Below, in pieces: positions 1 through 64,000 of a DNA stretch of 64,000 nucleotides. Each line of letters starts with the position of its first letter. Positions within the stretch are counted from its first letter, which is position 1. The stretch is taken from assembly GCF_000315625.1 (NCBI RefSeq), contig NW_005434662.1, positions 216,307-280,306 on the forward strand. Reading direction: 5' to 3'. The notes under the pieces are model-generated. The model had not been told where the DNA came from, did not search any database, and saw only the letters and a list, made by a program, of their open reading frames with translations. A program made the position numbers and the translations under genes. This DNA comes from Guillardia theta CCMP2712. Taxonomy: Eukaryota; Protista; Cryptophyta.

Positions 1-1179
1 CGGCTCGATGTAATTCCTGGTTTCCCCCACCTGGTTTCAGGGTTTCAAATGTCGCTTTATCAACCAGCAGAGTGGCATCGCTCACATTTGAACGTAAAGG
101 TGTCATGTTGTGATATTGCAGCGGCTGTGTCAATCTTCCGCCGCCTGCCGAGCAGATCAAATGAATTTTCTATGAGCACACAAGACTACTTGGAGGCCCT
201 TGCATCATCGGACGTTGAGATCCTCTCAGATCAGGGGCATGGGACTCCATGCCATCGACGCGACTTGCTCGAATCTGGATTCATGCGCTTACCAATGGAC
301 GACAAAGCTCGCGCTTACCGGAACATTCTGTTGTAGTTGCCCGGGAATCGAAGGAACACCATAAGGATATCCAACATGGTGGTTGTAGACGTTTTGAGGA
401 GGGAGGTTTGCGTAGACGAAGGGTTGATTGTAGGAATACATCCTCCAACAACCTCGATATCACAGTCCTCTTTCTATGTGCCACCAGACACCTATGCAGC
501 CGTCAACTTTCCCCCGACATCTCTCTTCCCGGAAAAAACATCAACATCAAGACTGACATCTTTGGATCAATTCCTGTTGTCTATCACTATCGCAAAAAGT
601 TCGGTAAACTCTAAAAATTCGGATAACCGATGATAAGAACGAGCTTTTGTTCCTTCTTCACATTAGAAACGCTTCTGCATATTCCTCAATTGTGATCTAA
701 CAAAAATTAAATTCGATCTATGCCCCATGCTATGTATCTCCAAACGAAATAAGTGCCTTTCCCGTCTTCTTCTAGGCCAAATCAATATGTTTACGATAAT
801 CCCTCGCACCAAAATCAAGCTCTTTTTGTCCCCATTTCATTCCTTTCCATCGCACTTAACATGCGCTAATTTTTGACATGCTCTTTCCGTCTCCGATGAT
901 CACTCGCTTCTCATACATTGCCATCAATGCCATTCACCTCCCTTCCAGTCTCCTTCCCGAATGATCCCTTCGCGTCTCTGTCGATCTCTCTCCTTGGACA
1001 CATCATCCTTCCTGCTATCCTAACAAGTCATCTCTTGTTGGCTGCATGATTCCTTTTATGCATCTTCTTTCCTGTCTTTGCTTTCCTCTCCTCCCTCCTC
1101 TACAGCCCTCGTCCTTCCCTGCCGAATCTCCACGCCATACTTGAGTACACAATAGCACCCACCCTGTTCAAATCCATAG

Positions 1180-1560
1180 TAAAATGGGGTGCTGCTGCTC
1201 TTGAGACGACGGGGGTAGTCAAAATTGCACGGGGTCCTTGACTTAGAAATGGTGGGGTACATTTCCTCCAGCAGGGTAGGTAAGTGCAGGGGTACTGTGT
1301 TTCATGATAGGGTAGGGTAGTGGCAATGGGGTATAATGGGCAATGACGCTGAGATTTGGAAAACCAGTAGGTGGGGTGGTTCCAAAATAGCGTACATACA
1401 GGGTACCTACTGGTACCCTACCCCTGCCTTAATTCATTTCACCCCAGCCCCCTCGATTGACCCTTCATACCACCCTTGCTGTCTAATTTAACACTTCCAC
1501 CCCGTCCAGGAACAGTCCCGAGTAGCGACAGAGGGGGTCCTGGACTAGCCTAGGGGTCCT
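1180..1560. promoter_or_regulatory. GGGGTA/GGGTAG-rich intergenic tract with G-to-C skew switch at a hairpin
   Basis: Many ggggta/gggtag words at 1185-1405, then agggtacc-tact-ggtaccct (1400-1419), then C-rich mirror words. Purine-rich leaders point outward on both sides. Confidence 0.5.
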
Positions 1561-2531
1561 CGAATGACATTTTGTACTTTACACAGAACTGGCGCTGTTC
1601 CGTCTGAAGAACAATTTGGACAAGCGGTTGCCAATGGTGCACCACGAGATCGAAAGGGAAGGGAGCGAGCGAAGAGCAAGAAGTGCGGTCGTAGGACGAG
1701 AACTGAGGAGGATAGAAGTTGACTTGGAAGTATCATGCAGGTGTGGTAGAGTGACGAGCAGGAAAGAGGAGAGGAGAGGAGAGGAGAGGAGAGGAGGGAA
1801 GAGCTGTGAAGAAGGGAGATCAGTGGAATAGAGATTGCAGAATAAGCAAGTGAGAAGCGACCTCGGTTACAAGTACAAACAGGGAGGTGAGAGATTTGGT
1901 CAGGCTGATTCGTTTTGCCAGCAGAAAGTCCGCGAGGGAGGAGGTGGATAGCGAAAGGAGGGCCAAGGGGAATAAGCCCAGGTGACAAGCTTTGCATGAA
2001 ATTATTACCAAGAGTTGGGTCAGAAACATGGGAAGCCCCTTGGTAGGATGTATGGGTGCTGGTGTCTAGACTCTGGATCGAAGCTATTGTGCAAAGTACC
2101 GTGGGCTGAAGAGGAACGACCGCGATCGCAAGAGGAAATCAACACGGGACCGCAACACTCCAGTTTCCTGAATAGAGAAAGACCTTGGTAAGTTGCAACC
2201 GTCCCTGTGGGCAGAAAGATTGAGTCAATTGCTTGTGTACAGTTTTGCATGTTTGAACGACCTGATTCTTGGACGCTTCAAATTTGTATCGCTGGGTCAT
2301 TTTTGACTCTTTGAGCGACTTGCACCCTGGTGGAAACGATCTTAGGCGATGACTGAGGTGATATTTGAATGATGCATGCGAAGCTGAACCCCCTTTCAAA
2401 GGTTATCAATGAAAATCGTGCCGATGACGACATACCAAGCGACCATTCACGTTGTTTTTGTTGTTTTCTCCCTTGCATCCGGTCTGCCTCGTCCTGGACT
2501 TTTTCTTGCCCTAATAATCTGTTTATGAAGT

Positions 2532-3838
2532 GTGCAAACACGGTCAAGAAGGGTGTTGGATTCCAGTGTGCAGATGACCAATAGTTCCAAAGATATCAAA
2601 TCTGTAATTTATGTCTTTGTTTGGTTTAGTGGACTAACTTGCTCCTCCTCCCTTTCTTTCTGCCCTTGTCGTTCATTCTTTTTGTGGACACTTGCTGGAC
2701 ACTTCTTCGTTTTCTCCTTTTCTTGATTCGACTCCTTTTCCTTGGCTCTACAGAAACCTACTCCTCTACTCGTCGACAAGAGCGATGAGCTGACAGAGCA
2801 TCACAAATATTTTTGTCCTATTTGCATGTACTATCTTGCGGATATGCAGGTGTTTGAAACAACACGTTGCATTGCATCTCTGAAATCGCATATCACAGAA
2901 AACCAAGTGCTGTGGACATCATATTTGTCTCGATTGTGTAAAAGCGATGAAGAATCATAAAGTTTCTCAACAAGGGGGACTGGAAACGGCACAGGATGTC
3001 GAAGAGTATACCTTCACATTTATGTTGTGAATTTCGCTACTCACATTATGCTTTGCTGCAGCACTGTGGTGTCCTGCCCCCATTGTTCCTGTCCAGTTCT
3101 GTAAGATATTTCATTTTCAAATCTTTCTGTGTGTTCTTACGCTATCTCAGGAAATTCGAAAAGATCCGCACGCATGAGGAATCCAGGAGATACGAAGACT
3201 CGCCTGCCCTCCATCCGGACTCCAAGGGGAGCAGGAAGCTAACGCCTGGCTTGCAACAAGTTGCTCCTTCACCTCTTAAAGTTGGCCCTTGGCTTTCCCA
3301 CATGTGTCAAAGTGTCTGAAGACAATCACTCAGGTGGGAGACAGTCACGAGAATATGATGAGAAAGCTGATTACCTTCGATCAATGCGGCATCAACATCA
3401 AAGGTTTCGTCGTTGACATCTCTCCTTTCTTTCCTCATCCGAGGCTTTGCCTTCAGGACAAATGAATTCTCCAACGATCCAGGAGGGCAGCGCAGATGTA
3501 CCCTCGCTACCGGGCGTGCCAATTCCTGTAATGCACTTACCATCACCGATGAGAAGAATCAGTGACGTTTCTTTGCCAGCCTTTGCCCGAGGATCAGTTG
3601 CGAGTCAGCGAGTCGGGCGAGGCTCGCAGACTAGAGCAGAGGCTTTTCCTGGACGATGGTCCGGTTTCAGAAGCCACGAGAGGTAGGAATCTGCCGCGCC
3701 CGCATTCCGAGGACGGGGACTAAATTTTGAAATGCAGCCGCCTCAGAAGCTGAGGTTCAATCGCCGCAGGACAATGCTTCTGCAAGGCCCCCAAGACCAT
3801 CGTCCTCTCCCTCTTTAACGTCACCACCGCCAGAGTAA
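2532..3838 (+). CDS. RING-finger (C3HC4-type) protein, multi-exon; true start probably further upstream (~2030-2370)
   Basis: Spliced exons read YFCPICMYYLADMQ|KTKCCGHHICLDCVKAMK...|VVSCPHCSCPV, giving C-x2-C...C-x-H-x2-C-x2-C...C-x2-C. Low-complexity S/P-rich tail ends at TAA ~3836-3838. Confidence 0.75.
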
Positions 3839-4141
3839 CCTAGTAATGGAGAACGACGCTGCCGGTGTTTCTTGTGTATATACATTCGAGATTTGTAAAG
3901 AAACGTATCATATTGGATCCCTGACGCGAGGATGGTTGGTTGTTTTCTTAGCACATACGGTAGGAAAGTCAAATTAAGCTATGTCAATGGAAAGATATCC
4001 CCTTCCGCACGTTTGCATATACATTCGCCTTGCAAGATTACAACTGAAAACTGAGCCCAATCACGCCCAACAGCGAGTTTACTAATAAATCACAATGCAG
4101 TTTCGACGTAATTTGTTCTCTTCCTCCCTCTTCGACCCAAA

Positions 4142-4555
4142 TTAGGTGGACTCGATGGGGTTAGTGTACTGCCAGGAGCATTAGGCTCGGACAAACAACA
4201 AAACTGCAGTCTTACCGTGCCCCACAAGTGCTGAACGGGGGGATCCCAGTACTGTCAACCATGTCAGATGCTGTCACAGATGATCTAGGAAAATCCTACA
4301 GTTCCCCAGAAATCTCTTCTTGGAACACCATCCTCCATGGTCAAACGGTCCTCGCGATCAGTGATTGCGGCCTGAATGCACATGTCAACGTTGAAGGATC
4401 CACTTCCATCTCTCACCCAGTGAGGAACTGGAAAGATCCCGGGGGGAGGAGTGAAAACCGAAAGCAACTGGAAGACAGTGTTAGGCTTGTTAAGCTTTCA
4501 AACCCCTTCGATGAGGAGCTCAAGTTGCAACAAACACAGCCCCAGTAGCGAACAT
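4142..4555 (-). CDS. Small (~67 aa) five-exon hypothetical protein
   Basis: GT-AG splicing gives MFATGA|LLSVFTPPPGIFPVPHW|AAITDREDRLTMEDGVPRRDFWGT|YWDPPVQHLWGT|YTNPIEST*, with all introns phase 0. The first exon is uncertain. Confidence 0.5.
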
Positions 4556-5059
4556 GACTTGAAAATCTACTCCTTTCCCAAGAGATATTTTCACTTCGGC
4601 ATAATGCCTGTGCACAAGCTTCTCTGACTAGATCTCTCTCAACTGTTCTTAACACAAAAATTTGAGATCTATTCTTACTTCTCTTCACACAGTCACCATT
4701 TCCCATCACCTGATGCAAAACAAAACATGTTTTGCAAGCTCCCCCTCGCTTCCACTCCCAAATATTTCTCAATGTGATGGGAGCTTTTGCTTGTAGCCTT
4801 CTTCACCTCTCCCATTCGACATACTTCTACATCATACAGTCATGGTCTCTTTGTCTTCATTCTGCCATCAATGCTCTCTTCCGCTCCTCCTTCCTCTACC
4901 TCTCATTCTGTTCCAACCACAACAATCCTCCGCTATGTTCCCCTGATCCGTTCATTCCTTTCTCATCGTCGTGCACCGAGCATCTTGTCTTGCTCCTTCA
5001 GCTTACCTGGAACATGAGAACGCTGCTCTATTTCCGGAATCGTGCTCCTCGTCCCATCT

Positions 5060-5400
5060 CTTACCCGGGACCCGGCCACTGGCCCAGCCTCCGCCACTGG
5101 CCCGGGCACCCGGTCACTGACCACTAAGGCGGCTGGCCGCTGAGTGGCCCGGGCCCGGCTCATCGGCCGACTCTGACGCCGACTCAGCAGCGGCTCGAGG
5201 ATCATGAAGGGGATGAGTTGTTCAGGACCGAGGAGAACCATGTAAGCCACCGTGGGAACCAGCGACAAGGCGCGCACTGACTTGAACAATGTGACTGCCA
5301 GGCTACTACTCAGGGCCGCCGTCACCGGGCCGCGGGCCCGCCCGGCCGGGCGGGTGGCGCCGCACTGATATTAGGCGGGCCCGCCGCGACCAGCCATACT
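5060..5400. other. GC/CCGG-rich intergenic island (similar islands at 30660-31230, 50440-50680, 51130-51300, 58630-58930, 62505-62570)
   Basis: Dense ccgg/ggcc/gtcac/gactc/ctgag words, non-coding, with composition sharply different from the flanks. Confidence 0.6.
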
Positions 5401-5603
5401 TCCGCTGGACTCGTTGAACTGGACAAGCAGAGCTGCAAGGACGACTGCATCAACTACAAGGGTTCGATCCACGGTAATCCATTTCCCGCAACAAGGAAAC
5501 AGTCGGAACTTGGGAGCAAAAAGATCGAGAACAATCAGGGTCATTAGCTATTCGATGGGCATTAGTGGCTAAATGCAGCAGCTGCTTAGACAACTCGTTT
5601 CAT

Positions 5604-7019
5604 CTACTCATTATCGCTGCCTCCCCTGCACGATATTGAGATCGGGATCGGCAAAGAATGACATCAGGTCAGGTACCTGCGATTCTTACTGTCTTCTTCA
5701 TCGTCTCTGCGATCCTCCTTAACATCATCTAGTCGCGAAATTACAACACTGAAATGCTCAACTTCCACGAAACTGTTCACCTTTCTCCCGGGAAGGGGAG
5801 CGATCTCGGCTGCCCTCTCGATCACGATCTCCACGCTCTAAACAGACGTCAAGAGATCGCTCTGCTTCGAGGTTGTGATGTGATAAGACCTGAAGGAGAC
5901 TTCTCACGACGATCGCGACTGTCAGAACTGTCGTGAAACCACATATGAGACCCCAGCAACACATTTTTGTGTAACAAATGGTACCGTTCTCTCCTGTCTC
6001 GAGAACGGTCACGCGATCGGTCACGCGATCTGTCGCGAGATCGGCTGCGATCACGTTTGTCCGAGCCGCCGCCACGTTCACTTTCCTGTCGGGTATCTTT
6101 TAGTCAAATCAACAATACGCACTCAAGTGTAGGTTCAAGCACACGATACAATGTACAAAGTGAGGCAAAAATGGATCCACAAGTGACAACAACAGCAACA
6201 AGAACATTAGGTTGACCTTCACAAGTCGAACTTTTGAGCGATGAAGTTCGGTTCCATCGAGCTTGTAAAGAGCGTCTTCCATGTCTTCCTGTAAACCTTT
6301 GAATGCCACTACAAGAAAGATAAGTACCATGACCCGTGTGGCATATTCAATGACTCCCAGCTTTTCACCACGCTCACTGAAGACATCGGTATAGATAACC
6401 TTCCCTGTTCACAGGTTAAAATGAAAATGAATGCCATCCAGCACTCTACCTGCTTTCCTCGCAAAATCCTTGAGGTCTTGCCAACTCGTGTTCTGGCTCA
6501 GATTTTCTGCGTAAATACGGTATCCGGAACCTCCCTATGAGTGGTATCAGTCAAGCCCTGGGCTGCCAGAAACAAAGGCAGAACTACCCGCGGGCCTCTC
6601 TTTGGAGTTTCCTTCGCGAATTCCACCAGAATTCTCATTCCTGAAGCAACAACTATGATTTGCAAAATACAATAGAGAAATACTTGCCTTCCAAGTTCAC
6701 ACCATCCATTTTGCGGACTGCGTATTCCTGGATCAGCATTAGCAGAAGTAACAAAATCTACGATCGTTCAACACCGCATCTTCTGAATGATCATACTCAA
6801 CGAACGCGAATCCTTGCTTCAGGGAAATATCCCTGCCATCCATTAAGACTAGGTCCTGGGGCCTCGGGAACAAACCTTATCTTTCCAAAACGCGAGAACT
6901 CGTCATCCAAATCCCTTTCACGTACTCGCGAGCTGGTGATAGGTTCACTGACCGGCTAAGAAAAACTCCCTATATGCTCACCTCAGGTGTCCAACATAAA
7001 CCCTACAGTTTCGACCCAT
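5604..7019 (-). CDS. Serine/arginine-rich (SR) splicing factor with RRM + pseudo-RRM + RS domain (SRSF1/4/5/6-like)
   Basis: Exons: [13 protein letters not shown]|[19 protein letters not shown]|[19 protein letters not shown]|[14 protein letters not shown]|MRILVEFAK...|[33 protein letters not shown] is the RRMH signature. RS/RD-rich region at 5760-6080. Confidence 0.93.
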
Positions 7020-8281
7020 AGCGACAGACTTGACCTTTCGAATAAGTCAGTAGAAGGATCTCATGTCTTTTCAACAAAATACGGCCATCCAGCCCACCAA
7101 TCCACTGACTAGCCGATGGAATCATCTCCTCTTTCCACGGAAAAGGAAGAAGAAAGAAAAACATAGTATTATGTCTATATTATGTCTATAGCTTGAAAAT
7201 CAATTTTGGCGATAGAATTAGCGAACGGTCTTATTATCGCTAGATTGAATTTGTACTACACAAACAGATGGTGTCCAGGAACTCTATACAACAAGTTTCG
7301 ACTTGACACAAAATTCTTCTATCTATCAACCGCATATCATGTTCAATCAGTCCTGCAAACAACTCCTCGTTTTGTTCACCTTGCTCGTCCGGACTGACAA
7401 CCACCCCGAGCGTTGACTCCCTGATTTGCCTCTGCTGTGCAGTTTGATTTCGACCTCCCTATTCACCTTGCTGGATGTGCATGCTCAAGTATCGTGTTTC
7501 GATATCGTTCGTCCCTCCTTCCATCTCCCGCTTCTCCTCCTCCCCTCCTATCGACTGCGGATCCTCTCCCCTGCATCTACCTCTGCGGCGGCGCGCGTGC
7601 ACTTTTAAAGTTAAATACTTTTATACGAGAAGATAGTACAATATTTGAACATGTAATATCAGTCATTATAATTACTTGGTACACATCGAGGGCTCTCTAG
7701 AAAATATTCCAATTATATATCGATATATATATTTATCTGTAGGGCAGCTGGTCATGGTGTACCGATTTTTACAAGCATACTTTTTGATTTTGAGCCTGCA
7801 TTTTAACAAAAAAAAAAATTGCTATTTTAAAGAAAGGAACACCATCATCCGCGGTACCAAGTCTACCACAAACGTTTGTGTAACGGGCTCTTGATGCCTG
7901 GAAATAGCCATGGCCGATATAACAAGTGTATGCGCAATTGGAACGAATGAAAGCAGCGAGAACAACATGAAGGGAGGAAAAGGAATTTAGTCACGAAAAC
8001 AAGCGACATGGTGTAATTTGCAGTATCGTGCGAAGAAGCGGATGATACCGAATGGGGGGCTTCGAATGGCGGACAGGAAATGAACTGGACAGAAGGCGAG
8101 ATTTATGGGTTTTGAGTTGCCACTTCGATGGCGCGAGAAGAAAACCAGACATTGAATACACCCTGGAATCTCCTTTGAACTGTTAAAGTGACGAGATGTC
8201 GCTGCGGTGAGTAAATGGCCTCGGTGTAAGGGCATGCCTGAGATTGCTATCAGATTCTCATCTTTCGGCGCTGGACGAAGG

Positions 8282-9330
8282 ATGATTCTGGTAGCAGCGA
8301 TCCTGGTGCTGATCTGTGCTACTGTCGATTGCAACGCTCGTGAAGGAGATGCTTCAAATGTGAGAACGTGCGAAGACTAACTTCCTGAGATCTGACCCGC
8401 TATGAAGGTGGATCTCCTTCAAAGACTCTTAGAGTTGAAGCAGCGAATACAGCGAGAACCCAGCAAGGCTCATACTTCTCATGCACCGTCTGCTATTGCC
8501 CTGGAGAGCCTTTGGTGGAAAAATCCCAGTCTAAAAGCTGGTATTTGTAACTTCAATGCCTAGATTGCACTGATCGATTGAACAGGACTCAAAAGGCTTC
8601 ACGCGCGAGATGAAATGCTTTCACAGCCAGACAACGAGGGAAATGACATCAGATTATATCGTCATGGGGTAGAAGACCCTAACTCAACAACATTCAGGGA
8701 AATCCGTGAAGCTGACAGTAAGAACCGTCGTCAAGACAAGAAACAGCTCGTTTGATCCCCATACGCAGGCATGGTCACTGAGCCCGACGATCTTGTCAAA
8801 CTGGAGGCTGAGGTCCGAGCGTTGCAGTCCAAGATCAGGATGCAAAGAGTGTTGATCAACAATTCTTCGAACGTTTCTGCAGCCGCCAAGAACATTCCTG
8901 GAGAATTCAGGTTGTTCTCACTTACGAACCTGGAATGTGTTGTACCTTGGATGATTGTGCGACTTTTGGTAGATGGATAGAAAACTGGGAACTTCATGGG
9001 GAGAAACCCGTCAATGCAAGCAATGAGACTCTGGGCATGTGGATCTGGTGTAAGAATTCGTCGGACTTTTCGAAGATCTTCTGGCGCAACGGAAGTTTGA
9101 TGGGAGCTCCGGCCATGAACGCTTCCCAGACGTTCCAGACGGTCAGAGGGTGTGTGTCAGTAGTGACGCCGGGATGGATGGACGTGGACGAGGATACGGT
9201 AAGCATCCATTCGGTATTGGCAAGAGGGGAATGAGAGTTTTTGCAGAAAGGGGACACCAAGGAGGAAGAAAAAGTAGAGGATGAAGAGATGCAGGAGATC
9301 AGGTTCTGCTGGCAGCCGTATGTGCTCTAA
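8282..9330 (+). CDS. Hypothetical protein with N-terminal hydrophobic (signal-like) segment, multi-exon
   Basis: MILVAAILVLICATVDCNAREGDASN then a GT donor. Downstream exons overlap ORFs 8771-8980 and 8935-9234. Last exon ...EIRFCWQPYVL* ends at 9330. No family recognised. Confidence 0.45.
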
Positions 9331-9438
9331 ATGTCTAATGGAAGTCTGACAGGAGAAAGAACTGGGATGAGCCGTTCATGACATACGAACCGTGATCCCG
9401 TCGACAACCTCCCTCGTTCGCTCTGACGCTGATCTGTG

Positions 9439-12300
9439 TCAGGCATCCGAGCTCTGTGGGTTGGAACAAGAAGCACTGGAAGGTGCCGTCGGCCTTATCT
9501 TGCTTCCATAACTCACGTTGTACATCCTGCAGGCTAGCGACTGGATCACTTGGAGCATGACAGGGCCGGTGAAGTGAACTTCCCGTTCCTCCTCGTAGCA
9601 TGAAATGACGTGCAGGTGCTCTCGGTCTCGTTTATGGCCTTCATTTGGTACTCTTTCGGGTGGTTCCCGAGCATGGTTGTCTTCCTCGTCTGTGCTCTTG
9701 TCGATGTGGCGACGTTTTACTGGAACTGGTAGAATATGTGAAACTAATCTGCTCCATTCGCACCTTCCTCTTTCCCATCCAGCAGGACCTTGTATGATTT
9801 GTACCGAGGCGTCCACTGCACTGTGTATTCCCGTCCTGCAGGGGCATAAGGAGAACGAGAGGCAGCAGTCTGCTTACCTCTCCACAGCCACCTCTCCTCT
9901 AGCGAAGATTCGTGCCCTTGCAACCGCTTCCCGTCCTCTAGCAGGCTGATGGGCCCTCGTCAGCACCAGCCTAAGCTCCCCATGCCTCCTCACTATTCGT
10001 ATGCTGGCGGGTAGGTGGCGTTTGGAGCCTCGAAGTTGGTTAGCCCTGGGACCTGCCATGGAGTTTGACACCCCTAGTCTGCTAGGATTGACCCACCTCT
10101 CCCACGAAACTTCGCAGGAAAGCCTTAGCGTCATCGGCAGTCACCGTCTGCCTCAGTCGTCAGAGGGGCAGAGAGTTGGCTGTAGGCTGCACCGTCTCCA
10201 CCCCTTTGCGCAGTATGATAGCCTCACGCTTCCGATACGCTTGCAGGTTGATGATGTTCCCCCTGTGTGCCGCAGCGATCAGCAGGAGGAGAGCCTTCGA
10301 AGGCGTGCAGCTGTGAGGGGGAAGTTGACTCGTCCTCACCTGCAGATGAAGACGAATCCGTCCGGTACAAGCACCAAGGTCTCGTTGTTCTTGTCGTATG
10401 GGCTCCTCTGCTCGATTCGAATCGCTTTTCCCTGCAAGGAAGTGGCTGTCCAAGTCCCACTCCTCACCTGCAACGATCAAGTGAGGGAGAAGCGACGAGG
10501 AGCTGAGGGAGTCTGGAGCACTGAGAGCGAGGCCCGGAAGGAGGAGACGAGGGAAGATTGTCGAGGAAGGGCGGGAGAAACAGATTGTACAAAGACAACT
10601 CACCACAGCATATTTGAGCAAAGAATGCTCATCATTGTCGCTCGAACATCGCAGGATATTCAGCAGCTCGGGATGAAACCTGCACGGCCATCAACTCATC
10701 TCGTGGACAAGCAGCTGCTGCACCAGTAGTCTCGGTTCTCTATCGCAAACTCAGTCACAGCAACACAACGCCTGACTACTGAGTTGTCCGTTGCCTGGAA
10801 AGTGAAACATCCCTGTCGAACATGTGAATGCGAGGATTTCAGATTCGACACTCACCCAGCTCGAATGGTACAGCTCTAATACTGTGCCGTACTTGCGGTG
10901 TCGATACCTACAAAGGCAGATGACGACATCTCGCAGAAAGCAGAGGAGGAAGACGCGATGGAGCATGTAGAGGGTAACAGGCATCTCAAGATCTCACGTT
11001 GTGTAGACATCGCCATTTTCGTTCTGCCCTTGCACAACCTGCCACTCAACCCGAGTGTGTAGACAATCGTCGAACTGTTGTAGAAGCGTCATTGTGCCGG
11101 AGGAGCTACGTCAGGAAGCATTACATTCAAGCTCAAACAATTGCCGGCCAGCCTGGAAGTGGATGTTTTGCTGCTGAACCCAGAGGTGACCGCTGCGATG
11201 GTACCGAGCAGTCCTTCCATCTGTCTTTTCTCAGCTCCAAAAGGAGGAACAGAACTCTCTCACAGGCTTGGTCGCAGCGTCAAGGGCTTCGTTGAACATC
11301 CCGCTCACGTAATCTTTGATGATGCCTGCCCCTCTGTGTCACCCGCAGGAGCTACACTAAATTTCTTGTGCACCTGCATGATCCTTGTCGAGGACTTTCA
11401 ATCCGGCCACATTTAGGCTTGACATCATGCTCGTATCAGACTGCTCGTGCCAAAAACTTCACCTGGACGCTCTCAACGCAACCCTGTGATACCTCAACTT
11501 GAGGCTTCGGGACGTCCAAGGGCGCAGACAAGCTCCGCCTGTCAGCGTCATCAGCACGAGAGGCCCATGTGGTCTGGTCAGGACACCTGAAGTTGTACTC
11601 GTGCGAGAAGGGACTTTTAGCTGGCTTGTCCTGGTCTTCGACCTTGTCGGCAGAGACAAGAGGCTCAACCGAGTCTGGAGCAAAGTACTTGAGAGGCATC
11701 CCACAACGTCTATAGAAGAACCTGCTCTCTTCGTATGATTCACGTTCTCCTCTATGATGCGCTGCACAGTTTCCTGACAGACGCAAACCACGTGAGAATT
11801 CTTCAGATTTCACGCTCGGAAGCAAGAACCGTGGAGCCTCGTGGCTCGGATGAAGCCGCCCTCCTCAGGGTCAGGTGCGGGGGAGGCTCCCATTGTGTGC
11901 TTTCAGTGTGCGAGTTGTAGTAGTATGGCAATCTGCTCATGTCGTCGAAGTATTGAAACCATCCGTTCCCTATGTCTATCGGGTCCTCTGCTACCACTTC
12001 CTGCGACTAGAGGTCAGTCCCGTTGGCCCCTTCCACAGGGTGTACGTTACCTGATCTGTGTCGATCGATGCCGATCCTCCTCGCAAGCAAGACTGTGCGG
12101 GAACTACACCTCTGGAGCATCGGATGGCGACGTTGTGCCATGCACACACAACCACCCCATGTGAATGAAGAGCGAGCACGAGGAGCAGGAGCTGGGTGGG
12201 GTAGGAGGGCATGAGCGAGAAGGGTTGACGCTTCTTCACATGAGACTCGTTGGCTGCTCTTGCTTCCCGTTCCTCTCTCCCTCCATCCTTGTCTGCATCC
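9439..12300 (-). CDS. WW-domain-containing protein, multi-exon (boundaries approximate; could be two genes)
   Basis: ORF 11803-11997: IGNGWFQYFDDMSRLPYYYNSHTESTQWEPP is a canonical WW domain. Further spliced exons run through 11459-11791, 11160-11300, 10160-10620 and 9439-9520. Confidence 0.6.
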
Positions 12301-12420
12301 TTCAGCTCATTCTTCTCCTTCCACACCCGCCGGCAGCCCCATCCCCTCTCCTCTCCCTGCCATCACTGGGCGCATCGCCTGCATGCCCCTGTCAGTTATA
12401 ACTGCTGCAATTGGGGGCGC

Positions 12421-13547
12421 ATGTCGGAGACAGTGGCGGCCGGCGGGGGGGGGGACGAGGGAGAGAAGATCGAAGGAGGGAAGGAGGAAGGAGTCGACGA
12501 GGAGGATGAGCTCTTTGCGGTACGTGGGGAGGGTCCAAGAAGGTCGACATGACAGGGACCGCAGACTGCCCCGCGTCGTCCTCGCAGGCTGTTCGGGTAT
12601 GACTGGGCAGGTGAGAGGGCTTGCAAGGGAGGACGATGGTGAAACTTGCAAGCAGGTGGGTACGTCTCTCCTTTCCGGCAGACCTCAGAGGAGGTCGCGG
12701 ACAAGATCATGCAGATGGCCGGTGCGTAGGAAGACTCTCGCTGGTGGAACCAACTTGAGCCTCCAGGAGTTGCTGCTGGGAGCGTTGTAGTCGATCTCGG
12801 GTCGGGGGACGGGATACTTCTTGTTGCGGCTGCGAAGAGAGGAGCAAGAGCAGTTGGTGACGTACCGCCATGCTCGGATCTCCTCCCTGACCTCAAATCC
12901 TGTCGCTCAGGGGTCGAACTTTCTAGGGACTTGAACGCTGCTGTACGATGACTCCTAGCCTCTTGCCCGTCTGTTGAGACGGAGGATTGCAGGCCATGCA
13001 GAGGGCGGCTGATGCGGGTGTGGGAAGCATGGTTGAGGTGAGCAAACTTTGAGCCTTCAGACGATGAGGGACTGACTGCCCTCAAAGCTCCTCGAGCAAG
13101 ACCTGACCGAAGTCGCCTGTAGACTTCTAGTCCTTTGCGCTCACAAGCTGCAGGTCGACGTGCTCAAGGTCATAGAGAAGAAGAAGTCATCGACAAGTTG
13201 TTCTCTTCCTCTTGCTGGCTGAACGTGACATGCTGCAAGGTTCTCGCCAGCTCGTCGCCATGTACCTGCTGCCGGAGATCCTGCAGAAGCTGAAGCCCAA
13301 ATTTTTGCAATGGCTGCAGGAGGGAATCGACGTAGTCACAGTCAGGTTCCCTCCTGCCACTTTGCCGAAGCAGCGCCAGCATGTGCTGATGTGCAACGCA
13401 GGTGGAGGGTGGCAGACTTTGAGGTCGTCAACGATGGAGAGGTGGATGGGTTCTGGATGTACGCTAGGTGACACGAGTGGAAACGACGTGGGAGAAGGAG
13501 CAGGGAAAGTTAAGGAAGAGGCGGGGGATACGAACCGGGTGAGATGA
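12421..13547 (+). CDS. Class I SAM-dependent methyltransferase, FAM173 (ANTKMT/ATPSCKMT)-like
   Basis: Spliced: GYVSPFRQTSEEVADKIMQMA|GVAAGSVVVDLGSGDGILLVAAAKRGARAV|GVELSRDLNAA...VAMYLLPEILQKLKPKF...VVTVRFP. Contains motif I DLGSGDG, GVE, and the YLLP..L.P.. / V...F motifs typical of this family. Confidence 0.8.
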
Positions 13548-14137
13548 GTCATAGATATAGAGAGAGCAAGTGAGAGAGGACGGTGAGTCGGAGATTGAAT
13601 CGCACTAGCAGCTGTTTCAATCAGCTCCTCCGCGATCTTTCGTCCTTTCACTTCATACGGGATATACGGGATAGATGTTCCTTTCCTATCTCAGTATCAC
13701 ATACCAACCAAGTGAACTATCGTTGCTCTACCAGCGCTCTCACGTTTCATTCTCCTGCTTTATTCTCAACCGACGCCCCACCCTCCCGCCCCGCCCCGAC
13801 CCGCTCCTGCCCAGTCCTAACACACCCTCTGTGTTTCACTACCTTTCCTCGCAACTGACCTTTCTCTCTCCCCTCCCCCTCCCCTTCTCCCTCCCCTTCT
13901 CCCTCCCCCTCCCCTTCTCCCTCTCCCTCCTCCCACTACTATGTGCCCCCTACCTCATTCCTAATAATCTGCAGCCCGAACATGATTTCAACGGCCCTAC
14001 CAAAAAACGCAAAGCAAGAGGCGGGGAGGGCAGGTGGAAAGGAGTGAGGAGAGCGATGTAGGAGGTACGAGAGAGAAGATGAGATCGAGTGAGCATGAAG
14101 GAGAAGGGACAGGGAGGAGCTGACGGCTGACTGGAAC

Positions 14138-16992
14138 ATGATGCGTCTTCCCTCAGCCATGTCGCCATCTTCGGATGTCTCGGGGGACAAGTTTGAACCC
14201 ATCCTGTCGCACAAACTGAAGAAAGTCGGCGGGCACTCGCTCAAGAGTTGGTTGGTGAGGCGGGGCAAGTCATTCAAAGATCTCTCCTCAGCAGACAACG
14301 ACAAGGAAGAGATCAGGAACGTGTTCCAGCTGTTCGAGGTCCCCGACAACCCTGGCTTCTTCCCTTCCGAGTCCTTCGTCGTCGCCTGCAGGATGCTCAA
14401 GATCCTCCAGGACCCTCGCCTGCTCCCTCCTCTTCCTCCCTTGCTCACCTTCCGGGAGTTCGAGGATCAACTGAAGAAGCTGGGGTACGGCAAGAGGGAC
14501 ATCCTGGTAGAGCTCTACAACCCCGAGACCATGAAATGGCTAGAGGAGACGAGGACGCTGCTCAACGACGGCATGCCGGCAAGCCTGCAGCTCCTCCACA
14601 TGAGGAGGCAGAGATCGATCCAGTCTCTCCCTATGTCTGATGCCGGAACGAGCGAGGACGCGAATCAGTCTCGTCAACCTGCTCCTCGCCCAAGACGCGA
14701 TTCCTCCTACGTCTCTGCCTCCAAGACCTCGCCGTCAGATGGGAGGTTGTCTCCAAAGCGCACGCACACGGAGATCGTCGTCATAGTGCTGTTCGGGAAG
14801 CACAATCCTTCGAATGTCTTCTCGCAGAAGAAGATATCAGAGGTCTCCCTCCAACTCCAGTTAAGAGATCAGTCCGAGCGAACCTTGTTCAAGAAAGTAG
14901 GACCGAACATGACCTGGTACGAGACTTTCACGTTTCGGTTCACTTCAGACTCCTCTCTTGAGACGAGTGAGAAACTCAGGCTGTCTCTGGTGTGCAAGGA
15001 ACTTCACTCTCAGTCCATCTTCACCGGTGACCCTGTCGCGCTCAACGCGAGGAAGCTCGAGTCCAAGGAGCGGTGGATCAAGCTCGAGTGCCGATCAGTC
15101 AACTACGACACCTGCGAACTTTGCTTGTCCTTCCGACGCCTCACCCGCCTGCAGCTGACCGCTACCTCGTCAGATCGCAGCAGCGATATGCTCGACAGGA
15201 GCGCGACGAGCGAAGGGCCTTCGTCTGCTGTGTTGGACGACGTGGCAGAAGAGATCGATGAGAGACTAAGGCGACTCATCGCGTGGGAGGAGGGAGACAA
15301 GATCGTCTTGAAGGAGGAAGGACAGGCACATCAGTCCTCGAGCAACATCTTCCTCCCTCCTGGACAGAGCCTGCGAGCCTTGTGCAGCAGAGTCATGCCG
15401 ATCTACTCGGAGCCCGATGAGGTGGCCGCAAAGCTTAGGACGAACTTCGCGCGGGAGTTTCAGTTCAACGCCTGGAGCTCGGAGAGACGGAAGGAGAGTC
15501 TCAAGACCGTGCAAGACAAGCTGAGGAACCTGACCTCGCTCAAGTTTCTCTCGTACCTGCACACAAACAACAAGGATCACGCTGTGACTCAGTTCGTGAA
15601 GCTCGCGATAGCCGCCAGCTTTTGTCTCGCTCTTGACGAGTCCGGCAACATCCACAGCTGGGGGGACTCGAAGGTGAAGGGCCCGATGAACCTGATGCTC
15701 AAGGAGTACGACGACAAGGTGATCGAGCGCATGATCAACAAGTACTTCTCGAAGAAGGAGGAGGAGGACCCCGACCCCGACCAGCAGCGAGCTCGCATAA
15801 AGCAGCGGAATGACGACTGGGAGATGTACCTGCAGAACAAGGGAGAGTACGTCTGCATGATGCAGAGCAGGCCCTTCATGCTCAAGAGCATGCAGAGCAT
15901 CTTCGTCTTCGATGTCGCCGTCGGGGTCTCCCACTGCGCCGCCCTCTCCCGCGAGGGCCATGTCTACACGTGGGGCTGCGGGGACTACGGGAAGCTCGGG
16001 CATGGCGGGCTGTGGGATGTTGCACAGCCTCGACAGGTACAGGCGCTGAACAAGCGGCGGTGCATCCAGATCGCGTGCGGGGCGAACCACACGCTGGCGC
16101 TGACGGACAACAGCATGCTGTGGACGTGGGGGGACGGGAGGTACGGGCAGCTGGGGCACGGGACCTGGCAAGACTGCGGGCTGCCTTGCAAGGTGCTGAA
16201 CCCTGAGAGCGCGCGGCAGGAGCACCTGAAGGTGCGATGGGTCGGGTGCGGAGATGACTTCACCGCCGCCATCACCAGCGAGAACCGGATGCTGACGTGG
16301 GGCAACGGATGGCACGGCCAGTTGGGGCACGAGAGGATGGTGATGGGGGGAGAGGCAGCGAGGAGGAAGCGGTCGGATGTGGATCAGTTCTTCTCGCGCG
16401 TGCCATCCTTGTCCCTGCTGACTCAGACGAAGCAAGACAACGCAAGGGGAAGCGCTGCGAGGACGAGGAGCAACGCGGAGGATTCGAAGATGCAGGAGAT
16501 TCTGAACCGTCTGAAAGTCTACGAGGGGAAGATGAGGTGCAATCTCGGCTACTCTCCCTCCTCCTCCACCGCAGACGACGGTCGGGCTAGAGCTCGCAGC
16601 CTCCCGCAGCAGGTTCATCTCCTGAGAGACGTTGAGGTATCGAAGATCGCATGCGGCAGCCGCCATGTCCTGGCCTACTCTGCGGATCCTCCGCGCGTGT
16701 GGTCCTGGGGAGAAGGAGAGGGAAACAAGCTGGGGCACGGCACGTGCTTCGACCAGTATGAGCCGAGTGAGATGCTCCTGCTGATCTGACGGCGACTGAC
16801 GACGAAGGCGCAGAGTTGGTGCAGGAGCTGGAGGGGAAGACGGTGAGCAGCATGACGTGCGGGAGTATGTGGAGTGCTGTATTCCTTGAGACAGAGGAGG
16901 TGAGTGGTGGATCTTTACATGTCCTTGCGATCTGTCTTAACGATCGGCAGGCCAAAGTGTACGGCACGCTTCCGTTCGAGATGTTGCCTTGA
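14138..16992 (+). CDS. RCC1-repeat protein with a C2-like domain and possible degenerate N-terminal EF-hand
   Basis: 883-aa ORF with RCC1 repeats (VAVGVSHCAALSREGHVYTWGCGDYGKLGHG; IACGANHTLALT..LWTWGDGRYGQLGHG). C2-like segment ~14770-15140 (GPNMTWYETFTF...LRLSLV...WIKL). Two small 3' exons end ...EMLP* at ~16992. Confidence 0.85.
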
Positions 16993-17158
16993 GATGACTG
17001 ATAGCTGTGGATGACAAGAAGGTGAGCAAGGAAAAATAGATTGGAGGGAGAGGAACAACATTGTCAGACTAGGATGATGATTTGTCCTTCACTTATGTTT
17101 CATTAGTAGAGATTTCATGGTAATTCGAGAAAAATTTGAAAATTGCAATCAAACTGAA

Positions 17159-19841
17159 TCATGCAGAGTCGTCCTGTGGTGCTTTTTCCTCTTTCATGTT
17201 GTTGGACTGCAAAACATTCTTCACTTCCTCCCCTTCACCTTCGTGTCAGACCTGAGGCTTGCGCGAGAGAGACATCTCGTAGATAATAGTCTCGAGCTTC
17301 TTCAGCCTGCCGTTGAACTCAGTTGGCTAGTCCGCACAACTCAACTCGTCCTCACGTCGACTTTGCCACGTCAACTTTCTTGATAACCTGTCGATAGATT
17401 TTTGTTAGAGTTGCTGGACTACTCGCTGCTTGCCAGCTTCTACCTGATGAGGCATGTCGGGAATCACGATGGTCAGTCCGATGATTTGATCCACAACGTC
17501 CTGCCATCGGCATCACAAGTTCCTCAGGCTCTCCCGTGCATTCACCATGCATCTTTTCACTTGCGCCACATCTCGTTTGGTCGCCTGCGCCACTGCGTAT
17601 CTGCAGCTACCACGTCACAAGGGCAGACTGTAGTGACACCACCTAACCTCGCAACTTCCCCAGTGAAGTCAAGGATCCCTCCCATGTACTCGTTTGCGTT
17701 GATCGGCTGCAGCAGAGTTCGTCATGAAAGATCATTCATCGCCATTACGTCAACAGTGATCAAGATGATCGAAAACAGATCGGCAACCAACGAGACTGAT
17801 TTAATTTACCTCCAAGTCAGCCAGCTCAAGGATCCTCCCGTCTTGGAGGAATTGGTAGAACAAGTAAGCCTGGGAGATCGTAAGACAGTAAAACTTTACA
17901 GCATGGCTATCTGTGAAAAGGAAGGAATGGAATACCTCAGCATATTCTTCCATGACACCCTCGAATGCTCCGCTGCACGCAATACTGTGTTACAGCATTG
18001 AGCCAAAGACGATAGTAACAAACTTTCTTAGCCCTGGACTAGTTGCGATGACGCTCAAGATTTCCTGTTTTGAAAATAAGTCAGGTGTCACGTACACACA
18101 GATTCTAAGAATGGATCCAACATTAGAAGACTCTTTGACTCCATCGAGTTGCTTCTTTGCCTGAAGGAATTCAAATCATGACTTCAAATTCTATCTCTCT
18201 TGCTCGCAGTCTACCTTCTCCAAATTTCCACGATGTAGATCATAGATAGAGTTCTAGCATCCAAGCATTAGAGTATAGAAACGGTGTCAAGAAACATGAT
18301 AAGAAGGAATCTTGTCCTACCTTACAAAGCTTTTGCAAGTCCCTGCATTTCTTGATAACAATTTCCCTCTTTTCATCGAACGCCTCCATCTGCGACAACA
18401 ACTTGATCAACTGAAGACTCTGCAAAAAAACATATGAATTTGTTACCTCTTGCCGCATCTGATCGAATTCCTGGAGATCTAGTATCGTAGGAGCATCAGC
18501 ATCTTGCATCACTTCCTCGTTCTTTGATGTACTGTTTGCATCTGCGATATGCTTCACTCTCACAACCAAAGATTCTAGACTTCTGTCCACCTTCCATGAC
18601 TTCTGGATCAAAAATTTCATGGACAAGGCTGAGTTCAAACAGTGTGTCTTCCATCTGATAATGAACAAGTCAAGAAAGCGATCTACGGTGAAAACGATTA
18701 ACAACCTTCCTAACTACATACTTCATCGAGTCATATCTGTGCCTGATTGGCCCATTTCTGATTTCACAGAACTCATGTCAGACAACACAGGAAAAACATA
18801 TACGCAGTTTCAAAACCTGAAATCGAACAGCATGAGCTGCGAATTGATAAGCTCCACCACGTTCTTGCAAACCTGTCGATCAAATCATGAGCAGAAAAAC
18901 GACCAGATTTTCAACCCTACCATCACAGATCGTGCATCCTTGTCTGAAGCACGCTTTATCTGCAAAACCATCAACAATATATAGTGTGTGTTCAACTCAA
19001 GCCAGCAGTACCGCATATCTCTCCAGCTCATTTGAAAATCCAATCACGCCAGGCAGGTATTCATTGTAGGTAGCAAATGGAACCTGAACAATGCTAGTTC
19101 ACGGTGATGTTCTCACGGAATCGTAACAAGATCACCTCACTGCGACGTAAGACTTGTCCTGTCCTGAGAAAATTCGCAAAAGTCTATCCACTCACGTCAA
19201 AGCAGACTCCAGCAGAGGAGTGATAATTACTTTCGCTCGCACGTTGTTTTCGATAGCCCCTGCTCTAGTGCGTTACACGGGACACAATCACATCAGTATC
19301 TTACCTGAAAGTGAACCCCACCGTCCTTCACCATCATCATCGAACTCGGCCAAGGATTGCTATAAGAATATCTCAACTAGGGTGGCGGTACTGGCATCGC
19401 AGCACTGACTTGTAACTTTGTAGAAGCTTCCTCGATGGCTTGGTCGGCCTGCATTCTTGTCAGAAGACTCACATGAGGATCAGGGATCAAGAAAACCTGC
19501 ACGAGCTCTCCGCGATGAAGGTGATAAATTGCTTCATTTCCCTTCCGGCATACCTTCAATCTCCTTCAACCACTCTCGAAAACTCTGTCGTCACCAACAC
19601 ACCACGTGTAGGAGCTTCGATGTCGCTTCCCTTCGCTGCTGCTTGGCACGATATCTCCAGGAGACTTGAGTTAGCGTATTATACTGATTGCCAACACATG
19701 GAGGTCGCACCGCTCGGCCAAGGCATCAAAAGCAGCCGTCGGAACGTTGACGTCCAGAGATGCGTCTTCTCGCGTCGGAAGCAGCGGAAGAGACGGAATG
19801 CTGCTTCTCAGCTTCTTCACGTCTGCAGATTCCAGCCCCAT
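17159..19841 (-). CDS. Tandem translin-family protein (translin-like domain + TRAX-like domain), ~20 short exons
   Basis: Domain 1: QQRREATSKLLH...GNEAIYHLHRGE...GAIENNVRAKTFANFL...NEYLPGVIGFSNELERYA...FDFRNGPIRHRYDSMKYVVRKMEDTLFELSL. Domain 2: DEKREIVIKKCRDLQKL...GVMEEYAEAYLFYQFL...NEYMGGILDFTGEVARYAV...KKVDVAKSTLKKLETIIYEMSL. Confidence 0.85.
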
Positions 19842-20866
19842 CTAAAACGACCAAGTCAGAGTAGATGAAACAGATCTCTGACATCGCATGCACATAGAAT
19901 AGAATGAAGCCTCACAAGTACAATCTAACATGTGCAGCTGCGACACCGGGCTCATTGAGGAAACAAGGGCAGCATGCGAGCATAGCCATCAAGGCGAAAG
20001 GTATCAAAATGCATAGAGTAGGTGGTAGGTGCACAACAAGCGCCAAGTGATCTTGATCTATGAACAGCGAGGGATGGCATAACATACAATGGTCGTGCTC
20101 TTCTTGCAAGCACGTTCCACATTCTTTTCCCTTCTACAAGGCGACCCTCCACCGCCAAAAGCGGCTGTACGAAGACCCAGTAAAGATGTGCATACTGCCA
20201 TGGCGGGGCCCTCCCTAGCTGAAATTCCAGAATCTTTCCCCCTAACGCCTTGAGCAGTGCAGAATAGGATTGCTGACGATGCGAGAAACAGAGAGCAGAG
20301 ACAGGGGGATGATTGAATAGCAAACATCTGCCTGCTTCCTTTCCTTAAGATTATTCTTCTCCTCCATCTGCCATATTCTTCTTTCTCTTCGCATGCCAGA
20401 ATTGGGGAGGGTTTACGAACTTCATTTCCGCGTTTCGCCATGCTGCGACCCCGGCTTGAAAATCTCAAAATCTCCTACCCCTCCATCAGACTACCTCACC
20501 CTGCAATTATACTACCCTACCAGCAGAATCACTATCAAAAGTACCCCTTTTCTCATCACTCATAACTGTACCCTACCCACATGTGTACTACCCCACCCCA
20601 TACTCAATATGCATTTTCCCCTGCACGATCTGGTTGAAACCGCAGATGATGGTAGACCTTCATCTCCGGTTTCAAAACACAATTTCGGGATCTCTTGCAA
20701 TTCCAGAAATGAAAAGGCTAGTTCTAAAAGAGCACACTTCATATTTGAAATATTAGAGGTACTTTTGAGATTCTATTGATGCACTCTTTGCCCCAGATGC
20801 GCCGGGGTCAAAGATGATGGAGTTGAGTAAACTTGAAGAATCTGCTTGACGTGCGGTCCGTTGGGT

Positions 20867-22447
20867 ATGGCGGCGGAGCGAGAGGGGTCGGATTCGCCGC
20901 TGTGGTTGACAGACGAGGTAAGCGATCGAGATGAGGAACTGCGGCAACTAGCCTGTGATTCACATCCTTTGATAACCGGCCCGGGCTGCCGTGACGCTCC
21001 TCATGCAGGGAACTCACCTGGATGTTCTTGACTGGAGGACGCCAAGACAGATTCACAAGGGTTACCCTCCCCTGAGTTCAAGGTTCCTGCACAAGGGACC
21101 TTCAGGAAGTATCGAGCGCGTCCTCGCTGAAGGGAGCCAGATGAAGTTGACCCCCAGGTGCGAGCTCCATGAAGGAGCTCGGACTCGGACTCTATTTGAG
21201 CTGACCTGGGATGTGATAGAACGCATAATATCTTCTTGCTGACTGCGGAAAGGAGCAAGGAGAGGGGAAGACCTGTTCAAGTCGATAATGTAAACTGCTG
21301 AACATGACTTCTTGGCATATCCGTGAAACAGCCTTGTCCCTGAAACATGGTGCAGAGTCTCAGCCGACCTCTAAGGCTGGATAGGATATGGCAATTCAGC
21401 AATCGGCAGGCACTACTGTTTCTGCTGTTCGACTTGAGCTTTTCCGTCTCACTAGTTGTATGGCCAGGCATCGGAAGAAGAGATACGTGCTTCTATGTCA
21501 AATAGATCGTGCATTCTACATGAAAAGCCTCCCCCGAACACTGTAACAATGCATCTCTCCTATCCTAGAATAATGTTTCTGCTGGCTCAGTCTCCGAGGA
21601 CTACTTCAAGCAGGCTGCGAAGATCTCAGGCACAGCACGGTACATATAAAGAGGCTGGACTACTACAAGGAGCGTTCACCCCTTCTGTTGGCAGATGAGA
21701 TCAAACAGGAGTCACAACAGTCAAAGACAAGTGGGGACAGTGACTTCCAGGGTGTCGACGACTTTCTACACTCAGTCAGAAAAGTTCCCCCGCCAAGCGG
21801 GTCAAGACTACATCTTCACTCAGAGCCCAGGAACTTCTCTCCCATGCGAATATCGACGTCGTATGGCACCAGAAGTTACGACGCGTTCCAAGACCAACTC
21901 GAGGGTGTTCGTCCAAAGACTACCATTCACCCGTCACGGAAGTCGAGGATGGCATTCATCTCCGCATTTCAATACGATAGCAATGACTCGTATTCTGTTC
22001 CAAGTTGGGTGACCCCAAGAAAGGTGGACAAAATGCTCGGTTCTGTTCCTCGCAAGAAAATGATTTCTCTTGCAGATCAAGACCGCTCAGCCAGCGACAA
22101 GACCTCGTACGATTGTGAGTTGATGCCTCATGTGTTGAACTCCCAACATTGACTTGCTTGTCTTGGAACGAAGCCATCTGCACACCCTGAGCACAAGATC
22201 TCGCTGGAGGTAGTCACTGTACCAAGTCAGCTTTCTCCGAGAAGGCCGATAACGCGGGCACACCTGAAGGGAGGGAAGTCCATCGATGACAAGGTCTTCG
22301 AGTATACAGAAGTTCCGGAGAGATCGTTAGAACAGGTGCTGTCCAGCGAATCAACTCCGTATGAGATACGTGAGACTCTCAAGGTCCGGGCGCTGTGGGT
22401 GAGCTCGCCTCGAAGAGTTGTCTCCGAGTTTGTCAGCATCGAATGAC
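20867..22447 (+). CDS. Hypothetical protein, multi-exon, S/R/P-rich
   Basis: MAAEREGSDSPLWLTDE|gtaagc...cag|GTHLDVLDWRTPRQ..., continuing through ORF 21688-22152 to ...SEFVSIE* at ~22447. No domain recognised. Confidence 0.5.
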
Positions 22448-22687
22448 CAACAGTTTGCCTTGGGCTGATCGGAGTGTGTAAACTAATCTCAATAAATCAA
22501 CTCTGACTGATACAGACTGACAAAGAGACAGCCATGCGACTTATCATGCACAGCGTGTTGAGAGAGAGAAACAAGCTTTCTAAATTGTAACAGGATGAGG
22601 GAGCATGCAGGATAGTGAACCAAAGAGAGATAGATGGATAAAAAGAAAATGTAATCAAATCGTCATCATGTTATGTTCGTGGAATTC

Positions 22688-24088
22688 TCAGGCCCCCGCG
22701 CTCTCCATGGAAGCATCGATCTTCGTCTTGAGGGACTTCACCATCTTCTTCAGCTTACAGACAGGACCGCACGCTCCATGAGACAGTCTCTGGGCTGACT
22801 TGCCGCGTCCTGCAAACTTCTGGTGAAGCAAAGTAGACTTCGACTTGATCGCCCTAGGGCCGGGATCTGCCTCAGACGCAATACCTCCTCGGACGGTATT
22901 CATAGAATTCGGATTGTCGACCAGCACCCCTGAGTTTGAACCACCCATTCCTCCACCAACTCTCCTCCTCTCGACATCATCTGCCCACTTCTGCGCTGCC
23001 TTGTCGTCATCGTCCTCCGCGCTTTCACCTTCCTCTGCATCCTGTGCGTGTTTCTCAGCTGAGTCTTCTTCTTTCTGTGAAACCTCCATCGGAGAGGCAC
23101 CCGAAGGCCAGTAATTCTTGGGATTCGAATACTCGGGTGGCGACTGCGAGCACACATCGACCATCAAGCGAATGGTCTTGTCCCAGCGGGACGGGTATTG
23201 TTCCTGGTAGTTGTACCCGAGGTAGCAGATGTTGCCGCACGAGCACGGCCTTCCTTGTTTTGCACTTGCTTCACAGTCCTTGGGGTAGACTCTCACAGGA
23301 GGAAGGGTAGTAGAAGCATCGTTAGCAGGATTGTCTGCCATGCAGAACTTGACCATGAACACAACAGCATTCTTTGGTGACCCGTAGATCACTGTCGCAC
23401 CCTGGGGCAAACTCTCTTTCTTGACAGCTGTGACCGCGATGCCTTTCTGCGGGAGGAGGGACGGAGCTCTTTCCAGCATCTCCTTCTGGCTGTCACTCAA
23501 CGAGTCGAACGAGGGCATCAAGGGGAAGGGCCCTGGTGAGTAATCGCCGTCTGCCTGCTCCAAGTTGAAGAAGAAGTATCGGTTGATGAACTCAAAGTCT
23601 ATGATCCCTCCTGTGAAGATCATTGCATTTCCGTTGGCCACGAAGCTCCTCAGGCGCTGACCGATCGCCTTCGAAGGATTGTGGACGTAGAAATCCCACT
23701 CCATGGGTGGAAACAATAGAGAGACACAACAAGAGTGGCTCAGTTTGCGAAACAATGGTCCGTCTAGCTTATAGATGAAGCGAGGATCACGGTATTCTCC
23801 TCCCATGATGGTTCCTAACTTGAAGATATGGCGAACAGTCTCTCCAGACCCTGTGAAGCGTCGGTTCGTGCTCGACCCCCAATACAGCCACAAGTTGGCC
23901 GGGGCACTCCAAGGTTCTTCGTCGATGCCGATACCATGAGGTTGCTCCCAGGTTCCCAGGTCTTCAACAGGACCTCCATTAATCCTTGACCATGACAAGA
24001 GCAGAGCAACGCAGGAGAACGCAATTAGAAGTGCTATTCCTGCCTTGAACGAAGCTGGATGCATTTGGCGAAAGCTTGCAATGGACAT
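22688..24088 (-). CDS. Intronless 466-aa signal-anchored protein, possibly with a class I glutamine-amidotransferase-like (flavodoxin-like) fold
   Basis: Uninterrupted ORF with an N-terminal hydrophobic segment (GIALLIAFSCVALLLSW). LRSFVANGNAMIFTGG and GNICYLGY resemble GATase-like/ThuA-like strands. Acidic, then basic, C-terminal tail. Confidence 0.75.
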   Translation of the reverse strand: MSIASFRQMHPASFKAGIALLIAFSCVALLLSWSRINGGPVEDLGTWEQPHGIGIDEEPWSAPANLWLYWGSSTNRRFTGSGETVRHIFKLGTIMGGEYRDPRFIYKLDGPLFRKLSHSCCVSLLFPPMEWDFYVHNPSKAIGQRLRSFVANGNAMIFTGGIIDFEFINRYFFFNLEQADGDYSPGPFPLMPSFDSLSDSQKEMLERAPSLLPQKGIAVTAVKKESLPQGATVIYGSPKNAVVFMVKFCMADNPANDASTTLPPVRVYPKDCEASAKQGRPCSCGNICYLGYNYQEQYPSRWDKTIRLMVDVCSQSPPEYSNPKNYWPSGASPMEVSQKEEDSAEKHAQDAEEGESAEDDDDKAAQKWADDVERRRVGGGMGGSNSGVLVDNPNSMNTVRGGIASEADPGPRAIKSKSTLLHQKFAGRGKSAQRLSHGACGPVCKLKKMVKSLKTKIDASMESAGA

Positions 24089-24557
24089 GCTAAGGCTGTA
24101 TCAGACACAGGCAGCAGCAGGGAGCGGAGGAGAGAGGTGAAGGGAGGATGCGAGCAAGAGACGAGGGTAGAACGCGAGTGATACCTCCTCCTCCTTCCTC
24201 TACTTCTCAGTCCCCTGCACCTGAATCCGCATGAAGACCGCCGCGCCTTTTCGGAGCTCAGACCGTTAGAACCGTTTAATGTGCGCAACTGCAACGACTA
24301 TGTAACGGATACAACTGGTCTTTGATGTTTATGAAAATGTAGTTTGAAGTTGTACCCCTACTTTAGAGTATAAATTTAGGGGTACGGAATAGCTAAGGAC
24401 CCACCCACCCATACTTGTGTTACCCACAAGAGACGTACGGAAAGGGAGGAATGCAGGAAACAAAATTCAACTTGCAGGGAGGTTTCTACGGCGAGGGCAA
24501 TGCAGGAGGGGGGAAGCTGATAGATGAAGTGGCGATATGACACAGATCGAGCATCTC

Positions 24558-27500
24558 GGATGAGGGAGAGTTGTGTGCAAGGGGTATAAGAAACATTCTT
24601 CATCCGTTTTCGAATCTTGCGCACGCTAACCCCGTCAAGTGAAAGGATTGATACCAAATTGAGACAAACGACGTCAAGAAAGATGAGCGAAACATCCCAT
24701 TGTACGTGAAGGGAGGCAAGTACAATGCTGCGAGCTAGGAACGATCCCGCGACTGTTCTGGGCGATAGAGAGGTCTGGAGCGAGGAACCTGGGTCACAGG
24801 AACCGCGACCTGAGGAGGTAGTGAGCAAACTCTTTGAGTCAGCGCCTGAGGGTGGTGCAGGAGGGACTGGATGACGTTTTCGATGCGCTGAGGACAAGTA
24901 GATCGGAGGTGGGGGAGGACGAGGATCAATTTGACGAGGGCACACCGCTGGAGGAGGAAGGGATCGCCCTGAGGTAAGCTTGCCTGATGCAATCACAGTC
25001 GAGCTGAATCTGCATCTTCCATGCAAGACGTCTTGTCAGATCGTCTAGTTCTCTCGGATGCAAGACGATATCGTTCAGAGGATCTGTCGTCCTGACTGTC
25101 AACAACATCTCTGGTGCCGGGATGCTGACTTTGCCCCAAGTCTTTCAGCAGTCGGTGACCGTACAAGAGTTGTCCTTGCTATCGGTCTCATGTACCTTGT
25201 AGGGATGGGTTCTTCCGATCTTGACCTTTGGTCTCATCTGTGTTGCATCCTCTCTCGCTGCAACCTTCCTCACCGACTCCATTGCGCGGATTCCGGGCAA
25301 TAGGTAAACATCGTAGACTCTGGTGTTGCTGCGGAGAATTCACACGAGTTTAACAGTCGTTTTGATCGGAGAATCGAGTTCGCTTGCGTGTTTGAGGAGT
25401 TCTTTGGAAAAGTAATAGTCTCTGATTTGACGTACTTCACTGATGGGTTGAACTCAGCGCATGAAGCGAACGGCTCAGATCATGCTGATCATATGCCTCT
25501 TCTCACAGATCTTGTCTGGGATCATTGCAACTTCACAAGTAGTCCTGATGTCTCTCTCAACGTGCTTGTCCATGCTGACCCTCAGCACAAGGTCGTCGAC
25601 AGTCTTGTCGTGTTTGTCAACCCGACCAGGTCGACTTACGCGCTTCAGGTTCATCCCTTTGCTTTTCAAGGTGTAATGAAGCTGACCCCGCAACAGGTCT
25701 TGCCTGAGTTCAAGATACTCAAGTGGACGGCTCCTGATCAGCCGCAAGCCGAATTGTCAAATTTTGCGGGATCGGGATCGACTCCTCCTCCCGTCATCCC
25801 AGTCTGCACAGGGAGCGACGCTGTTCCTTTTCAGCAGGGAGACTCAGGGCTCGTGATCACGCTGGGGTACAAGTCTTGTCCGAAGATGATAGCGTTCTCA
25901 CATGAACGATTTCTAGATATCTCCTCCTGTTCATCTTCCTCACCCCTTTCAGGTGGGTGAAACTGCAGTGTCCTTGAGAAGGCTGACGTGATGCCACAGT
26001 TATCGCACTCTCGATGAGAGTATTGGATCCCAAAAGTTTGCTTTCGTGCTCTTGATCGCGTTTACCATCACATTCATCACTCAGTTTCTCTCGGTGATGA
26101 TTCCTACCTTCGCTTCCGCCCCCTTCTCTCCGCGATGTTGATCCTTCTTGGCAGGAGGGGTTGGTGTTGCGGAGAGTGCCGGCGTTCGGCGACAGCTACA
26201 GGTAGAGTGGATGAGTAGAGGAGAGGCAAGAAACAAGGTGGTAGAGTTTTTTTTGTGACGGGGTATTTGAGTGACAAGTGAGAATTGGAAAGGAAGGAGT
26301 GAGGGGAGAAGGATAGGATGTTGTAAATACAGAGAGAGTGGACAAAGGGATCGAATATGGAAAGTGAAGATGAAGATCGGGAAGAGTACGTCCAATAACT
26401 GCGGCGGGATGTAGGAACATGCTTGGAAGTATCATCTTTAATTACGGGTATGGAAAATGTCCTACTAGAGGCTCGATGATGACGCATTGTCTGCAGATTC
26501 ATCGTGATGGTTCCGTCATGGTTAAATGAGAAGCGGCGCGATGTGAGCTCGCGCAATCTCTCGTATGAGGTGACACGGCGTGTGTTGACTACTTGAAGGT
26601 GTCTGTCAACAAGACTATTTGGACCTCTACCGCACTTTCCACTGTCTTGTACATCATCGTTGGCTTGCTCGGTGGTTTGGCTTATGACCAGGTATCATGT
26701 CTCTTCCATTCGATGATGTCCCCATGCTCGTGACGATGGTCAAGAGTTCCTTGACTGATGGAGGGGTTCACTGCAGATCCAAGGGAACTTCTTGAACTCT
26801 CTTGCATCTCACTGCAACCCCGCATGGGTTAGGCTGGTAAAGATGAAACTTGAAGAGGTTTCTAGTGACCGAGCATGCGACAGTCGTCGTTCATGTTCGC
26901 AATCATCTGCGTTGGACTGAGGTGAACATCACCAACATCACTTCAGAGATCTCACTTGTTTGCAAGTGTACCCATCTACTGCATCATGACCCGGTACAGT
27001 CTTCTCGTCGGAGAGGTAGACTGACAGCGTCGGCGCCCTCGTCGTGCTGACACAGTCAACTCCCTTCCTCCCTCAGATCTGTGGCGAAGGCTGGGCTTTC
27101 TTCTGGACCGTCTTCTTTCCCTGGCTGTTTGCCTGGATGTTCTACAACGGAGGAGCTTTCAACAACGTGACCGGCTCTCCTCCCTCTCGGGCGACAGTCT
27201 TGACGTCTGCATGCAGATCGTCTCTTGGAGCGGACTACTCAACAACGGCCCGATCAACTTCGTCCTGCCCCTCCTAGTATCCCTCAAGGTGATATGCCAC
27301 CAGCTCCGCTTTACTAGATCCACGATCCTGACTCCTGTACCACCGTCCTCCTCCTCTGCTCAGTGGCTGCTGCCTCCTCCTACTCACTCTCCTCCTCCCA
27401 GGCCTTCGACTTCTCCATGCAGGAGATCGCCTCGAGGACGCCGAGCTCCAGGAAGGACGACACGTCGGTGGACACCAACTCCGAGTCATTCTCATGGAGA

Positions 27501-27827
27501 TCCCCCTCCCATTACTTGGAGAGCAGAACAATCGTCAAGCCACTGCCCAAGTGCATGCAGGTCCCTCCGTACCTTGCTGTCCTCAACTTGCCCTCCTCTT
27601 CTCACCTCTGACTCTCGCTTCCCCTCCTTTCCCGCCTAATTCCTGTTCCCCTCCCTCCCCCCACCTTCCTCTCCTCCCTCCCCCCTTCAAGGCCCCTGAC
27701 ACGTCTTCCCTTGCAGCCTGCACACAAGCACATCGTCTACCTCCTCATCTCCGTCCTCATCCTCTTCCAGCTTGCTTCACTCGCTCTTTCCATCCTCTGT
27801 TGGAACACCCTACACGGCGTCTGCTGA
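24558..27827 (+). CDS. Amino acid/auxin permease (Aa_trans, AAAP) family transporter, multi-exon; start approximate
   Basis: Spliced: GSVVLTVNNISGAGMLTLPQVFQQSG|WVLPILTFGLICVASSLAATFLTDSIARIPGN|SRFDRRIEFACVFEEFFGK. Later FIVMVPSWLNEK and IVSWSGLLNNGPINFVLPL. Ends ...WNTLHGVC*. Confidence 0.85.
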
Positions 27828-27921
27828 ACAACTCGGATCCTTCTCCTCTCCTCCCGTCATAGCCCCTTGACCATCTCCAGCTGAGCTTGAGCAAGGCTTG
27901 CAGCTAAAAGACGCCGGCGAA

Positions 27922-30408
27922 CTACTCGATCATCCCGAACCTCTCAGGGGGCCAGAGCCTCAGGAGAGGACGTCCCTTGACCTGCTCTCGATGGTGAGCT
28001 CCAGCAGCAAGGTTGAGGAGAGAGGAGGAGCAGGGAAGACCTTCGAAGCGTCCAGTGGCCCCCAAACTCGCGAGTCAACGGAGACAGCCTGGGAAACGTA
28101 ACGAGGACGAAGACAAGAACGGAGGAGTTCACACCTTGCAGTCTCCAAGGACCAGGAGGGACTTGTCAGGGATTACTCCTTCCTCTGCCAGGCTAGTCAG
28201 GGAGGAGGAGAGGAGGAGAAAGAGGGAAGGAGAAAGTTCTTTCACACACTTGGAAGAATTCTCGAGGAGGTCGCCTCCCCAGTCCTCTTGTCGGGCTCGC
28301 AAAGGTTCTTCCGCTCTGCAAGCAGCGACTCTGAAGATTTTCCGTCCAACAAAACCCTGAAAGTTCAAAGCGCTCTCAGCCTCCAGCCTTCTCTTGCCCC
28401 TCCCATCTTCCTCCTTACAACACATTTCCTCCTTCTCCTTTCCCCCGGACTTCGCCTCCTTCTCACGGTCTTCTCACCTTCCATCCCCCGACACCTTGAA
28501 GCTCTCATGAGGGAGCCCCGCCACTCTCTTCACAAACAAGTCGCCTCCTCGCAGTCTTCCTCCGTTGGATCGAACAATCCTCTGCGAAAACCTCACTCGG
28601 CTTCATCCACAGCACAGGAAACAAACTAAGTCACACTTTCTACCACCCCCCCCCCCATCTCCGCACTGCTCCTGCTCCTTCCCCAGCCGCCTGCACCCGA
28701 CTCTACCGCTTGCTTCACCCCAGCGTCTCGCTTACCTCAAGTTCCTCCGGAGGGGAGAAGAGGATGATCTCGTTCCTCTTGAGTGGCACTCCGAGTCGCG
28801 CTGTCATCTGATCCCCGTCATCCTCAGCAGTGAGCAGCAGGGGCTTCACCTTCTCGACCACCAGCAGATCTCCAGCCATGATCGTCGGCTCCATGCTGCG
28901 TGAAGGGATCTTGTACAGGGAGATGGCCTCTCGGGCTATGAGGCCAGACATGAGCAGACCAAGCGAGGCCTAAGGAGCTAACGGGTGAAAATGCGAGACC
29001 ATTGGGCCATATCATGAGAGAGCAAGAACAAGGATCGAGGGGAGACGAGGATGCGGGGAACTGGGTGAGACATGTACATGCAAAGGGAAAGGGAGAACGA
29101 CGACCAGGTGGTTGCAAGGAGGAACAGGAAGAGAAGGAGGGAGGAGAGAAATCGAGACCATCGTGACGATTATAAGGGTCGCCGTGTTGTACATGGCTTG
29201 TGTCACAGCAACAGGAATTTCTCCCATGCTCACTCGCACAGGCCAACTCCTGTCCAAGTCCTTCCTGACCGCATAGATTGGACGTACCTGCTCGTCTGCT
29301 TACCACCAGCCCCCTCCCAGCCTATCCCCCGTTCCTCCTCCCTTACCTTGAGGATCGGGTTCTTCGACGAGGATGCGCTGAAGATCATTGTACCGTCCTC
29401 CGCGTCTTCCATCCCCATGATGCGGTACTCCAACCCGGGATACACCCCCTTCAAGAACAGCTCGTCCCTCCTCCTCCTCCAGTCTGCTCGCCCGATTCCC
29501 AGGGAAGGAACGAACACCTGCCCGCATCTCAAAGACTTGCGGACATCCTCTGGCCACTCCCAGAAGATCCCATTCCTCCTCCTGAACCCATCGGACGCCC
29601 CAGCTGTGGCGTACAACATCAACAGGCTTCCGACCTTCTTCACCAGGCCCCCGTTGCTCTCATCTCCCTGACTCAACTGCACTCTCCCAAAGTTGGTGAT
29701 GTTCACCATGACAGACAAGACGCCTTCCTCGTCCACGAAGTCGCCAATCCTCTCCTGGGGGAGCACGTGCGCACCCCAGTCGTTTGCCATTCCGCTGGAG
29801 CTGTCGGCAAAATTTTCCCCGCAGAACCTCATCCCGCAGTCGAACGCCACGTCAAATCTCGGGCCAGACGTTTGACGCCCCAAGATGCAGAGGGTGAAGC
29901 AGCAATCCACTCCCTCCTCCTCCTGCGTTGCCTCCGGCAGGTAGCGCAGGTACACTGCGGTCCTCCCCCGCCGGGAGTAAGTCGATCCCATGAAGCTGTT
30001 ATTCTTTCCCCCTGGAACCCACAAGCTGTCTGTCTGCGTTCCTCCTGGATAGAGGACGACCTGCCATGATGTCCCATCCTCCAGCGTGAAGGGTTCAGAG
30101 GACAGAAAGCTAGCGGGCTGGCTAGCTGCTAGGGCTGTAGGGTCACAACCCTTGAAGGTTACTAGATGAGACTGTCTTGCAATGACATGTTTTCCTGCAG
30201 CAACCTCCGTATCTCTTCCTCCTCCCGCTGACATCGCCTTCACTACATGTGGTCGCCTTGCAAGCTGTAACCTGCCAGTGGGAGCGCAAAGTCTGGAGGA
30301 GGCCAAGCGAAGCCCAGGTGAAATCACAGGAGAGAAACTGAATGAAGAGAAGAAGAGTTCGAGGAAGACAAGAAGCTCAAGGGTCGAGGCCGAACTGAAT
30401 CGTATCAT
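27922..30408 (-). CDS. Plastid-targeted signal peptidase I (S26, thylakoidal processing peptidase-like) with N-terminal MATH-like domain
   Basis: Signal+transit peptide (MIRFSSASTLELLVFLELFFSSFSF|SP...). MATH-like SEPFTL..GTSWQVVLYPGG...AVYLRY...DWG. S26 boxes: YKIPSRSMEPT..GDLLVVEKV, FVKRVAGLP, LVLGD..VSVDSRVWGPL, GRPLLRLWPPERFG. Confidence 0.85.
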
Positions 30409-30899
30409 GCTTGCGTTCCTCCCCACTCCGTACCTCCTTTTCCTTGTTACTCGGATCACACCAACCTCCTCGATAGCACTTGGCACGAAGCAAAGCACGC
30501 ACCAACTAGCGGACAAAGAGGCTCCTCTTTTCCTCTGCTATCCTCGATTGCTCTCTTCCTGCCCCTCCTCCTCCCTCTCGGGCTTCATGGCGTTCCAACA
30601 TCCCAGCGCCATTTCTCTTCGTTGCTCTGCATGTCGGGCTGTCCAATCAACTGAGCTGAAGCGTCCGGTCGCCGGGCCCGGGGTCCCGTCAGTTCCCGAT
30701 CCGGCGTGACCACGGCACTGGCCGCGTGACTGGCCGGGCCGCGCAGCCGGCGCCGGGCCGCCGGGGGCACGGAGGCTCCGACCGTGACTCCGATCGGACC
30801 GGACACTGTCACCGTCACGGTCGGCCCGGCCCCGGGACCGTCCTGGGACCGGTAGTCGTGTGACGGCCGTACTCGGGGATCCGCCTGAGCTGCAAGCCG

Positions 30900-31140
30900 C
30901 TCGTTGGAAGGAGGGCCTTCAGTTGGCAGGATTAGGTTTGGTTCTCGCTGTCTTTTCCGAGTTCTCGCCGTTTGGCCTGTGCGACAGTCACTGAGTGTCA
31001 GACGCTCCCATGATTGTATGATAGGGCCCAGATAATATTGCCAAGTTGCGGCCGCACCCGGTAAGGCCCGTAGTGATGCGGGGCCGGGGCCGGGAAACTC
31101 TTTACTCAAAGTTAAGTTAAAAACAGGCCGGGGAGGGCAG
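30900..31140 (-). repeat. Dispersed intergenic element, copy A
   Basis: Reverse complement contains acaatca..ctgacactc..ctgtc..gcacaggccaaacggcgagaa..gacagcgagaaccaaac..aatcctgc, colinear with 50940-51102. Also tttactcaaagttaagttaaaaa at 31101-31123 (+). Confidence 0.8.
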
Positions 31141-31591
31141 TTCATAAGTAAGAGCTCAGTACGCCACTACGGTACGGTACGCCGGTACGGTACGGCGTAG
31201 TCCTCGCAGCCTGGCAGATTGTTTTACAGTTAAGTTACTTATATTAGTCCGACCCGGTAAAAAAAAGGTCAAAACGTTAACTTCAGGGTGGTGATGGATT
31301 TGCGTACAGCCTGAGGAGCAGTAGTGGTAGGAGGGTGTTCGCGAGGGGCGTCCCAGCACAGGAACTGACTGGTATGACAGTTGACAGGATGGGATATGAC
31401 AGGAGATACTAGTGGCCGGAAGAGCTCAGTATGGAAGGATGCAAGGAGGATTACAAGAGAAGTGAGTCAGAGTGCAAGGAAAGCAGGAAGGTGCAGAATC
31501 TTGAAGTAGAAAGCGACGATTACAACATCAGAGGATGAGAGAGGACAATGAAGCAGGGACGTACGACTTTAATTTATCTAGAGTTAGTTGT

Positions 31592-34500
31592 ATGACCGAC
31601 GCAGTCGACAACCAGGGGGAGCAAATGCGGGATTGACCTTTTGATTGGCAGGAGCTGACGGTGCTTTTGAATGTTTGAAGGGGACACGATGGTTCGATAC
31701 ACATTCACATCTACGTTTCTATACCCGGTTATCATTCCGCCACCCTGACAGGTTGCCATCACTTCAAGGAGCTGTTTTGAAGATTGGGCACGCGAGAAAA
31801 AATATAGCGCTAGTCCATTGCACATCGCCTGCAAGTTGTATGCTAGTTGGAAGGCTTTAGCCAGCAGCAGCTCGACGAACTTCCTGTGGACTTTGATCCG
31901 CAAGTTACAATGCCCAAGAATGAGGACAAGCGAATGACGTCGAACAAGAGCCCAGAGATGAGCGATCGCTTTGATTCAGACGATTCAGATGACGGCGATC
32001 TTATTATCAAGGTGAGGGAGAAGCTGAAAGATCACCGCAAGAAGACTGCAGACGATGCGTTCTTTGTCAGTCTGCTCAGCAAGTACAGCGTTGCAGCATC
32101 TCCGTCTAACGAGAGCAATCGCGACCTGCCGTACGTTGTGATGTTGGAATTCGACTTCTGACACGTAGGGTTCAGATTTTGGGGGCCAGGGATCCACTTT
32201 TCGTTCAACCAGATTAGTCGAGAACTTAGAGTATCCGCTGTCCTTGACCCTCCCCATGGACCAGGTAGCCCTCGTTGACCTCCAGTCCCACCTCTCAGAC
32301 CTTCTCAGGTCCCCGCAGCGGCATAGTGAGAGGAGATGTGGTCGTGAGGACCTCGAAGACGAATGTGGATTACTCTCAAGAGCCGAGGACGATTTTTCAA
32401 GAAATGCTGGGAGAGTATGGGACCAAGGTGTGACTTTTGACCTCCTTGGTCTGGAGCTTCTGCTGACTGCTCTGCAAGATCCTGGTCACATTCGTCAGGA
32501 CCAGCAACGTTTCGTACAAGTTTGACGTGCTCCTGACAAGGTCGTACTTCAACGACCAGATAGTCTCCAGCTCCATGTCAAACCACGGAGTGCTCACTAT
32601 TACGTTTGTCACCGGGAGGAATTTTCAGTGGGATGGGCCGTCAGCATGCCGCGTCTGCGCGCTCGATGGGGAGTGTCAGGACCCCCAGACGACGGAGTTT
32701 GCCAGCCATGACGAGGAAGAAAACGCTCGGTGGAACAGCAACGTCTACGTTCCCATCACAGACTTCAAGAGTCAGACCATCACCATCACCGTGTTCTCAA
32801 AGAGCATCGTCAACAGCACGGCAACCTCAGACCAAGCTTCCCTCAAGCTTCGGGTCCCGACTCTCGTCTCAGGGTGGAACGAGACGACGGATCACTGGTT
32901 CAACCTCTATCGGCTGGGTCAGGGTACCGTAGTACCCAGCTTCTCAGGCTTTGCCGATGAAGAGGGAGAGGAAAGTGTGCCGCAGGTAAGGCTGAAACTG
33001 AACTGGACTTCTGTAGCAAATGTGGAAGACCTGAACCTGGCGATTCACAACGCCAAGATCAAGGATAGGACGCGGCTGGAACGAGTGAGAACCTTGAGGG
33101 CTGCAGCTGCAGACTCGAGACGGCTGATGGACAGCACCTTCCTGGGCTCGGTCGATGGACTTGGGGAGGAGATGGAGGTCAATTTCACGAGCATGCGACC
33201 AATCTTCGTCTACTGCAGGCGAGCCAACGTGAAGCAGCTCGCGCAGCTCCTGCATCATGCCCCTTCTAGGATCCTCCACATGCGGGATGAGGCGGGGCAT
33301 ACCCCCCTGCACATCGTCTGCATGAACGAGGATCGTGAAGCCCGCGCCATGGCCAACCTTATTCTCGAGAAGGACAAGAGCGTCGTGCTGGTGACGCAAC
33401 TCCCTTTGTACTTCCGTTCCTCTGACTCCTTCGCGTCCTGCAGCTCAAGGACAACCTGGGCCAGACCCCTCTGCATCTTGGTGCGTTCTTCACCTCTCCT
33501 CCAGCTCCCTCCATTTTGTGACAGACTTGGCAGCTTGTCAAAATGTGGGGCCGGCGACGGAAAGAAGCTCCCAGCTCTCCGACACAGAAGCAGGAAATGT
33601 CCTCCACCTTGTCCGGCTCATCCTCAGTATCAACCCAGAGGCTGTAGCAGTGGAGGACTGCGATGGTCTTCTCCCCCTTGACTTTGCGGTTCACAACCCG
33701 CACAAGGATGCGTACAAGGCTGTGGTGGAGTTGCTGTCCGCAAAGAAGGACCTGAGCTTTGCTGAGGTCAGTCCTCCAGTTTTTGTCGTCCCCCTACTCC
33801 CTTCCCTCCCTTCCCTCCCTTCCATCCCTTCCCTCCCTCACATCCTGCTCCCTTCCCCCCCCCCCCTCCTTTCTCCCCTGCATTTCCTCTTCCCTCCCCC
33901 CCTCCCGTTCTTCTTGTCTTGTCGCCTCGCTCTTGACAGCCTCTACCTTCAGATCCTAACGATTGACCTTCACGCTGTCTGGAGCAAGATGAGCTCCTGG
34001 AACATCTCCACTCTCTTCGGGGGTTTCCAATCCTCCCACCAGCACGCCCTCCTCTGCCACCAACTCCCCGACGGCGTCGAGAGCATTGAGAAAGACTCTC
34101 GCTATGGCAGGCTCGCGAAGTTCGACAGCTCCAACGTCTCGCTCTTCAACACTTCCACCCTCACCCTAGCCATCTGCTTCAACGCCTTTGCTAGTCTCAC
34201 GGTAGACAGGAAGTGCCGCTCGGTCCAGGGGCAGGTCAAGGACCTCCAGGAGGCGACGGAGACGACGGCCAAGGTCATTCGCATCGACCATGACTTCAAC
34301 ATCAGCGACCAGAATCAAGCGGTAGCTCACGCCTTCAGCTCCGGCCTCCTCTCCGAGAACATCTCGACCTCCGTCCTCCTCTCGCTCTCCATGGCCTACC
34401 CCATGCTCCTCCCCAGGATTGACCAGCTCGGAGACGCGCAGACTCCCTCCTTCCACACGTGCGTGACGGACCAACTGGACAAGGACGTGAAGCGGATGAC

Positions 34501-36368
34501 GTACAAGGTCGCCGACGCCCTCGCATCCTTCCAGCGCCTGCCCATCCACATCGCCTGCAGGAACCCCTCGAGCCACGTACACCGCGTCCTTCCCGTCCTG
34601 CTGGAGCACCAGCAGGACGGAGCCTCTGTGCCCAACTGGGACAGGCAGTTGGCACTGCACGACGCGTGCCAGAACGAGGTGGAGTCGGTGGTGGGGGTGG
34701 TGAAGTTTCTCATAGCAAGAAACCCGGAGGCATGCAGGTGGAAGGACGTCAGAGACTGCCTCCCCTCCACTTCGCCGCCGCAAACTCCAACCCCAAGGCC
34801 AAGGAGATAGTGGCGATGCTGCTGGAGCAGTACCCCGAGGGCATCTACGTCACGGACGGGATGAAGATGCGTCCTATCGACTACGCGCTGCGGAGCAAGA
34901 GCAAGAGCGCTGGCAAGGTCGTGAGCCTGCTGCTGGAGGCCGACACGGAGTCGATGTGGAGGCTCAACAAGCACGGGCAGAGCATCCTGCACCAGGCGAT
35001 CATCAGCATCTTTCTGTCCTCGACCAACACGCGCATGCGGCTCTCGAGCGAGAACAGGTCGAAGATGCTCGAGATCTTCTTTGAGTACGACGAGGACTCG
35101 TCCGGTCGCCTCGAGCTCCCCGAGATCATCCAGGCGATCCACCAGCTGGGCCATGACGCGTCCGACGAGCAGATCACGAGGATGGTGCAGGAGGTCGACA
35201 CAGACGGTGAGGGAGGAGCGGAGGAGGAGAGAGTGACCCCTCCTGCCCCTTTGCTCCCGCTCGTCAGCCTTGTCAGCCTTCCTTCTCTCGCCATTTCCTC
35301 TCCCTCGATCTCTTTGCGCTGCTGCCCTTGACACCTCTCTCCTCTCTCCTCTCTCCTCTCCCCCACACCTTTCTCGCTTCTCCTTCCTGACTTCCCACTC
35401 TCCCCTTCTCTGACTTCTTTCTCACTCCCACCTCTCCTCTCCCCCGCCTCTCTGTCCTCCGACCCCACCATCTCCGTCCCTCCTTTCTCTCCTTCCCTCT
35501 CCCCGTTTCTCCAATTCTCACCTCTCCTCCCGTCCTCCTCCCCCACGCACGTCCTCTCCATCACATCTGACTGCTTCTTCAGGCAACCTGGAGCTGGACT
35601 TCCCAGAGTTCATCAACCTTGTGGGGGGGAGGAGAAGGTGACTGGCTGGTACTGACTTGACCTCTAGATTGAAACTTATTTCATCTCCACTCATTCCGAC
35701 GACCCTCTCGAGGTATTCATCGTCAGCTGCTAATGCTCCTCCTCCTCCTCCCCCCCCCCCCCCCCCCCCCTGCCCCTCCTACCCCCTCCTACCTCCTCAT
35801 CCTGATCTTGCCGCCCCTCCCTCCACTTACATCTCTATCCCCTCTCTCCACCTTTCCTCCCTCCCACCTTCTCTCGACCACCTTCTCTCCACGCTCTCTC
35901 GATCTTCTCTCCACCTTCTCTCCATCTTCTCTCCGCCTTGTCCACCTGGTAACTCACGATCATGGCAGGATTCGGAGTTTCAGATGGAGAATTTGTTCAA
36001 GTTGACCGAGAGCATCGGGAATGTTTCTCATCACATTAGCGTCATAGAGGCAATTCTTCATCACAGGTTTCAAGAAATTTTCGTCTTTTCCTTCCTTTCA
36101 TTGCCTCCTCTGTTGAAGACAGATTCTCCTACCCTACCCTGCCCTGCCCTCCCTTGCCTTGTACTGTCCTGACCCTCCTTCTCCAACCTTCCCGCTTCCT
36201 CCTCTTACTTCCTGTGCTCGTCCTCCAGCGCCAAGATCCCTTTCGAGCAACTCCCGGGCTTGATCAAGCCCTACAAACTTGAGCCCAAGTGCAGCCCCCT
36301 CGCTGCCATCCCCGACAATTTTGGGAGGATCCCTCTCTTCTATGCTGCTAGCTCTAGGTTTTCCAGCC

Positions 36369-36401
<33 letters not shown>

Positions 36402-39400
36402 CTCCTCCTCCTCCTCCTCCTTCTCCTTCCACGGCTGCTGCTCGCCCCGCTTCTCCACCTTTCTCCTTTGCCTCCCTGCTAGTCTTTCTCGCTCCTCCAT
36501 CTGCTCTTTACTCCTGCTGCTCCACAGAGCGTCGGAGTCAGAGAAAGTCGTCAAGCTTCTCATCGATCACTTTGCCGCTGGGCTTCTCTGGCAAGACATC
36601 GGAGGAGACAGCTCTTTGCACTATGCTGCTGCCGTTCAGAGCGTTCCTTCAGTCCGCACGATCATGCTCGCCAGCAGCACCAGGGGCGTCTCCCCTCAGC
36701 TCTGCCGCAATGCACTGGGCAAGACGCCGCTAGAGCTGACCCACAGCCTTACCATCCGCTCCCTTCTCACCAGAGACAGGAGCAGGTTCCTCGGGTCGAA
36801 GAGGATGAAGCTGTTCCTGTCTACAACAGTCCTGTTCTTCGTTCTCACCCTCGTCCTCGCCAACAGCTACCTGCAGTACGGCGTCTTCTACCCTGTTTGT
36901 GATGCAGAGGAGGCGATCGCTCGGCTGACTTTTCTTTCAGGTGACCTTTGCTGCCGTCCTCTACGGAGTAGGAGCCTTCTTGTCCGTCGTCTACTTCGTC
37001 TACCTGCACTCGGCCAACGAGGAGCTGAAGAGGAGCGAGGACATCATCGTGCTCTTCAAGCGCCTGGAGCTGTACAGCCTGATGTTCCCTCTCCTCATGC
37101 TCTCCGTGCTCGCCGCCATCCACATCGAGCACAATCGAGGGCAGGTGAGCGAGTACTTCTGGTCACTCTTCCTCCTCCTCCTCTTCGTCGCGAGCTGCTC
37201 CGCCGTCTCCTTGGAGATCTCCCTCCTGCACGCTATTCCCATCCCCAACTTCCTCCGCGTCCTCGAGGCTCTCATCGTCTTCATTCTCCGCTTCATGGAG
37301 ATCTCTTCCCGCGTCACCATTTTCGGCCTCGTCCTCTTCGAGTATACCATCTGCCCCTGCGGCTCCTCGAGCTACAAGTCGCTTCAGGACTGCTACTGCT
37401 ACACTAACATCCTGACCCCGCTGTTGCTGGTATGTCTCATCTATCCATCCCTGCTCTCTCCTGCCCCTCCTGCCCCTCCTGCCCCTCCTTCCCTTCCTGC
37501 CCCTCCTGCCCCTCCTTTCTCCTTCTTCATCATCCTCTTCTCCTTGCGCATCCTTCTCCATCCTGATTTGATGTCTTCTTCTTCCTTCTTTCATCCTCCC
37601 CTCTCCCCCTTCCCCCCCTACTAGAGGATATTAGGAATAGATTCAAACAGGATTGAAAGACTAAAGTGGGTGTCAAGAATATCGTTTTTCTCCTTTATTG
37701 AATATGAACAGGCTCCTCCCGCACTTCATCTGACTGCTCCCACAAGGTCTTCGAGGCTCTATTGCAGATGTACATCTGGTTCGGAATAGAGAACCCCTCC
37801 TCCAAGTACAAGAAGGACACCCTCCCTCCCTCCTCCTCCCGGGAGATCCTCCGAGGTTTCTTAAATCTCCTCATCATCCAGAAGGGCAGGCTCGTCGGCA
37901 CCAACTTCTCCCGCTACTTCGGCTACAGCAGAATCTCTTCCGCTGCCATCGTCGGCGAGGTCCTGCTCCCAGACGTCAAGCTCATCCTCATCGTGCGCTC
38001 AATCCTTCACTTCGGCCTCCTCCTCCTCCTCCGTGTCAGCGACGGGACCAAAGAGCTCATGGTCGCTTCCAAAGTCCCCAACTTACATCTAGAAGCGGAG
38101 AGGTCCATCTTCGAGATGTAATGCTGACCCTCTTCAATTCTCCTTTCCTCTCTCCTTGTCTTCCTTCACTACATCCTCTCTTTGATTTCTTTCCTCCGGC
38201 CCTCGCCCTCCTCCAACTTCTCCTCTCTCCCCCTGATCTCTTTTTATTCAACTCGCCTTTCCCTTCCTGCTCCTGCTATTTCTTGTCTATTCCTCCTCTG
38301 CTCTCCTCTGCTCTCCTCTGCTCTCCTCTGCTCTCCTCTGCTCCTCCTCTCCTCTTCTCCTGCTCATGACACCACCATCAGGTGCATCTACTTCGTCGCC
38401 TTCAGCAGCGTTCTCCAGTGGATCGTGCTGTTCGCACGCATTTGGATCTGGAACCGCATCATCTCAAGGACGAGGGTCCACGAGTCGCAGGAGAAGAGCG
38501 AAGACAAAGGCACAGCCTACGATAACGCCAGTCTCAAGTCGCTCGTCAACCGAAGGGACCCGCGATCCCTCAAGATCATCCGCAGCTTCCGGAAGGAAAC
38601 GATCATGAAGAAGCGAGGCTCGATCTCCAGATTCAGCGACTACTCCTCCGTCAATGGCAGCTGGTGTTCTGCCCGCAACGACTCGCTGCGCAAGAGCGAA
38701 AGCTCGTCCTTCTCCGACGGCCTCGAGTCTTACAACGTCTTGGTCGCCATGAAGAAGCGCCACGGCATTGAGGAGAAGAACAACCCTGTTCCAGGGAGGG
38801 ACGCGGGTTCAGCTGATGTAGAGCTGGACAACAAGGGACAGGAGGGGGGGACGAAGGCAGCGCTGAAGCTGAACGGACACAGGGAGGACGGGGAGAAGGA
38901 GCCGAGCAAGAGCGACGGCGATGGCAAGATACGGGATGAGACGGAAGAGGAGGAGATGGTGAAGGCGGGGATGGAGGGGATGGGAGAGGCAAGGAAAGTG
39001 CTGGGGCTGAACGTGGCAGGTGAAGACTTGGAACAGAACCTGAGCAACAACACCAGCTATCATGACGACGAGATACAGCCGGCGGCAACACCAGCAGCAG
39101 CAGCGGCAGAGGAGGAGGATGCAGAAGGGGAGGAGGAGAAACTCATGCCGCCGGGGCTGAACGGACTCGAAGACTCTGATGGAGTGATTGGAATTGGATC
39201 CCGCAAGGAAGAGCCGGGCGAGGACAAGCCTGAGGCCCCTGCTGCTGCCCGTCAGCCGAGGGGCAGGCGATCGGCCGTCCCAAAGAAGCGAGGAGAAAAG
39301 AGATTGGGAAATAGCGGCACTGCAAATGATGTTTTCCATGGCGAGGCGACTGCCATGAAGCTGAATTCCGTGGAGGAGAGAGTAGGGAGGGGCAACGGAG

Positions 39401-40002
39401 TGCCTAAGAGGAAACAGGTAAGAAAGGCAGGCTCCTCCTCCGCTTTCTCTCCCCTTGAGCCGAACAGGAGCAAGCAGGAACCTCCTGCTCAAGACGACGA
39501 AGAATCGAGCACGTTGCTCAAGACTGTGACGAGGGCAAAGCATTCTCACAGCAGGCGATCTAGAGGAAACAAGGTTGACCCCAAGGTCATTCCCTTCATC
39601 TCGCAGACGCCGTCGCTAAGGGTTCAGCGGATCCTTCATCCCGATGTGACTGAGCTGGGAGACAGCCCGGCCTCCGGCCCATCGACATCTCGAGTCGTCG
39701 AAAGAAGATCCAGCCTGTTAGGTGAAGCTGCAGGGACGATGAACGGGACGGCGGATCTAGTGTTGGCTGTGGTTGGGAACGGAGGCGCGAAGCTCAAAGC
39801 ATCTGCCGATGGCAAGGAAATCCTCCCTGACAGAGCAGGGAGTACCGCGCAAGGTCATCGCAGTTTGACTCGAGACATCAGCAGGAGGAGGAAGAAGCTG
39901 CTGGAAATGTTCCCTGAGTCTTCCTTTGTGCGCTCCGTGGTCTCCAAAGGCAACAACCTTGACCCAAGCGTACCGAAGACCAAGTACTACATGCTGGCAT
40001 GA
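31592..40002 (+). CDS. Large multidomain membrane protein: PDZ-like, C2, ankyrin repeats, EF-hand pair, XK-related multi-TM domain, long disordered tail
   Basis: PDZ-like GIHFSFNQISRELRVSAVLDPPHG...GIVRGDVVV (~32170-32430). C2 GVLTITFVTGRN...NARWNSNVYVP..WFNL. Ankyrins GHTPLHIVC, RLPIHIAC, LPLHFAA. EF-hands DEDSSGRLELPE and DTDG|NLELDFPE. TM block at 36800-38460. Confidence 0.8.
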
Positions 40003-40304
40003 TGCAATTAAAGTTTCAATGTGTTTGCACATGTTTGGAATTCTCAGACTTAGGTTGTCGTTATGATATATTGCCCCTCTATTCTCCGATTTCAGTGTGC
40101 AGCAAGTTTGTAGCTATGAGGTGAGACTAGAGAATCGTTGAGCGAAGGTGACGTAGATGGCAATCAATTTCTTTACAGTTGATCTGCTCTACAAAGAATC
40201 AAAAAGAAAATGTACCCTGTGACATTGGTCGAAGGGTTAACGAGTTTGTATCTTCAACTCATGAGCGTCTTCTACATACCCTTCTTCTCATTCACACCTC
40301 CCCT

Positions 40305-40322
40305 GTCCTTGTCCTTGTCCTT

Positions 40323-40372
<50 letters not shown>

Positions 40373-40380
40373 CCTCGTCG
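40305..40380 (+). repeat. (CTTGTC)n/(CTCGTC)n hexamer microsatellite, intergenic
   Basis: Direct read. Confidence 0.95.
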
Positions 40381-40867
40381 TCTTTTCCTGTCTGTTTGTT
40401 GGGTTCTTCCCCTTCACTCCCTTTCTTCAGATGAAGTTTGACCGATGTAACGGTAAACAACGGCGAATGAATAGGCACACTGACGGGTAGGGTAGTCATA
40501 GGATGTATTTGAAGGGTGGGGTATGTTATATTGAGGGGGTGTTTGATAAGTTAAAACATCAATCAATCCACGGGTGGTGCCATTATACTGAGGGGTAGGG
40601 TTGTAAAAGACGGTAGGGTAGTAGGGTGGTTCCTACGAACGAAAGGGCAGGCGATGGCGAACGGGGTACGGAGCGGAGCGGAGCGGAGAGGAGAGGCGAG
40701 GAGGGACAAGGAAAGGCGAAGGGCATGTAACAGAGGTGACAAGTTAAGAGGCGATGAGGGAAGAGGAGAAGCTAGTGGAGATCAGGAAGGGAAGGGAAGG
40801 GAAAAGGAAAGAGATAGGATCTGATAGCGGTAAGGAGAGTTCTCGTCCGCTGACAACCTTTCCAGGC

Positions 40868-43800
40868 ATGATTGAGGGAACCATTGGTCACTGACCAGAA
40901 CAAAATAACCTAGTTGCTGTTGTGGAGGTCACATCTTGCAGTAGAGCTTGCAAAGATGTAAGCTGTGCATTCTTCCCGAGCTGCCCTTATGTTTTGTTCC
41001 AGGGCGTCCATGACACCCAAAGAGATGTTTTTGGGTGCCATGGATCAGGTAGACAAGGTCTTGGAGAACGTCTACTTCAACTGGCTCTTGCTCGGTACTA
41101 CTCGTCCTCTCATCTTCTGTTCTCAACGTCCCCGAGCTTGTCTCATGCAAGCGCGACGCAACTGTCCCCTCAGACTCGCATCTGTTTTTCTTCCAGGAGC
41201 TGACTGTTAGCTCAGGAGCAACATCCTTTCATATGATTTTGCAGAGCATGAGGTTCCTTTCTCAAGATCCTCTTTCTTCTATCTCTGCCCTTCAGGACAA
41301 GTTCGACTACTACATGATATGGGTGTACACGGGGATTATGTGCCTTCGCATCTGGGGCAAGGGGTTGATCTTGCATCCCACAAGTTTCCTGAGGACAGGG
41401 TGGTGTTACCTGGACCTGTTGGTCGTGGTCTGTGCCTGGCTAGATCGTGTGTACCATTTTGGAAATGTCATGTTCTTCATGGTGAGACGACGCGGCATTG
41501 CCGTCTCGAGTCGTTACCGCCTTGACCTATGTCGCAGGTTCTGAGAATCCTGAAGCTTGCAGCGGAGTCAAACCTCGTGCTGTTCTCTCCGCTGAGGGTG
41601 ATCACTCGGACGCTGCTGATCGGCATCCCGAGGGTGATGGTTGTCTTCGGTATCCTCTTGTTCGCCATGGTTTTCTTTGGCATCCTGGCAGTATCCCTCA
41701 TCGGCAACACCGGAGACTTTCACAACCGGTGCGGCATCTCTTTCTGCCAGCAAGTGGACGCGACAGGGAAGTGTCTATTGGAGTCATGGCAGGCCATCGT
41801 CCCCGCGTACATCTGCCGCCAGGACAAGGATCCCATCGCCAACCCGCAGGGAACCTGTCCTCCGACCCTCGTCGGCAGCCCCATGAAGCTCAACTCGCCT
41901 GCTACCAACACTGAGTCTGTTGGATCAGTGCTGGAGGCGACCAAGTCAACTGTGCGATGTCTGGGCCCGGACCTGCAGCTGGGAAAGCTTGACCAGGAAA
42001 CGTTTGCAAGGTTTGAGGGGTTTCCTCCCTTCACTGAATACGTTCCTGTCAACTACACCCAGTGGCCGGCAGTGACAGATCTGAACTGGGACAGTTTGAA
42101 AGCTGCGTCCATCCCGATGTTCGCGACCTTTTACAAGACCGCCTGGGTTCAGTTCTCGGACTACTCCAGTCAAAGCACGAGTGGATTCATCGTGATCGCC
42201 TTCATCGGGCTCATCATTCTCATCTCATACTACCTGCTCAACCTTACCATCGCGATCATGAACCTTAACTTCTCCGATGAGATGACCAAGGAGAATGCCT
42301 TCCTTGAAGCATCCAAGTCCTCAGAACCGCAAGAGGTCTTCTAGTCTTGTCCTCTTGGCTTCTATTTTGACTTGATGCTCTTCGGCAGGGAGGAGCAGAC
42401 GACGATGACGGGGAGGAGGAGGAGGAGGATGATGATGATGACGAGCAGGATTTGACTAACTTATCGGGACCTCGGCAGGATCTCCTCGCCGCCTACAGCG
42501 GCGACGAGTATCCATGCTGCGGCTATGCCTCGTTTCCCATCTACTACCTTGAGGGACCGATAGGGGCAGGGCTTGATGCTGCCGGGAATTTCATAGCTGG
42601 GAAGATCAAAATCCTTGGGAAGATCAAGGGCCCAGTGTACTCGGCCAAGCTCGCTGTCTGGAGCTGCTTCAGGACTTGCTGCGCGAGCTTCAACAAGTTC
42701 TCCATCTACCTCGTCATCCCCGAGGCCGAAGGCCTGCAGACTCCCTTCATCAAGATCTGCTACATCCTCATGTTCGCCTACCTCTGCACCCTCGCGGCCC
42801 AGAACGACACGATCAACCAGTAGCCCTCCCCTCTTCTCTCCCCCAGCTCGCACTCACCTCAACCGGCAGGTACAAGTGCGGGTGCAAGCAGATTGACGAC
42901 TTGTCACTTGCCGATCGATGCGCCATCGGCCCTAAGGTGCTGGACTTCCGTTGGGACGCCTGTTGTAACGATGAGATTGTTGGCTGCAGGGCCCGAAGGA
43001 TCTAGAGTGCAAGGCCGGCTTCACTTGCCATGGCGGATACTGCACGACAGAGTGGTCAGGAGAAGCTTGTGTAAATCCATGGGACAACCCTCGGCTGCAG
43101 GCAACTCTACTTCTTCCTCCTCCACTTGCTCCTTCTCGGCTTCACCATTCTATCCCCTCCCTACTTGTCGCTTCTTCCTGTCCTCTCTCTTTCCTGCTTT
43201 CTTCATTGTTCTCGTTCATTCCTCCCTCCTCCCTCCTCCCTCCCCGCTTCTGTCTCTCTCCCTGCCTGCCTGCCTTGATGCCTTCCTGCCTTCCTTCCTT
43301 CCTGCCTTCCTTCCGTACAGTCTCCTTCCCATCCACCTCGTCTCTTCTTGCTCAATCTCGTGGCCAGACTATCCCGAGCATGACAGCTGCTGCTGCTGAC
43401 TGGACAAGTCGGAGGACATCGTGGTGCAACTACAGCACCATGTTGCACTACGTGATGCTGGGATGGGCCGGCTTCTTCCTGTTTGAGACCATCGTGACCT
43501 ATGTCGGGCACCAGGCACGTGAAGCATCAGGTGGTTGGGAGGATGACAGTCGTTGGCAGGGGCCGATGAATTTCCTTACGGTGAAGAGAAAAGTTCCGGA
43601 GAAGAAAGGATCGAAGAAGATGGTCGACAAGGTTCGTGGAGGGAGGATTGATGATAACATGGATTGAGATGAGAAATGATGGTGATGGTGATGGTGATGG
43701 TGATGGTGATGGTGATGGTGATGGTCGTGTTCTTGTTGGTAATGATGATCATGATGATCAGTGTCGGTGGTGATTGAGATGATGAAATCGATGGAGATGA

Positions 43801-46800
43801 TGATTATTGCAGACATATCCCAACGTGACCAACATCTTGGATGCGGTTTGCAATCTTGTTACCGTCATCGGCATCTTGTTGACAGAACTCAACACAAAAA
43901 CACAAGTGCGGCTTTTTTCTGCTCTTGCTCCTGCTCTATCCTTCGTGCAACCATTCCTGCTCTTGGAACTATCGTCCTGCTCCAGCCCTTCTGCCCCTGC
44001 CCCTGCCCCTGTCCCTGCCCCTGCCCCTGTCCCTGCCCCTGCCCCTGCCCCTGCCCCTGCCCCTCTCTTTCTGCCTGCTCTTTGCCTGCTTCAGAAGTTT
44101 GCATTGTCGTCTTCACCCCTTCAAGTCCCTCGCACTTCCTGACGCCTGCTGTCAGATCTTCGACGCCAACATTTCGCTCTTCTGGCGTACGGGGGACCCC
44201 GCGGGCTTCAAACTTTTCTCACCCACAGGCCCGCGGGTCCTCAAGTTCGTCAGGCTCGCCATCGTCATCAAGTTCTTCTACCACTTGATCTTCGCCGTCC
44301 AGTCCATCCCCATCGTCGCCATCATCCTCCGTGGCTTCCGCGGGAGCATGAAGATCGTGGTCGCCGGCATCCAGCTTTTCATCCTGGTCTGGTTCTTCAT
44401 GTTGCTGGGGAGGGAGATCTTCCTCTACTACGGGCCGGACGAGGGCTGCAACCAGTGCCTTGCCTGCGAGTACAAGGACGCGACTAGAACTTGCGTCGAC
44501 CAGTGCTCGGGGGCACCCTACAAGGGATGCTCGACGTACAAGACTGAGGGGGACTGCAACCTGAACATCTGCAAGTGGGCGAACGCGTCGTCCGCCTGCA
44601 AGTTCGACAGGTCCAAGGGAGGAGTCTGCAGGTCCAACCAGGCGAGCACTCACTTCTCCAGCACCTTCTCCTTCGACACCAACGTCAACGGCCTCCTCCT
44701 CCTGTCAGAGATCGTGATCGGGTCGAATTGGTGAGGGCTCTCTCTAGTTTGCGCCCCCTCTTTCTCTTTCCATCACGCTCTGCTCTCAACGCTCTGCTGT
44801 CCCTTCTCCTTGCTCCTCGGCTTCTGATCTTACAACCGTCTCGCCCCCACCTCCTTTTCTGCCATTCCCATCAGTGGGTTTGTCTCCGCTTCTTCTCGTG
44901 GTCCTTTTACGATCCCTCTGCTCTTTCCGCTTCCTCTCTCCCAGCTTTTCGTTGTGCTTCCTCTCCCTCTCCTTCTCTCTCTCGTTCCTTCCCACCATTT
45001 CCCTCCTGTTCTCTTCCCCTATCATTCGCTTAGTCGCTCTTTTGCTCCCTCCCACCACAATGGCTCTGTTAGCAACCTCACCATCATCCTTATCGCAGGT
45101 ACGACAACACAGTCGCAGGCGTGCAGAGCCTCGGGTATGGTGGTTTGGTCTTCTTCATCATCTTCTTCTACATCGCCAACTATCAGTTCTTGAGAATCTT
45201 TGTGTGCATCATCACCAACAACTACGAGCTGAAGGAGGAGGAGAAGTTCATAGCGCAGCAGATCCTCTTGGACCACAAGTTTCATGACATCTCCAAGAAG
45301 AGGGTGAGGAACGCGGAGGAGAAAGAGTTCATGGAGGGGAACTACGAGAGATTCTCCTTCAACCACTTCTACGAGCGGCTGCTTCGCGGTGCCCAGATCT
45401 CGTTGCGAGAGATCGAAGCCGCCAAGGAAGGAGAGTCGATGGACTACCTCAGCTCGGAGAGAGAGAAGAAAAGCTTTTTCTCCCTCTTCTTCTCGAGCAA
45501 GAAGAAGGAAGATGTCGTGGACGGAGGCGAGCTCTTGGATGGCATCCGGCGAGTCGATGGGATCGAGGAGGACTCGGAGGACGAGGAGGAGGATCCTAAC
45601 ATCGTGTACTACACTCAGAGTATGATAGTAACCCGACTGTCGATCAACAAGTACGGCAAGTTGGATGGGGGAATCGACATCGACGAGGCTCCGAGCTTGC
45701 TGGAGATCGCGATTAGCTACGTGCACAAGCTTGCTTTCTCTCCGTACTTTATTATGATTACCTTCATTGTCATCATCGCGAGTGTGGTGACTGCAATGAT
45801 GTCATGGCAAGGCAACACGGTGAGTTGTGTATGTTGATACTGATGCTGATATTCACTTTGATACTGGTGGTGATGATGGTGATGGTGATGATGATGATGG
45901 GGCTAGACAAGATTACACAAGGACATGAGAATGTAGATGTGATGATGGCGTATCACTACGATGTGTTCACATAGTTGTTGATGATCCAGCTGTAAACCTT
46001 GGTGATGAAACAACGTCCTGACTGAATGCTTCCCTTGCAACAGGACACGGAGTATCTACTCAGCCTCTTGTTCCTGGCCTTCTTTGTCTTCGAGATGGCA
46101 GTGAAGATGATAGCGCTGGGCATGAACGGATACTTCAAGGACGGCTGGTGCAGGCTCGACTTTCTCCTCGTTGTCCTTCAAATCCTGGACGTCGTTGAGA
46201 ACTCCTTTCACTTTGTCTTCAAGGAAGGAGATCCCAAGAGCGCGATCCTCAAGGGCTTCCGCGCCCTCCGACTTGCCCGCCTCATCGCCGTCATCCGCAA
46301 GCTCCCGGCCACCGGCACGCAGATCGACAGCATCGTGGTGGGGGTGGACACGATCATTCAGGCGCTCGGCGCGAGCATGCCGGCAATCCTGACCCTCGTC
46401 GTCGCACTCGCTCTCTTCATGCTCATCTTCGCCATCATCGCCATGGATCAGTTCGCCGGCTTGTTCTACGCCTGCGATGAGACGGGAGGGGGCCCGGCGT
46501 TCGACATCCCTCAGTTCGGCGCTCTTCGCAACAAGACCCAGTGCGTTGGCATGAGCCTGCGGGCCCCTACGGCCTACGCGGACAACAACGAGTGGCACGA
46601 CGGCATCACGTCCTCCTTGTTCTCCTTCCCTGCTCCTCGTACCTGGTCGACTAACTCCCTCATCCGCAACCAGTTCACTTTCCAGGACATCGGGGACTCC
46701 TACTACACACTCTTCAACCTCCTCCTCCGCTCCAACATCGGCCCGACTGTTCAGATCCTTGCTAGCATGACTAACAGGGATCAGGCGCCTGTGGAGCTTC

Positions 46801-49800
46801 ATAGCGTTCCTAGCGTCCTCTACGTGATCATCTTCCAGATCCTGCTGGGTATCTTCATCGGGCAGGTCGTGATCGGAGTCATCCTGTCCTACCTTCGCAT
46901 CAAGAGCGGCATCGCCTTCTACACAGCCGACCAGCTGTCATGGCCGGCGACCAAGAAGGCCATCAGGTCGATCCCTTCCGTCTTCGGCGACACCTCGGAC
47001 GTGAAGGAGCCGGAGGAGGAGAACAAGTTCCTGCTGGTGCTCAAGACGATCCAGTACAAGTGCCTCCTCCTCATCACCCATTGGAAGTTCATCCTCTTCA
47101 TGGACCTCATCGTCCTCCTCAGCTGCGCGACCATCGCCACGACTCACTTCGGGGCCTCGCGGCAGCACACGGAGATCACATGGTACATCAACCTGGCCTG
47201 CCTCATCCTCTTCATCCTCGAGGCCTTTGTCAAGATCATCGCCATAGGGCCCATCGGCTACTTCAGGAACCCTTCCACCTGCTTCGACTTCCTCATCACT
47301 CTCGTGGGAGTGCTCGAGCTCATCGTCCTCCCTCGCTACGGGCTCGAGCTCGGCCTCGGCTCCCTCAGGCAGTTCCGTCTGATCCGCATCGGCAACAGGT
47401 CCCAGGTCTTCGTCACGATGCTCCAGTCCATCGCCGCGAGCTTCCCGCAGTTCTTCGCCGTCGTCCTCCTCCTCGCCATGCTCATCTTCATCTTCGGCGC
47501 CATCGGTACGACGCTCTTCCCCGGCCTTCGCTACGGCATCGCCAACCGGCCATGGTCGGGGACTGACAACCTCGTCTCCACCATGGTCCTCCTCTTCACT
47601 TTCTCCTCTGGCGCTGGCGGCCCAGACCCCAAGACTACATGGGGAGACATCGTGGTGGACGCGAGCATAGCAGCTCCCTACTGCACACCCTTCTCCTGGC
47701 TGCCTAACGGAGATGTAGACAGTCCCATGGGATGGTACTCAGGAGCAGGAGGGGCGCAGATTGCTATAGCGGACTGCGGGAGCAGAACGATAGCCACCAT
47801 CTTCTTCTTCATCTTCTGCTTTATCTGCAACTACATCATCCTTCCGTCCTTCGTTGCCTCCGTGATCAACTCCTACTACGAGGCCAACCTCGACAAGTAC
47901 TCGTTGATCTCCAAGGAAGAACTGCTCAAGTACAGGAAGTGCTGGATCAGCCTGATGGACAAGACGACGGGCTACCTCAAGGTCCCAGACGCGCAGAAAG
48001 ACAAGTTCATCACCCTGCTGATGAGCCTCGAGAGCGAGGATTGCTCGCTCGGTTTCAGCATGGACGACAAGAAGAAGTTTGATATTGCAATGAGGTACAT
48101 CAAAGACAAGAAAGTGCTCGAGATCAAGGAGACAGCCGCGATCTTGTTCTCCGTGAGAGAGAAGTGCCGGCCAGTCACGATTGTCGACCATCTGCTCAGA
48201 CAGAAGGTGAGGGAGGGTGGAGATAGTGGGTGGCGAGAAAACTTCGAGTGGCGCGAGATGGGGGAGGGAAAGAAGGAGGAGGGAGAAGAGAATGGAGGAG
48301 GGAGAAGAGAATTGGGAGGAAGGGGTTGGAGGGAAACAGGAGAAAAACGAAGTAGCAGGAGGAGAGGAGAAATTGAAGGGAAGGAGGGGAAGTGCAGAAA
48401 GAGTAGGGAAAGGAAAGGAAGGGAAGGTAGAAAAGATGATCTGATGGATTTGTAGGCCCTCGCCCTGCTGATGTCTCGAGGAGGGAACAAACTTCCGAAG
48501 CGACAGAAAGCGATCGCCGGCAAGCTGCATGCAAGCCTGGGGCTACCGCCAAGCTACTTCGAAGCAGCGTGAGTGGAGAGGAGTAGGAGGAGCTGAGAGG
48601 AGGGGACGGCGGGAGCAAGGGAGCAAGGGAGCGGGGGGTGATGAGTTTGGGTTTGCAGGCTTTCGGGCAAGAAGACGAAAGTCAAGAAGAACAACATCAT
48701 CTACTCTTATAACATCTTCGTCATGATCGGTCAGTCCCCGCCTACCTCGTCCCTCCTGCCCTCTGACGACCTGCGACCTTGCTAGACCAACTGGCGAATC
48801 TCGATGATGAGGCCAAGATGCTGGATCCGAAAGCGGTGACCCCTCCCCTTCCTGTCCCTGCTGCTCCTGTTCCTGCAGCTCCTGTCCCTGCTGCTCCTGT
48901 CCCTGCTGCTCCTGTCCCTGCTCCTGCCTCCCTCACGCGATGACCAGGCCAACACCCTCAAGCTGCTGGTGGAACAGAACGATGAAGATCTCTTCACATA
49001 CTTTGAGGTTTGATGGCGCGACGGCCGCTGCCCCATGGAGCCATGGGATGACGACGGTGCTGCAGGAGTTCGTGGAGGCCTCGGGGGAGGACCTGGAGGA
49101 GAAGGACAAGAGATACTACAACCTGCTCGCCTTCGCGCAGAGGTGACGGCCGGAGCTTCGCCGCCACCGCCGCCTTGACGTCCCCCGTGCCATTGCAGGG
49201 CGAAGGAGATTGCAAGTCGTTCCATGCAGATGGAGAAGAAGATGGATCTCCAGGCAACTTCCGTCCATTCCTCCCCCCCGCCCCCCNNNNNNNNNNNNNN
49301 NNNNNNNNNNNNNNNNNNNNNNNNNNNNNNNNNNNNNNNNNNNNNNNNNNNNNNNNNNNNNNNNNNNNNNNNNNNNNNNNNNNNNNTTCCTCTCGCTCCT
49401 CCTTCAGCTATGCATCCCGTTTCTATCGGGCTCCTTGCGTTCCTCCTCCCTTTTGCTGCGTGATCCCCCCCCCCCCTCCCCGTCACCTTCGACCTCTGAC
49501 CTCCTCGATCGCAGGGTGAGGGCTCGGAAGCGGAGGACCTCGGACCGGACGAGGACGAGGACGGCGAGGATAGGAAGCAGGCGGCGCTGGCAACGGACTT
49601 GAAGTTTGCTTCAGAGGTACGACAGCTTTGTGCCGCTCATCCTATCTCATGCTTCCCTTCCTTTCAGGTTCCTAAGGACGGGGAGGATCTGGGCAAAGCG
49701 GACATTCTGCCTACAGGTGACCCGAAGCCTCCGCCCTGCTCTCCCTCCTTCTTGTTCTTCCCAGTCCCTTTCCCTCACAGCTACCCTCCGTTCACCTCCG

Positions 49801-50037
49801 TTGGACTTGTCTCTGTCTCCCTCCCTCCCTCCCTCCCTCCCTCCCTCCCTCGCTTCTCCCTCCTTCACTCCTTCCCTCCTTCACTCCTTCCCTCCTTCCC
49901 TCTCTCCCTGCCCTCGTTGCCGTGTTTCCTCTCCTCCTGCTCTTTTTCTGCACTTGCTGTATGCTGACTCCACGAGTAGAGCAAGAGGTCATTGACCTGA
50001 CCAACTGGAAGGCCTGCGAGGAGGTGACCCACTCGTG

Positions 50038-50108
<71 letters not shown>

Positions 50109-50115
50109 ACTGTTA

Positions 50116-50150
<35 letters not shown>

Positions 50151-50286
50151 ACCGCTACCGCTACCGCTACCGCTGCTGCTGCAGCTGCTCGTCGTTCTTC
50201 CCCCCTCACACCTATTGTGACAGTGCGGCGAGCCGGTGGAGATCGACTGGGACGTCTGCCCCCAGTGCAACGCTGCTGTGCGCTAG
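40868..50286 (+). CDS. Four-domain (4x6TM) voltage-gated Na+/Ca2+ channel superfamily protein, atypical pore; C-terminal zinc ribbon
   Basis: Repeated S2-S3 motifs (FLRTGWCYLDLLVV; GYFKDGWCRLDFLLV; GYFRNPSTCFDFLIT). S4s ILKGFRALRLARLI and GSLRQFRLIRI. S6s YYLLNLTIAIMN, FLRIFVCIITNNY, ILPSFVASVINSY. End: WKACEE|CGEPVEIDWDVCPQCNAAVR*. The gene spans an N-gap. Confidence 0.9.
43678..43725 (+). repeat. (GATGGT)n intronic microsatellite
   Basis: Direct read. Confidence 0.95.
43992..44063 (+). repeat. (CCCCTG)n intronic microsatellite
   Basis: Direct read. Confidence 0.95.
48851..48925 (+). repeat. 15-mer (cctgtccctgctgct)n intronic minisatellite, ~5 copies
   Basis: Direct read. Translates antisense as GTGAA repeats. 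Confidence 0.85.
49287..49386. other. Assembly gap (100 N) in a channel-gene intron
   Basis: N run. Confidence 1.
50037..50190 (+). repeat. (CTCCTG)n/(CTACCG)n intronic microsatellite
   Basis: Direct read. Confidence 0.95.
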
Positions 50287-50701
50287 AAGGAAAGGGAGAA
50301 AGGGAGATGGGGAGGGGAAGGGAAGGAAAACAATATGGGATGTAGAACTTGATCTTGAGTGGTTCTAAAGCTCCGAGTGACTGCTGTCAAGTACCGTAAA
50401 CAAGTAGTCCTCCATCCTCATTGAATCATCCGAGTCCGCTCATGGCAGTCTCGCCCCCGACCGTGGCAGTGCCCAGGCTGGGCCCGGGCGCCCCGGCGGC
50501 TTGAACGTCACGAGTCACCGGGCTGGCCGCGGCTCCCACGCGGCGGCGGCTCGCCCCCCCTGTGCCGGTCAAGGTCACTTGCACTGCCCGCCGGGGTAAC
50601 TTAAACCGTGGTACCTCCGACGTCCGATCATACTATACTTCATGCGGGCCGGCAGCAGCCGGTTGAAGTTTCAACTTGACTTGCTGGCGGGCCCGACTTG
50701 A

Positions 50702-50947
50702 ATCAGTGCGAGGACAATCCGATGATCAGTGCGAGGACAAACCGTTGAACGGGAGTCCGTCCGATCAGCCTGAGAGCAATCGGATCAATAATAAAGAAAA
50801 CTCACCAAGTTTCAATGTTAAGGCTTCAATGTTACGGTTAAGTTACAAAAATCAGTTCAGTACGAGGAACTTCAGGAAAATGGCATGATAATCATAGTAA
50901 GTAGTACTTTACTCAAAGTTAAGTTAAAAATCAGTACGAGGACAATC
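50702..50947 (+). repeat. Short direct repeat atcagt(g/a)cgaggacaa, ~4 copies
   Basis: Copies at 50702-50717, 50725-50740, ~50851-50870 (degenerate) and 50930-50945. Confidence 0.75.
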
Positions 50948-51110
50948 AGGAGAGTCCGACGAGGAGGCTTCAGTGACCCTCAGGGCCTGACACTCCGACC
51001 GTCCGATCTGTCAACTGAGTTGGCACAGGCCAAACGGCGAGAAGACTCAGCAAAGCCGCTCCGACAGCGAGAACCAAACTTGAAACCCGCCGGCAATCCT
51101 GCTGACGGTT
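50900..51110 (+). repeat. Dispersed intergenic element, copy B
   Basis: tttactcaaagttaagttaaaaa at 50908-50930. gcacaggccaaacggcgagaa at 51023-51043 and gacagcgagaaccaaac at 51063-51079. Confidence 0.8.
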
Positions 51111-51319
51111 GAACTCACAGTGCATCGGGCGATAACATCCGAGACTCGATGGTCACGGATGAAGTCCGGGCCGGGCCGCCGGTCCGACTCCGGGGAACTC
51201 GGAAGCACCTCAGTGTTACCGTACTCGCCGGGTCGCCGGAGCCTCGGAGACTCGCAACTTGCCAAGTCCCGGGACCATAGCTGTGACAGTGACTAGTCCG
51301 GAGATAATCGCATCCGAGT

Positions 51320-52030
51320 TGAAACAGGGGGTGGGGGGTGAGGATCAAATTAGGTATGACCCCGCATATGACCGAAAGTGTAGGGGTACATGTAGGGTAG
51401 GGTTCTGAAGAAAGGGGTGGGAGCGGATGAGTACGTGGTGGGAAAGGCAGAGATGGGGCCGCAAGGTCATGTCCCATGGGGAAGATGCTACCAGGGAAGA
51501 AATATTTTTAGAGCGAGCTATAAAAACATATTGCCACGAAAAGACACCAAAATTACATCGGTTGGATGCAGAGCACAACATGAAAACACATGATTTCGAA
51601 GAATGCCTTGGGAGGGGTCGCAGACATGCATCCCCTCGATCTTGTAAAGAACACTCGAGGGTGGGGTCGTTTTTCTGTGTGGGTGGTTAACAAGCAAGAG
51701 TGTATCCATGACGGTGGGGTGCATGCACTTCAGGGTATATCAAGGGTACTCAATTATAGTTTGCAGGGGTACTTGTTGCAAGGACGTGCTACGTAGATTC
51801 AATGGGAGGGTGGGGTTCTAATTGTGACAGGGGTACCCTTTTACACCCAGTCAGGGGGTGACGAGCCGATACTCACTTGATGACCCCCACCCCTTGCAAA
51901 ATCCCTTTGTACCCCAAGGTATTCCTTCCCGAACCCCTGGTTTTCCTTGTATGTCACTACCCCACCCCCATTTAAAACTGACCCGCCCCCCAAAAAAGAC
52001 AAGGAGAGAAGGCTTTAACTTGGAACCCTC
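51320..52030. promoter_or_regulatory. GGGGT-rich/ACCCC-rich tract upstream of the RWP-RK gene
   Basis: G-run words at 51320-51835 switch to C-run words after the palindrome gggtaccc (51831-51838). Confidence 0.5.
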
Positions 52031-52284
52031 AACTCCGTTCAAGACATCTTCCAGACACGAGATTGCCACAGTCGACGACAGAACAGCAAGGTATCAACAT
52101 AAGAACACAACAACACAAGAATACAACAATATCTCAACAACACAAGGAGACGAGAAGTCGAGGAGATAAGAGGACAGGGAAATAATACAAGGATATCACA
52201 CGCGAAACCATACGAAGTCACGACAAGTTGATGATTCCCAGGAGTTTTGACTCAGTGCTTCGAGGAGAGGCACAGGCTAGAAGC

Positions 52285-53150
52285 ATGTCAGCAGAGGCGT
52301 CATCTTGGACATCCAACAACTCAACAAAGGCCAAGATCCGAATCTTTCCACGCACGAAGAAGGGCGATCTGAAGAAGCTACACAAGACGAGGGGTAGGGC
52401 TCCCCTTACCTTCGACATCGATTACATCACCTCGCTCTTCGATGTCCCTCAAGAGAAAGCTGCAAAGACCCTGGTAAGTCTCGTCGCTTGCTCCGTCCTG
52501 CGTTTTCTTACGCTCCTCTTCAGGGCATCTCTCTAGCAGCCATTAAGCGAGCATGCAGACAATTGGGCATCGAGCGATGGCCTTACAAGCGCCCTAGGAA
52601 GAGCGGGAGCGCAAGCCCCAGCAATGAGTCAGACAATTCGGAGGCTGCAGACGTCAGGCTAGACCGAGATGCACCTCACGTCGCATCTTCATCTTCCTCC
52701 TCCTCCTCCTCCCCCTCCCTCGAAGGAAGGAAGCCCCTGGAGACCGTCATGCCTTCGTTCCAGTTGGTCCAGAGCTCTCCCAAGAACGTCGAGGACTGCA
52801 AGTTGCCTTCCTTCCTACAGGCACAGCTGGCGGAGAACAAGCAGAGCTCCCTGCTAGCTAACGGAAACTTCCGTCAGCTCGCCAGGCCAGCGCTCCTTCC
52901 GTCCATCCGCTCGGACTCTGTGCTGAACGCGCACCTGTCCTCGTCGCAGACTTTCAATGACGCGCTCTACTCTAAGACTTCGGAGCTGATTCAGTCGCTG
53001 CTGCAGCTGCAGACCCTCAACAACTCTCCCTTCCCCTCCCCTCCCCGGTCAGGACTGGACAGCGGTCGCTTCCAGGGTCAGCCAGTTGTGCTCGGGGGAA
53101 TGGCCCCGGGATCAGCCTCGCCAGCCAGTTTCTTCCTCCCCCGGGCATGA
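52285..53150 (+). CDS. RWP-RK transcription factor (one intron ~52473-52523)
   Basis: ITSLFDVPQEKAAKTL|GISLAAIKRACRQLGIERWPYKR is the RWP-RK domain, preceded by IRIFPRTKKG. S/P/Q-rich tail. Confidence 0.92.
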
Positions 53151-53230
53151 GCGCAGGCGGCTTCGCCCCCCCCCCTGTACATCATCACCGAGCTGTAAAT
53201 TCTGTTCTATTGCTAAATAAACAAGTGTGA

Positions 53231-58324
<5,094 letters not shown>

Positions 58325-58929
58325 CTAGTCTGCTCCTTGCTCAACCATGTGACAGAATGTACCAAATCCTGATCTCCTGAAAGTTGTCGTTCGATCCTTC
58401 CCCTCCCCTCCCTTTCCCCATCCTCCGCATCCTCAATGCACCACTGCCATGCCGGCCCCCGACTCCTATTACTTTACTTAACCCGCCTCAGAGTGATGAT
58501 ATATATTTTGTAAAGACAGCAGGTGATTTATTGAAACCACTCAGCGACTATTGGGGGCAGAGAATCACGAACGAAGTCCTTGAGACTCAGTCTACTCCAC
58601 TGAAGGTGCTATGTGATGAAGTATCACTGACCGTCAATGCCGGGCCCGGCGGCCGCCGCGGGCCCAGTACCGTCCGGTACAGGACTCCGGGATCCGATCG
58701 GACCAAGCAACTTCGGCGGAAAACTTGCCAGTTCAGCCTGCCGCGGCGAAAGTCAATCGACGTTTCCGTGGCAGCTCCCTGGCACAACTCGGCGGCCCGT
58801 TATTCCTCCTCTTCTGAACTCCGAGCTCGACCCGGCGAGCCTGACTTCTTTGGCGTGTCGAAGAGCAAGCGCGGGATCCCATGTTTTCCTCTTTGCTGTC
58901 GGGGATGACTCTCAGGGCCGGTAACTCAC

Positions 58930-60857
58930 GCTTGAGTGTCAACACACCTTAGGGTCCAACCTGGAGCTTCCGCTGATCTTCTCCTCTGGCAGGTTCAGAG
59001 TCATCCGCAGTGACCTCCGCCAACAGCAGAGACCCAAACTCAAGCTCGTGGCGATCCTGCAGCGTTTTGGCGAGAGCTCGACGCCGACTGCGGGCTCGTC
59101 AACCGCACAGCCCGTAAGAGACGGTCACACCGGCATCCATCCCCAGAGCATTTGCAACAGCAAGGGTCGTGCCCTACCACAGACTCACATCCATGAAAGA
59201 GCAGGAGAAGGAAGCTCAAGAAAAGGAGGATGGAGGGAAGAAGCGGGCCGGCAGAGGAGCTAGAGGAAGGGTATAGGAGGAGAAAGAGGAGGACAATAAA
59301 TCACCCGTCCACAGAACGGATCGATCACGGTGGAAACATTCCCAAGGTTGCGCAAGAACGCAAGGCAGAGCACACAGGCATCCAACCCGATGGCCCTTGG
59401 CCAGATCATTTCGCCACGGTAGAAGACGTCTGCCAAGGCAGGCTCAGAAACCTACTGACGCCGGACCGAGACCTGGCGCAGGAAAGCGATCTCTCTTGTA
59501 CGTCGCTCCGTTGCTGAAGCAGACGATATGCGACAAGGTTGGTCTTCCTAGTGCACACGGAAGATGAGAAGGAGCGAGAGGAGGAGGGGACGGGGGCTGA
59601 CCGACAGATCTCGTCCCCGGAGAGCAGGTCAGCGCATACTTGTGCCACAGCTGCTTGCAGCTCGTCCTGCAGCGACCGTCACATCTCTGCTTCCTTGCAA
59701 CCTCCTCCCTTTGCTAGTTCAGATGCAGGGAACCTCTTGGATGCCTCGTAGCACAGCGCAGCCTTGTCTATCCAATCTTCCACCTGCCCCTCCTTTGTGC
59801 ACACCCTGACGTCCGACTGATAAAAGATTGCAAACTGGCCTGCTGGGATTCTGGTGAAGCCGTGGAAGGGTCACAGGGAAGTTCAGGACGAGGGAAAGGC
59901 AGCAACCTGTTCAGAATCATCGCTGCTGTGTCAACAAACCATCCCTTGTATCTCTCCAGTTTCTCCCCTTCGCTGGAAGACATGCTCACAATCGCATGCG
60001 CTCGTGCTCGCGACTGCAGCACACACCTCACTTGCGGAAACTGTAGCTCACTGATGTCTGGCAACGACGTCAGGACCGACCCAACAAACATGCCGCCTGC
60101 CACGATCGAGCATGTCAGCGAAGAAAGTCAGATCATCAGCAAGGCAGATAGATCTCAGAAGACGATAATATGTTGCAAACAAACATGTTGCAAACCTTTC
60201 AATCCTTCATTCTCCGACTGCATCATCCACTCCAGAGCATCCATACAGACCACCGTGCGTTTGCTGCTACCTTCCGCCACGTCCCATCCCTTTTCCGTGG
60301 TGCTTCCGCTCTGTCGTGAGAGCTTACACAACACTACTGAAATCAAAATATTCGCAACCTGCAGGCTCCTTGAAGAAGATCGTCATCAAAAGGTTGCTGA
60401 TGAGAGCAATCTGCAATCTACCTGGAAGACAGCGGAGTCTTGGTCCTTGAGCACCTCAGCAATCCCATTGTTGGCGGAGCATACCGGTTCGTACACATGA
60501 TCGCACAGGTTTTGAGCATGGAGAAAGCCATGCAGGTGGCCATGGCAAGATTCTCACAAGGCTGCCGTCATCATCTCCTGCGTCAAGAACTTGATCACGA
60601 AGTCGAAGAGCTGTCGCTTTCTCCCTTCGCTCGGCTCCAAGCAAAGGCATGCTCCCCCACCAAATCTCCTGAGCAGGGCCTTCATCTCGGTACAATACAT
60701 CTCTCTCCCCTCCCTCCCCCCCTCCCTCCATCCCTATCTTCTTCCCCCCTCCCTCTTCAGCTAACGTTTGCTCTCCTCGTCTCCTCCACTTCTTGTCCGA
60801 TGAGTCCCCTCAAGCTCTTCCGTGCGGTAGCGATCAGGCAACCCGCCTCAGCCACCA
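58930..60857 (-). CDS. Hypothetical protein, multi-exon (boundaries approximate)
   Basis: Chain of minus-strand coding-like exons with GT/AG ends (MVAEAGCLIATARKSLRG..., VANILISVVLCKL..., AGGMFVGSVLTSLPDISELQFPQ, EKLERYKGWFVDTAAMILNRLLP). No family recognised. Confidence 0.45.
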
Positions 60858-61097
60858 TGCCCTCGGATGAAATCCGACCGGACGAGCATCGCCGACTTCC
60901 GGATCATTCATGTTCCAGAGCGGCAGAAGAGTAAGGAAACAGAAACATTGAATAGAGAAACAGAAACAAAATCACACAGGTTTCTTTCCGAACAATACAA
61001 ACTACTAGCATAAAGGTCGGTCAATCGCCGCGGTGGCATGGCATCAGAGTCACGTGACAAGTGTAGCTTCCGGATCAGCAAGTAAACAACAAGGTCG

Positions 61098-61961
61098 TCA
61101 ATTGGGCGGCATGCTTCCAAGCAGGGGCATGTGCCCCGGCATTCTCATCTCGAAGGATCTCTGGACCTCCTTTCTAAAACTCATCAGCACCTGCAGATCC
61201 TTTTTCATCATCTGCATCTCGTTCTTGATCGTGGTAAGATCCTGGCTGATTCTTCGGAATTCCTTCTCAACGTTTGATCCTCCTATCTTCATCATGGGGC
61301 TGTTTTCATTCAACTGCTCAATAGCTCTGACGGGAGACTGATTGAAGCATTGCACGCACTGCTTCTTCTTCATGCGAGACAGCCATTCCCTTGAGTAATT
61401 GAATTTGGGACCTTCATGGACCCCCAAGCGATTTCCAATTCTCCTCGCCTCCTCCAGGATAACACCGTCCGTGAGGGTAATGTCTTGCGCTTGCCGCTCT
61501 CTCACCCATTCACCAACCTCTTTTTCCAATGCCTCAAACAAGCCGTCGCGCTGTTTCTTCTTGTCCAGATTGTAAGCCGAGATCTCGTCCTCGGCCTTTC
61601 GCAGCCATGTTTCACTCAGCTTCAGCACCTTAGATAAGCAAGCATCCGAAGGAGTCTTGTCCAGCTTGAATTGCACCTTACACCATGCCGCCAGCTCTAC
61701 CAGCGTCATCTTGGGATTGTTACCTTTGTGCCTGCATATCTCTGCCTTCTGTCGGAGTGACAGCTGCATGCGCGGGCCATGATCCTTGGGACCAGAAGAT
61801 TTGTGTGAAGCTCCACCCCTTGGTTTTCGCGTCTCTTGCACAGAAGAGTCAACAAGCACTCCGGAGACCGGCATCGTGTCTTCATTGCCCCCGTCCATGG
61901 AGCTGGACGCTGGGATGAGCACTTGAAAGTCTTTCAGTTGATTGCTTCCAGGGTTCGACAT
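61098..61961 (-). CDS. CENP-B/pogo-type tandem HTH DNA-binding protein lacking a DDE domain, with C-terminal coiled coil
   Basis: RMQLSLRQKAEIC...MTLVELAAWCKVQFKL..TPS...LSKVLK (CENP-B N HTH) plus RDGLFEALEKEVGEWV...ITLTDGVILEEARRI...FNYSREWLSRMKKK (HTH_Tnp_Tc5). Single exon, 287 aa. Confidence 0.85.
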   Translation of the reverse strand: MSNPGSNQLKDFQVLIPASSSMDGGNEDTMPVSGVLVDSSVQETRKPRGGASHKSSGPKDHGPRMQLSLRQKAEICRHKGNNPKMTLVELAAWCKVQFKLDKTPSDACLSKVLKLSETWLRKAEDEISAYNLDKKKQRDGLFEALEKEVGEWVRERQAQDITLTDGVILEEARRIGNRLGVHEGPKFNYSREWLSRMKKKQCVQCFNQSPVRAIEQLNENSPMMKIGGSNVEKEFRRISQDLTTIKNEMQMMKKDLQVLMSFRKEVQRSFEMRMPGHMPLLGSMPPN

Positions 61962-63099
61962 ATTTACCAGAGGAGCGATATGGCACGACCAAGGAAATTT
62001 GAATGATCACAGGAAAGCTGGAATATGATAGATACCGTGAAGGCAGAAACGTTCTCCAGGGCAAGGGACCCAGATGATGAGGGGATGAGAGAGCGAGAAA
62101 TGGAAGGAGGGAGGGGACCGAGTTTGAGAGGAAGAGAGACAGAGAGGGAGGGAGGAAGCGATCACGAGATCTGCTACAAGTTGACTTCACTTCGCAAACG
62201 CTGCATGCAGTTGGCTCTCCTTGCGGTTCATACCTCCATGGCAGGGGCTGAAGTCAATCCTCGGCCAGGTTTCAGGGGCCAACTCAATCGAGGGAACAAT
62301 CATTTCATTTATATTTCAAATTAAAAACAATAATATTGAAACACTGATGAAATTTGTCCTTTTCCGTTATAGTCAATTTCGTGGGGACATTCGATCACCC
62401 CTGCTAATTGTACTCAAATCAGGTCAAATTAGGGGGTTGGGGTGGTCGCCTCAGTTTGAGCCCTTTCATTGACTATAAGGATTTTAAATTGACTATAAGA
62501 CCAAGACAGCCCCGGCCGGGCCTGGGCGAGTACTTCGGAAGGGCCAGGATTCACGTACTGAGGCCTGAACTATAAACTCAAAATCAAATTTTACTTTCAT
62601 TTTTCAAACAATGATATTGAATTTTCACGACAGAAACCGAAAAGGATATCCGCATACGGGGGGTTGGGGGGGTGAATGGCGGGAAATTCCGTCGCACATG
62701 GCGAACGAGGGGCACGATAAGAACGAGTACATGGCACATGGGGAGGAACATAAACCAATGAGGGCAGCAGAACTCTTGTGTGCTGTTGTGTTGAGCAGGA
62801 GATGAAGATTCTGTGATGATGATGAAGAGGAGCTGAATGGGAAGAACCAGGATAAGGGGATTGTTGACCTAGGACGAGGAAGTAGTTGAGAACAAGGAGG
62901 TTCTGTTTTGTGGCAGAGAGCAAACGAGGAGGGGATTTGACTGTCACGATAGGAAAGGAGTCGCCTTCTCCACTTACATCGCACACTGCCGAATCATGGG
63001 GCGGAGGATAGGTAAAATGGCAACAACCCGCTAGTACACGTGGGCCGGTCGACGACAGATGGACTCTGGCCTGCAGACTGTGTTTGTGATAGATTCCGA

Positions 63100-64000
63100 T
63101 TGCTTTCAAGAGAGAACTTTGAGCGAGAAGTAAGGGCAGACTTCGCTGCTGTTTCCTCTGTTATGCATCTGGATTGATTGCGTGACCTTGTTAGGTCTAT
63201 TGTGCTCTCCCTCCTTCGGATCCTGCGATATTACAGAACCCATGGAAATCACGTTAGGTGAGAGCTCTGATTCTTCCTTTATGTTACAATCTCAATCGAG
63301 ACATGCTGCGTTTCTCCCGGTCAAGGATCGTCTTCGTTCATGACCAGGTTTCTGTCAGGTGGGGCTACTCCTTGTTCTCGTCGACAAGACACTGTTCGCC
63401 AAGCGAGTTCCTTCCCGGGCGGAAGCCGCAGAAGCTTAACCTTGACTCGACTGAAGTCGCGAGCGTAAAAGCACAGATCGAGGATGCGCTCAAGTCTGTC
63501 AAGAGATGCTATGAGGACACATCAGTGGCTCTCAACACGTCGGCCCACTCGAGCGACAGTTTGCGGGAGGTTTTCACTACGTTGAAGGTAGTCCTCGGCG
63601 ATTTCGAGTGGAGCTCGTCTGTGGAGAACAAGAATGACAGGTATCGCGTTATTGCAGTCGGCAGAGTATCACTGTTTTGCGCAGGAGGTACAAGTTTTCC
63701 AACAAACAAGAAGCTGTGCTATCGCAACAACCGATCCGCTCCAAGGCGAATAAGCTGCACAACGTGTTCTTGTTCACGACACGCCGATTCTCTCATTCGG
63801 AATCGGAGATGGAAAGTCTGCTGAATGACCTGAACTCTTCTGCCGTCAGGAAAGCATACAGGTCCAAGAACATTGCGTTGCATTGGGTAGATACGTGTTA
63901 CGGTCGTGAGGCTGAATCTCGGAAATGCGATGCTATCTGCAGTTTCTTGCGCTATACAGGTGGGGCAACATACCATATTGGCCAACTCTTGCAATCTTCG
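63100..64000. CDS. Probable partial gene at window edge (likely minus strand, e.g. RAPLEIAEDYLQRSENLPQTVAR)
   Basis: Coding-like composition with short GT-AG-bounded frames. Strand and product are not resolved. Confidence 0.25.

Follow-up and report, generated by a model that had tools for sequence, protein, structure and literature searches.

A predicted uncharged selectivity ring in a four-domain channel gene of the cryptophyte Guillardia theta

According to the textbooks, four-domain channels discriminate between Ca2+ and Na+ by a ring of residues that are acidic or include Lys, and natural ring variants have guided most of the knowledge about how these channels select their ions. Next to these, 6TM-type cation pores exist, as in TPC and TRPM4/5, in which uncharged side chains (Asn, Gln, Ser) together with carbonyls of the backbone line the filter. 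Moreover, unusual filters such as D/D/K/D, S/S/K/E, E/S/L/L and T/E/N/D were described for protist channels (Pozdnyakov et al., 2018, PMC5824947). The gene analysed here lies in a window of 64,000 nucleotides of Guillardia theta CCMP2712 (contig NW_005434662.1, positions 216,307 to 280,306), the window being the whole stretch of DNA under study, and its ring was assigned as T/S/S/A.

Like Cav1/2/3 and the protist channels with an E/E/E/E ring, the encoded protein has four 6TM repeats, a pore built of P1 helix, loop and P2 helix and an S4 that is rich in Arg in the third and fourth repeats; it also shares with Cav channels a T..Q..W motif in the III-IV linker, the top PDB sequence matches (1e-36) and a structural Z of about 22. 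It differs from Cav channels in the ring, where T/S/S/A is found at the T-x-E-x-W position instead of EEEE or EEDD, in the loss of the n-2 Thr in DI-DIII and of the DIII Trp, in the charge-poor S4 of DI and DII, in substitutions of the S6 Asn and in Cys-rich inserts in the DII loops. Similarities to Nav channels are the ring Ala of DIV and the acids that DII and DIV carry at position n+4 of the outer ring; furthermore, Nav1.7 is the best structural match (Z 25). Near the beginning of the III-IV linker, a Thr comes after three hydrophobic residues, a pattern that may recall the inactivation gate. However, the coincidence with the Nav rings (DEKA in Nav1, DEEA in Nav2, or DKEA) is limited to this DIV Ala, since DI-DIII (T/S/S) contain no Asp, Glu or Lys, the bases are located at n-1 and not at n, and the DIV filter loop carries an insert of seven residues. 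With NALCN and fungal Cch1 the protein has in common the four-domain architecture, some charge-poor sensors and a non-canonical filter, at structural Z values of 19-22. In contrast to NALCN (EEKE or EKEE), neither Lys nor Glu occurs in the ring of the window protein, its basic residues are at n-1, the sequence similarity is far weaker (1e-14 to 1e-16 compared to 1e-36 for Cav) and its clade does not group with NALCN. TPC and TRPM4/5 serve as working analogies only, as they are 2x6TM dimers or tetramers and not close relatives. Similar in kind are lineage-specific four-domain clades with non-canonical rings and, in some, a charge-poor S4 (Pozdnyakov et al., 2018), but every motif named in that study has at least one acidic residue. 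The S4 strings of its ten Guillardia sequences do not match the window gene, and therefore that study seems not to include the clade reported here.

Judged from its sequence, the locus is an intact multi-exon plus-strand gene for a pore-forming 4x6TM channel of the Cav/Nav/NALCN superfamily, with all four repeats in one polypeptide mapped exon by exon (Table 1). The N-terminal match was found at 41004-41102 by orthologue-guided tblastn, and the stop codon comes after the C-terminal zinc-ribbon motif, for which the Pfam matches on the Geminigera transcript P0177 are sub-threshold. The exon encoding DII S4 to P1 ends, according to the splice donor, within the DII Trp codon, and joining across the following intron restores the frame and the Trp, in agreement with the unspliced orthologue P0003. 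Ion_trans was matched in the DI, DIII and DIV exons and in three to four stretches of the full-length orthologues. Alternatively, the gene might be decaying or mis-assembled and its odd residues might be pseudogene, annotation or alignment artefacts. An assembly gap in the C-terminal region would fit with this, but all homologous segments are open and in frame, both introns read in detail are GT-AG, an exon of 2.2 kb is uninterrupted, the identity to orthologues is 44-49% across 600-700 residues with the same ring, purifying selection acts on close variants of the orthologues and the Geminigera homologue originates from a transcriptome. This makes an artefact extremely improbable; instead of the decay that the original prediction had considered, an intact gene was found.

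Table 1. Features of the four-domain channel gene in the window (all positions are those of the window).
Feature	Position	Strand	Evidence or remark
Whole four-domain channel gene	41010..50286	+	From the likely start Met to the stop, 13 or more coding segments; orthologue-guided tblastn (P0177, P0210, P0006, L015 ORFs)
DI S2-S3 and start of S4	41215..41517	+	Pfam Ion_trans 1.4e-07; HSPs to P0177, L015
DI S4-S5, long turret, P-loop, S6	41538..42335	+	Pfam Ion_trans 5.6e-10; phmmer match to Cav3.3 DI
DI ring residue Thr	42138..42140	+	Aligned to Cav3.3 DI Glu; canonical Glu column in MAFFT alignments
DI-DII linker and DII S1-S3, several exons, Cys-rich S1-S2 loop	42386..43908	+	HSPs to P0177, P0210, P0006: 42386-42817, 42871-42924, 43008-43178, 43356-43625, 43810-43908
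DII S4, S5, Cys-rich turret, P1 helix	44150..44730	+	HSPs, 43-44% identity to P0210, P0003, L015
DII ring residue Ser	44723..44725	+	Canonical Glu column of ...TGENW (MAFFT)
Intron, GT-AG, phase 2, within DII Trp codon	44731..45098	+	Read from sequence
DII P2 helix, S6, II-III linker, DIII S1	45099..45819	+	HSPs to P0003, P0210, P0177
Single long exon, DIII S2 to DIV S6 and proximal C-terminal domain	46044..48215	+	Pfam Ion_trans 1.6e-60
DIII ring residue Ser	46731..46733	+	Aligned to Cav2.3 DIII Glu; invariant column S236
DIV ring residue Ala	47613..47615	+	Aligned to Ala of NavPaS DIV TSAG motif; canonical Glu column in MAFFT alignments
DIV n+1 Gly, then 7-residue insert	47616..47639	+	7-column gap in all other channels aligned
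Conserved Asp at tip of DIV insert	47625-47627	+	Upstream of P2 Trp (47640-47642)
Distal C-terminal exons, conserved acidic helical motifs	48477..49209	+	HSPs to P0210, P0177, P0006: 48477-48770, 48939-49007, 49060-49209
Assembly gap, 100 N	49287-49386		C-terminal region of the gene
Last exon, second half of CxxC...CxxC zinc-ribbon-like tail and stop codon	50221..50286	+	Translation; HSPs to P0177, P0006

The P-loop peptides on which the original prediction was based are present on the plus strand within this gene, at 42117-42146 (DI), 44702-44731 (DII), 46710-46742 (DIII) and 47592-47642 (DIV); the positions given initially differ from these by 1-4 nt and do not keep the frame. Likewise, the ring that had been read by eye as T/S/S/A was obtained by sequence and profile alignments, among them alignments to solved Cav/Nav structures and three MAFFT alignments with agreeing ring columns that included 65, 29 and 12 further four-domain channels, and by the secondary structure predicted in two AlphaFold models, and no Glu or Asp was placed in it. 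One model covers the last two repeats of the window protein (DIII and DIV), the other the first two of its Geminigera orthologue (DI and DII). Taken together, they predict the re-entrant P1 helix, short filter loop and P2 helix between S5 and S6 for all four repeats, with the ring residues in the loop joining the two helices; the DIII loop corresponds to residues 232-235 and the DIV ring Ala to residue 528 of the window model, and the Ser equivalent to that of DII lies in the P1-P2 loop of the Geminigera model. The DII ring position of the orthologue P0210 was moreover aligned to the Nav1.7 Asp. The fold predicted for the long exon (pLDDT 82) matches solved Nav/Cav channels (Foldseek E 6e-18; VIA-align Z 25.2 for Nav1.7 and Z 22 for Cav1.2 and NALCN), and the PDB sequence matches to Cav2.2, NavPaS, Cav2.3 and Nav1.7 range from 1e-36 to 1e-33 (Cav2.2 and NavPaS: 1e-36 to 1e-35). 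Channel identity and uncharged ring can thus be assigned with high confidence. None of the approximately 65 full-length four-domain channels aligned from outside the clade was without acidic residues at all four ring positions.

The ring is not an oddity of a single gene. The window gene forms a monophyletic clade (SH-aLRT 100) on a long stem with a paralogue in the same genome, with P0177, a transcript of Geminigera cryophila, and with sequences from marine metagenomes; apart from cryptophytes, this divergent clade is represented solely by marine-metagenome contigs that are unassigned. Its ring residues are T, N or S in DI, S, A, G or T in DII, S in DIII and A, Q, T or D in DIV, e.g., T/G/S/Q in P0210, N/S/S/A in both the Tara contig L015 and P0177, N/T/S/D in the paralogue and S/G/S/T in P0006. 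The Ser of DIII is invariant in 10 sequences, and the single Asp in DIV of the paralogue is the only charged ring residue of the clade. Conservation of the ring in orthologues, proposed initially as a check, was therefore borne out apart from this Asp, and neither EEEE nor EEDD was encountered. As assigned by these alignments, the uncharged ring is a family trait kept across two subfamilies. Close marine orthologues are under purifying selection, with dN/dS values of 0.08-0.20 among close variants.

Also the surroundings of the ring deviate from canonical filters. As originally noted, DI (Lys) and DIII (Arg) have a basic residue beside the filter; it directly precedes the ring residue, and K/R is kept at this n-1 position in DI in 6/6 and in DIII in 9/10 sequences. 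The DIII Trp, described as missing, is replaced by Ile, and no clade member has a Trp at this position. The n-2 Thr is gone in DI-DIII. Since this Thr and the DIII Trp are braces of canonical filters, the filter geometry may differ from that of the templates. Instead of the conserved S6 Asn there is Arg in DII, Gln in DIII and Pro in DIV, the change to Arg in DII being found in most clade members. An uncharged ring together with the n-1 bases and the DII S6 Arg might generate an electropositive pore and thereby an anion-permeable four-domain channel. However, the n-1 side chain faces away from the lumen in solved Nav/Cav structures, where only its carbonyl lines the pore, and we know of no anion-selective member of the Cav/Nav/NALCN superfamily. 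Moreover, acidic residues remain at the pore mouth, for which reason anion permeation is not favoured and there is only a slim chance that it applies. The initial claim that the filter has no acidic residues accordingly stands for the ring but not for its vicinity: an outer-ring Asp is retained at n+4 in DII and at n+4 in DIV (after the Trp), and a further Asp is located in the DIV insert.

This insert had been recognized correctly as seven residues ahead of the DIV Trp and separates this Trp from the ring Ala. According to the AF2 model it loops out as a hairpin, with pLDDT values of about 83-86, and the Asp at its tip is common to all four insert-bearing sequences (window gene, P0001, P0002 and P0210). 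This might suggest that Ca2+ permeates by way of an acidic site that has been displaced, with the insert Asp and outer-ring Asp/Glu at n+3/n+4 in place of the canonical ring; subfamily B indeed keeps D/E at n+3/n+4 in DII, DIII and DIV. However, subfamily B is devoid of the insert, and one to three carboxylates above the constriction are what the Nav outer vestibule contains, without Ca2+ selectivity. We regard a displaced Ca2+ site as improbable.

The voltage sensors are unequal. S4 of DIII carries K+4R and S4 of DIV 3-4 R, whereas S4 of DI has only R+K compared to 4-5 R in canonical channels in the alignment, and S4 of DII has K, R and K at irregular spacing. Best conserved within the clade are S4(IV), S6(III) and the III-IV linker, the latter being the most conserved segment, with a conserved hydrophobic triplet and Thr just past DIII S6. 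Above-average conservation is also seen in the S6 helices, and the ratios of the filter loops are >1. The pore helices, in contrast, are below the protein average in the clade (ratio 0.62-0.94) but above average in other four-domain channels. C-terminal motifs and the zinc-ribbon-like tail are conserved across the subfamilies; neither a GPHH nor a Ca_chan_IQ domain was found in P0210, P0177 and P0006 (Pfam, E<=0.01). The weak conservation of the pore helices could indicate that selection acts on a function other than conduction. A non-conducting sensor or scaffold, whose pore passes no ions, might signal by voltage-driven conformational change like Cav1.1 towards RyR1, perhaps via its long zinc-ribbon C-terminal tail. 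The loss of the acidic ring, of the n-2 Thr in three repeats and of the DIII Trp, the poorly conserved P1 and P2 helices next to a highly conserved S4 and linker and the preserved C-terminal tail would be in line with such a role. However, S6 conservation, the filter-loop ratios, the invariant DIII Ser and the conserved DIV insert motif are at odds with it, and no four-domain channel is known in nature whose filter makes it purely non-conducting. A sensor without conduction thus appears unlikely. The conserved S4 charges of DIII and DIV, S6 helices and III-IV linker, as deduced from the alignments, argue for a gated channel over a dead scaffold. The structural part of the original prediction is supported and extended, its functional part partly weakened.

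In the best reading, the protein would form a voltage-gated pore of low field strength, probably monovalent or non-selective for cations. It would still conduct under the control of voltage, with sensors III and IV as the main drivers. The high-field-strength carboxylate site would be lost from the filter, and its role in coordinating ions would pass to carbonyls of the backbone and to small side chains with a hydroxyl group; the Asp residues left in the outer vestibule (DII n+4, DIV n+4 and DIV insert) would still draw cations. Such a pore would have little affinity or selectivity for Ca2+ and would pass monovalent cations (Na+/K+, weakly selective), resulting in a depolarising conductance and not in a Ca2+ signal. 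TPC and TRPM4 count in favor of this cation pore, as they illustrate that cation selectivity is possible in a 6TM-type pore whose filter lacks acidic residues. Against it, the conserved K/R beside the ring in DI and DIII and the DII S6 Arg would add positive charge. The permeation mechanism taken alone is put forward tentatively; for channel identity, uncharged ring and mechanism taken together we consider the balance to be even.

As a summary, all four ring residues were swapped in this clade for small uncharged ones under purifying selection, and two good voltage sensors and a conserved gate were kept. The clade is therefore a natural experiment on what backbone carbonyls, outer-ring acids and an inserted loop do by themselves. 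Cryptophytes are an algal lineage already known for anion channelrhodopsins. That a conserved clade with a ring lacking any charge is permeable to anions or serves purely to sense voltage, two of the options named in the original prediction, is doubtful; if true, either would be unprecedented for the Cav/Nav/NALCN superfamily. An undescribed lineage is added to the channel repertoire of the cryptophytes, whose electrical signalling has barely been studied.

The protein encoded by the window gene is very probably a four-domain channel of the Cav/Nav type, and both its DI and its DIII-DIV exons match Pfam Ion_trans. All four P-loop peptides named in the original prediction are present on the + strand; however, the positions assigned to them deviate by 1–4 nt, which puts them out of frame. 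Several independent lines of sequence comparison and structural modelling agree on the assignment of the ring, i.e., the selectivity-filter position n of each P-loop, as T/S/S/A in DI/DII/DIII/DIV. In phmmer comparisons with PDB sequences, the DI Thr was aligned with the DI Glu of Cav3.3, the DIII Ser with the DIII Glu of Cav2.3 and the DIV Ala with the DIV Ala of NavPaS, while the DII position was aligned with the Asp of Nav1.7 via the metagenome orthologue P0210. Furthermore, identical ring columns were obtained from three separate MAFFT alignments, comprising 68 full-length channels plus fragments (made with FFT-NS-2), 39 DIII-DIV segments and 24 DI-DII segments. These columns are anchored on both sides by a Phe at n-6 and a Trp at n+2, the Trp anchor being absent in DIII. 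Among roughly 65 channels from outside the clade in the full-length set, every one has an acidic residue in at least one of the four positions.

The product of the DIII-DIV exon was modelled with AlphaFold2 (pLDDT 82, pTM 0.78), the first four residues of the model being intron read-through. In this model, the DIII Ser sits in a four-residue loop leading from P1 (220–231) to P2 (236–244). The DIV Ala is residue 528, just past P1 (514–525), and is followed by an excursion of 8 residues before the Trp at residue 537 that opens P2. It was shown that this model matches the structures of Nav1.7, Cav1.2 and NALCN with Foldseek E-values of about 1e-17 and VIA-align Z-scores of 22–25. For DI-DII the Geminigera cryophila transcript P0177 was modelled; this model is poor overall (pLDDT 57.9), and only its pore helices (pLDDT about 70–85) were used, for secondary structure only. 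It predicts a P1-loop-P2 arrangement with the Asn of DI and the Ser of DII within the loops.

The claim that the filter has no acidic residues holds for the ring, which is uncharged, but not for the pore mouth, which keeps Asp residues. An Asp is found in both DII and DIV at n+4, the position that forms the outer ring in Nav and Cav channels, and in subfamily B of the clade Asp or Glu is also kept at n+3/n+4 in DIII. Moreover, the 7-residue insert in DIV contains an Asp that is conserved in all four insert-bearing sequences. A Ca2+ site displaced from the ring onto such acidic residues is considered quite unlikely. The insert was also considered as an unspliced mini-intron and this was rejected, as it comprises 21 nt and is kept in intron-free orthologue ORFs.

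A word-index search resulted in four relatives at 44–47% identity, and an exhaustive HMMER search yielded only about eight related clusters above the general score level of four-domain channels. The only named relative comes from Geminigera cryophila, a cryptophyte (MMETSP0799). In the tree, ten sequences group together as a single clade (SH-aLRT 100) with a stem length of 1.4 changes per site, and this clade splits into two subfamilies. In subfamily A, the bearer of the DIV insert, the rings read T/S/S/A in the window gene, T/G/S/Q in P0210 and N/S/S/A in the Tara Oceans contig L015, and the metagenome protein P0003 has an Ala at the DII position. In subfamily B they read N/S/S/A in Geminigera P0177, S/G/S/T in the metagenome protein P0006 and N/T/S/D in the paralogue on contig C30, a second member in the same genome and the only one with an acidic ring residue. 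The C30 paralogue (about 152600–158600, minus strand) is the orthologue of P0177 at about 50% identity. P0020, the nearest outgroup row, was rejected as a clade member; it carries Arg and Asp at the DIII and DIV ring positions. Throughout the clade the DIII ring Ser is invariant, and the DIII Trp is absent from every member. A basic residue (Lys or Arg) is kept at n-1 in DI, and DIII shows the same pattern apart from one member. An anion pore, as might be read from basic residues next to an uncharged ring, is judged improbable.

That the gene is decaying appears extremely improbable. Every coding segment is open and in frame, and for the DIII-DIV exon dN/dS ranges from 0.08 to 0.20 among three closely related marine variants. 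P0177 originates from a transcriptome, and P0210 is a single 1864-aa ORF that occupies a whole 5.7-kb contig, which is consistent with a transcript because the genomic copies contain introns.

Conservation within the clade has a mean of 0.40 and is highest in IV-S4 and at the start of the III-IV linker (0.64 each), followed by III-S6 (0.52) and III-S4 (0.50), whereas the P1 and P2 helices lie under this average (0.25–0.37). This pore pattern is reversed in 29 other channels of the same alignment, the P-loops of which are above average. The S4 segments carry four to five basic residues in DIII, three to four in DIV, two in DI and three with a gap in DII, and in place of the conserved Asn, S6 has Arg in DII, Gln in DIII and Pro in DIV. 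A non-conducting protein that acts as a sensor is regarded as unlikely. The linker start contains a hydrophobic triplet and a Thr, resembling the inactivation-gate pattern of Nav channels.

The extreme C-terminus carries a CxxC...CxxC zinc-ribbon-like motif, which is conserved in both subfamilies (C-termini of P0177, P0210 and P0006); such a tail is unusual for a four-domain channel. For the tail Pfam gave nothing at threshold, zinc-ribbon matches being sub-threshold only. Cys-rich inserts of about 60–90 residues, without a Pfam match at threshold, are present in two extracellular loops of DII; the turret insert is common to P0003, P0210 and L015 and absent in the aligned subfamily B sequences (P0177, P0006, P0008).

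The gene was mapped by orthologue-guided tblastn with the proteins P0177, P0210, P0006 and P0003 and the ORFs of L015. All searches were run either with individual exons of the gene or with orthologue proteins. An exon could be missing in the assembly gap that lies inside the C-terminal coding region. The ORF directly upstream has no homology to the channel orthologues and was rejected as channel N-terminus, because the orthologue N-termini map further downstream; presumably it is part of a neighbouring gene. Microsatellite-like repeats, recognised from repetitive amino acid stretches in ORF translations, fill introns and the 5' flank of the channel gene. The L015 gene (about 3487–10028) consists of only about 5–6 long ORF segments, compared with at least 13 for the window gene, and intron density therefore differs strongly between these relatives.

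Features of the channel gene and its surroundings in the window
Feature	Position	Strand	Remarks
606-aa ORF	38182-40002	+	low-complexity
Microsatellite-like repeats	40290-40400, 43576-43816, 43990-44090
Channel gene	about 41004 to 50286	+	at least 13 coding segments
Orthologue N-termini	41004-41102
DI P-loop	42117-42146	+
DII S1-S2 loop with insert	42871-43178		Cys-rich
DII S5-P1 turret with insert	about 44400-44650		Cys-rich
DII P-loop	44702-44731	+
Intron	44731-45098	+	GT-AG, phase 2, splits DII Trp codon; read in detail
Intron	45820-46043	+	GT-AG, phase 0; read in detail
DIII P-loop	46710-46742	+
III-IV linker start	46900-46965		first 20 residues past DIII S6; most conserved stretch of clade
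DIV P-loop	47592-47642	+
Assembly gap, 100 N	49287-49386		within distal C-terminal coding region
CxxC...CxxC motif	about 49980-50015 and 50221-50283		split by intron
Intron repeat	about 50035-50200		(TGC/TCC)n microsatellite, most of the motif-splitting intron
Assembly gap, 100 N	56706-56805		second gap

A survey of protist four-domain channels reported many odd rings, with at least one acidic residue in every named motif (Pozdnyakov et al., 2018; PMC5824947), and the S4 strings of the window gene have no match among its ten Guillardia sequences. A selectivity-filter classification from 2023 does not mention an uncharged ring, neither an all-neutral ring nor this clade is described in the literature that our search retrieved, and a feature search of the ESM Atlas returned generic ion-transport clusters only. 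The mechanism we tentatively favour is that of a predicted voltage-gated pore without a high-field-strength site, which would conduct mainly monovalent cations and may have little Ca2+ selectivity.
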